DNA from: Takakia lepidozioides
Taxonomy: Eukaryota; Plantae; Bryophyta
Direction of reading: 5' to 3'
Assembly: GCA_030704615.1 (NCBI GenBank)
Contig: CM060733.1
Location: forward strand, 48,422,001 to 48,486,000
Length of the DNA stretch: 64,000 bases
The notes below the pieces were generated by a model. That model worked only from the letters and a program-made list of their open reading frames with translations. It did no database searches and had not been told where the DNA came from. Shown piece after piece: positions 1 through 64,000 of the stretch. Each line of letters starts with the position of its first letter. Positions within the stretch are counted from its first letter, which is position 1. The position numbers were made by a program, and so were the translations under genes.

Positions 1-415
1 AGGCAGAAGCATATCGTTTGGCCTGTAATTTTGAGAACGAAGTTAGGGCACAACGTTCTTCGAATTTTGCTCGTGGCACGGCAGAATTCAAGCCTAGATC
101 ATCTGGTCTTTGGCAGTCACCAGCGAAGAGAGGGAATTGGAAGAGGTTTAAACCAGTTAAGAAGGTGGGGGATCAAACTATACGGAGACCGCCAATGAGG
201 GCTTCTCCAAGGCTCAGTTTCAAAGAGCAGGAAGAACACAGGCGTAAGGGTTTGTGTTTCTTGTGCCATGAACCCAACACAGAGCAGTGTAGAAGTACCC
301 GAATAATCGTCAGGCTCGACAGAACAGCCGCCTTGACAGTTGAAGGACCTACAGAACCTGCGCGGTTGTTGAAATTGGGGAGAAGTTAGGACAAGAAAGA
401 GGGAAAGGTCCTAAC

Positions 416-3400
416 GTGCGGGTTTCTGCAGCTATCATTGGAGACCAAATAGAGCATGACGTGATACGGGTTCAGGGGAGAGTGGCTGGAATTCCCACTC
501 AAGTGCTGATTGATACAGGCAGCACTCATAACCTGTTGTCAAAGGATTTTGCTGACAAGTTGGGACTAGTTCAAGAAGACATGCAACCCTGTCAAATCTT
601 GTTACCAGATGGTGGCGTGGATTCTACGCACAAACACATCCCAAGGGTACCGATGGTCATGCAAGGAGTACAAACTATGGCTGACTTTGAGGTCTGGGAG
701 GGAGCTTGGGTACGACTGCATCCTTGGCATGCGGTGGCTGGATCCGGTTGATGCTGTGGTGGCTTGCAAATCCAGACTGTTAGTGGTACCTTGCCCAACG
801 GGAAGGGATTCAATATCAAAGGTACTAGAGCTCTTCCCAATGTACATGTCTTGTCAGCTATTCAGATGAAGAGATGTATGCGGAAGGGAAATGCTCAGCT
901 TTTTACTGTTAGCTTGCATGAGATCTTGGAAACAAATCAGGAGAAGGGAAGTCACATCCCAGACTTAGCCTGATCCTGAATGAATATAAAGATATGTTTC
1001 CTGATGAGCTCCCTGGGATGCCCCCTGAACGGGAGGTTGATCATGCTATTGAGTTGATGTCAAATGCTGTACCGGTTGCAAGGGCACCGTACAGGCATTC
1101 AATTGCAGAAAGCGAAGAGTTAGAAAAAGCAGTTGAATGACCTGTTGGAAAAGGGGTATACGTCCAAGTAAATCCCCTTGGGGTGCCCCTGTAATGTTTA
1201 AGAAGAAGAAAGATGGGACTTTGAGACTGTGTGGACTATAGATGGTTGAATAAGGTCACCATCAAGAATAAGTTTCCTTTGCCTCGTGTGGACGATTTGT
1301 TGACTATCTATATGGGAGTCAGGTTTTTTCAAACTTGATCTTCGGTCTGGATATCATCAGATACGGATCAAGAATTCTGACAAACCAAAGACAGGATTTC
1401 TCGATCTCGTTTTGGTCATTACAAATTCTTGGTGATGCCATTTGGGCTCACGAATGCTCCAGCAACATTTACTCATCTGATGAACTCTCTGTTCCAGAAA
1501 TATTTGGGGAAGATGGTGCTAGTCTACATGGATGATATACTAATATACTCGAAGTCTGAAGAAGAACATGAACTGCATTTACACTTGGTTTTAGACATAC
1601 TGAGAGAGAACCACCTGTTTGCTAAGAGAAGCAAGTGTGAATTCTTTGTAGACCACATGGATTACTTGGGATTTTGCATTTCCAAAGATGGAATCTCAAT
1701 TGATCCTAAGAAAGTCCAGACAGTGGTTGATTGGCCTAAACCAAGTGATAAGACTGAGGTTAGAAGCTTTATTGGGTTTGCTAGCTTCCTACGGAAGTTT
1801 GTTAAATCTTTTTCACAGATTGCAACCCCATTAACTGACCTGCTTAAGGACTCGAGTCCTGTAAGCTTGAAGGATGTCTGGACAAGAGAATGTGACAACA
1901 GTTTCGAGAAATTGAAGTTTGCCTTAACACATGCTCCTGTACTAAAATTTCTCGACCCTACGAAGGGAGCAATAGTGTTGTGTACTGATGCAAGTGATCT
2001 TGCTATTGGAGCTGTGCTGATGCAAGATGGGCAAGTGATTGCCTACGAATCTCGAAAGATCAGTCCAACAGAGAAGAATTACCCAACTCATGAAAAAGAA
2101 CTGTTGGCAATAGTTCATGCTCTGAAGATATGGAGGCATTACCTGCTTCCAGTTGATTTTGTGATAGAAACTGACCATCAAAGTTTGAAATACTTGACCA
2201 CACAACCTCATTTGAGTCAGAGGCAGATTAGGTGGTCAGAACTGCTTCAGCAGTTCCATTATGACCTAAAGTATGTCAAGGGGAAAGAGAATGTAGTTGC
2301 TGATGCACTTTCTAGGAGACCATTACGAGCTAATGTTGTCTCATGCGTCAATAGCACTATATTTCAAGACATTAAAGGTCAATATGAGGTCGATGAATTC
2401 TTCAAAGAGCCATTCAAGAGTTTGTCTCGTGACCAAAGAACTTCTATTGAGAGAGAGAAGTACCGGCCATACCTCTTGAGAGATGGGGTGTTATTTTATG
2501 ATGGTCGGCTGTGTGTTCCTCTGATTCCAGACTTGAGATTGGGGATTATTCATGACAATCACAATATTCCAATCTCCGGACACCCGGGCTTTCAGAGAAC
2601 CTATTGGTCAATACGGAAGTACTATTTTTGGCCAGGTATGAAGAGAGAAATTAGAGAGTATGTGCATAAATGTTTCCCATGTCAGGTTTCGAAGTCAGAG
2701 AGAGTCAGACCTCCTGGATTATTACAACCATTATCTGTTCCTGGATGGAATTGGGAGTCCATTAGCATGGATTTCATTGTGGCATTACCCAAGACCAGAA
2801 GTGGCCATGACAGTATCATGGTGGTTGTAGATAGGCTGTCTAAGATAGCCCACTTGATACCTACAAGGATGAATGCTACGGCATCCGATGTTGCATCCTT
2901 GTACATGAAAGAGATATTCAGAATCCATGGTCTGCCTCGGGAGATTATTTGTGACGGGGACTCAAAATTCACAAATCATTTTTGGATTGACTTGTTTAAG
3001 AAATTGGGACCAAGGTGAAACTGAGTACGACCTTTCACCCAGAAACAGATGCCCAAACAGAAAGGACCAACCGTACAATTGAAGATATGTTGAGGATGTA
3101 CGTTGGTGAAAGACAGTCATCTTGGGAACAATATATGTATATGGTGGAATTTGCTTATAACAAGCATTTCCACAGTGCCATTGGCATGAGCCCATTTGAA
3201 GCTTTATATGGACGAGATTGCTTGGCTCCTGCTTCGCTTATTACACCACCATCAAATGTGCAGAGTGTAAATGACAGAATCAAAGAGATCCACTCTGTCC
3301 TAAATCTGGTGAAGCGTAGTATGCAGGCTGCACAAGAAAGGACAAAGTTCTTTGCTGATAAGCACAGGACTTTTCGTGAATTTGCCATTGGTGATATGGT

Positions 3401-3803
3401 GTTTTTGAAAGTTACACCTAAAAGAAGCAATCTAACACTCGGCAAGTGTTATACGTTATCACCAAGATTTTGTGGCCCGTTTAAAATCCTGGAACGCCAT
3501 GGCACAGTGGCCTATGAGTTGGATTTGCCTCCAACATGGAAGATCCATAAAACTTTCCATGTCAGCCTTCTCCGGAGGTATATGTCAGACCCATCACACA
3601 TCTTGCCGACGTTGCCTCAAGCCATGAATGATGGTCAGCTGATGGCTGAACCCGAAAAGATTCTAGAAATGCGAGTGAAGCACCTGTGCAACCGTTCTTG
3701 GAAAGAACATTTGATTAAGTGGTTGCATTACCCAGAGACAGAAGCTACTTGGGAGAAAGAAAATGAATTGACATTGAGTTACCCCTCATTTTTCTGTCAT
3801 TGA
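416..3803 (+). pseudogene. Frameshifted Gypsy pol (PR-RT-RH-INT-chromodomain)
   Basis: ORFs 416-751, 764-973, 1429-3018 and 3015-3803 carry consecutive pol motifs in different frames. Confidence 0.92.
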
Positions 3804-3834
3804 GGACAATGACCTGTCTTTGGGAGGAGGAGTT

Positions 3835-4610
3835 TGTTAGGTGCCTTGAACAAAGATCGAGACCTGTCAACCAGTTTGGCGAAGCAAGTGACTGCTAGAA
3901 TATCGCCGAACTGACAGTTGCAGGTAAAATATGGAGCATGGTCGCGTGCATGATGAGATCCACGATTAGGGATTTTGAAGAAGGCTTGGAGATGGCAAGT
4001 GTGGAGAAGAGGAGCATGATGGTGTACTGGCGGCTAGAGCATATCTGCTCTCGACAGGAAATCAGATTTAGCATGGCGTGGTGGTTGGGTGGACCGGATG
4101 CTGTAACCGGTGCTGTGCTTACAGAGTTGTAAGTCGATGTTAGAATAGACGTCACAGGCCTTTGTTGGTCTGCAGCAGCAGCAGGGGCTATGATCTCTCT
4201 TTTGTACAGAGCGATGGTGTAAATACTATGACTAAGGTCTTACAAGTGCTGATTTGAAAAGGGGCAGTTTAGAGTTGATTCTAGTCACTGTTTGTGAATA
4301 CACTTCCCGTGAAGAACACGGCTGAACTATCTTTGGACTGGAGTGATCTCTGTTACGATCTGAACCAAAGAATTGTGACTGGAATAAGAGAGGCTGGTTA
4401 CCAGGGATCCATACTGGTTTTGGATTGAATTGAGGCCCTACGATTATGAAGAGAGAAGTGCCTTGGAAATGTTGTTGATTTTCCTGTTGGATGTAATCAA
4501 GCAAGCAGTTTTCTTTGGAGTTTTGGTAAATACCCTGTGAACAGCAAAACAAGCAGAGCGCCTGAAATCGGTCATAGTTGGACAAAGGAAAGAGTGTCAG
4601 ACCTCTTTCA
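3835..4610 (+). repeat. Putative 3' LTR of the chromovirus
   Basis: Starts TG right after the PPT. Ends CA at 4610, exactly where similarity to KNOX intron 1 (47345 ff.) begins. The partner LTR is not in the window. Confidence 0.65.
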
Positions 4611-4627
4611 ATAGTCGTGAGCACTAC

Positions 4628-4987
4628 CTCCTCGAATCTCTTCTGATCTGAATGAGTCTCTCTGTCCATAAAGGTCGGCGCTCTGCCTGGTCCGTCCTGA
4701 CAGAGATCCACCTCAGCGGCAACATGGTTAGTTGTAAGAAAATGTCTATCTTCCTCTGATTCCTCGGGCTCCATGACCTTCTCCTTGCCTTTACTTTCCT
4801 TGCGTAGGTTTTGCATTCCGCCTTGAACTTCAGAATTCTCCATATAGTCGTTCGGCGTTTGAGTGTAGTAAACTAAGCTCTCCGTAGGATCCAGCCTGGT
4901 AAGCGAATCTTGTCTTTGAGAAACGTCCCAACTGGGAGCTTGTTGCAACTCAAGAACATCGATGTCCCACTGGAAGTTGGATGCCAT
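4628..4987 (-). CDS. Exon 1 of a second class II KNOX paralog (remaining exons expected left of the window, beyond the Gypsy)
   Basis: [48 protein letters not shown]|GTAGTG matches exon 1 at 47362-47850, including the same phase-0 donor; 360 nt, open. Confidence 0.7.
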
Positions 4988-5238
4988 CGGAATCTTTGGC
5001 TTCTTAATTTGGTGACGGGTCTGACCTGAAGGAAGGCACTTCACCAGAATAAGTACACATTATAGAAAATGGTGATGAAGGTCTTACACATCTCAGGCTT
5101 CATGAGTCCATTCTAAGTTCCAGGGGCCAAACTTCAACATGATACGTTACTCTAGGAGAAATGCTTGAATCCGTCCGGAAACAGTTAGCTCTCCTTACTT
5201 GTTCTATATTTGCCGCACTCTGATGTAATACCCAAATG

Positions 5239-5658
5239 TGTAGAAAAACTCAAAGCACACAATACTATCTAGAACAGCAATTCAAAGATTCAGGCAATCA
5301 AAACACACGATGGTATCAGAGCACTTTACACTACTGCAATTCCACCATCAGGCATCAACATACTGAGAAGTTTTCAGCACAACAAAGACTCTCTGTAGTA
5401 AGCCTAAATCCTATTCGTAGTAACGATTGCTCGGCGCTAGCGGGAGTCTAGTAATTCAAAATAATGTTGTCACTATCAATCCGTAAATAGTACGCAGTAA
5501 CAACACCTTGGCCAACTGCATGTCTCCGTTAAATCCTAGTGTAACCTAATTGGCCTCTGACTTAGATATTCCGTCATGGAATAAATCAGTGTAACTCGTA
5601 ACTCTTGATGACTTGCAGTAACATGGTCACACTACGATTTCAACCAGAAAAAACAACA
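5239..5658 (-). repeat. 3' LTR of the Copia
   Basis: Direct repeat of 7447-7866 with a few substitutions; adjacent to the PPT. Confidence 0.97.
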
Positions 5659-5744
5659 CTCCCACTCACTGGTTATTCCATGGCAAGAGAAAAAGATCCT
5701 ACGAAACAAAATGAATACTCAATGTGTGCACAAAAAACTCACAC

Positions 5745-7307
5745 TCAGATTGGTTGCACTATCAATCCAAGCATGCTACGAAATCGATTAAACTTGTCAG
5801 CGGTAAGAGGCTTCGTTAAGATATCTGCGATCTGTGCATTCGTATTTATATACGTCATCTGGATTGTACCCTGTGCCTGAAAATCTCGCAGCATATGATA
5901 TTGCACATCAATGTGCTTTGTTCTTCGATGAAACTCCGGATTCAAGACTAATCGGATTGCACTTTGATTGTCTGAATATAAGGGAGTAGGGTCATTCTGT
6001 GTGTGCCTAAGATCAGACAGCAACCTTCGTAACCAGATTGTCTCCTTCGCAGTTAAACAGGCTGCTATGTACTCTGACTCTGTCGTGGAACCTGCTGTGC
6101 ACATTTGTTTTCTGCTCACCCACGTAACAGCTGCTTGATTGAGTAATGTGACGCTCCCACTTCTAGATCGTCGATCGTCCAAGTCCCCTGCATAGTCAGC
6201 ATCAGCAAAAGTCGTAAGAGTGTTTGAATTCTTGCAACGTGAGTAGCACAGACGATAGTCTGTTGTCCCCCTGAGATATTTGAATATCCTCTTTACAGCT
6301 GTGCAATGAATTCGTTTGGGATTCTGTGAATACTTGGCCACAGTGCTGACCGCATATGCAATGTCTGGCCGTGTGCCAATCATGGCGAACATCAAGCTCC
6401 CAACTGCCTGTTGGTAAGGAAACTCATGTTCCTCTTCTTCATCTTCACCTCTTGGTAGATGCAACTGCACATTGGGATCTGCAGGTGTACTCACTGTATA
6501 TGCATCCCCAAATCCAAATTTCTGGATTATGAACATCACGTATCGGTGTTGGTCTATGATGATCGATCGCAATCCCCTGTTTCTTTCAATGTGAAGGCCA
6601 ACATAGCATTTGGCGCTTCCAGCTTTAACTTCAAATTCCTTGTTAAGAAAACTAATCATACCATCCAGTATTTCTTTGCTCTCCGAGCAACCTAGCCCGT
6701 CATCCACAAAAATGGTGGTGAATAACTTTGGCGGTGAGTTGCGAAAATACACACAGGGGTCTGCTGCGCTGGGTTGCATGTCATATTTGACCAGAAAATC
6801 ATTAAACCTCGTGTTCCATGCCCTCGATGCTTGACGAAGTCCATCTAAACTTTTTAATAGTCTACAGACTTTCTTTTGTTCTCCTGGCTTCACATAGCCT
6901 CTGGGCTGATCCATATATATCTCCTCCTGTAACTCTCCATGCAGGAAAGCGGTTTTTATATCGAATTGAATCATTTCCAGATCCTCAGCGGCAGCCACTG
7001 CTAATAGGGTTCTGATTGAATCGAATTTCGCAACGGGGGCAAAAGTTTCTACTGAGTTTGTGCAGTTTACCAACTGTTGCAGGTGATTCTTATCTACTCC
7101 TTGTGTAATATACATGCAGGCATTGCTGTCCCTATCATCCCATTCGTCTTTATCCGAGGCCACTGCTCTCAAATCCTTCCCACTGACAAGAGACCATAGC
7201 TTCTTGGCTCTTAGGAGAATCATCATTTGAAACTTCCATAGACAAAAATTCTCTCCTGAAAATCTCTCTATCTGCATCACATCTTTCGATGTGGTAACTG
7301 AACTCAT
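5745..7307 (-). CDS. 520-aa in-frame fusion of Gag N-terminus with RT-RNase H
   Basis: FSGENFCLWKFQM (Gag N-term) joined at NCTNSV|ETFAPVAK to RT (FDIKTAFLHG, IFVDDGL) and RNase H (DADYAGD, TESEY, SDNQSAI, ADILTK). Protease, integrase and the RT N-terminus are missing. Confidence 0.85.
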   Translation of the reverse strand: MSSVTTSKDVMQIERFSGENFCLWKFQMMILLRAKKLWSLVSGKDLRAVASDKDEWDDRDSNACMYITQGVDKNHLQQLVNCTNSVETFAPVAKFDSIRTLLAVAAAEDLEMIQFDIKTAFLHGELQEEIYMDQPRGYVKPGEQKKVCRLLKSLDGLRQASRAWNTRFNDFLVKYDMQPSAADPCVYFRNSPPKLFTTIFVDDGLGCSESKEILDGMISFLNKEFEVKAGSAKCYVGLHIERNRGLRSIIIDQHRYVMFIIQKFGFGDAYTVSTPADPNVQLHLPRGEDEEEEHEFPYQQAVGSLMFAMIGTRPDIAYAVSTVAKYSQNPKRIHCTAVKRIFKYLRGTTDYRLCYSRCKNSNTLTTFADADYAGDLDDRRSRSGSVTLLNQAAVTWVSRKQMCTAGSTTESEYIAACLTAKETIWLRRLLSDLRHTQNDPTPLYSDNQSAIRLVLNPEFHRRTKHIDVQYHMLRDFQAQGTIQMTYINTNAQIADILTKPLTADKFNRFRSMLGLIVQPI

Positions 7308-7432
7308 CTTTGCTGCTATTTCCTAGATCTCTCTGCTAGTTCTAGTTTCATTCGTGAACAAAATCAAGAAAAAAAAACTATCAGAAATAAAATTGTTCAT
7401 GAAAGCACTCTCTGAATGAGCTTCAAACGTAT

Positions 7433-7446
7433 GTGGGCCCATAACC
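7433..7446 (-). promoter_or_regulatory. Primer-binding site complementary to the anticodon arm of initiator tRNA-Met (half-tRNA priming)
   Basis: GGTTATGGGCCCAC immediately after the 5' LTR, the same type of PBS as Drosophila copia. Confidence 0.9.
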
Positions 7447-7866
7447 TGTAGAAAAACTCAAAGCACACAATACTATCTAGAACAGCAATTCAAAGATTCA
7501 GGCAATCAAAACACACGATGGTATCAGAGCACTTTACACTACTGCAATTCCACCATCAGGCATAAACATACTGAGAAGTTTTCAGCACAATAAAGACTCT
7601 CTGTAGTAAGCCTAAATCCTATTCGTAGTAACGATTGCTCGGCGCTGGCGGGAGTCTAGTAATTCAAAATAATGTTGTCACTATCCATCCGTAAATAGTA
7701 CGCAGTAACAACACCTTGGCCATCTGTATGTCTCCGTTAAATCCTAATGTAACCTAATTGGCCTCTGACTTAGATATTCCGTCATGGAATAAATCAGTGT
7801 AACTCGTAACTCTTGATGACTTGCAGTAACATGGTCACACTGCGATTTCAACCAGAAAAAACAACA
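7447..7866 (-). repeat. 5' LTR of the Copia
   Basis: Direct repeat of 5239-5658; adjacent to the PBS. Confidence 0.97.
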
Positions 7867-8699
7867 AAATGTACGTCAATAAGAGCTTTCAAGAGGACTT
7901 ATATTACATGTAAGTTTTGTCATTCACTAGGAACCCCGGTTATTCATAAATCACAAGAATGCCCTCCCCTCTGTGGCTCTCATGTGGCTCAGATCTACTT
8001 CCAGACCTGTCTCCCTTCTGCACAAATATTAAGACATACCAGAGGCTCACTTGTGCGTAGATATGTACCTCTGAAAGGATGCGGAAGACACTTATGATCC
8101 TGTAAATGTATAATCCTGCAAACACTAGAGAAAAAATCACCATTCGACATGAACGCTCTGTTAGAGATTTCTTTTGCTCAATCATCCCAAGTTTCTAGAA
8201 ACCTCATCAGATCCTAGTGAATATCATCAATGTGGCTGTTCCCACATGTTGTGGGCGTGATCCAGGAAGGTAAGCAAGACCACAGTGGTACAGAAATGAT
8301 ACACAGGTGCAACTACGGCAACGACATTCATTGGAGGTTGGAGCTTCTATAGCTAAAAAAGTTGGGCAGATTTCTGGAGAGCACCTGTTGGTGTAATTGG
8401 ACCACAGTAATCTGCGTCTATATATATGGTTCAATACGTACGGCTGCAGGTGATTCCTGAAGCAGTTTGATCTAGGTCCAAGAAAAACGTTAACACCACA
8501 GACAATGGATGAGCTTAGAGCAATGAGACTGCAAAGCTTGAGGTTTGCACTCCTCTGCTCACAAGATGAAACGAGGGTCCAAGAGAAAAAACACCACAGA
8601 TAATAGATCGGCTTAATTAGAGAAATGAATCTACGAAGTGTCAGATGAAGCTTGAGATCTCCACTTCTCTGCTCACAAAACAAAACGAGAGGGAACCGA

Positions 8700-9754
8700 T
8701 GATTTGTGTCTGATATGTGAATCTCTCGGTTGGTGTCTTGTATACCAGATTGTGCTGTGTAATACACCTAGAAGCTTCATAATTCATTCCTTCTTTGGCC
8801 TCATTTGCATGCTTCACTAGTTGTTTTTGTGATGAATTTGTTACTGGTTTGATCCCATTCACCATCATTGATACCAGCTGGTATTAATTAGCTAATCACA
8901 CCTGTATTGATACCAGTGCATAAGTAATTCACCATACCTTCATTATAGATACCAGACTGGTATGTAAATTCAAGCAATCCTCTGGTACTTCATTCTGGCA
9001 GCCACCCATATACCAAGCCCAGCCTGGTATCTCAAAATGCCAATACCAGACCAACACTAATCCTTACCCCGGACAAAAGAATCTTGCAAAGAATTAAAAC
9101 TGAGAGTTTGAGAAGTGTAGAGTTGGGTGGGTAATCGATGCCAAGTAGATACTTGCCCAATACGATCGTGAAAGGCCCCACATTTGTTGGCAGGCGTGAA
9201 ATGTCACATCGCAGTGACAAGCCCAGCACGCTTTCCAGGCTTCTTCTTGCCTGCTCTCTCAAGGCTTTCTTGTGTGCAATCCGCAAAGCTCATCACCGCT
9301 GCTGTACTGGGGCTCAGACATCTCTCAATTTTCTGCTGAACCAGCGTTTTGTTGCTTTCCGGCTTCTCTTTGCATGATATGCTTACAGGTAAGGTTGGAC
9401 ATCCTTTTGCAATGACCTCATCACATGTGCTCGACAGGTCACAAAAGTCACTGCAGACTCCAAAATGAGCCCATACTTGCCCGTAGTGCACAAAATCTCC
9501 CAAAGTCTCACAGCAGTATAGAAACCATTGATACCAGTGGAGTAACCGCTGCAAAATGTGCTGAGCTAGTATCAACAATGAGCCAGACGCGTCTGGTTAC
9601 CGCCTTTTTTTCCAAAATCTAATTCGTCTTTGCACTGGTATATATCGGCCTAGGCATCTCAGATCTGGGACCAGGCCGGTCTGTTCTCTAATAGCAGGGT
9701 TGTTTGTTACCAGGGTTCATACCAGGTGCTCAGTCCAATACCAGACGAACACTG
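8700..9754. mobile_element. Non-autonomous hAT-like element split by an inversion (halves about 8700-9059 and 9430-9754)
   Basis: Both halves end in CCAATACCAGAC(C/G)AACACT(A/G), i.e. TIRs YAGTGTT(C/G)GTCTGGTATTGG; flanks give an 8-bp TSD GTAAGGAT/GTAAGGAA; many ATACCAG/CTGGTAT subterminal repeats; absent from the paralog at about 49520. Confidence 0.75.
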
Positions 9755-10094
9755 GTAAGGAAGGAATCCCGGGGCTTACTAGTAGGGTTTATGCAACCAA
9801 AATCCAAGTCCTTTGCTGTAATCTTAACTAGTGCCCCACTGTTGCTTTTCTTGTTGAACATGTCATGCACTGTGATAGAGATTGAAAGAATCTTTTCTAT
9901 GGCTACCTCAGTTGTCCATAGACCCTTGCCCAAGAAAGTATAAATTAAATTCATATTGATTATTTATACGAAGATCATAATATGGCGGCGGTTATGTGAA
10001 ATGAGGGGAGGATTTTGGTGCAAAAAGTTTTGAGATTCGAAAGGTCACTATCTCAAAAGCTTCGCAACCACCATGCCCACTAACATACTTTTTT

Positions 10095-10260
10095 CTCATC
10101 CCCTCCTCACAGTAACCTCGCCATGAAGGCCACGAACACCTTCATGGGACACCGTCCAACGGAAGGGGGAGAAGAGCATACCACACCAGTTAGGTAGCAA
10201 GATTTGACCCCAGAATCATCTGGGTGGCACTCAATGCACTAACCAACTGAGCTATTGACT
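10095..10260 (-). mobile_element. tRNA-derived SINE-like element
   Basis: Minus strand reads TAGCTCAGTTGGTTAG (A box) ... GGGGTCAAATC (B box-like) followed by a non-tRNA body; second copy at about 49690-49850. The 3' boundary is approximate. Confidence 0.6.
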
Positions 10261-11080
10261 GTTGGTTAAAATTCCATTACCGAACTATTGTAGTTCTTAT
10301 GATTAAATAGTCCCAGGCTGCACTTCAACTACTATCCACAAAGTAACATTTGGAGCCTACTTCTTATTTACATCATTTGAATGCCTTTGATTGGATGGTT
10401 TGAGTTAAATATGCACTTGCTGACAATAGTCTCCCTCTTCCTCTGCTCTTCTCATGTTCTATGAAGCCTTGAGAGATGACCATGCCTAAAACCTACTACT
10501 TATAAGTGTGTGCATTGAATAGGCAACAGCAATTAGCTGACTAAGACTGTTGAAAGATCCCACTGCGAGACTATTATTCATGAGGCACCATCAGCAAATG
10601 GTGTTGTACCTCGGTTAACATCTAAAGTAATTATCCTTTGGAGTTTGCAGGTCGAGTACCTTATGGACGTTACTGCCTTCAATGATCGACTATTCAAACA
10701 TGTTGACATTGAGATGACTGACGCTTTGAGATTTTGCTGGGATGTGGAGGGGAAATTTTACAAAGCGACAGGTAGAAGGGGAGGTGTTTCAGCATGCATA
10801 ACATTGTGGAGATGAGAGAGAATGTGTGAGAACTAGATGCATGCTAGTTCTAAAGTTTCTCATCATGTACGATAGTACTGCAAGAGACAGTGGCCCAAAA
10901 TATGCACCAGGCTGGAAAGCTATACAATATGTAGTGGAGATGTCCCTTCTCGAATGTAGACCATGGAGGCTATCTTTACATGTATACACTTACCTATCAT
11001 ACATCTACAGATCCAGCTGGATACACAATAAGTAGGTCTAAACCTCCCTGAGCCATCCATGGTCCTTTCACGGTACATAT

Positions 11081-11137
11081 TGTTAGAATCTAATCATTGT
11101 ATAGACTCAGTGTGTAAGCATACAATCAAGAGAGAGA

Positions 11138-11186
<49 letters not shown>

Positions 11187-11840
11187 GAATCGTTGTATTA
11201 CAGTCACTGAACAATTGTGTCTCTTGAGTATGAGATCTCTACAATAGTGTCTCTTGAATATAAGATATGAAATGGTCTTTAACTATCGACTATCCTAGTG
11301 CATGTTACTATCCCACTAACACCTCCACTTAAGTCTAATATATCTGTTAAAGATAAAGTCTACATTAACACTTCATTGCTACTTTAACACTCGTGTAATC
11401 ATCAGTTGAGTTAAAGTCTTGAACTTTCGTACACTCCCATGAGTTGTTCTTCATCTCTTCACTTGTCACAGTTGCCTCGATACATCCTCTTCCCTTGTAG
11501 CACTTAACTACTTTCCGGGAATAGACTGTGAAATTAACTCCAAGAATTACACACTTGGAAACTGGCCCATTAGTAGGACCAAAACTTCAGGTAATATGAT
11601 CTGTGATGACTTCTATACAAGACCTGAAATGAAAATACACTCCTATTTAGAGATACAACTTTTCAAAACAACTTGTATTTCTCTGGGACTTGTTCAAAGA
11701 AACTCTCAGTTTTGATCTTTCCAGAGGGCTGTATCTGCCAAGAACTGCCAGCATTCCTTTTTGATGTGCCCCATCTTTTTGCAATAATTGCAAGGTCATT
11801 TCCTCCTCTTACCATTTGGTGTATAGACGTCTGAGGGTTG
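11081..11840 (-). mobile_element. Remnant LTR element: 3' LTR (11081-11321), PPT and Gag zinc knuckle, cut by the next Copia
   Basis: TGTTAG...CTAACA termini; PPT AAGTGGAGG (minus) at 11322-11330; CNYCKKMGHIKKECW on the minus strand at about 11748-11792; (AG)n tract inside the LTR. Confidence 0.7.
11129..11182. repeat. (AG)n microsatellite
   Basis: About 27 AG units with one interruption. Confidence 0.95.
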
Positions 11841-12280
11841 TGTTGGATTATCCACACCTGACCTGTAGCTAGCCGGCACTTTTACATGGTACCATCTAGT
11901 TGGTTCTAGCAAGTAGCAAGATTACCCTTGAATTACGATGACATGGAGTTGTGCCTGCAACTCCAACTGTATATATACTCTCGAACTCAATTTGATGTAC
12001 ACTTAGTCTGTGATTCTGTGAATGTCAACATGGTATCAGAGCCTAGCATGATTGAATAGTTTGTTGAGGTCCAAGAACGTGAGCACAGCTCCGTTCCCTC
12101 ACTTTTGCCTGTCCAAGAATACTGTAAGTGAGCTTAGCTCCTTAAAGATCATTGTGTCTAGCATAGCGTGAGCTCAGCTCCGTCACGTTCATATATTGGT
12201 CCTCGTTCACTACAAGTTTGGTTTCCTTCTTCTTTACTCAATAAATACTGATTCTTTTTCTTTCTTTTTTCACTTTCCCA

Positions 12281-15200
12281 ATGACCAGTCAAGATCCAGT
12301 CTCCGAGGTCAACAAGTTGAGTGGCCCTTTGAATTACACAACCTGGAAATTTAGACTCAATATCCTCCTTCGAGAAGACTTATGGGACATCGTTAATCAC
12401 CTCACTCGCACTAGAGCATTTGACCCTCAGAATGTTGATCAAGTTGAGAACATACGAAAGATGAGAGTGAAAGCTCTCACCACTTTGAATCTTTCTGTCA
12501 AAGACCATATCATGCCTTCCATTGCACATTTTTTGGATCCAAAAGAGAGCTGGAGGTACCTTGCTGATTTGTACATGGCTCCTAACAATGCAACTTGTTT
12601 GATGCTAAAGGACAAGCTAACTACGATCAAGCTTGGTGATTGTACGTCTGTTGCAGATTATCTTGCAAAGATCCAAGAAATTCAGTTTGAACTCATGGGC
12701 ATCGGGGATGCACTTGTTGACACAGACTTGGTCGAGAGAATGCTCAACACTCTCCCTAACATCTATAGTGGGGTTCTACAGTCCTTCAACGACAACATGC
12801 AACTACCAACTTTTGCTCAAGTTTCGAGCAGGTTGCTGCAAGAAGAGAGCAGACTCCCGTTTAGAGCCAAGGCTATGGGAGGAAGCGATAACTCCGAAGC
12901 TCTCATGGTAAGAATGAGGAACCCCACTTTCCACCATTCTGGCTACCAAAGTCGACGTCCATCTAGCGGTGAACCAAACAGATTCTTTCAAACATCAAAT
13001 GACAATCGAAGCTCTTTCCGACCAAGAACACTTGGACCGTGTAACTTCTGTGGTGAGATGGGCCACCTCATGCGGAGCTGTTCCGAGCTGGCAAAAGAAA
13101 TGGCAAGGAGAGCTAGGGAACGCCGTAATGTGCATCGTCCACAGGTTAACGCAGTGGACGTTGGACGAGACCAGAGCACCGATGAAGAAGAAGGCACATC
13201 TCTCGATCTTCTTGAATGTGGCATCAATGCCCTAGCCTTAGAGAAGGAGACAGATTGGTACGTTGATTCAGGTGCATCTAGGCACGTAGCAACAGAGAGA
13301 ACGGCCTTTCATTCGATAGCTCCCCCTGAGATCACACAGTCACATGTTAAGACTGCAGGAGGAGAACCTCATGCCATTGAGGGCAGAGGCACTGTGAATC
13401 TTGCCTTCACAAATGGGGAAATAAAGATTGATAATGTTCTTTATGTGTCAGATCTTACGAAGAATTTGCTTTCAGTTGGGTCTCTCACAGATACCGGTTT
13501 AATCTTGATCTTTAATGACAAGCAATGTTTGATTGTGAGAGACTCCAATATCATTGGCCATGGAACCCGAGACAAGACAACTGGGCTGTACATGATTACA
13601 AAAGACACTTTGCAGTAAAGGATACCAACTCAGATTTGCTCAGTCGAAGATCCTTCTTGGCTATGGCATCGTAGACTTGGACACCTTAATCCTCAAAGTG
13701 TACACTTCCTTTGTACAAAGGGCATGGCCAGTGGGATACCTCCGATTAATCTATCTTCGCACATTTGTCAGGGATGCGTGGAGGGGAAACAACATCGTGA
13801 AAGGGCTCTAAAACAAGCAACACATAGAGTTGCTCATGTATTGGAACTCGTACATTCTGACCTATGTGGTCTGTATTCTGCATCACATGGTGGGACACGG
13901 TACTTCCTAACATTCATCGATGACCACAGCCGGAAGGGATGGGTCTATTTTTTGAAGCACAAGTCTCAAGCTTTCTCTTACTTTAAGAAATTCAAAGCAC
14001 TTGTGGAGAATCTCACTGGCAGGAGAATCAAATGCCTGAGAAGCGATCGAGGAGGCGAGTACCTTTCTGAGGAATTCATGTCGTTCTGTGATGAACAGGG
14101 AATCAGAAGACAACTAACTCAATCCTACATCTCACATCAGAACGGTATTGCTGAACACAAGAATCGAACTCTAATAGAGAAAGCGAGAGCCATGGTGTAT
14201 GAAACGGGTGTGCCAAAGTATCTGTGGGCTGAAGCCCTCAACATTGCAAACCTGCTTACAAACATGTCTCCCACCAAGGCCAATCAAGGTTTGACCCAAG
14301 ACGAACGATTTCATGGTGAAAAGCCAGACTTGAGCAGATTGAGAATCTTTGGGAGCATTGCACATGTTCACATCCCTGATGAAAGGCGGAAAAAACTAGA
14401 TCCTAAATCCATTCTTTGTGTCTTGTTGGGCTACCGATGCTATCACCCCAAGACGAGAAGGATAATAATCAGCAAAGATATTTGCCTCGAAGAAGGGACC
14501 TATCTGTACTCTAGGGCAGAGGCATGGCGACTCTTGAGTGAACTTGCTGAAACGAGTGAACCTGCTGAAACATGCGATGACACATAGGGGAACATATCAC
14601 CAGGCACGGACGATCCCACTCCTTCTAATTTAAGAGCTTGTGACTCCCAACTACCTGTTGAGTCTTCTGCAGGTCCTCATGACACTCCCAACACACCACC
14701 TCGAAGTCTATCTTTGGACAACTCTGTTAATTGCAAGAAAACTTGCCTCCTGAAGAACGGCCTACTGTACCCATTATTCCTCCACGTTCCAGGGCACCAT
14801 CAACCAAGCTTAAAGACCATTTTATCTTCAATGTCGATTTGGACCTCAATACCTTTGCCGAGCCTACAACTTTCTCTGAAGCAGCTTCAAATTCTAGTTG
14901 GGTCCAAGCCATGGAGGAGGAGATGACATCAATACATGACAATGATACATGGACACCCACAGATTTACCACCTGATAAAAAACCTATTGATACTAAGTGG
15001 GTGTATAAGGTTAAGGTGGGCTCTGATGACAAAGTAGTCAAGCTCAAGGCAAGACTCGTTGCCAAAGGATATGAACAAACAGCAGGACTTGACTACAATG
15101 AGACATTCGCCCCTGTAGCAAAATGGAGCACCATCCGATGTATGGTTGCTTTAGCTGCAAGCCAAAACTGGAACATCCTACACATGGATGTTAAAACTGC

Positions 15201-16917
15201 GTTTCTTCATGGAGACCTAGAAGAGGATGTATCACTACAACAGATTGCGGTAATTATGACTGCCAAACCGTGGTAGTCATGGTTTTCTTGACTTTGACCA
15301 TGACTGTACCATGTTTTTATATGAAATTGACCTCCCGTAGTCGTTCATATGACTGTAGTCATATAAATGACTATCTAAGTAGTCGTCTGTATGACTACAT
15401 GGCTCCGGAATAGGCGGAAGACTAGTCAACGACAATTGACCAGATTTAGCTCACCACTGATAGTCATTTTCCATGACTATAATGTACATGGATGAGGTTA
15501 CATAGTCATAATGACTATTGGGGATTTTGTAATTTGCTGTGTATAATACAATTAAAACACTATATGATCACATGAATGACTAATGGGTGTATTGGTTAGC
15601 AAGTAGTGAACTATAACTCTTATAGTAAAGAGGTTGGAGATTCAAACTCTTCTAAGTACAATCAACTGGATAAGATGGCCCTAGTGTTAGTAGGCGAGCT
15701 AGGGATAGCACGTGACATCTTAGATGGGCTGCCACGTGGTTTTTTTTATATATTATAAAATGCATTATGCCACGTGGCACAACGCGGTACGATGCGGCGT
15801 CTGACATTTAATTTTTAATTTTTAATTTTTTTTAATCAATTGCGCCTCGCCACGTGGCGCGACAGCGGCGACTACAGCATGGTATATATGACTGCAGTGA
15901 GAGATATCACTTGGTTTATATATACCATCCTGTATTCATTGTATTCACTTGGTTTGCACGACTTATAGTCATAGAAGTCCTATGTACCATTTATGACTGC
16001 AGAATAGTCATATATATAGTCATAAATACCGCGATCTGTTGTAGTGTCTACATTCTTCAACCACAAGGCTTCACTGTGGTAGGTGTTGAGCGTAAAGTTT
16101 GCAAGCTTCACGAGGCCTTGTATGGCCTCAAACAGGCCTCGCGAGCTTGGTACACGAAGATGGACACCTATCTTCATTCGCAAGGTTTGACAAATTGTCA
16201 TTCAGATCCTAATTTGTACTTTCTCTTGGAAGATGGCAAAACCCTCATCTTTGTCCTCTATGTAGATGACCTCCTTATTACTGGCAGCCATACCTCGAAA
16301 ATTGCATGGCTCCGTGATCAACTCTCCAAATACTTCACCATGTCCTTATTAGGTCATTCACAATATTACATTGGTGCTGCTTTTATCCGTGGTTCATGGG
16401 GCATAATCATGTCTCACAACTGTTCATTCTCCAGCGCTTAACCGATCTAGATCTTGCTGATTGCTATACTTCTCATCCCCCTCGTCCTGAAGGCATCAAG
16501 TTGTCTGTTGACATGGATGCACCTCTTGTCGATCCCACTACCTATAGACGCATGGTTGGGAAACTCCTCTATATCACTCATACACGCCCAGATATCTCTT
16601 TTGCTGTGGGGTTAGTTTCCAGATTTATGCAAGCTCCTCAGAGACCTCATCTTGATGCTGCAAAGCATATCTTCCGGTACATTAAAAGAACACAAGATTT
16701 GGTAGTCGATCTTGTACCGTAAGGGAGTAGAACCAAGTACACTCGGTTATGTCGACACAGACTATGCTGGGGACCTTGAGGAACGCAAATCAACCTCTGG
16801 ATATGTTTTCACAGACCAAATTGCTGACATCCTCACCAAGCCACTGGGGCGAGTTCAATTTCAACGACTGCGAGACAAACTCAATCTGGTGGATCTATCG
16901 GAGCTTGAAACGAGTTA
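12281..16917 (+). pseudogene. Copia gag-pol with stops, frameshifts, a CACTA insertion and an RNase H deletion
   Basis: Zinc knuckle CNFCGEMGHLMRSC, protease WYVDSGASRH, integrase (VHSDLCG, SDRGGEY, QNGIAE), RT (MDVKTAFLHG, LYVDDLL); RNase H collapsed to STSGYVF|TDQIADILTK. Confidence 0.92.
15233..16046. mobile_element. Non-autonomous CACTA (En/Spm) element, 814 bp, inserted in Copia RT
   Basis: 29-bp TIRs CACTACAACAGAT(T/C)GCGGTA(A/T)TTATGACT; 3-bp TSD TAT/TCT (one mismatch); dense ATGACT/AGTCAT subterminal repeats; RT resumes at EEDV|YILQPQGF. Confidence 0.93.
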
Positions 16918-17581
16918 ATCTTCATTCCTAGGTACGATGATGCTGTACATGTGTGTGCCTCTGCCAATTCGTATAAAATTCCAAAGGCCAGGAGCAACGT
17001 CCAAAGAAGGAGCATGAGGGACTCCCATGTAAATAACAATTGTGCATAAAATCTGTACATACCTCCTGTAGCAATCCATTTTGACTGAGACATCCAGAAG
17101 GGGATTAATCTTTGGCAACGTCTAAGAAATGAGGTTAGGTGCGAGGGGAGGTGTTGGATTATCCACACCTGACCTGTAGCTAGCCGGCAGTTTTACATGG
17201 TATGTCAAGTTAAATAAACACAGTGTGAAACTAACTAGAATAAAACTAGTTATTTGTATTTAACACTTGGATTTAGTTCAAGTGTTAAGTAAGGTGTCAA
17301 GTTTGAGCTTGTCACCTGAACCATCTTATCTTCACGAGAGCGTCAGTCGCGCAGCTCATCTCTCTCGAGTTGAGCCTGCGCGACCGAGCTCCTTCACGCT
17401 TTAGAATCTGAGTGTGCTTATGTAGGGAGTATAGGTTGTTGTGGGGTGGAGTCCCCATAGCTTGGGGTGCCCCTGGCTCGACTATTATCTTAAAGAGTGA
17501 TGCTGCTGGATTCATGTTGTTTCTTGTGTGAACAGTGTGTTCTTAGCTTTCTTATCACTCGAGAGAGATGAACAGAGATAT

Positions 17582-17881
17582 GTCAACACAGTGAAACTGA
17601 AAGATGGGCGGTCATTGTCTACAGACATTGTGGTAGTGGGCGTAGGCGCGAGACCACTCATAGCCCTTTTGAAGGAGCAGTTGGCTGTTGAGAAGGGAGG
17701 TTTCAAGGTTGATGGGTTCTTCAAAACAAGTGCTCCAGATCTCTATGCCGTTGGTGATGTTGCCACCCTCCCCCTGAAGCTGTTCGGTGACCTGCGCAGA
17801 GTAGAGCACGTTGATCATGCTCGCAAATCAACTATTCAAGCTGTTCAGGCTATCAAGGCAGCTGAGGAAGGGAAGACTATT
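17582..17881 (+). pseudogene. MDHAR: Internal intronless fragment of monodehydroascorbate reductase
   Basis: VKLKDGRSLSTDIVVVGVGARPL..EKGGFKVDGFFKTS..YAVGDVATLPLKLFGDLRRVEHVDHARKS..QAVQAIKAAEEGKTI is the conserved plant MDHAR segment. Confidence 0.88.
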
Positions 17882-17887
17882 GCTAAA

Positions 17888-17971
17888 GGTGGGCTGGACC
17901 TGCTGTTTGGGTCTAAGAAGAAACACGAGGTTGATGTGAGCCTCACCAATGGCCACGCCAAGTTGACAGTG
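17888..17971 (+). pseudogene. URM1: Short fragment resembling ubiquitin-related modifier 1, fused in frame to the MDHAR piece
   Basis: GGLDLLFGSKKKHEVDV resembles the URM1 N-terminus (GGG-ELLF--KKH-V). Confidence 0.6.
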
Positions 17972-18590
17972 GAATGCTGCTGGTTTGGATTCGTGACATT
18001 CATTTCCAGGTGACGGGCGTGAGAGAGAGAGAGATACAGACACATGGCTGCGCAGAGCTTGCATGCCCGTACCTCGCCTCTCCGTCTTGGGGTTGCCTGC
18101 TCCTCGCTGCTTTCATGTGATGTAAGGCTCTTGTTTCTGTCCAAAATGCGGAGAAGATGAGATTGTGGTGAAGCCTGATATATTAGATCGAGCAAATTGT
18201 GTTTGGTTTGGCCAAGAGCTTGTCTTGATAAGGCAAGACTTCAGAAAATTGTGCGCATGTGCTGGCAAAGATGGCCATTGTAGACCATGCCCAGGGGAAA
18301 GCTCTGGGTAGAACAGGCGAAGGGTCCAAATTTGAAGATACCTGTACACGTACTGAAAGTAGACCAGGCCGCCTTCAAATGGACGACTCTTTATCTGAGA
18401 ATGGTCATGCGTATGACAACAGAAAGTTGCATCAACAGGGCTGTTGCCGGTGAGACAGGTGCTGAGTAGTTGTCCAGAGCCTCTGTGGGGGTGAATGTAT
18501 TGGAATGGGACAATGCTGTGCTGCCTAGCTTCCCCAGTTGGGCTTCCGTCAGTTGCTGGTTCAACCACCTGCACCCAATACCAGGAACAC

Positions 18591-18887
18591 CTCTTCCTTT
18601 TTCTCTTCCTCCTTGGAGGCAGCTTCTACTGCAACCCCACTTCCGGCAGCGGGTGCACTGCTCACAGCCACAGCGCCGCCACCTCCTGATCCAACATTGA
18701 TGATGAGGTCATCAACACTTCTCTTCTCCAATAGCTTGGCGAACAGAGCGGGCCAGTAAGTCTCCACTTGCACATTGGCGGCCTTCACTAGCGTTGCAAT
18801 CTTGTCGGCAGTGATGGGAATGCCGTCATCATGTAAAATCAGAGCAGCGTAAGTGCAGGCAAGCTCGTTGTGCGCCACAGCGGCCAT
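18591..18887 (-). pseudogene. RPP1: 60S acidic ribosomal protein P1, intronless and lacking the C-terminal SDDDMGFxLFD tail
   Basis: [59 protein letters not shown]; no terminal exon found downstream. Confidence 0.85.
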
Positions 18888-20721
18888 CGCTTCTCAACAA
18901 GACGCCGCACTCGAGAATCCAGACAAAGAGAATCCAGAGAGCAGGGGCTGCCAAGCGTGTGCCTGCGAAGGAGGATCCCAGCACTGCAACCTCTGTTGGT
19001 AGATTGCAATTCCACCATTTCGGGCACTTATAGGGCATGGTATTTTGACCTTGTTGGGAACCTGCAGTGAATCGCAAAAAAAAAACGTGGGAACAGTTTT
19101 TAATGGCAAGAACGTTTTGGTGTTAAAAAAAAAAAAAACCTTTTGATCTAATTTAAATGATTTAGAGCCTAATTGGTCATAACTTTGTCAGATGGACTTC
19201 GTTTGACTCAGTTTTTGGGGGGATAGTTGCAGAAAGGGGAAATCTACCTATCTAGACTTTTTGGGACTCTGCTAAAAATCTATGGAATTTTTTGAGTGTG
19301 AGTGTGCTATGAAAGATCCACAATTCTGTTTCTAGAACCTGTTGTGGTCTACATGAGAGACAAATCTGTGGATGTCCTCCTTGTATGGCTGGGGGAAATG
19401 AGGACGTAATTGAAGGGTAGGTCTCTTCTCTTTAGCCTGTGCACCCAAGGGGACAAGATTTATGTTTCCCAAGGAACTCAGACTGATTTGAGTGGAGAAC
19501 AGTTGGACGAGTTGATTGCATACTGGGAGTCAGGCATTAGCAGTAGACAACAAACTGCTGTAGATGGCGTTGAGGGCCTCAATATTGCTTTGGACAGTCA
19601 GAACTTTGACTCCTGGGCGTTCAAAATTGCACTGGCAAGTTTTTTTGAGCAGCATTTGTGGGGTTCTTTCAATCTGGAGCCAGCAGTTCTGCAGCTGTAG
19701 GTGAAATACCAAAGTGGGTGAAAGCTAGGCTTGGAACACAGCCAAAGACAGCCCTAGGGACTAAGGTGTTCAGCCACAAGGCCGTGGTGTACTGGAGCAG
19801 AGGAGCAGGAGCTACACAAATTTGTGCAATCAGACATGGTTGCAGCCGGACACGCTCTGCACAAGGCAACCATGAGCGGGGGTTCATTGGCAATGACAAG
19901 TTTGTTTTGCTTGAAGGAGATGCAGTCATTCGCAATGAGGACATCCGCAACCGTCTCAAAGCTTTCGAGTTAAGAGACTGTCACACCCTACCTTTATTTT
20001 CTTTAGTGTTCAGTGAGTGGGAGATAGGGGAGTATTGCTTTGTCTCTACCTGGCAGAAAGAGGAGGAGGGTTGGTTAGAGCGAGCTATTGTAGCTTGGGA
20101 CAAGGTTAGTGGCACGTTTCTGGACATAGATATACCGCCTACACCTTTACCATAATGCAGAGCGAGGCATTTTGAGAGAAGTCTGGCAATTGATAGCATA
20201 GATCAGGATTAGATCTTGCTTGGTCGGGCTTCTATTCTTCCCCTCCATCTCTTTACTATTTTCATTACTTTGTACTTGTAGTTGCCAAAGCCTCTCTTGG
20301 TGGAGGCCAATCAGTCCGGGGTTTTGGGCTGGGATATTCTGCAGGATCAGCATTGCAGCTGGATTTTGGTGTGGGGGTGTTGATGTTTTGATTTCTTGTG
20401 TTTGGATCCCCCCCAACACCTGCATGCTTGACTGTGCGCCATGTTGGTTTTGTGTGGGCGCTTGCTTTCATAGGGATTAGGCCGGATTTGATCACCGGTC
20501 AATCCTAGAATATGCTGTCGGTGGTGAGGCTGGAGTGATGACCAGCAAGACCACCAGTGTTTCTTCTATGGTGAGACTGGGTTGATGACCAGCCAACCAT
20601 AGGAGTTCTTGCGGTGGATGCAGGTGTAGGTGCCCTGAGCCACTGGGATATGACCCTTAAACTACAACAGGTGCTCACCCGTGTCACCATTAGAAATAGT
20701 ACTAGAGCCTTATAGTGTCAC

Positions 20722-23700
20722 GTGGGGGAGGTGCACATTGTGAGTGTCATCACGGAGTTACCCAGGGGTTCTGAGGGGAGTACGGCTACAGGCAGTAGCA
20801 GTGAGAGTGGGTTCACCAGACGAGGTGTTCGTTTCAGACCACCTTCACCTCCATCCTCAACTAGTGCAGAGTCAGACACAGACTCGGAGGCTTCATCAAC
20901 AGGTGTGCAGTTTCATTCGCCATTGTTGTGGGACGACATGGAGGAGATATATGGAGCTACCAAGGGGCCTCGTAGGTACTCTGGAGCTGTGGGCACAATT
21001 GAGCTAGATGACTTTATCCAGGAGTTCGACAGCTGGTGTGATTTGCAGCAGATGCGCAATCCACAGCTGTTCACCCCATTCATGGCGTGGAAGGGACTGT
21101 TCCAGCATTTGGAAGGCCCGCCTATGGACGATTACCACGAGTTCAGGCGAGGACATGAAGTAGAGATTGAGGAGTGGAGGATGTATTGGTCACCTGACTA
21201 CGTTTCCATTACTCGAGGCACGACGCGACCAGTAGCTGCATCAGTACCAATATCTCCCACTGCCAGTACTAGTAGTGGAACAAGTAGTGCCGGTACTTCT
21301 GCAGGTGGTACCAGTTCAAAAGGTGCTACTACTCCTCCTGCCATGACTACAACACATGTGCCTAGATTCAACCCGGTGGTGGAATTCTTCCAGGAGTTGC
21401 GGAGGAACTACCAAGGTGTACGGACAGAGAAGCTGCGAAGTTTGCAAGACTTCTAGCGCAAACCCAGTGAGAGCTTGCGAGAGTCGTATGAGGCGCTTGA
21501 TAAGTGTGACCCAAGGGGTTACTGAAGCTCAGGCAATCCAGTTCTGGTATGGAATTTTGGACAAGGAGCTTAGGAGAAGGGTGCGGGATGCAACCCTGTT
21601 ACAAGCAGCCCAACCCACATTAGCAGATGTGTTTCTGCTGGCTGAGCTGATTGAGCTCAACATGATGGAGGAGCGAGTTGTTACCATTGGATTTGGCAAG
21701 GACATGCCTGCACGAGGCGCAGCTGCCAGTCCACAGGCACAAGGGATTGCCCAACAGCATGGTCAGGGGGGCAAGGTTTCCCAACCCAAGTTCCATGGAG
21801 CTTACAGGGGACCTCAGGTGCAGAGGCCCGTGACATCTTTTGCAGGCCAACAGCAACCAGGGGTGATATGTTGGACATGTGGAGGACCCCATGTCAAGAG
21901 AGATTGCCCAGAGAGTGGCAGAAGGTCGGCACAAGCACAGCCTGCACAGTTGCAGTGTGGGCATTGTGGCAAGTATGGGCATGGAGATGCCCAGTGTTAT
22001 GACTTGCATCCTGAGTTGCGCCCAGGCCAGTTCCAAGGGAACAATGGTGGCCGGGGGCGAGGTGGACCAGCCCAGAGAGGACGAGGTGGTCGGGCACGAG
22101 GTGCAAGCCAAGGGCAAGCTCAACATGGCCAAGGACGCGGAGGTCAGGGTGTTGACCAAGGCATGGCCAACCGGCTTCAGCAGCTAGAGCAGAGGCTCGC
22201 TGCCATGGCTACAGCTCAGGTGGTACCGGCTCCCAGGCGGGATGGTCCCCCTCCTGCTCCTGAGGGAGGAGATATAGGAGGCATGGGATTCATGTGCGAA
22301 GCAGCACTATCACTAGTGCAGGTGGAGTCTGCTGCAGCCGTGACTCGAGGAGCAGCACGAGTTCCTGAGCCACGAGGTGCAGAGGTGGAATTGGATCCAC
22401 AGCGTGGGGAGGCAAGCCGTCAGGCGAGGCTTCTTTGGTCATTCACATTGGCGGAGACAATGTCGACGCCATCCATGGCACCTAGTTCTCGCCCGACTGT
22501 TACCGAGGCGGAGGTTACTATGCCATTGGGGAGAGCTACACGTGCAGCACTGACACCTGCTACCAAGGCTAGTGCAGCCGGTGTGTTATTGGGGGCAGCC
22601 ACCTCTGTGTGGCAAGCCCCACTGTTCTTGGCAACCATGATTGTGACGCCAGGGGTAAGACCAGCTGCAGTGTTCAGACTAGCAGCAACACTCTGCGAGA
22701 GTGGGGAGGTCACTTCATCTTCTGCGGAGTTATTGGAAGGTGTAGTGGCAGAGGGATCCTCGGATTTGAGGGTCAAGACTGCCACGGCTGCGCCATGGCA
22801 AGCTGCAGCTGCCAGGTTGATGGAGCTGCCAGCTAGGCCAGCCTTTGAGCCCGCCATGGTGACACCTGGAGTTGTCTTGTTAGACAACCAGGGAGGCATT
22901 TTCACTTTGAGTGGACCGACATGCAAGAAGTACCGGCCACTGCGGGTCTTTTTGGACTCAGGAGCTCAGCCACTGATGTTGGGCAGAGCTGCTATTGCAG
23001 GTTTGGGCCTCATGGAGGCGGATATGGAGCCTTGTCCTTTCCAGATACAGACATCTCTGGGAGGATCAGAGCAGGCTCGGGGCATGACACGGCGTGAGTT
23101 GGCCATTGGACTACAACCAGATCCACCTGTAGATGGCTCAGTGATGCGAGCCAAGGCCATTGTGACAGACGCGGTCTCTTACGATGTCCTTGTTGGTGGG
23201 GCAGTGTTATATCCCATGGGCTTCACCCTGGACTTTTGGGAGGAGTCAGCATCCTACAGGCCTGGATGGCAGTCAGGGGATGGTCGTCGTGCACAGCTCC
23301 CTGTGACATTCATTGGGGGTATTGCGGCTGCCCAGCGGGGCAAGATGCCAACACTAGCCGCCTTTACAGCTGCAGTTAGTTGGCCTGGAGAGTTGCTGGA
23401 AGGCAATGCCCATGCAGAGGATGTGCCACCTCCAGCAGAGCAGGATGACATGCATGGTACGGCGGAATTGCCTGCCATGGTTGCTCACACTCCATTATGG
23501 GGTACGAGCAAGGATTTGCAGCAGGCTGCTGATGGACGGGTACAACAAGCCTGGGTAGAGGCCTTCATACCGTCAGGAGAAGAGGAGAGTGCGGTGATTG
23601 CACCAGGACCACCTCAGTTGTCGCCATTGGACACCACACCTCTTGTGTGGCAGTGCCCGGATGAAGGCATATGCCTTCTGGACTTGTTTGGCGGGATCAG

Positions 23701-26385
23701 CACTGGATTGGCTGCAGTATTGCAGGCAGGTGTACGAGTTCGACGTTACCTGTATGTGGAGAGGGATGAGACTGCACGACGCGTCTCACTGCGCCATGTT
23801 GCTCAGTTGGTACAGCAGTACCCTGATTTGTTGCCAGTGTCTGCAGTTCGTGGATACCAACAAGCCTTGCCAGCAGACATTTCGTTGCTGGGGGCGCAGG
23901 ATTTGGAGCAGGTTGGCTCCATTGATTTGGTAGTGGCAGGTTGGCCCTGCCAAGGGCATTCATCAGTCGGGCATGACAATGGATTGCGAGACTCGAGGAC
24001 GGGTCTGTTTTGGGAGATGGTGCGGATTTTGCGCCACTTGTAGCTTCATCAAGCTGTATCTCCAGCATACATCTTGGAGAATGTGCCATTGATGGGTGAT
24101 TCTCGGGCCAGGGTGATGGCCAGTGTGTATCAAGTCCGGTCGTGGCTTGGATCAGCAGTGTTGCTGGATGCAGCTGCAATGGGGTCATGGGCTCATCGTC
24201 CACGGCTATGGTGGACTAACTTGATGCCACCCACACTGCTCAAGCGTGCATTTGATGGGGTGTAGCGGCCAGCACACCTCACAGTGGATAGCATTTTGGA
24301 CACAGGGAGACAGTCTCAACGTGTGAGACACGATGACCGTTCGCCTTTGGCAGTGGTCAACAGGGTGGGTCAAACACGAGCAGCATTACCTACACTGCTC
24401 AGCTTCCCAGGATCCCATGCTTTTCGGGATGGTGGACCTGGCCTCTTGTGGGATAGCCAGTTGCAACAATTAGTGGGCCCAATGCTGACGAGCGCGAGCG
24501 GGCGATGGGTTTTACCACAGGTACCACGGCGGTGCCATCTCTTTCTGAGGCATCATGTCGTCAGGTGTTGGGGCAAGCAATGGATCTCAATTGCTTGACC
24601 TGGATTATCAGCTTGGCTATGGCTGAGCAGCGCAGAGTACGGAGTACACTTCCCTTCATGGTCTCCCTGCCTACCGAGACGGTACAGGCAGCGAGTGGGG
24701 GCAAGCAGGTGAGGACCACGAGGTGCAGGCCGCATCCATGGCACACGTGGGAGGTGCTCGAGGTTCAGAAGGAGTTGACAGCCAAGGCAGCGGTGATGGA
24801 TCAGGTTGGGGATTTTTCTCGGATTGATGAGGTCCTCAAGGATGGGATGATGGGGTAGGATGAGACATTGTCACTGACAGAGGAGGCAGTGGTCACTGCT
24901 CAAGAGGTTGCAGCATAGCAACCACGGGACGCATCTTCTACCTCTAAGCCTGCTGGACTCAAGGTTGCAGTCACGGAGGACAACTAGGAGCCTGATGTTG
25001 GACCTATAGTCACCGGAGGACAGAGACGACGTATATGGCGGTTCTTGAGGGCTTACAGGAACTGCTTTGCCTTCAGTTTGAAGGACTTCGGAGCACTGAA
25101 GGGTCAAGAGATTCGCATTGAATTGGCTACTGACACGCCAATCTTTTGGAGACCCTATAGATACAGTGACATGGAGAGGTCCTTGATTCAGATGAGAACT
25201 CAGGACCTTTGGGAGGCTGGTTTGGTGGAGCTATCTGGGGGAGAGTATGCTTCAGCCACAGTGATGCCAACCAAGAAGGATGTCTTTGGCAATTGGACAG
25301 AGAGACGTATGTGCGGTGATTACCGGCCTATAAATCGTCAGACCAAGTCCGATAGATATGCCATGCCAACACCAAAGGAGATCTTTGATGCCATTGGGCA
25401 TGCCAAGGTCTTTAGAACGTTGGATTTACGATCCGGTATCACCAGTTGCCGATCAAGGAGGCGGATAAGCAAAAGACGGCATTTTGGGGGATCAATGAGC
25501 ACGGGAAAGATTGCCTATACCAGTGGCGGTTCTTACCATTTGGGCTTAAGAACGCTCCGGCAGAGTTTCAGAGAGTCATGGACAGGATTCTAGCAGGGGT
25601 GGAGTTTGCTCGGTGCTACATAGATGACATCATCATCTTTAGTGCTACGGTGGAAGAGCATGAGAGACACCTTCAGGGGGTATTTGAGCGCTTGAGGGCG
25701 CACGGATTGAAGTTACATCCGGGAAAGTGCAAGTTTTTCCACAACCAGATTTAGTATCTGGGTCACATGATATATCCTGGAGGATTGGGGGTACAGCAGA
25801 CTAAGGTAGAGTCCATTGCACAGGTTCCACGCCCCACGGATGTGAGCCGAGTTCAAGCTTTCATGGGGTTAGCAAACTATTATAGATAGTTTGTTAAGGG
25901 ATTTAGTGCCATTGCAAAGGCTCTAACCAAGCTGACCAAGGTGGACCAGGAATGGCAGTGGGAAGATGAGCAAGAACAAGCTTTTCAAGAGCTCAAGGCG
26001 AGGTTAACCTCGGCGCCCATCTTGAGACGACCTATCAGGGGGCGTCATTTTCAGCTGCATACAGATTGGAGCATGCTGGGGCTTGGAGCTGTGCTCACAC
26101 AGGTGGATGATGAGGGAAGAGAGTTCGTAGTGGCTTATGCTAGCCGCTCGAACAACGTTGCAGAGTCTAAGTATAGCTCATATGAGGGAGAATGCTTAGC
26201 TGCAGTGTGGGCCGTGGCACACTTCACGTGCTATCTATACGGCAATCTCTTCACCCTTGTCACGGATCACCAACCACTCAAGTGGTTGATGGAGTCAGAC
26301 AAGCTTACGGGGAAGCTTGCACGGTGGGCACTCATCCTTCAAGAGTATGACTTTCAGGTGGTGCATCGACCGGGTTTGGTCAACC
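20722..26385 (+). mobile_element. Ty3/Gypsy retrotransposon with domain order Gag-PR-C5 DNA methyltransferase-RT-RNase H; truncated before integrase; LTR not identified
   Basis: Two zinc knuckles (CWTCGGPHVKRDC, CGHCGKYGHGDAQC), protease VFLDSGAQ, DNMT motifs, RT (RMCGDYRPIN, LDLRSG, PFGLKNAP, CYIDDII), RNase H (LHTDWS, YASRS, EGECLA, TDHQPL). Confidence 0.93.
23663..24610 (+). pseudogene. DNA (cytosine-5)-methyltransferase catalytic domain within Gypsy pol (2 TAG stops, 1 frameshift)
   Basis: Motif I LLDLFGGIS, II YVERD, III ADI, IV DLVVAGWPCQG (catalytic PC), V DSRTGLFWEM, VI ILENV, VIII AHRPRLWWTN, IX PNADERERAMGF, X RQVLGQAMDL, in canonical order. Confidence 0.92.
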
Positions 26386-26962
26386 ATGACTTACCGTGAT
26401 TTACCATGATCTACCATGATTTACCATTATTTATCAAGTTACTGGGAGTTTACCAAATTACCAAGAGTAACTTGGGAAACTGCTCAGGAAGCTTCTTTTG
26501 GAGGAAACTTCTCCATCAAGATACCTCTTTTGTTTAAGGAAGCTTCTCCATCAAGAAACCTTTGTTTAATCTTGGAAACTTCTCTAGCAAGAAACCTCCA
26601 TAGGGGGAAGCTTCTTAGGGAAACTTCTTAGTAGCCAGTATATATAGAAGGCGAGACTGGACACTCTTCAGTCTCGCCAACACCAGTTCAAGCTACTCTT
26701 ATTTCCAGTTCCCAGTACTCCAGTCCAGTTCTCAGTACTCTAGCCCAGTTTCCAGTATCTGGTACTCTAGTCCAGTTTCCAGGATTCCAATATTCAAGTC
26801 GTGTTCCAATATCTTGTACTCTTGTTCATTGTTATAAAGATCGTCTTGATTCCTATTTACTCATCGTGCATTCAGCCACGCCGACCTTGACTTCTTGTCT
26901 AGCCTTGTACCTCTAGTCTTATCTCTTTGTTTATGTTCAGTCATGTTCTCGTCCTTGACAGT

Positions 26963-26973
26963 TTGGCGAGACT
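26963..26973 (+). promoter_or_regulatory. Self-priming PBS
   Basis: TTGGCGAGACT is the exact complement of AGTCTCGCCAA (26670-26680), about 30 nt after the LTR TATA box; I see no tRNA 3'-end match. Confidence 0.8.
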
Positions 26974-29900
26974 AAAGTTTGTTCCTTAGTTAATTAAGAT
27001 GGAAGGCACATTTGCGGAAATGGTCGTCACATTGCAGAGTTTTCAGCTCTAGATGCAAGAACTTCGTGCCTCTACTACCCAACTACAAGCTGATCAGTCT
27101 GAAGATCTTAGCAACGCTCTCAACAATTTGCAACAACAAATTTCAGAGTTGAATGAATTGAACAATGGATCTTCAACCTTACGAGTCCCTACTACAACAA
27201 ATTATACTACAACGGTTCTTCCAAATCTTCAACAGATTACAAGGGAACCAAAGGTCAGCATGCCCGAAAAATTTGATGGGACGAGATCAAGATTTCGTGG
27301 TTTTGTTCAACAAGTATTGTTCCTACGACTACATCTTGATATGAACTGTGGTCCTCGATCAGATACGATGTCCTTCGGGAGTCCATGAATGCGGTAGATA
27401 TTATTGAGGAAGAGTCTTGCAGTTTCCTCGCCGGTAACCGTCTTATTACATGGAATTAAATGTGTCATCTTCGTAAAACGATCCACAATAACAAGGATTG
27501 AATCGGTGGTCTTGGAAATTGGAAGGTCCGTAATAAAGTCCATAGACACGGACGACCATGGACCCTTGAGAATGGGTAATGGTTGAAGAAGGTCGTAAGG
27601 TCGATGTCGTGGTCATTTCGCTCTAGCACACGTGCCGCAAGATTTTATAAATTCTTTCACGAGTTTCCACATTTGCGGCCACCAATAGTCCCTGGATACA
27701 ATTTCATTGTTTTGTTGAAGCCGAAATGTCCTACAGCCGGAAGATCATGACATGTTTGAAGAATTCGAAGTTGTGTAGGTCCTGGAGGTACATAGAGAAG
27801 TCCCTTGAAATAAAGTAAGTCATCTTTGAATTCGAAATCGTTTGTAACATGTGGGTTGTCTCGAGGTCGATTTAGTTGACTTCATAGTGTCGTAGCAAAT
27901 TGGTCGCTCTTCAGTGCTTCCTGAATCTCCTTTATGATCTCTACATCGTTATAGGTGGACATGGATAGCATATTCACTTGGAGATTTGCTGGTTTCAAGA
28001 TGATAGATTTCTGTTGGTTAAAAGTTGCATTCCCTTCTTATATTCGTACAAGGTTGTAAGCTCATCTCAAGTCGATCTTTGTGAAAAAATTTGCTCGTCC
28101 AAAGTTGTTCGATGAGTTCGGAAATCAGCGGTAGTGGGTAACGATTTTTTATAGTGACTTTGTTAAGCCCTCGATAGTCCACACACATGCATAACGATCC
28201 GTCCTTTTTCTTCACAAATAAGATAGGTGCTCCCGCGGGTGATTTCGAATGTCGAATGGAATTCTTTGACAAATTTTCATCAATGTATTCGTGTAAAGCA
28301 GCCAGCTCCGTCTGAGATAAATTATAGATCGGGCTGAATGGTGGTTGAGCTCTTTCTTGCAACTCAATTGCACAATCATATGGTCGATGTTCTGGCAACA
28401 TGTCTGTATTTTTCTTCTCGAAGACATCCTTGAAATCTTGATATTGAGTGGATAATGTCGAAATACCTTGCTCTGTTGTGGTTTTGATTGGAGTCGCATA
28501 AAGTGCAAATGTCGCGTCTTTCTTCGTAGCTCTCATGAAGGCTCTAGCTCCAAGAAACAGGGGTTGAATACCTTTGGTACTTTTGCATTTTTGTCTTGCC
28601 GAAATTTATCGTGATCGCCAGTCGATGTCAGGATTATGAAGTACAAACCAGGGAAGTCCAAGGATCGTAGGATTCGTTGGAGACTGGATGAAACAATCTG
28701 TGATGCTTGATTTTTAAGTTTCACTTCAAGGGGTCGAGTTTCATGGTCAATATTTCCTGATGCTAACGGTTGTCCATCGATGACTTTAACAGGGGCCGAG
28801 AATTTCTTTCTTACGAGCGTTAAATTGTGTTGCTTCGCAAAGTCTTTGTCAATAAAACACGCTGAAGCGTCCGAGTCCAAAGTGCTTCTACGGAGATATG
28901 TCGATTTTGCATCTTGATCTTTACTGGAACTGTGAAACAATGTACAGGGTCTGGAGGTAGAAAGAGACATTTTTTTTATGAAGAATTTGGGGTGTCCAGC
29001 CGCATGGTCCCTACTGTGACTGGACATCTTCGTTTTCCGACCTCCTCGTATCAAACTCTTGAGTTGTGCCCCGAGCTTTGAATCTTCTCTTGTTGGGGCA
29101 GTTTAATGTTATATAATCATCTTCTCCGCAATAAAGGCATAATCCATTTGAGCATCATCTTTGTTTTTTTTGTGGCGTCAATGGCTTGAATCGGACAACA
29201 TCAATCTGCATAGGATCATTACCGGATGTCTGATGGATCGTTGTGTTTGGTGCCGTAGTAGCAGCGGCATGGTGCGTCGTCGACCATCCAGATCGCTTCT
29301 CTTGACATCTTTCGAACAAACGATTATCGCATGCAACGACTTGGGTGATAAATTCGCTCAGTGTACTCACATTTGGCATTGTCAGCAACAAATCTTTTAC
29401 ATCCTCTTTTAGGCCACATCGAAATTGACTAATGAGACTCTTCTCATTCCAGTCGAGGTCGCACGCAAGTTATCGAAATTCGGCAGCATAAACGGAAACT
29501 GGATGTGCTCCTTGTCGAAGATTTCGCATCTTTGTCTTTGCAACTCTCTCTCTATCATTCTCTCCAAACGTTGCAGTGAACTCGGACGTGAACGCTTCAA
29601 AATTGTATAGTAAATGCGAATTTTTCTCTAATAGCGGTACAAACCAAGATAGGGCAGTGTCTGATAGAAGGGTGCCCACGAATCTCACTTGAATACCTTC
29701 ATTAGAGTAGCGATATGATTTCTGGAGGGGATTATTTCACATATTGGATACTAAGATCAACCTCTCTACAGCTAATCATCCACAGACTGATGGTCAAACC
29801 GAACGTGTAAACCAGATTTTGGAGCAGTATCTTCGCTGTACGATAAATTATCACCAAAATAATTGGATGGACCTTCTGTTATTAGCTGAGTTTGCCTACA

Positions 29901-32161
29901 ACAACACTATACATTCTGCGACCAAACAAACTCCATTTTTCTCCAATTATGGTCATCATCATCGAGCAAACCCTTTCCACATGAAGACTGTTGGAAGCCC
30001 TGCTGCAGAAAACCTTGCTACTCATCTCGCTACGATTCACAAGGAGCTTACATTCCACCTCGCAGAAGCTCAAAAACAATACAAGGAGTATGCAGATCAA
30101 CGTCGCCAACTCCAACCCCAATTCAAGGTCGGAGATCATGTGTGGCTTCTTCGACGAGACATACAAACCTCGCGACCATCAAGGAAGTTGGATTATCAAC
30201 GCCTGGGACCATTCAAAATTATTCGACAAATAAATCCGGTCAGTTTTCGGCTTGAACTCCCATGAATTATGCACATCCATCCAGTCTTTCATGTTTCATT
30301 GCTGGAGTTGTATCATCCATCGAATATTCCAGGGAGAGTCTCCGTACCACCTCCACCAATCGAAGTTAATCAGGAAATTGAGTATGAAGTCGACGAAGTC
30401 CTAGACTCCGCATCATCTTGAGTATTTCGTACATTAAAAAAGCTACGACATCAGCGAACGAACGTGAGAACCTTTATCCAACCTCGCCAATGCATCTGAT
30501 AAAGTCCAAGAGTTTCATCAACGATATCCAGCTAAGCCCCGAACTACACATCAATAAGACGTCACAACGATGATGTCAACCAAGTTAGCTTCAAGGTGAA
30601 AACTCCACATTCAATGTACCTGATACATGCTAAGGAGGGAGGAGCACCACATATCAGTATATATAGCTACACTTTCCAGCACTTCCAGCACTCTGGCATC
30701 TTGTATTGGCAGTATGAAGTAGACAATGGGCCACCAATGCGATACGTACTTCCTCGTCTAGACCCCGTACGATGACAAGTGGAGCCTACTCGAAGTCTGA
30801 TAATTCTGAGGCTTCGGACCCAAATGGCAACGAAATCATGTTTGAAGGCAGCTTTGAAAATCAGTATGCTCAAATCACTGTGTGCTCCCATGTGTCAAGG
30901 TGTTGGACATTATCGATGGTTGCAGGGACCTATAAATCATTTGAGTCAAGAACGAAGAGCCGAATACTTGGCAAGTACCATTCGTCGGATTTTGGATTTT
31001 CTCCAACTCTAAGCAAGTCCAAGATTTTACCGCTCCTCGAGGAACTCGACGCTACAGGAGGGGGTGATGTCACGGACATAGCCCAGAGGAACTTATCATA
31101 AGTAAATGCCAGAAGTTACCTAGTTAACATGTTACCGGAAGTTACCATGACTTACCGTGATTTACCATTACTTACCAAGTTACCGGAAATTTATCAAATT
31201 ACCAAGAGTAATTTGGGAAACTGCTCGGGAAGCTTCTTTTGGAGGAAACTTCTCTATCAAGATACCTCTTTTGTTTAAAGAAGCTTCTCCATCAAGAAAC
31301 CTTTTTCTAATCTTAGAAACTTCTCCAGCAAGAAACCTCCATAAGGGGAAGCTTCTTAGGGAAACTTCGTAGTAGCCAGTATATATAGAAGGCGAGACTG
31401 GACACTCTTCAGTCTCGCCAACACCAGTTCAAGCTACTCTTGTTTCCAGTTCCCAGTACTCCAGTCTAGTTCCTAGTCCACACTAGAAGAAAAACGCGGA
31501 ATAACCACTGGCCGTTTAACCACTACTGTCTTTTTCCACTCTATAAACCACTAGTAACCACTTGCCAGTGGTTAATCCCAATGAAATGCCACGGTGGCAT
31601 CACAGATAGTGGTTGGAAGTGGTTTCAACCACTCAGTAGTCCACGTGTAATAATTTATTATAATTTATTATAATTTATTTGGTAATACATTTTAATTAAT
31701 AAATATAATATTCGACGTGGACGAGTGCAGTGGTAAATTGTGAGTGGTTATAGACACCTCAGTGATGGGAAGTGGTTGAAACCACTTGCTACTCCACGTG
31801 TAATAATTCAAAATTTATTTGTGATTTATGATTTGGAAATATATTTTAATTCATAAATATAATATTCCATGTGGACGGGGACAGTGCATGTTGATCTTGA
31901 GTGGTTAAAGACACCTCATTGATTTGTACCACTTTTACAGTGGTGGAGAGTGGGTGGTGAAAGATATTGCAGTAATTGGAACCACTATTTTAGTGGTTGC
32001 TCATGAGTGGTTGCCTACAGACAAGTGATTGGTACCACTTTTTGGGTGATACACGAAAATTTTTAAGTGGTTTGTGCAACTGTGACAGACTTTGAAAAAC
32101 AGACAAGTGGCCAGACCATTGTGGCATGATGATATTGAACAAATGGTTCCAACAATAAACT

Positions 32162-35100
32162 TTATTCTGAATCTGAAACATATTTGTCACCCTCTGAATC
32201 ACTTTGCTCAACTGGAATAGTGGTTGGTTGCACAAACGCCACTTGAATGGTACCCCACATAGCCAGGTCTTCTTTATTTAGAGCCGTGGCACCATCTAAT
32301 GACCTAGGTATTGGCTGATCTGATAAGGTGGACGGTGCCTGAAGGCCATCGAAATCTGCATTTTCACCAATGTCACATTGATCTATGTCCGCCACAATCC
32401 TTTTTGCTCTTGGATCCTTCCGAAGGACTACCTTCCACTCCGAACTTGGGGACTCATCCGAAAAGAACCCCTGTTCAACTTGAGATGGAAAGATGAACGG
32501 CTGATCATTGGCGGGTAACATCCTCCCAAAATTTGCAATTAGAAAACCATACGAATCCCGCCTCATTGTAGCATTTTGTCCAACGAGGTTGGCCCTCACC
32601 CAGGCACAACGAAATACAATGGGGTGCACTCGTCCATAATCCAATTTGAAGATCTCTTTGATGACCCCAACGTACTCTAATGGTGACATGACTGGATTTT
32701 TATCACGCACACTATTTCTGTTTCTGTTGCTGGAAGACGGATGCAACTCCGGAATCAAAAGAGACAAGAAGACGACTCTCAGTGTCATCCACTCGATAAT
32801 GATTTCCATACGCCTTCATGCCACGAAATGAAGCTGATCTCAATGAGGGGGGAGTAGACAAATGAATTACATCCGTATCCTCAACACCATGCTCAGAGAC
32901 ATGGGCCTGGACTGCATGGTGTATCCATACCGGTAGGGGTGGAAACTCCAACAAATGGGGAGGGTATGGCACCGGAAGGCGGCGGTGACGTCGATAATTG
33001 GCACGCCACTCACGAGCACATGCCTCTCTGTTTGCAGTGAACTGTGCCTTCTCTGTTGCATACTTTCTGTCACAAAATGACAACAAGAATGACACATGTT
33101 AGCAATGAAGTGTTGCATTACTTTGCAAAAAATACCTAGCATGAATGATACTTTGAAAACCACTGGATGAGTGAGCAGAATGACTTGTAAATGAACATGC
33201 TCTTCCAAAAAGTCACTCACTTAGACATTCAGTTACTACAGAAGTGGTTATCATCACGATGAACCACTGACATTTATAACTTTGTGGGTGGTTCTATTAC
33301 ACTGGTGACAGTCACAATTGCATTTGAACTTGATATATATGAATAAGGTGCAATGAAAAGAAGAACTCACTATACCCAAGGAACCATCACATTGGTATTG
33401 TTCAACACATACAAATGTGCTGCATCTCTTTCAGCTCCACTCATGTCTCGTTTTTTGCCGACACCTTCCAAGACCTCGTTCTCAACCCCTTCCTCCGCAT
33501 TTGCATCCCAAATCCGTCGTTGAGTTGCATATACTCACTCATGAACCCCATGGCCTCATCAAGAACATACCCTGCAGCCATACTCCCTTCTGGCTTTGCG
33601 TAATTTCTAACGTATCCCTTGAGATCTTTCATGTAACGCTCCATGGGATACATCCACCGTGATAACACCGGACCACATGTATCTAGTTCATCTACGAGAT
33701 GAACTAGCAAATGGGTCATGACATCAAAGAAAGAAGGGGGAACTCTTTCTCTAAGAGACATAAGGTTATAGCAACATCCTCATGCAATGAATCTATTTCA
33801 TTAGGGTCCCATACTTTGGCACAAATCCAGCGGAAAATACGACTCACACGCATAATGACCCCACGTGGGCCCCCCGCCATGCAATGGTGAATACACACAG
33901 GTAAAATCTGTTGCATTAAAACGTGATAATCATGGGACTTCATACTCGTCAAATGTTTCCTAGACGGGTGTATGTGTTTCTGAAATGCACCTGCAAATCC
34001 CGAAGGAGTTTTGATAGCCCCCAAAGTATCAAGAAATATCGCGATTTCAGCGGGAGTGAGAACATACGGTGCTGCTGGTTTCATGATACGTGAAGGGTTT
34101 TGTGGATCAGGCCAAAGCCACAAGTGACGTCTGATGCCGATTACCTCCATGTCGTTCATCACCTTCACCGTGTCCTTCCGTCCGAAAATCGTCTTCAACA
34201 AGTTTTCACAAAAATTCTTTTCGCAATGCATGGGATCCAGTAAGTAGCGTTGCAACAGATCCTGCAATTGGTGACACCATTTCAGGAACATTCCGACAGA
34301 TTGCAGTCGTATACAAATCAGATTCCTTTATGAGCACTATATACTTCCATGTCTAAAGTTGTTGTGATGCATGACAGTCCCTCCTCAGTGGTTCAAACAA
34401 CTCCTTTAGTGCATTATTAGCCTCTCAAGTGATGTCAACAACTTCCTGAGCATCATGGATACTACCTTTTACCACTCCACGAGTTATTGATGTGAAGTCC
34501 AAATTACATGCAGTACTGCTACTTTACCACTCGGGAAGTAAGAAGTAACCACTACAGGGGCACTACCTTTTCCATTTACAAAGAACATTGAACTCAAACA
34601 AGTACAAGTGCAGGGGGTACCTTCCAGTATGGTAAATCCCCTAGGCAGCTGCGCCTTTTAATACCATGAACCTTGGCTGGATGAACTTCAGCATCAAGAA
34701 AAGCACGGGGGTCAAGGTCATAACCTTCAGCCTCAACACCAGCGGCCTCTTGTTCAACCGGTGTGAACGGATGTGACTTCGTACGCATCTCCACCTGTCC
34801 ATTGAAGTGTATGCGGTTCTTGCGGTATGGATGGGCCTGACGGAGGAGCCTGCGGTGACCTTGGTAGATAGTTTTGCCCAAAACTTTTGAGTGTCTTGCA
34901 TCTACATGAGGACCGCATACTGGACACCCTTTGTAGCCTTTTGTGACACATCCTGCAAGTAGGCCATAAGCAAGAAAATCGTGGATGCTCCACAGTAGTA
35001 TGGCGCGTAGTATGAAGGTTCTCTCACCAACAGGTTTGCATATGTCATATGCCCGAACCCCTCTCCACAAAACAAATAACTCCTTCATCAGTGGTGCTAA

Positions 35101-36313
35101 GTACACATCTATGTGCTCACTTGTAATTGACTGCTTTCCTGGAATCAAGAGAGTAAGCATGACAAAGAACTTCTTTGTAGTGAGCCAGGGAGGTAGGTTG
35201 TATACTAGCGTCAACACTGGCCATGTTGACCAGCAATTGTTCTTATCACCAAACGGGTTGACCCCATCGAAGGAAAAACCAAGCCTTACATTGCAAGGCT
35301 GTGCTGCAAAGTCGGGCCAAGTAGCATCAATGTGTTTCCAAGCCTTTGAATCAGCTGCATGGCGCACAAGGCCATCGTTGCTTGCATTCCGATTGTGCCA
35401 TGTTATTAATTCTGCAATAGAAGAACATCTATACATACGCAAAAGGCGTGGTATCAATGGAAAATGGCGAAGCACCTTAACAGGTACCTTGGATCTCCCC
35501 ACATTTTTGAATCGAGCGCTTTGACACTTGGGGCAACTCTCTGAAGTTTTCAAGTCCCCCCTAAACAACACACACCCCTTTGGGCAAGCATCGATCTTCT
35601 CATAAGCAAACCCAAGCTTGCTCACCATGGTCTTTGCATGGTAAAAAAAATGTGGGTAGTACGTTTGGTTGTGGCAACAAGGTTTTCTGCAGCAAAGATA
35701 ACATTTCATCCGCAAAGCCATTTGTAACCCCATGTGTTGCGCATAGATTCATTATAAGCATGGTGGATGCAAGCTTAGAGGATTTACAGCCTTCATACAA
35801 AGGTAGACATGCCTCTTCCAATGAGATGGGATCATCAGTGTGAGAGTCCCCACCCGCAATCGGGTCATGGGCTAAGGAAGGGATGTTCGTGTCACCAGGA
35901 ACATCTAGGTCATCTAATTTCACTTCTGCCCCATCTCCAGTTTCAGGTGTGTCTATGATCTGAAAGGTCTCTTGGATCATGCGCTGTACCTCAACATTTC
36001 TATCCAATTCTCCCTATGTCCGATGATTTGCTAAAGCTACGTCGTCACCAACCACCACGGCCGTGTCTTCCCATTCATCGTCAGAAGCATGCCTCCTTGC
36101 TCCTCTCCAGGATCTGAACGCATGGGATCTATGATTGGCCATTAGATATTTTCTCACTCTCTCTATAGAGACCGGTCATCCACCCTTACAGTGATTGCAA
36201 GGGCATCTTAACTTGTTGAGACCATACTCTCGACACCGCGCAACTTCATGCTGAAAAAGAGCATCGTCGCGCTGTTGCAATCTCAGCACGACAGCTGCTC
36301 TGTCAGGCTCCAT
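32162..36313 (-). pseudogene. Multi-exon Tnp2/TnpD transposase, frameshifted
   Basis: CPCNHC N-terminal motif, IDACPKGC, LRHFPLIPRL, DGVNPFG..STWPV, DPMHCEKN, MKSHDYHVLMQ, FFDVMTHLLVHL, RWMYPMER, and C-terminal YVGVIKEI..FRCAW..PFIFPSQV..WKVV. Confidence 0.93.
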
Positions 36314-37856
36314 GATGCTAAGGAATTCCTTTCCCGGTATGAGGGGAGAATCAAGATTAATATACCAAGTCCCTAAAAAACAAGAATTTCAACAATCTAC
36401 TGTACATCTCTACTCATAGAGTTGTAAGGTACCACTTTCTGAGTGGTTGTTTCACACCTCATATTTCAACTTTAGAACTACAAAAAGAGTGAGTATGACT
36501 CTGACAGTGCAGAAAATGGAAAAAGTTGCCTCTTGTCATCTACAAACCACCTTCTTAGTAATATTCAGAGTGGATTGAATCACTACGTGGTGACCTAGCA
36601 GACCCTACTTCTAGGTACAAGCTATAGTGCTTTAAGATAGGATGTCTTGAAGGTTGTGAGCAGTAGCCCAGCCCATCATATGCATTTGTAGTTAGCACGA
36701 AGCCGTTAGCCCGTCTGTTGTCATGTGCTTATATCTACAGCCTCCTCCATCTGCTCAATCTGAATGTGCACTTGTAGGGTTTAGTTAGGCTCAGTCTCTT
36801 TTCAATTTTGCTGAAGGAGAGTGCAAGTTCTATGGCAAAGAGTGAACGCAGCCCAAAACATTTGAACGACGATGGCACTGGAGGCGATTTGGCAAGAGCA
36901 CCTGGTTCAGCAGAGAGCGAAAGTGGAGGAGAAGAGGAGTCACTTACCCCAGGAGAATGCAAAGGGATGGTGGAATATGAACGGTATCGTGCTATCAGGG
37001 TAGCCGAAAACAAAGCTTGGTTGTTGGATTGGAGCTCCAAGGGCACTGCACCGTAAGTCGAAGCTGTCTCCCTGCTCGAATACTGTTCCTGCGATGATTC
37101 CTTCTCTCCTTCATTGCATTGTTCCCTCCTTCCCTGCACTTACAATGCGATCGCAGCACCTGAGCCGAGAGATGGCCTCCCCTGCGTTGCTTCCACGCCA
37201 GACTTACGTCTGTTTCATGAAAGGTAGTTGAGGTCCCAAGAGCCGGATGTAGTGGTTATGGACACTAGTGTAGTGGTTAATATGTACCCTAATTTGTTTT
37301 TAAAAAAAAAAAAACGACGTGTCCACATCCCATCTCCGCCATTGGATGGACGTGGACTGTCGGATGTTGCGCGACACTTGGACAACCTCATGTCTCTCAC
37401 GCGAGCGTACTAAGTGTGTGTGCTTTGCTTTTTGAGCTTCCTGGGCTTGTGAGGGCGTTTTGTTGTGAGTGACCTGGGCGATTGTGGGAGAGTAGAGAGA
37501 AAGAGAGACCCCCGCGTACTGCCCGCTATGTGTGGAACGGCCCAGTGCGAAGGAGTACTCGTTTGAGGGAGAGGAGTCATGTTCACATGGGGGTGGCGGA
37601 GAAGGAGTCCAACGACTTGGAGACCAACCTGGGGGAGGATAGTGGAGTGACTCCCAGTGCTGACTACTCAGCAGAGAGCGAGAGCACGGACGAGGAGGAA
37701 GACCAGAGTGCTGAGAAGATCGTCGTTCGCATGACTCCTTCCAAGCGGCCCTTAAGGACATCCACCCCAACCAAGGAAGGTAACAAGCTGGCGGTGGGAT
37801 CCCTAAGACCCCTTCTGTCTCTGTCTCTATCTCTCTCCCTCTCTCACCCTTAGTTC

Positions 37857-39385
37857 ACATAGCTGTGTCACAATTAACGGACAGAAGTCCAACTTCTTTG
37901 ACATAGACCAAGGTGTAGCTCAAGGATGTACTCTCTCCCCTCTGCTCTTCAATGTTTTCATCAATCAACTCCTCGAGGATGTGGAAAGTGAGGGATTTAG
38001 GGTTAAGGGTGGGTGATACCACCATACCAGCCCTTATGTTTACGGATGACTTCGCAGGCATAGGAGAGACTCCAACCAATCTCCAGGAGTTGATTGATTG
38101 CGCGAAGAGATACTTTGATCTTTGGGGGCTAGAGGCTAATGTCAGCAAATGTGCAGTGCTAGCATTCAACGACAGAGGAGAGGGAGAAAGTGATCTTAAG
38201 TGGCAGTGGGATACCCAAGAGATCCCGGTCCACCCTAAACCCTACACTTACCTGGGCGTTCAGTTTTCCTCCAGTTGTAATTGGGATGCACATATCCGGA
38301 AAGTTGTTCAAACTGGCAAAGGCAAAGGTCTGGGGCTCACTAAATTTTTCCACTGCATAGGGGTCAACTCTGAGGTTTAGAAAACCATGCTTTGTCGCGT
38401 TATTAGACCTGCATGGAAGTACGAATATGCTATATGGGTTGATAACTCCAACCAGGCTAAGTCTGTAGAATCCATTCAAGTGGGGGTGCTTAAGGAGTAT
38501 ATGTCAGCATGCTCCAAAACAGCCAATGTGGCTGTTCGGGGTGAATTTGGCATTCCGTCCTTAAGCTCCCGACGACATGAATTCAAGGTCAGATGGTGGG
38601 GTCAGCTGCAACATATGCCCAAGACCCGATATCCTAAGTTAATCGACTCTATATCTTGGAAACAGGACCGCCCTGTCAAACAGGCTAAGTCCTGGTAGAA
38701 GAGAGTAGAAGAGATTCTCAAGGACCTGGACCTGGATCCCCAAGTCTTGACCCTACTGGATAAATCTGACTTAGAGGCTGTAGTGTCCAAAGCCATGTCT
38801 GTTGCCATTGTCTGTGAAAATGAAGTTAGGCAGAAAACTTCCCTGAACTTGTTTCCAGTCAGTGACATGGGGGACGACATCTTGGATGACCTCAAGGGTC
38901 TACCCACTCTCGGCACTAGACTGAAATTTAAACTCAGTGCAGGAAGCCTACCTTTGAACAGCTAACAGAAGTAGAGAGGAAAGAGAGAGTGCAATTGTCC
39001 ATTGTGTGGGCAATCTGAAGACAATATTCATTTTTTGATACACTGTCCGGGGTTCTCTCACCAAAGAGACGCTCTCTTCAATTCTATCAAGGGAATTGTG
39101 CCTGTACCCCTGTTTACCAACTTTGAAAGTCTCGAGTCTGAGCCAAAAGCCCAGGCCCTCCTGAGGCCTAGTTTTTGGGCAAATCACACTCAATAGATTG
39201 ATGCTTGTGTGAAGGGATTTCTAGAGGATATCTGGAAAACCCGGATTAATTCTTTATATGAAGGTAAGTCTTACTACCAACGTCAGCCCCTGACACAGGT
39301 AGGTTCTGTTCCTTTTGTTCCCGCTCAAATTGGGCGCGGGGTCAATGGCCACAAGGCTACGGCAAACAACGTCTTATGAGTACAA
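37857..39385 (+). mobile_element. 5'-truncated non-LTR retrotransposon (LINE) with 15-bp TSD
   Basis: TSD TCTCACCCTTAGTTC at 37842-37856 and 39386-39400; RT motifs LSPLLFNVF, LMFTDDF, NVSKC, YTYLGV; C-terminal CPLC..HFLIHC; no poly(A). Confidence 0.9.
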
Positions 39386-41790
39386 TCTCACCCTTAGTTC
39401 CTCTCAGATTGTGGAAACAATTGAGCATTTTCATGATGTGTAGGGTTTAGGGTAGGGTTTTGTGTAAAGCAGAGGTAGAGGCAGAACCGAGCAAGGTTTA
39501 GGGTAAATCTAAGTGAGTAAGAGGCTGGGGTGTATGGCGGAGGAATGATCTTTGGAGTGATGAACTGATGGAGAAGGGAGTGTGTGGGGCTGGACTGAGA
39601 GTGAGGGAGAGGCTGGAGAATGGCTCATGAAATGTATATGCTTACAATGACTGAGATGGTGATTGGTTTATATAACCAAGCCTATTACTACTATGATTGG
39701 CTTGTGAACTTAAGGCATGAGTGGTTGATTGTTTCATTTCGAACCTGATATGCTTTGAGCCTGGTTCCGAAGATTTATCTCCAGACCTGCAATCAGCTTT
39801 TGTGATGAGTTTACAATCTACATATATGGTGATAAATGTTATATATCAAACCTTGGTTCTTTCCTAAATGTGAATGACCTGGAAACTTTGTTAGAAAGAT
39901 GAATGGCTTACGAGTTGGACTATGTATGGCTTGACTGCTGGATTAAATTTCAAAGGGTTAGAACATGTGTTAGGGTCTTAATACTGAATGGATGTGGGAC
40001 ATTGCTAGGGCGCCAGAGCATGACATTCCATGCATTCACGCCATTGGATGCCAAACTTTTCTTGGCACGTTGGGCCAAGGTTTGTATGCGTTCACGAACT
40101 GCCGACCTTGCTCGTTGCCCGGTTGGCCTTATTTTCCATCATTGCTAACTTTGTGGGGTGGAGGGGCTTGTGTTAGGCTGCATCAAAGTGCGCAAAGGAA
40201 GGGGGGACTGAGGCTGTGGCGAATGCTACTGGTCCACCTACGACATGGGTGCAACAAGGCCCAAATGGCCCATGGGTGCAATCCAGAGGTGGGCAAACGT
40301 GGCTACAGCAAGGAGCACCTACCTAGCAGCAGCCCATGGCCCCTCCACAGACGACGAACACGTGGTCATGGATTCCACGTGAACCACTGTCCTTAACCAC
40401 CGGTGCCACGTAATGTCTTTTACCACTCACTTGTCCTAATGCACTGGTTCTTCATCACTCTGGGCCATAGTGGTTTAGTGTCTTTTACCACTCAAAGTGA
40501 GTGGTTAACAGAGTGGTTATTCCGCGTTTTTCTTCTAGTGCCAGTATCTAGTACTCCAGTCCAGTTTCCAGCATTTCAGTATTCAAGTCGTGTTCCAATA
40601 TCTTGTACTCTTGTTCACTGTTATAAAGATCGTCTTGATTCCTATTTACTCATCGTGCATTCGGCCACGCCGACCTTGACTTCTTGTCTAGCCTTGTACC
40701 TCTAGTCTTATCTCTTGTTTGTGTTCAGTCATGTTCTCGTCCTTGACAACAACCCCCACATCGGTGGCTAACCGCCTCACCAAAGAAGCACCACCTGAAA
40801 AAAAAGAAAATGCCTATGAGTGTCGGACAAAAAGAAAAAAAATCAAAATGAAAACAATTTAAAAGAAGAAAAAGAAGCGTGCATGTAACCTCAATCTCGC
40901 TGCTTTGTACACCTCAAGGATTGCCCACGGCTTGGCTTGCGGGAGACTAATTTTTCCTCCACCCCCGCCCAAGAGGGGCCCAAGAGTGATTCTCGCACAC
41001 TTGCAGGCACTGGATTCCAAGCATCCTTGAGCTTTTAAACTCCTTCATCCAGCACCTTCTTCGCTGAACCCAGAGCCTCCAATGCCCGTTTTTCTCTCAG
41101 CCTCCACCCTTCTTCTCTCGGCCTCGGCCTCTTCCTTCTTTATCTCATCTTCCTCCTTTTTTCTTTTGGCCGCCTCTTTGTTCTCTTTCTCTTCCTTTGC
41201 CCTCTTTCTCTCGGCCTCCTCCTTCTTACCTCTCTTGGCCTCCTTGTCCTTCTTGGATCGAAAACTACATCTTCCTCTTTTTTCCTGTGAGGGTGTCTTT
41301 CTTTTCTCTCTCCCTCTCTTCTTTCTCCATCTCTTTCTTTCTCTCTTCTTTCTCTTTCTCAAGTTTCTCCTTCTCTAGGAGCTCTCTCCTTGCCTTAGTT
41401 GCCTTTGTTAGGGACAGGGCTACCGTGCAAGCTGCATCCCGACCGAAGAGTACGACCCTCCATCAAATGTGTCACCGGCAGAGGCTGAGGGGAAGGAGGA
41501 GGAGTGGAAGGTGCACCATGAGAAGGGTGTGGGGACCTATAAGGTGGTTGCCTACCCTTTGAGCCACCTACCATTTGCGCTCCCACCAGTGATGTGAACT
41601 TTGACGTCGCGGCCCGTGTCACTCTAGTATTTGGAACCAAGAAGGGATTGGAGGGCCTCCCCTTCCATGCACCTGTGTGGTCTTGTGCAACAGTCGTGGA
41701 CTTTGGATCCACTTTCTCGGCCCATGTTACCCCAAAAAAACTATGAAAATACGACAACTTGAACCGCCGGTGACATAGGATGAACCTAGA

Positions 41791-41843
41791 ACACACACAC
41801 ACACACACACACACATATTATATATATATATATATATATATAT
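41791..41843. repeat. Compound (AC)n(TA)n microsatellite
   Basis: Direct reading. Confidence 0.95.
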
Positions 41844-44496
41844 TAGTTTGGTTATTTTTCAAACCGTTCGGGAGCAATGGGCCTATCTCATTTTGTATTC
41901 TAAAAAATACTTAAAGAAAAAATGCCCAACCATAAAGAGAGAGATCAGAAGACTCCGGCCGAAGCGGCGTAACAAAGAGCCACTTCGCCTTGCGGCTACT
42001 TCTTTTTCGGGGGTGGGCCCTATAAAAGTATTGGCCCAACCATAAAGTTTTATTTATATTATGGGTATATATGTAGATTATGAGTTTGAATTTTATAGCC
42101 TCATTAAAAAGAAACTATAATTTTTGGGCTACCAAGTTTTAGTGGTGAACTCCACAATTAGTAATGAACCCAAGTATCAGCTCAGCATGGGCACTTATTC
42201 ACGCTTACTTACATCACACCCTCACAAACAAATCACACAATGGGCCCCCCTTCAAAACATGGGGGGCCATTGCTAACATCAGGCACCGACTGACCGACAG
42301 AGAGGTAGCTCGCACATACTATCCACCTTTGTTGGGTGAGCAACACGGCTGCGTGCCCTGCAAGAAAATATGGTCCACCGAAAGGTAGGGATATGATTTT
42401 CTTCACTCGGCCGGGTTGATTGATTGCGATGCACCTCTAAAATACTCTAATATATTCTGCCCATGTGGAACCTATTTAAAATTGCGTGCGACTCATTGCC
42501 AATGGGACTTAGGGTTCAAATGGGGCTACAACATTGTCCCGCGGTAAAAGGGTGGCACACTGCCATGTAGCAAGAACCTTTGGAAAAAGAGCCAGTAAAC
42601 GAAAATATCAAGACAAGCTGCAGACGCACTAATGTTTCATGGATACCACCGAGGGATCGACTTGTGGCGCTTTGTGGCTTGTGAGTCACTCCTCGTCTCT
42701 CTCGATTTCTTAGTTCGTTCAAAGATTATGTTGATGACTCAGTGAAGGTGTGGCCTGCAGGGGTTGAGGAGGGCTAGCTAGCGGTCCCTTGATCAGTGGA
42801 GGCTACCAGCGATGCAGTTTTGGGGGTGGAGGTTATCAGTGATGCAAAAGTTTTGGGTAGGGAACTTGTGTAGGGAGCTGCGGCGATTCTCGTCCATGGA
42901 TCAACAGGTTGTTTGCACCCTGGAAGGAAGGATGGAGTTACGCCAGGACTGCCAGCTACTAGAGCGCAAAGGAAGTCCAAGGACCGGCGGAAGGACCTAC
43001 TTGGGGACAATTTCTTGAGGAAGGCAAGGGAGGAATAAATCTGTACCTAAGAGTCGCAGAGTATTATATGGTTATACACCACATGTCCCATAGATTTGAC
43101 CAGGTCCTCGAAGATGTCTTTCCCGGAGCATGCTTTTGATTACCGCTGAGAGCTTATAACTAGCAGAACATTGGCGCAGTGGAGAGTGTGATTCTATTTA
43201 GGTCATGTCGTGCAATATAGTGAATGATGTTCTCGTTCATTGGAGGATCAAACTCCATGCAGAGATGCTGTCACTAGTCACAATGAGCACAAAATCCAAA
43301 ATCTAGTCCCGGTACTTAAAAGTCCACTGAGGAGGTAAGTCCCATCCCAGGGTATGCGTGAAAATCCAACCTATTAACTGAGCAGAGTCATATTCTGGGC
43401 AGGTATGTCCATGCAGGTATTCAAAATGTAGTTGCACTGAAATCTCTAGAATGTTTGGTCACCGGTGCCCAAAGTCTTTCTTGGCTGCTTTCTTGGTAAT
43501 AGAGTATTGCTAAAGATGCTTGGTCAAGACTGGAAAAACAGAGATTAATCAACTGAAGTCCTGTGCTCGTCCTGTGACCACTGTTCTTCAGGGCGCAGAT
43601 TGTAATTGGAGCTTGGCAAATCAGTGGTGGCCATGGGCTGTAAGTTTCTCGCCCCAGCAGGCCCGAGGCCAGACTCCACGTGAGATTCACTACAGAAAAC
43701 ACAGAGGCAGAAGTTAGTAAGCCCAAACGAGACCAAAAGAGGGAAAAAAATCTTTGGAGTACCAAGAAGGCTTCAGACTCTTCGTTGTGTTAGCTTTCTT
43801 CATCTAGCCTCTCAGCTAAAAGTTAAATGCCGCCCCTTGTTTGGATCTAGATAATGCTATTGCATGCAGGAACAATGCGTCCAATGTTATCACATCATGC
43901 AAGCCTCAGTTTGGCCTATCTAGTCTGAGTTTACAAGTGCTTTAATTTGCAGCACTAAATAGGCTGTCCGGCATGCACAGTACTCTCAAAAGGACTGTAT
44001 CTTAATAGTTTGCATTTCCAATTGATTAATCTCCCAAAACTTCTCTCGCTCATGTTTCAAGGAATCTGAATTCCCTGCAAAATGCCTGAGCCATTGAGCT
44101 GAACAAAGGGAAAATGGGTCCCCAACGAACCGACGCCTGGAACAGTCAGGACTTTACCTAAATTTATGTAAGTAAAACAAAGAGTTATATGGCCCCCAAA
44201 TTGCTATCAGCCAGCCTCTTTGGCTGCCACTATTCTGTAGTGGGATATGGCCTGATCCATTGACACTTGCAGATATGCAGGGATAACTAATCAAAAGTTT
44301 CTGGACTGGTTTTGAAATCTGTATTATGAGATCAGGTGTTCAACCTTGCCATGACACCAGCAAAATATTAACGGTCACTGATTGCCATGTTTCCACATCC
44401 TCCACATACACGAGATTTGAGATACTTAAGTTCTGCAGTCTGATGATAGCCCTTTAATTAATAACTAGGTGTGGGACAGAAAGTAACTCATTTGTT

Positions 44497-47400
44497 CTAA
44501 AAAACAGGAAACCAGGAACTCGTGAGTTCTGTGATGACTTTCACCCTTCGAGAGTTTAGAGACATACAGGTCCAGAACTGTTTTCTATCAGAGAATTTGG
44601 GTACTCTCACGTACCAGCTGAGCTTGCGTTTTTTTTTCAATTCTGAAGAGGTTGCCGGGAAATGATGACCGTGCCAGTTTCGTTTCCGCTGGTTGATGAA
44701 CCAGTTGTTCACAAACTTCAGTGGCAGCCCTGTCTGTCGGCTGAACCTCTCCTTGTCGTCCTCCTGCAGCTTAGATACAGGCGTACAACAATTATAGCAA
44801 GGTACATACAAATAATCCAACAAAATTATGACTCGTTTTTCATATTGTGATGATCTAGGTCGATGGTAACGTATACAAATGCAAAACAAAGTTACATTAA
44901 ACTATGTACGTTGGATACGTGCGTGCTTACCGTGGGATAAGGCCATTCGATGTGCGCACGCCACCAGGCCTTCAATACCTTCGTGGAGGCTTCCGGCACA
45001 ACCCGTCCCGTGCGCAATATCTCCTCTCGAATTGCAAAGATATTTTGTCTGTATGCCTGCACATGACATGTGAAATTTGTATTACAATTACTTCCAGTGG
45101 CCCACAAGTCTTCTATGCATACATGTGTACTATTAATTTGTACACAATCCATAATATATGGCTGCAGAAATCAGGCACGAGAGGTAACCGTTTAAAAAAC
45201 ATCGAGTTAACATCATGATGTAAATCTTTAGCGTGGTACCCCACAGCTTGCTCCACAGCTTATAAGTTAACATTCTTCAAAGCATCGAAATTGAGCAGTC
45301 TGCAGCTTGTTGGTATACAGACACTGCATGCTGAAAGCTGTTATGGACAGTGATGGAATGATACTCACGAGCTAACTGACTTCATCCTGCAGGTTAAGTA
45401 GGAGGTAGCTTGGCTTTTTTAGCATTCAGGCCTACAGCACAAGCAATGTTCAGACAAGTATGAGGAGCGCTCTATCAGTCAGCAAGTGAAGGCAGAATCA
45501 TGAGTGCTTGCCTCCTTCAGCTCCAATTTGAGTTCCGGACGTACACGTTCCAGGTTTGTACGGTCTGTCTCAGTAGGTTGCAGTGGCCCGAAACCCCCAG
45601 TGTAATCCAAGTTTGGGTCATCTGCACAGCAAACGCACTTGAATCCTTCACCTTCATCAGACCTGGTAGCTCCTGTGCCATAAACCGGGGCTGCTCCTGC
45701 GGAGTTCACGCAGTGTTTTCCAAGGATAAGTAAACTTTCAAGGACAGTTGTAATAAGAACAGCTGAGTAAAATGGCAGATAACTGGATAATATTTGGACC
45801 TCTGTTTCACGTTCATAGTGCACTTCCAAAGTACTATGGATAAGGCCATCGGAATGCAGCTCGGCCACTATACTGTAAGATCCGGTCTAGCTAAGCTAAA
45901 GGAAGCCAATGGCATGAGCTAAATTTTCTCGATTAGGTGTCTCCAATGCGCGGCTACCCTCTCTCGCAGTACGTACTAACTCACACATGGACAGCCCAAG
46001 TTCTCCTTACCAGCCATTGTGTAGAGTTCCTGCTCTGTGTTCCAGCAGAACATCATAGCTTCACTCACAGCCCTGTTAATACGTTGCTGCAGCTGATCCT
46101 TGTAGGCAGTGAGTAGCGTAATGTCGTGGACCTGCAAATCCAAAATCCAAACAAGTGCTTCAATAAAGAACTGATCTTGGAGCAGCACCATTTGCAGCAT
46201 AAAGACAGATGTCAATGTATGCTAACAAGCAAGGATCTGAAATGAAGTTGTCCATTTAGATAGCAGCTCGGCCAAGAAAAGAGTCAGATGCTCTGTACAC
46301 CTGGAATAGGTCACACATGTATAGAGAACTGAACCAATACTTAGGTCCTGAGTATCATGTAATGAGTTGGTATCATAAGTACCATATTATGCCATATACA
46401 CACAAGAAAAGATGACCCCGACCTCAAAACAATCTTAAGCCTGGTCCTCTCGGTACTGGCCCTTTGAGGTGTGGGCTCTATCATATAGTTCATGCCATAC
46501 ATACATATACACATGACTTTGGAGTTCTCAAAGAGAGATCACCGTTGAGCTTTCCAGTAGGTGACTCACTAAAGCCTACTCTATGGAACCTTGGTGACTG
46601 ATCTAGGTACTGCAATCCCATCTTCCAGTTATCAGGGGTTCCTTACCATGAATCGATCAAGCTCAGCCTTCTCTTTTAGGCTGATGTCAAGCTCATCAGG
46701 GTACAGAACACAATACTTATTGGTTGCTTCTTGAGCCTGCGCCAACTGCTTGTCAAGGTATGGGATCAGAGCCACAGGTGTCCCAACCCGAAGACACGCC
46801 ACATGGGCGGCCATCAGGTCTCCATATAAAGGGTGTGCCACAATCTTTGCTTTTTCTTTTGCACTTTCCCATTCCGCTTTTTGCCGAAGCTCATTGTCCT
46901 CGGCAGTCTGCATCAATTTAAATTGCATCCATTTCAGGAAAATGATCAATACATCATTGTAGTACCCCAATACATAGCCTGGGAAATGAGGTGGTTTTTG
47001 AATGGTCAGAAAAACAGGAAGAAACTCTACAACGTTGGAGAATTGAAGACAGCGTTGGCCAGTATCAGCTATCACACTCTCGTATCAGGGCACAATTGTA
47101 AAGAGGATATGACCATCTCAAGCTGGATGTAAAAACATGGTAGTCGTGGTACCTGGCAGTCCGATCTCTGCGGAGTTGCATTCGTTGTGTCCAAAAAGCC
47201 GAAAAACTGCTGCTCCTCAATCATTCTAGCCTGAGGGAAATCCAGTTCAGTAGCAATTAGACTCGAATGGTGACCTGAGCACTAGAAATACTAGATCTGC
47301 AGCATAAGACAAGGTTCAGAACTAAAAACACAACTTGGAGGATTTTAGTGGTGAGCACTACCTGCTCGAATCTCTTTTGCTTTGAATGATTCTCTCTGTC

Positions 47401-47850
47401 CATTAGGTCAATAAAGTTCAGCTCTCTGCCTGCTCCATCCTGACAGAGATCCACCTCAGTGGTAATATGGTGGGGCCTGCTGAAGGCAGACACTGTTGGA
47501 TTATCACCAATCCCACATCGGATTTTCGGAGGGTCCAATATGGCACCCTGCAGAGTTGACTGCCAACGTGCATCGATCTGTTTCGCATTATAACCTTGTG
47601 GAGTACTGGACTCGCCAGGAGGCTCTGTCACCTTCTCTTTGCCTTTACTTTCATTGCGCAGCTTTCGCATTCCAATTTCAATATCAGAAAATTTCGGCCA
47701 GTCGTCTGGCATTTGAGTGTCGTAAATTAAGCTCTCCGTGGGATCCGGCCTGGTGAGGGAATCTTGTCTTTGAGAAACCCTAGAACTGTTCCAACGGTGA
47801 AATTGTTGTAACCTGGGAACATCAATGTCTGAGTGCATGTTGAATGCCAT
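44497..47850 (-). CDS. KNOX2: Class II KNOX (TALE homeodomain) transcription factor. Exons 47850-47362, 47230-47153, 46907-46647, 46131-46011, 45696-45512, 45056-44931, 44763 to either 44615 or the stop at 44497
   Basis: KNOX1 [31 protein letters not shown]2 ELDRFM..YKDQLQQ..EAMMFCW, GTGAT.SD, GFGPL.PTE..ERVR.ELK.ELK, homeodomain LKAWW..WPYPT|[20 protein letters not shown]. Splice phases are consistent (one GC donor). The 3' end is uncertain. Confidence 0.9.
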
Positions 47851-49850
47851 CGCTTTTGCTGGCTCCTTAGTGAGGCTTCAAAGTCTGACCTGAAGGAAGG
47901 CACTTCACCTAAATAAATACACATGATCAAAATGGCACTGATGAAGGTCTTACACATCTGAGGCTTGAGTCCATTCTAAGTTCCAAGGGCCAAACATGAG
48001 CAGGATACATTACTCTAGGAAAAATGGCACTTGAATTCAGCTGGAAACAGCTCTCCTTCTGTTTGCAGCACCCTCATGTAAATCCTTCCCCTTGAGGAAA
48101 TGTCTGAAGCTGTGATGGGAACACCTAAAACCGATATTAATCACAATCCAGAATCTTACAGATAATCCTGGTTCAAATGTAAGTCAAGAAGAGCTTTCTA
48201 GGGAGCTACATTAGATATGTAAGTACTGTCATTTACTCGGAACCTCTGGTATTGATAAATCACATGGATGCCCCCCCCACCCTTCTTTGGCTCAGATCTA
48301 CTTCCAGAACAGTGTCCCTTCTGCACAAATACTAGAACAACCCAGAGGTTCACTTGAGCGTAGAATATATGTACCTCTGAAAGGATGAGACACGTACGTA
48401 TGATCCTGCAAACACTAGAGGAAACAATACACTATTCGACAGGAATGCTCTGTTAGAGGCTTCTCCTGCTCTGAAACCATCTGGAAACCACCTCTGATCT
48501 AAGTGAATATGGTCAATGTCCACATGCAATGGGCATTATTTAGGTAGGTAAGCAAGACCACGGTGGTACATAAGTGAAACACAAGTGAAACTACGGCAAC
48601 AATATGCATTGTAGGTTGGAGCTTCTATAGGTAACATCTTATGCACTCTTTGAAAGAATAGCTACAAAAGGTCATAGCCACAGAGATCAGCTGATGCATC
48701 ATGGGTGTAAGAAGGAAAGTTTCAGAAAATTCCCGACATCATATTAAATCCAAAGCATTCGATAACTGCAGCAAGACCACCAACCAATACTGGGCAGGTC
48801 TGTGGAAAGCTGCATCTGTAGGTGGACCTCAGTAATCCATACGTAATACTTACGGCAATAGGTTCGGCTGCAGTTTGATCCCTGACGCAGTTTGATTTAG
48901 ATCCAAGAAAAACGTCAATCACAATAGATGAGCAGCTTAGAGCAATGAGACTGAGATTTCCACTTCTCTGCTCACAAGACGAAACGAGAGATCAGCTTTG
49001 TATGATTTAGGTCCAAGAGAAATAACACCACAGAAAATAGATCAGCTTAGAGAAATGAGACTACGAAGCTTGAGATCTCCACATCTATGCTCACAAAAGG
49101 AAACGAGAGGGAAATGAGAGATCAGCATAGTCGAACGCAGTTGATGAGGTCATCGATGCAAAAGGATGTCCAACCTTTGTAAGCATATCATGCAAAGAGA
49201 ATCCGGAAGGCAAAAGAACGCTGGTTGAGCAGAAAATTGAGATAGCTGTGCGAGCCCCCAGTACAGCAGCGGTGATGAGCTTTGCGGATTGCACACAAGA
49301 AAGAAGGATGGCGACGAGAGGCAGGCGGCGGGAAGAAGGCTGCGAAGCGTCCCGCGCTTGTCACTGCGATGTGACATTTTCACGCGTGCAAACAAATGTC
49401 GGGCCTTTCGCGATTCGCATTGGGCAGGCATCTGCTCCGCATCAATTACCCCCCGTACCCCCCTCCACACTTTTCAAACTCTCCGTTTTTATTCTCTGAA
49501 TGATTCTTTTGTCCGGGGTAAGGACTCCCGGGTCTTGATAGTTAGGGTTTGTGCAACAAATCCAAGTCCTTTGCTGCACTCTAACTCGTCCCCACTGTGG
49601 CTTTTCTTGCTGGAGTGACACTTTTTTCTTAAGAGAAAAAGGTGGATACCCGGGAGCCATGGCCCCTTGATTATAGTTAGAGGAGAAAATAACAAATAAC
49701 CTCTTTCATAGCAACCTTGCCATGAGGCGATGAGCACAAGGGACACCGCCCAAGGGGAGGGGGGAGAAGATTATAACAAACCCTACAAGGTGACAGGATT
49801 TGAACCCAGAATCACCTGGGTGGCACTCAGTGCTCTATCCAACTGGTGAT
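47345..49850 (+). repeat. Segmental duplication, copy 2 (uninterrupted reference copy)
   Basis: See copy 1 at 4612-10260. Confidence 0.9.
49690..49850 (-). mobile_element. tRNA-derived SINE-like element, paralogous copy
   Basis: CAGTTGGATAGAGC..GGGTTCAAATCC on the minus strand; body matches 10095-10260. Confidence 0.55.
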
Positions 49851-51527
49851 GATTGTACTTAAAACTTAAGCTTAATTCCATCATGATTGCTTTCAACTTT
49901 TACTTAAATACCCTTTATTGGATGTTCTTGTCAAGTCTTGTACTGAACAAGTTGCTACTTTTTCGTTTTTTTCTCATATTTACTATTGATATGAAATTCA
50001 TAATCTGGTAGCAGCTTTCCAAAGCGTAAGTTATCTCTCATTCGTTTGTCGACTTGTCTTTGATTTATGTGACCCTAAGTCACATGTACGCGGCAGTTAG
50101 GTGCAATAAGATGGGGTTTTGGGTCCAACAAAATTGAGATTCGAAAAAGTTTTGAGATTCAGAAGGTGACTAGTAATGATTTCAACTCAACATCCCGGGA
50201 TAAATAGTCAGGAAATTACATCTTAATTCCAACCATACAATGAAAGGAATTTTATTTATTTATTTTTGGAATTCAATTGATGTAAATCTAAGAACTAGGC
50301 TCCAAAGGCTTACCTTTCAAGCAGGGACTACATTAATCATAAGAACTAGTTTTCTAATCACATATGGAAGACCAAAAAGCATGACCTCTTAGTATAGAGC
50401 ACCCTGCAATGTTCAGGCTTTGAACCCAAGATCACCAGTCCCTGTAATACCATCCGGGTTTGAACCTTGCACCAGCATTGGGCGGTTACTGGCTCCCCCG
50501 GTTAACCAGCAGAACAGTTCCGGTTTCGGTTATGAGGAACCAGTCAGGAACCGGCCTTGCAAAAGCAGAACCGGCCAGCAGGGATCACGGCAGAACCTGA
50601 ACCGCAGGATCTGGGATCACACGTGTGATAACCAGGACATGCGCTCTCAAGGCTCCTATTGGGGTTCTTGGATATCCCCTAAAAAGTAGGCTAAAACTTG
50701 GTGGGCGCTTTGCATAACATGGCCGCACAAGCTCCATGACATCCTGGGTTCAACCCTTCAGAGTCCTGGGTTTATTAACCAAATTGTTTGCACATATTAA
50801 GATAATTCATGTATGTTTGTAGTTTCAAACTACAGCGCCCTCAGCCCTGGCTTCCAAGACAGGACTGTGCCATTACACAAAGAGTTTATGGACTGTAGTA
50901 CATTCTTTAAATTATTTTATTTTATTTTATTTTATTTTTGGCTTTTTGGGGAAAGGGATTGGTAAAACCAATTAAATTCAAGACATGTGTAGTTACCGTA
51001 TTCCATCCATATTTATAGATGAAATATGTAAACAGGATGTAGTTCATACCTTGTAGTTGGTGCATGCAGTGTCGGATCGATTAATGGAGGGGAATTTGGG
51101 ACTTTGTTCAGCTGAGCTGTTCTATTAATTAATACGGCTATGGTTCATGTTCATGTCTTTTTTTTTGGGCCCTGCACGAGCAGAGTCCACTAGAGTAGGT
51201 GCTACTTAGTAAAAAATAAGTAGCGAACTTACACAAGCAGATGGCATATTCTATATATTCCTTAAAATCCTAAGAATATGCCATAGCGAAACCAAACTGC
51301 GCTCACGCGAAAAAAAAATGCGAAATTATTGTGAAAATTGTACTCATGCGACAAAACCTACGAAACTAATTGTCTAAAGTTGACCTCACGTGACTACAAA
51401 ACAACCACAAATACTTATGCCAAAACTCAAAGGTCAGCAAACTTAAACAATGTGGCATTAAACACCCAATATATGAATTTTTACAAACATATGTGTAGAA
51501 CATCCCCAATAACCACCCAAAAATGGC

Positions 51528-52078
51528 TCTCATTTTTGAATAATTGGGAGTTTAAGGCTCACGTGTGAGCCAGGCAGCACCGCCCATGCACGGATGTTGG
51601 GCACCCTCGCGGGTCCGGGTATGCTCAAGTTTGGTATGCTGAGGTCTGTTGGCAAGTCGGGTCTGCTCGCGGGCGTGAATGGTCTGCTCGTCGCGCCGCC
51701 CGCCCGCGGGACATAGGATTTTTTGCGGGAAAACTCGCCCATCAAAAAAGAGGGTCATTAATCCAAATGCAATGCCAACCAAAACCATCATTAATGCACA
51801 GCCAAAGTTGAACCCATAACCTCATAAGTACCACTCCATACATCCAACCACCACACTACCAACTACTTCCTATTAACCTAACATTTTTTTTGTGTGTTAA
51901 CCTAGAAAACAGCCGCAGTCAGCCCCAATGCCACCTAGGGTCACCCTACCTGACGGCAGACCCAACAGGTCCGGGTCATGGGACGCGACGGGGTCACCCA
52001 GGGGCGCCCGAGGTCCGTGCATGGCCCGTTGCCTCGCTCACAAGTGAGCCTTAAACTCCCAAATATTCAACAATGAGA
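51528..52078. repeat. Long imperfect inverted repeat (foldback/MULE-like MITE core)
   Basis: GGGAGTTTAAGGCTCAC(G/T)TGTGAGC..GGCA..CCATGCACGGA at 51547-51595 is inverted at 52014-52060 and extends outward with mismatches; no TSD identified. Confidence 0.7.
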
Positions 52079-53027
52079 AGCCCCAAAAATTGGGTTTTTG
52101 CCATCGAAATTGGGATTTTTTCTTTTTTTTTCTTTTTAGGTTTATTCTCTTCAAACTCCTTCTATATGTTTAAACTTATATTTACACGCAGAAAGACCCC
52201 ATGTCCGTCTATTATATGTATTTCCCCTGGCATACATATCACCCCATAACCATGGATCCTGCTTATGCGGTTTTTTTTTCCTCGACACGCCGTTTCTGCT
52301 CATGCCATACCAATCCCCCTAAGAGGCAAGGGTTTAGAGCATCCTTTCATGTGGGAAGAGCCCGGCCCGCAAAAGAAATTTGCCTAGCCCCTAGAGAAAA
52401 TATCCGGGTCCCTCAAGCCTCATGCAGAGCTTGGCGGCCGGGTGCTCATTTTGGATTTTAGCGTCACATGGTAGATGGTATCACCTGGTAAGCAGTTGAA
52501 CAGAAGTATCTCGAGCTCTACATCTTCAAACCGTCTATAGGTACAACCGGCACATGCATGTAAGTGGACACTGCGGTACTCATCTGCGGAGCTCCCATTT
52601 TATCAAGGTGTGCTACAAATGCCTAGGTTGACGACCGGCCCTGCCACCCCATTCATGGAAGGCCACTCTTATTTACCTAGAGGGGGCGACCCAGACTAGG
52701 ACCTTTTTAAAAGGTTGCCCAACACATGTCATCTCTGCTTACCCCAATTTAGCGCCTGAACCATCCTCCATTTAATAGTTGTCGCCTTCCCACATTCTTT
52801 TATTTGGACCCCCTTACAAAGGGGTTATTTCTTCAAACCCTTGTGTAGCTTACTATATATACCCATTTTTAGTTCCTGGACCATCTTCTAGTGGACAGGG
52901 CCCATGCAAACTTGGGGGGCTCAGGTGTTACATTACGGCATGAGACAAGCTTGAAGGCAGGGATTCCATTTGTTTGAGTATTTTTGTTTTTAATGATAGC
53001 TAATAATATCTGTCAATTTTAGTTTAA

Positions 53028-53830
53028 CCCCTAATGGACGAGGCGACCTGAATTGGGTTGCCGGAAAATTTTGAATGGATGAAAATCATCGAGATGATCT
53101 CGGATGAAATCGAGCCTTGAATGAAAAATGTAGGAAATTTAATTCTACGCCCCCCTGTGTTGATGGCACCCTAAAAACCCTACAGGACAGCCGACAAGGA
53201 TGTTTTTGGAAACGGTGGGGGTACCCAAAAATCACGGGTTTGGGACCCTCCAGCAGGGTTGACTTTACCACGTGGCAGGCAGATGGGGCTGGGTCTCGGC
53301 ATGTGTCGGCGACGGATATCAGCGGGGCTCCACAAAAAGCGAGCAGACATAAAATAGCCCCCATGAGTTCATGGGTTTTCATGACGTGGCCCCTTTTTTA
53401 GGCCGGAATTATCTACCGGCTCAAGCAATACTTTGCCTCAGCTGGGATTCAAGTAGGAATTAATATCTCTACCTGCATTTTGGTTAGAAATCAGAAATTA
53501 TTTTTGGAGGTATAGGAAATCATTCAAGGAACAATTCCACAGTTGGAATTGTGGTTCCAATGCCAATTTGGACCCCTATGGCTGAATTACAGGTCAATTG
53601 AGGTAAATGGTGCTTTTTGACCCCACTGTTTTCCCATACAAAGCAACCCTATGCAGATTTTGGAATTGTGCTTTGCAAATTTGGGGCAAGATGCTTTAGG
53701 TGCCTGTGAATTGGAATGTCGTTGGGGTCTTGCAAGGAAAAAATATTTTTTCGGACCAACAGCCTGGTCAAACAAATTCTTCCCTCTAAAATTGGAGTGG
53801 CCCACCAAAAACAGCCTCGTCCATTAGGGG
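53028..53830. mobile_element. piggyBac-like non-autonomous element (803 bp)
   Basis: Perfect 17-bp TIRs CCCCTAATGGACGAGGC flanked by TTAA on both sides (53024-53027 and 53831-53834). Confidence 0.75.
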
Positions 53831-55156
53831 TTAAATATAAAGGCTGCTGTGCAAATCAAGGTTCACCCACAGATAAAATATCATTAACATATATATATAT
53901 ATATATATATATGTAATCCGACCTAACTGGGAATCAGCAGCTCACAAACCGCCCATGATGTTTACAAGTTGGGACTGGAACTAGACAAGAACTAACTCAC
54001 TTACAAAACACCGGAATTGGATTTGGAACAGTCTCTTGAAACAATTGTCTAAACAGAACCAAAGGTTCCTTCACAAATGCAAGAACCACCTTACACTGGT
54101 TTGAACGTTTGAACCCAGGTCAACCATTTACAACTTGTGAACTGGAGTTTGTGAGATGAAAGGGTCTGTGCATTTTGTGGACAAAACAATGAAGGTGCTC
54201 CCATTCCTCGCAGCCACCATGGTAAGCCTCTATTTCTATCACAATTGGCATACTGCACATCTTACACAGTAGGTCTACAGACAGTGGGTATGTGCCATCT
54301 TTCCTTCAACACTTTAGATAGGTCAAACAGAGTTAGTTTCTTAAGCTTGGGCTACACCTGTCTATCACCTTCAATAGCATACATATCATCAAACTGCAGA
54401 ACTTCAAGTTAAGCAAATCTGCATATGTATCTAGTAACACCTGAGTCCTATACAGACAGGATGCAACTTCAGTCTGTACCGATGAAGAGACAGGAGAGCT
54501 TACCAAGGCAGGACAGCATGTTAATAACACCAGAAACTTCAATGCACTGCCAAACACCAACACTCTGTGCCGCTGAAGGACCACCTAAGGGCCGGGTCCT
54601 TCTTAGTCACAGATGGTTTTATTTACTTTCAATCTTGCAACAAAGGACCGTAAGGATCGTATCATACACACACAGCACTGGAGTGAGTTTGAGAATGTAT
54701 GGCTTAATACATTAATACATTAAGCCAAAGAAGCTTCAATCCAAAACCTAATCCCATATCTACCCTTGAGCTACCTAGTCAAAACTTTCTGCGTCCAAGG
54801 ATATCTTGAAAAAACGGAGACCCAGGCACAGCTGTCACTACCTGCAGACTAACAGAGAGGTGAGTGGCTTGTGTTGAGGAGGCAACATTGAATTGAGCAA
54901 CTCCAGTGGATGAGAACAGAGACCTGATTCCAGAGTCTGCCATATCTGACTCTGTAGCAGAAAAGTGTGTACTAAAGGCCACAAGCTAACAATTTCCACC
55001 ACCAGATGTCATTGAAGAAGATCAACCCACTTGAACACGGGTATAACTTCGTAACAAGTAGTTACTTTCTAGTCTTTGTGAAGCACCCGACACAAAATCA
55101 GCTTTGTCAACCCAAGATGTAACTAGAGCTTGTTGACGATGGCTTCCAGATTGGAG

Positions 55157-58100
55157 TTAATCTGAGTCTTCCAAAAGACCCTCTTCATCAGAAAGCTCAT
55201 CAAATGTCCTCATGTCCAGCTGATAGCGTAAAATTCCTCCAATTCCTCCAAACCCTCTGCAAAATTGGGAGCCTTCTTGTGACTTGTTGGTCACAAACTC
55301 AAGCGTGCACCCAAAACACTTGTACTCATTTGCAAACCACTCCAACAGAGAGGTCTTGTCTTGCACTTCGAGCTCTGCCTGAGTCTCCACATCCCTAAAA
55401 CTGGACAAGGCAAGAGGGGAACTGCTCAGTTTTGATCCAATTTTGTCACACTGATTATAGCACTTCCCAGCAAACGCAAAACTAATACCCTACAGGTTAC
55501 GGTGTTTCTTTGTCTGTGCGAAATTGTCGGCATGTGAAATAATGCTGGGATTACTCTGCACAGAAGACATCTGACATACTAGTTTGTCTCCAGGCATATA
55601 AAGTCAGTCTAAATGACAGTATCCCACTTACTAGTCCCACAAGCACTTGGCGTCCACATCTTCAAGGGGCAGAAAAATTGAAGGGGTAGGAAAAAGTGTA
55701 GTCTGCGGATCATGTACTAAGTGTTAAACCACCACCCACTTAACCTCACATTTGTCAGGTTAAAATTGACTCAGAGAAATCCAGAGCAAGGGACCAGGAG
55801 GTACTCATCGACCATCCCTGCAAATAGTCACTATGGCACACTCATCAAGGGAAAATTTCTCACAGCACATAACCCAGTAAGAAGAGGTTGTTGGTGTCAG
55901 CTCCGGGTATCGGAGACTCAGGCTGGCATTTCCGTGGCGTTTTCACACAGCCGATATCAACTGGTTTACAGGACACTCAGTGTTGATTCATGGGTTGGTT
56001 GTTGTACTCGAAAGCGTGAACAAGATTCCAACAATGCCCCTACAGCACTCTATCTCTGAGCAGATGTAACATTGCTTTCGAGTACAACGACCTCCTCCCT
56101 ATCTATGGCCCCCCCCCCCCCCCCCCCCCCCCCCCCACCCCCCAACCTCGATTTAGACAGCAGCAAAGGGCAGGGTGAAGAAGTTGGTCCTCACTTGTGG
56201 TGGGGTGGGGAAGAGCAAGAGGCCAACTGGCTGTTCCATGGCTTACCAAATACGTGTGACCCAGCTGCAGTCTGCTTTCAGAGAGGTACTTGCCATACTA
56301 CTTCGACACAACAACAATTTCAGATAGGGACTTACTTTGACTGGTCAGCCTCCTGTTCCTTGCTGAGATGCTTAATAATAAGTTCCCCAGTTACTGAGTG
56401 CTTCAAGATGTACCGGTTCACCTCCAAATTCTCCCACACAATCAGGGTCTCAACAGCGCCCATTTCCAATGCCTTCAATGTGTCCTCGATCCCAAACACA
56501 TATTTGCCAGTGTCCTGGCTAATCTCCTCAAAGTATTTTCCAATCAGTCGCTTCTCCTGGATGAACTTTACATTGGCCAGAATCTCGGCAGACAGCTCAA
56601 TTGCCTGGTTGAACCCATTTTCCCCACCATATGAAACGTCCACAACATTCAGCACTTTGGCTTGAAGGCGAGGGTCGAACATGTCTGACTGGCTCAACTC
56701 TGTCTTAAAGTCAGCAGAACCTGCAAGGATAAGGCCTGCATATCAAAGAATCCACAGTTGACCATCTGTCAGTGCCAGAGGATTAACTTCAAGGTTGAAG
56801 CACATCCATGATGTTGCCTGAGTATACATTGTGCAGATGATCTAAGCAAAGATGTTACATCGCTTGCCAGTATTGAGACTTGAAAAAAGAAATGTTGACT
56901 CCTGGGGGAACAAGTGTAAATATGGTGTCACTTCATCCCAATGGCCTACTGCCCTCCGCAAAGATGTTAGGTCGCTTGCCAGTATTGAGACTTAAGAAAA
57001 CAAAAGTTGACTCCTGGTGAAACAGTTGTAAACTTGTGTCGCTTCCTACTGCCCTCCGTTTGGAAGGTGAACACCTTCTAACGGCCGTAACCGGGGCCAC
57101 GCGGTTGCCCAAACCACCCCCAAGACTCAAAAGTCCCTGTGTGCCCACACATTAGGTGACTGGTTGACCGAACCACCCCCTTTTATAGTTGGGTTGGCTA
57201 TTATGGGTGACATCCAGCAAACAGCTATGTGGCTTCGAACCCATGACCGCTTGTAAGGCAGCCTTGAACCCTAACTACTGGTCATCTGTCATGCTACTGA
57301 GACTCAATATCTTATCTCTGCCCAAGCTCACCTTATTCCTCGAGTTAAAAAGCTTCCTCCTCCATGCTGAGATCAATCCCTACCATTTTCAAACAAGACT
57401 TCCTGAGAAAACAATCATCTAGTTGATGCAAAGACGTCACAGCCCAAAGACATCAAACCCTACCTGAAACATTGGGCTGACTCGTCGCAGGGTTCACATA
57501 GAACTGAGTTGCAAGCTCTGCAGTCTTTCTCACATAGTTGTGCCTGTAAAGAAGAGGATGACTAGTGAATTTCACGTACTAGGAAGTGCTCCTCCCCACG
57601 CCCCCCTCAAACCCTATTCCCTTTGTAGACTCTTAACTCTCTCCACAAAAACACATGGACCCTTATGCTTGTCAAACAAAACCATTCTTCCCAAGCACTT
57701 CATTGGCATTGGATATTCACAGTAACTCCTATCACTAGTTTAACCACTTCCTGCACCAAGCACATTTAGTCACACCTCTCTCAAGAAAGGCTCTGCCCCC
57801 TCCAGTAATGTCATATTTCAGTGCTGTGGATCACTTACACCGAATGCTAGATGTGCTTATCATCAAATGTACTTCTTTAGAACAGCCTGTTTTGTTTGAG
57901 CTTCAGGGGCCAGGTTATTGATAAGCCATTGCCCTAAACCTAATCTCCCTTTTGCTACATCCTAAAGACAACTTCTTCCTTGACCTTCTAGAAATTCAAG
58001 AAAGACAAATAACAAGCGCCGACAGTCCGTCTTCAGCATTGTGAATTTACCTTTTGCAATTTTTCCTCTAATTTTCTCTGCAGAAATTCTTACAAGGAAG

Positions 58101-60091
58101 CAATACAAACCTTTTCTCCATTCGGAGCCTGGCAAACCGAAGAGCTGACTGTCCTCCACGCCCATGCTTCTTGGGTAAATCCACAGTGAACTTGTGAAGA
58201 ACCTCTCTAGTATTCCCACTCAGAGTCCCAAAGAGCGTCCCATTTCCATCCATCACAATGAAACCAAATTTGTCATCTGATTCCAGAAGCTCATTCAGTG
58301 CCTCTGTGTGAAACTTGTTGTCACACAGATAGAGTGATGCATTGATTGGCTTGAAGGGCTCAAAATCAATCGTTACCTGGAAATTTCCCCGGAGAGATTT
58401 TGTCAACATTGATCCAGAAGAAACAAACATAGTATATTCCGAATCAATTGTATCTAGCAACATACTGGGGTTTCCAGTTCCCCAAGTTGTTGAGCTACAG
58501 AATGTCCTTCCTTTCATCAACTAGCTAGGGTTGATTATTTAATCGCAGCTATCTAACACACGTGAAAAGAAAAGACACCAGCCAAAATAAAGGTATACTA
58601 CAAAACAACAATTTACTGATCATGGCTATGCATGCAAGCCAGGTCAAGACTGCAAACCCTCCCCAGCAAATGACCTTGTCAGAGGGAACAAACACGCAAC
58701 ATCCTGTCCCGGCCTATCAAAAAGATAAACTCTACGACAATCATGGCAAAGCCGGATGGCGCCTTGTTTGTACTGTTCAATGTAGCCTGCGCCCTAAAAT
58801 TGCATCTCAAGCAAAGAAACTCATAGTGGACCCACAGACTAGCAGTACCTGCATATATAAAAACAACCACCAACTACTGAACTCAATTCGACTCCACAGC
58901 TTTCAGACAAGTTCGTCATGCCAAAGTTACAAGTTACAACCACAAAAGTCACACGCAACATAATTGGGTAACAGAACTTTAAGATTTAAAAATACCTTCT
59001 TTTCTTTTCCGTCATCAGTGACAATCGTTCCTGTATACAAAACCAACCCGTTAGGTGGAACCTTGTTGTAAAGCTTCAGCCGCTGCTGCGCTGAAGTTAT
59101 GGCTCCCAAAACAGATTGCCGATTCACCCTGTTTTTAATATTACTGGCTGTGCCAAACTCATCCCCCAACATTTTTGTGACCCGCGAGACCTGATCCCTG
59201 AAAAGAGACAATAGGGTTTCTTAGATAAGTATTGTGGCTGAAGTTTGGAAAAAAATTCCATTTCCCTGGGTGCATTTAAGAATCGCGACATCCAGCAAAT
59301 TTGAGCCAGACTTCATCCTCCAAACATATTCAGGCAAGATGTCCTGACTATATAGCCATAAATGGAAAAAGTTCCCTGGCAGACAGCCTCTGATGTGGTT
59401 ATTAAGAGGTGTTATTATCCATTCCATTCCAATATTATTAGGGTTCACAAGAGAGGAAAGCTACATCTTTGCAGCTTTTCATTACTAGTTGCCTGACAAG
59501 ATATTTTCTTCATGTCCATGCCCGCAATAGCGACTAAGCAAGTATCACAAGCCTGCTATAAGGAGTCACCAATGACTAACAGCCCACAAACTCTGCCTAA
59601 CCCAGGAAGCCAGCATTGATTCTTGAGAATGTCCAAACCAAAAACATAACAAAAACACTTGTTATTCCTCTATATCAAAGCTCCCTGCAGCTACCACGAA
59701 CCAACATCCCGCAGGGCGTCCCCAACAGTGTATGGAAGCGGGAAACACAAACCAGACAACCAAACTTCAATCCTCACAAACGAAGCATTCATCATCCCAA
59801 TTTCAAGCCAAGGAAGAAAGGGTTTAACCCAAACCTACCCCAAAAAAATCACCAATCTGACACCATACTCACATACGCCGGATCCTTCACATAAAACAAC
59901 CCTTCAACAGACAACACTCCTCCGCCACCAGTCCTTCTAAAATCACAACAGCATTAAAATTTACAATACCTGGGCGGCATAATGAGCGAGATCATGCTGG
60001 TCCCGTTGCCCCGCGCCGATTCCAGAGCCTTTATGAGCTTCTTTATCTTCCATATCTCTATATTTTTATCTGTCTCCCCACCATCCGCCAT
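55157..60091 (-). CDS. eRF1: Eukaryotic peptide chain release factor subunit 1. Exons 60091-59970, 59197-58996, 58376-58111, 57543-57464, 56735-56336, 55400-55157
   Basis: [75 protein letters not shown]. All five introns are GT-AG with compatible phases. Confidence 0.97.
56108..56143. repeat. Poly(C) tract in eRF1 intron 5
   Basis: About 35 nt of near-pure C (poly-G on the transcribed strand). Confidence 0.9.
56846..57058. repeat. Diverged ~110-bp tandem duplication in eRF1 intron 4
   Basis: gcaaagatgtta..tcgcttgccagtattgagactt..gttgactcctgg..cctactgccctccg occurs twice. Confidence 0.8.
57060..57288 (-). mobile_element. tRNA-derived SINE-like element in eRF1 intron 4
   Basis: Minus strand TGACCAGTAGTTAG..GGTCATGGGTTCGAAGCC (A/B box spacing); the body boundary is approximate. 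Confidence 0.45.
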
Positions 60092-63000
60092 CTCTCCTAA
60101 GTTACCTACTTACTCTCCTTCTTCACCCAAAAAAACTCAAAGCCCCAGAACGCCGCCCACAAACAGATCTCTTGTCCACCCACTCCTACACCTCTCAATC
60201 TCTCTCTCTCTCTCTCTCTCTCTGCCCTGGATCCAGCAGAGCAACGGCAGGAGTCAGACACAAGAAGCAGGCAGCCCTTCTCGGCCCCTCAGCCTGCTGG
60301 CTGCTCGGTCCTCTTCCCCGTGTGTGGGACGCACTGGGCCAGCGCGGCACCGTTCGTTCTTTTTTATCCCACATATCTCACATTCATCCTCCATTGTTAA
60401 CTCGTTTTTTATTTGTATTCTCTTTCTATCCAGCTTTTTCAGTTTTTCAGTTCTCACCCCACCTTGGCCAGCGGCTTGCCCCTTCCCTAATATGTTGTCT
60501 TATGGTAATCTTCATTCGAGGAGATACCTATTAAGATAAAGATTTAAAAGTCTGGAGGAGAGAGAGGAGGAGGAGAGGAGGAGGAGGAGGATTGCTCACA
60601 ACCACACTACACTCTCGAGCTTTTTTTCTCTTCGGATTATTGAGAAGATGATACAATTGGAAGAAATCTTCTAGAGACTCGCTCTAGATGACTAATAATC
60701 ATCCATTCTAGAGGACTAAGGATCGTAAGAACGATGAATGTTGCGGGAGGAACTGCAAGAGGAAGACAGCTTCTAGAAAACCACCAAAGAACCATGTGAA
60801 TAGCCAAGCCCACAAAGAACACAAGGATAGAATACGAGCTAATTCACACGGAAATACAAAGTGAGAAGACAAATGAATGTAAGCCTGAATGTAAGAAGAA
60901 GGCTTTGGATTTTCTTAGCGTTTCAAATCAACTCCGATTCGAGTCAGTTTATGTTCTAGAAGCATTGTCTAAAGGAGATAAAATAACAAGAAAGAGATAT
61001 ATCCCCCTCCATAGAAAAGATAAGCGCCGCCTTTTCCTTGAGATTTATTAAAAACCTATATGTACTAAGGCTAGTACTGACTCGGCTTCGCTACATCAGC
61101 ATATTACGATAGCAAGTTTTTCCCATGCGATCTTCGCTATGGGAATAAATCAGAGTCTGAGACTATTGAGATGATGCAATTCAGATCTGACATTTGGAAA
61201 TTATTGAATTGAAGCACATCAACATTAACAATAGTAGAACCGAAAGGGCTTCCTCCCTTTTTCAAAAAAAAAAACAAAAACAAAAACTGAAAGGTTGTTT
61301 CTTATAATCAAAATCCGATTGTTTGAAAGATATTGCGTGAGATCCCAACTTGACGAGCAATAAATCAAAAGGTGCTACATTGAATGTACATGTGACAACC
61401 CTTGTAAAGAGCTCAGATATCACAAGACTCTAATCAAAGTTGGCATGGCTGAGAGCCATTTCGTCTGATTGCTACTACTCCCTTTTGGGGGTGTAGGGCT
61501 ATATAGGGAAGAAAATGGTAGAAAATACAATATTTGGACATATGCTTGAGCATGCTATTGAGTTGGACTGGAGAGGACAGTTGATGTTGTGTGTAGTTGT
61601 TACTACGGTGAGGGACCTAACATGCTAGCCTTGGGGCTCTACACAACTTATAATCCTATTGCTAGATATAATTGGCCACACCTATTTAGCCAATGTATGA
61701 CCTCCATCATCCATGACCTATGCATCGATCGTCAACTCCACAAACTACTCTTCATACACCACGAAACTAGATGGTATACATCCATTAGCAAGATTGACCC
61801 GACTATATCATTCCATCATGGCTATTCACATGCTCATGTCTAATCCCCTATTCTTACCCTATATGTCTCTGCCCTGATATTTTAACAGTCAATGGTCTAT
61901 CCATCACCTTGTCCCCGCTCACGGTCTCTATAAATGACCTAACAATATCCTTTGTTGAATTCATTTGTAGTCATGATCGATACCTTATGCTTGTCATTCT
62001 CTCTAAGTGTGAAAAATATGCTCTGCTCATAGCAACCCTAAAGTAAAGAACGTCCTTCTGAACGCATGACCAAATAGTGACATCAAATTTGTCATCAACA
62101 ACTTCAAAAGTTCGATTACACCTGGATGATGAATTATAAACGGTGTATCCGGCACTTGAAATTTTAGGCGTCGTCTTGGATATTTAGCTCTCAACATCTC
62201 CAATCACTTGGTGGAGGTTTGAAGCACAAAAGACCGTTGACGGTTAATATGATAAGCATTTGTTTCTTCTGGCCCGAGAGGATTTGGGGACTTCATGCTC
62301 TTCGTGGCGGTCATCGAGATACGAATACGAAATATCGTTAGTACTGATATAAGAACAAAACAAAATATGGAATTTATAAAGCTTCTTTCAAACCTTGCGT
62401 TGAAGTGCATCCGGACATGACATGTGCAACACCGAAGAGAATAAAACTCACATTCTTCAACAAAATATAAAAAGATAATTGGAAAGAAGAATAATGTAGA
62501 TTGAGTAAATACAATCTTTGACCCCCCTGAAATGTACATAGCAAAGTGGAAGGGGACAGGGGTTGGAGGGTTTGGCTGGAGACATAATGTCTCAGTTTGA
62601 TATGGATCGAAAACGAATAATACAGGAGCAATTGGGCCTTTCTTTCCCCCCTCCCCCATCTCCCTCCCCTCCTCCCCTCTCCCAGCCCCCTTTGCCAAAG
62701 CCCACATCAAGGAATGACCCCAGAAAAGAAAGGGGCCCCAGTATGGAGAGAGGTTGGTCCAATGAGTTCACGTCGATCAGTGGTCCCAAGACAACTGTAA
62801 CCAGCAGCGGCAGGTCTGTTCTACTTCTTTTCTTAGTGTCTTTGCTCAGAGCTGAGATTCAAGTTCACACAGTTATGGGCTTAGTTCATCATTATTTTGG
62901 CTTCATCAGAGTCTCACTTCTCTAGTCTTATGGGTTTTCTGTATGCTCTTTCTAGGACTGCAAGGAAGGGATTTGTTCATTGAAATCCCATTTTGATGAG

Positions 63001-63904
63001 CAACGCCTTCTCATCATCTTGCCTGTAGATCCCAGCAATGCCCAAAAGGAGAGCGCACTGTGGATTGTTGGGGAAATGTGATTCCATGACCCTGCACAAC
63101 GGGCTCTGATGCAAGAGGTTGGCCAGGACCTAGATAAATACCAGGATGAAATCATTGAGGCCGAGAGGTTGTTGTCACAAGGTGTGGAAGGAGAGACGGA
63201 GTATGCACGCCTACACTACGAAAAGATCAAAAAAAAGATATGGCAAAGTGAGACGTTTGGACAAAAGGCCATGCTTACAAGTATGCAGAGTACAAACAAA
63301 CCAAGCAAGATGAGCTATGGTGGCCAGATCTACCATATATCTTGGCAAATCTTGTGGAAGGATGCAACAAAAGTGTCAAATGAGAACCACACTCAAACTC
63401 TCTCTCCCCCTCCCTCTCTGGGCCAGAGGCAGGCTGCAGCAAGCCAAACAACTATGTCTTGGCTGTGATAAATAGGGGAGGATGGAGAGTGAGAGTGAGG
63501 AGCATTTGTTCTTTCGTTGTCCCTCTACTAGGAAATCAGGGCTCTTTTAGTGACAGCCATTCCTTGAGAGAAATGAAGATCACATGTGCTGTGTGTACAA
63601 AACACCCACACAATTAGGAAATCATTTGAGGTTGACTTGTAGCTCTATGGTTATGGCTGCTGGTTGTTAGGGGTCTACTATTTTGTTCTATTGTCTTTAC
63701 TTTTCTTTGTCCCAAAAGCTCTTTGAGCTTCCTGTGGAGTTATCTTTGTTTCTCTTCATATCTCTGGTCACTGGCAATCGTGTACATCACCTCTGTACTA
63801 CCCATGGGACTCAAGATCAGGCTGTAGATTCAGCTCTCAATGTCAGCCTTAGCTCAAACCCAAAAACCCCAGTACTGGATTACCATGTCCTTCCTGTGTG
63901 TGTT

Positions 63905-64000
63905 GTGCGGGTACCCGCTTAGGCGGGTTGGAACCGGCGGTTCCGGTTCCGGTTCCTGGGAACCGGTACTGGAACCGGGGGAGCAGGGACGAACCGGAAC
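63905..64000. repeat. GAACCGG/CCGGTTC motif cluster, probably the end of a TIR element continuing beyond the window
   Basis: Multiple GGAACCGG and GGTTCC copies; a similar degenerate cluster lies at about 50455-50610. Confidence 0.45.

Follow-up and report, generated by a model that had tools for sequence, protein, structure and literature searches.

A DNMT3-type cytosine methyltransferase in a broken Ty3/Gypsy element of Takakia lepidozioides, and a probable readthrough stop ahead of its reverse transcriptase

Retrotransposons carrying a DNA cytosine methyltransferase (DNMT) have been described in print so far from dinoflagellates and algae, and the role of their enzymes is still open, partly because these hosts are hard to work with. 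The locus described here raises the question of whether a land-plant retrotransposon also encodes such an enzyme as part of its own coding sequence and, if so, together with which of its proteins the enzyme would be made. The stretch of DNA analyzed (hereafter, the window) comprises 64,000 nucleotides of the bryophyte Takakia lepidozioides (contig CM060733.1, positions 48,422,001 to 48,486,000) and contains a broken Ty3/Gypsy copy with Gag, protease, a DNMT3-type methyltransferase, reverse transcriptase (RT) and RNase H, arranged as follows:

19052..20937, + strand, 5' terminal repeat (A) and leader (from family-level depth; TG at 19052 or 19340 as candidate start)
20938..22030, + strand, Gag with two zinc knuckles (stop at 21454, frameshift near 21470)
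22862..23270, + strand, aspartic protease (FLDSGA at 22949)
23660..24620, + strand, DNMT3-type cytosine-5 methyltransferase, motifs I-X unpermuted (interrupted here by two stops and a frameshift)
24916..24924, + strand, candidate readthrough stop, TAG followed by CAA CCA, closing the Gag-protease-DNMT frame
24988..25880, + strand, reverse transcriptase (YIDD at 25617; frameshift near 25436; stop at 25752; Pfam RVT_1, E 3e-23)
25890..26383, + strand, RNase H (Pfam RT_RNaseH, E 1.9e-35), with the element cut off at its end
26384..40748, no strand assigned, unrelated Gypsy element at the cut, outside the finding (first LTR 26384-26960, without its first 15 bases)

The copy is dead and truncated at its 3' end, and its family is a bryophyte Ty3/Gypsy family. 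The initial annotation had placed the start at 20722, but the family sequence begins 1.4-1.7 kb farther upstream: family-level depth of contigs from the host's sequencing runs starts in the bin 19004-19504, and single contigs span 19385-20624 and 20190-20794, reaching into Gag. Relatives of the element begin about 1.5 kb ahead of Gag, and a tblastx search of the region upstream of Gag gave no match outside the window, indicating no conserved extra reading frame there. The open reading frame from 21356, previously read as running from Gag to the DNMT, does lead into the DNMT, but its first ~40 codons are not in the Gag frame; Gag starts at about 20938 in another frame, with its own stop and frameshift, is 52-61% identical to that of the Marchantia protein P0003, and has its zinc knuckles at 21869-21907 and 21956-21997. 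The RT follows the DNMT as had been described, with a second frameshift, near 25436, that had been missed. No integrase or PHD finger of this family is left within the 64-kb window, the element being cut at 26383. The second LTR of the unrelated Gypsy element (31130-40748) is interrupted by a CACTA element (31481-40540), and the window also contains CACTA and KNOX1 sequences.

Re-reading the frames and motif positions confirmed the earlier placement of the methyltransferase. Motifs I (DLFGG, 23681), IV (GWPCQ, 23936), VI (ENV, 24077), VIII (RPR, 24197), IX (ERAMGF, 24496) and X (GQAMD, 24571) are found, and the catalytic PC, ENV and RxR residues are kept, as had been claimed. The coding sequence is broken by TAGs at 24041 and 24263 and by the frameshift already noted near 24478, after which motifs IX-X lie in the RT frame. 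A search with the PF00145 profile, suggested at the outset, gave a match (E 7e-13), and the best match among solved structures was DNMT3A (E 1.1e-9), with weaker matches to a plant DRM-type chain (4e-5), DRM2 (8e-3) and HhaI (8e-4). Furthermore, a stop-free relative (L012) has a predicted DNMT3 fold (pLDDT 95.4; Foldseek E 3e-19, TM 0.73). By these best sequence and fold matches the domain is classed as DNMT3-type, the trees having been built without host DNMT3 rows; it is intronless and unpermuted, with catalytic residues present. A host DRM, which is a permuted DNMT3 with motifs VI-X ahead of I-V, was ruled out by the order I-IV-VI-VIII-IX-X in the window.

The initial annotation regarded the DNMT as integral to a Gypsy element of an embryophyte, and this was upheld, as contig depth over it equals that over protease and RT and it occupies the same position in Marchantia, Calypogeia and Sphagnum, whose DNMT relatives are 56-73% identical with the protease upstream (in the protein set). 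The heavy damage of the window copy could also fit a DNMT that this one copy took recently from its host, contamination from an alga or an error of assembly. These explanations are extremely unlikely, because the domain order is the same in many species, depth is even over protease, DNMT and RT, a contig from another study's run joins DNMT motif X to RNase H, KNOX1 and CACTA sequences lie in the window, and a flanking gene fragment of 104 residues is closest to liverworts, which taken by itself would make a liverwort the likely host (its top-scoring row, Pistacia, 65% over 895 aa, was set aside for its lower identity). A search for intact copies of the same order had been suggested, and the protease-DNMT-RT arrangement does recur across species, including an intact element (L020); DNMT followed by RT was found in 55 of the 80 fetched loci, the remaining ones ending early or being rearranged.

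Related elements were also found in charophyte and chlorophyte algae (Coleochaete, Closterium, Scenedesmus, Haematococcus), and the chlorophyte kin (Scenedesmus, Haematococcus) have the order RT-RH-DNMT-IN-PHD. Thus, the suggestion that the lineage has persisted in an embryophyte stands in that it lives there, but it is not a rare survivor, being widespread in bryophytes and green algae. Intact relatives, unlike the window copy, retain the integrase (rve), which ends in a PHD finger. A-coding-B-A-B repeats occur in five relatives (L013, L038, L047, L063, L071), the 3' end of the window copy being lost, and TG...CA ends are flanked by 4-bp target duplications that match perfectly in L014, L019 and L038 and differ by a single mismatch in L047 and L071. 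Membership in DIRS/Ngaro was ruled out by this rve integrase and these 4-bp duplications, in place of a tyrosine recombinase without duplication. A Klebsormidium RT (KFL_013780010) is 56% identical, falls within the same broad RT group and clusters with the protease-DNMT-RT elements with support below 95 in a FastTree tree. Both the RT and the DNMT tree (FastTree) exclude sequences of atypical length, and the DNMT tree also excludes 56 DNMT-only rows. The lineage is probably of old standing among streptophytes and related to the Klebsormidium element KnitGypsy-Dnmt3. A scan of IMG/VR returned 26 pattern matches, none of them related.

Searches of the open text of the literature turned up neither land-plant copies nor the stop described below; papers of 2025 and 2026 from the de Mendoza laboratory speak of 'streptophytes', so that land-plant sequences may be included in their trees. 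What appears to be new here are land-plant Gypsy-DNMT3 elements with a conserved stop, elements of the KnitGypsy-Dnmt3 type being already known in Klebsormidium. Because the genetic model Marchantia polymorpha has many copies, the role of such enzymes becomes testable in a land plant, and the finding bears on the possible part of transposon enzymes in shaping the methylomes of early land plants. Additionally, counts of bryophyte DNMT genes are affected, since annotations list frames of these elements as hypothetical proteins or as methyltransferases.

Several features point to purifying selection on the DNMT of this lineage rather than the neutral decay of a captured gene. Pairwise counts gave dN ~0.24 against dS >2 for the window DNMT and the Sphagnum-type family, with synonymous sites near saturation for distant pairs, and dN/dS ~0.12 for L020 and L021; the linker is 36-42% identical where the DNMT is 65%. 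A dN/dS comparison across copies had been proposed as a check, and these values agree with purifying selection. Selection could also have retained the domain for a non-catalytic or RNA-directed role, as the P of the PC motif is replaced by E in 80 of 181 related domains and the Klebsormidium enzyme gave no activity in yeast (PMC5890265). We consider this very unlikely, because across the 181 domains the catalytic C (177), the E of ENV (181) and the two R (177 and 175) are near-invariant, a full DNMT3 fold is predicted for L012, and the related SymbioDIRS-Dnmt3 enzymes are described as methylating CG (PMC5890265).

The frame of the N-terminal half of RT contains TAGs at 24856, 24916 and 24985 in the window copy. 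The initial annotation had noted TAGs between DNMT and RT, and they are in frame as stated, but it missed that TAG 24916 most likely belongs to the element's design. In each of four diverged families, CAR-YYN follows an in-frame TAG between methyltransferase and RT, at distances from the DNMT that differ by family (249, 297, 345 and 396 nt) and in linkers that are 23-42% alike where compared. TAR-CAR-YY was found in 21 of the 26 close-clade loci having the full 420-nt linker, several loci being duplicates from related assemblies, against a background of 0.023 per 420 nt. In the Sphagnum-type family the stop stands at the same column in 19 of 23 aligned rows and a sense codon in none, four rows diverging earlier. 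Furthermore, intact L020 reads as one open frame of 1369 codons and a second of 1047, parted by a single TAG CAG TTA, the frame is maintained across the stop in all undamaged loci, and the Marchantia/Calypogeia models P0003, P0007 and P0005 terminate 94-96 residues past motif X. Exact CAR-YYA, a plant-virus readthrough signal (PMC2194720), follows the stop in the window, L020, L021 and L033; the Sphagnum-type family has CAA CCC, which is off in the last base, and mostly an ATG two codons past the stop. No shared RNA structure was detected after the stop in five sequences (z +1.3 to -2.3). In a more distant clade the pattern occurs in 1 of 37 loci, and there out of frame, and the DNMT of this clade and of Closterium-type proteins continues into RT without a stop, so the stop is not required throughout the lineage. 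Changes of CAG to TAG are frequent in these decayed copies, which counts against a programmed stop. Taken as sequence patterns, these data, which for the host's own family come from the window copy, suggest that TAG 24916 is probably not decay.

The two open frames of L020 split by one TAG suggest that the element likely makes mostly Gag-protease-DNMT, with RT-RNase H-integrase-PHD arising by readthrough. The earlier view of a single polyprotein with RT holds in that the DNMT is integral, but the DNMT probably closes the Gag-protease frame ahead of a leaky-type stop. Readthrough of the UAG at low frequency is likely from these patterns, and the methyltransferase would then be made at Gag-like levels. 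Another route to RT and integrase might be splicing, the way of Ogre elements, in which an intron separates Gag-protease from RT (PMC6317226), or re-initiation at an ATG close by, such as that of the Sphagnum-type family. Gene models P0009, P0010, P0015 and P0040 do connect DNMT with RT beyond the stop, but their junctions differ, as expected of ab initio predictions; the frame stays unbroken in undamaged loci, and the window has no ATG ahead of the RT core and L019 and L020 lack a nearby ATG, while CAR-YY is kept. Either route is therefore unlikely.

In the mechanism that we propose, the first frame would yield Gag-protease-DNMT3-type methyltransferase as the abundant product, and the conserved UAG would be read through only rarely, giving the RT-RNase H-integrase-PHD part of intact relatives. 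The conserved stop would thus tell the amount and timing of the enzyme: its synthesis with Gag, and not with RT, suggests that it works inside the particle. The protease would release the methyltransferase and the enzyme would be packaged, a step that we hold to be somewhat probable, and it might then methylate the element's new cDNA, a substrate for which we put the chances just short of even. The model as a whole, from Gag-level enzyme to likely packaging and likely methylation of cDNA, is in our judgment rather probable. Alternatively, the enzyme could act on chromosomal DNA (integration site, other copies, host genes) or be self-limiting. Through the PHD finger at the end of its integrase, the readthrough product of intact relatives could be held at chromatin, self-limiting roles were raised by de Mendoza et al., and the CpG deficit of the window copy is not beyond that of the host; but a DNMT that closes the Gag frame and follows the protease would by general retroelement biology suit a particle protein better, and we regard a chromosomal or self-limiting role as fairly unlikely. 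CpG observed/expected was 0.47 in the window copy, 0.48 in the host background and 0.40-0.97 in other LTR elements of the window; being equal to background, it gives no trace of self-methylation, and CpG and CHG depletion were uninformative as such a mark in the window. A broader picture is offered tentatively, as less likely than not: an ancient green-plant lineage, still common in liverworts and mosses though it escaped notice in Marchantia, whose leaky UAG would load DNMT3 into its particles at Gag stoichiometry, with pre-methylated DNA inserted, split repeats priming and ending the cDNA, and the internal B-A junction supplying the integrase ends. If this holds, a land-plant transposon would be writing its own epigenetic state.

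Among known systems, KnitGypsy-Dnmt3 of Klebsormidium nitens is described as a Ty3/Gypsy element whose DNMT3-type domain is unpermuted, lacks introns and is under purifying selection, and whose repeats are DIRS-like (PMC5890265). The elements described here resemble it in their Ty3/Gypsy order (protease-RT-RNase H in the window, integrase in relatives only), in their intronless unpermuted DNMT3-related domain under purifying selection, and in the DIRS-like repeats of the relatives. In that source the DNMT is put in the Pol frame with RT, the capture is called specific to the K. nitens lineage, and expression in yeast gave no methylation, a result its authors consider inconclusive (PMC5890265). 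In contrast, the window element has a land plant as host, the DNMT of its clade ends the Gag-protease frame with a conserved stop before a same-frame RT, and its kin are found in liverworts, Sphagnum, Coleochaete, Closterium, Scenedesmus and Haematococcus. SymbioDIRS-Dnmt3 and SymbioLINE-Dnmt (PMC5890265) and the EpiLTRs of Euglena/Cymbomonas (bioRxiv 10.64898/2026.05.21.726589) are likewise retrotransposons with a cytosine methyltransferase, and SymbioDIRS-Dnmt3 shares the DNMT3 type and the A-coding-B-A-B repeats, seen here in relatives. As far as these sources describe them, SymbioDIRS-Dnmt3 uses a tyrosine recombinase, SymbioLINE-Dnmt is a LINE, and EpiLTRs carry a DNMT4-related enzyme, DAM and a chromodomain, whereas the intact relatives of the window element encode a DDE integrase ending in a PHD finger, and relatives make 4-bp target duplications. 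As for the stop, an in-frame stop also parts an abundant from a rarer product in MuLV gag-pol, SIRE1, Tca2 and tobacco mosaic virus, the context here matching the TMV-type signal (PMC2194720), and two-frame Ogre elements are likewise divided after the protease (PMC6317226). Unlike MuLV, no shared RNA structure was seen 3' of the stop in the five sequences, and unlike Ogre, no non-coding spacer separates the frames; the elements described here differ from all of these in that their upstream product contains a DNA methyltransferase.

Six-frame reading and motif mapping of the window resolved a decayed Ty3/Gypsy coding region at 20938-26383, comprising a Gag that bears two zinc knuckles, then protease, cytosine-5 methyltransferase (DNMT), RT and RNase H, which bore out the Gag-protease-DNMT-RT reading of the initial annotation; the element is real. 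DNMT motifs I, IV (PC), VI (ENV), VIII (RxR), IX and X were all kept in unpermuted order, including the PC, ENV and RxR residues previously described as retained, and the profile search proposed at that stage matched PF00145 with an E of 7e-13. Among solved structures the top match was DNMT3A. The predicted fold of L012, a stop-free metagenomic relative 66% identical to the window DNMT, had a pLDDT of 95.4 and matched DNMT3A and DNMT3B (E 3e-19, TM 0.72-0.73). The window copy carries eight internal TAGs and three frameshifts; the stops at 24985 and 25887 and the frameshifts at 24476 and 25436 differ in other copies on host-run contigs, indicating that this damage is private to the window copy. 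The copy stops where the LTR of another Gypsy starts; a deletion is suggested by the missing first 15 bases of that LTR. The 64-kb window retains neither integrase nor PHD of the family.

Public sequencing runs show that the host carries a repeated family that has the DNMT as a constant component. Summed contig depth in these runs does not equal copy number. In X1 the entire coding region reached several hundred thousand to a million, compared with 328-465 for 18002-19003; depth in X6, an independent study, was even over protease, DNMT and RT (116-240), and one X7 contig spanned 24541-26383. The even depth and the bridging contig uphold the earlier claim that the DNMT is integral to the element. 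It had also been reasoned that this claim would fail if all close RT relatives lacked a DNMT and this copy showed insertion junctions. PF00145 was found in the same chain in 8 of 67 close RT proteins; so low a number is what a stop between the frames would predict, but it does not establish a DNMT upstream of each RT.

Of 5778 candidates in a longer-protein search, 44 matched, the top ones being unnamed, Marchantia and Calypogeia proteins (64-73%) and Sphagnum (56%), and 175 proteins of the representative library had E <1e-30. Domain mapping distinguished two orders, protease-DNMT-RT (bryophytes, Closterium) versus RT-RH-DNMT-integrase-PHD (Scenedesmus, Haematococcus and many unnamed), which split apart in FastTree trees of both RT (support 98) and DNMT (support 96). 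In these separate trees, also proposed initially, the window grouped with Marchantia, Calypogeia and Sphagnum-type loci both times; a Coleochaete scutata transcript was its sister (RT tree, support 96), and a Klebsormidium RT was 56% identical. The relatives, the tree groupings, the Coleochaete sister and the Klebsormidium RT suggest a family long established in the green lineage, with horizontal transfer a possible alternative. The second order forms a large sister group in chlorophytes, including database proteins P0044 and P0059 and many unnamed ones; we found no publication on a chlorophyte group with DNMT between RNase H and integrase. E replaces P of the PC motif in 80 of 181 aligned domains. 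P0397, an RT-cluster member of the family, is filed under uncultured cyanobacterium (NCBI, UniRef) and is probably a plant or algal contig put in a bacterial bin.

Between DNMT and RT the window has an in-frame TAG (24916) followed by CAA CCA, a candidate readthrough site. Among the best 80 of 325 related metagenome stretches, the close clade comprised 30 loci, four of which stop too early; TAR-CAR-YY was present in the linker of 21 of the other 26 (19 in frame, 2 shifted by an upstream frameshift), while L004 has it after an insertion, L048 keeps a stop but has an altered codon after it, and the remaining three have diverged upstream of the site. The background was 7 matches in 127,089 coding bases. 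Sphagnum-type loci, matched to Sphagnum fallax model P0040, had a stop at the same column in 19 of 23 aligned rows (15 TAG, 4 TAA) and a sense codon in none. As loci are partly duplicates, the fair count is four families (the window, as read in this copy, the Sphagnum type, L020/L021 and L033), all with the site in frame and each with a different DNMT-to-site distance. L020 is intact, with two open frames, Gag-protease-DNMT and RT-RH-integrase-PHD, separated by one TAG CAG TTA, and full-length database proteins come in two matching size classes (about 1250-1440 and 1030-1080 residues). In the more distant clade of the same best 80, a single locus of 37 had the pattern, there out of frame, and DNMT continues into RT, which counts against a pattern general to the lineage. 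A second DNMT-Gypsy clade (L030-L080), with the same termini and the stop absent between DNMT and RT, shares metagenome assemblies with the Sphagnum-type family.

Five relatives have repeats in the order A-coding-B-A-B, as described for the Klebsormidium nitens element KnitGypsy-Dnmt3 in the available parts of de Mendoza et al. (PMC5890265). The termini of relatives read TG...CA and include a short inverted repeat; 4-bp target duplications, scored in six relatives, were exact in three, had one mismatch in two and were unreadable in one. The internal B-A junction (right end, two bases, left end) is nearly palindromic and resembles the junction of an LTR circle. L019 and L014 show just A-coding-B, the product predicted if the two B repeats recombine. 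These termini would fit integrase-mediated insertion, with the B-A junction templating cDNA ends.

The dN/dS comparison suggested at the outset gave dN 0.24 and dS >2 for the DNMT of the window and the Sphagnum-type family (65% identical; linker 36-42%, RT 75-78%) and dN 0.031 and dS 0.264 for L020 and L021. Catalytic residues were near-invariant over 181 domains. Decayed Sphagnum-type copies had dN/dS of about 0.5 (L003 and L010), as expected after insertion.

Methyltransferase activity is thus far a candidate function of the window family. Translation of the transcript would yield Gag-protease-DNMT, and a few ribosomes may pass the UAG, adding RT, RNase H, integrase and PHD. PHD fingers bind histone H3 tails. 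By general retroelement biology, the protease would free the domains inside the particle, where methyltransferase would exceed RT and sit beside new cDNA, and methylated cDNA could enter a methylated genome already marked. CpG content of the window copy equals the host's. According to the available parts of PMC5890265, no methylation was seen with the Klebsormidium enzyme in yeast, while SymbioDIRS-Dnmt3 methylated CG.

Gypsy-DNMT3 is already published for an alga: the portions available of PMC5890265 report it in Klebsormidium only, with Marchantia and Physcomitrella unnamed in text or supplementary files. Excerpts of PMC12344493 and bioRxiv 10.64898/2026.05.21.726589 attribute such elements to 'streptophytes', the plant Gypsy clades listed in the accessible sections of PMC6317226 include neither a PHD- nor a DNMT-bearing one, and those of PMC11982613 held nothing relevant. 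The literature found reports neither land-plant copies nor the DNMT-RT stop. Wide occurrence of the kind in bryophytes, together with the conserved leaky-type stop and the Marchantia copies, makes an open question testable.

Other features of the window were as follows.

1381-3803, 5239-7746 and 12245-16722: a Gypsy of ordinary type and two Copia elements, none carrying a DNMT
17309-17502: short high-depth repeat
within 17559-18947, plus strand: intronless monodehydroascorbate reductase fragment, between that repeat and the 5' end of the DNMT element
18561-18893, minus strand: intronless 60S acidic ribosomal protein P1 frame, in the same interval
46632-47084, minus strand: host gene piece, KNOX1 domain
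58068-58520, minus strand: host gene piece, eRF1

The reductase fragment lies 3 kb upstream of the DNMT element's coding region, and its nearest matches are in Calypogeia and Riccia (80%), ahead of those in Marchantia and a lycophyte (both 76%) and in Sphagnum (75%); it and the P1 piece may be retrocopies or captured fragments. Judged by KNOX1, CACTA and reductase sequences, the host is a land plant; the matches of this single reductase fragment make a liverwort likely. Nested insertions occupy 26384-40748, where a rearranged Gypsy has its second LTR split by a 9-kb CACTA (31481-40540, 3-bp duplication); the CpG ratio of this rearranged Gypsy (0.97) is far higher than in the rest of the window.
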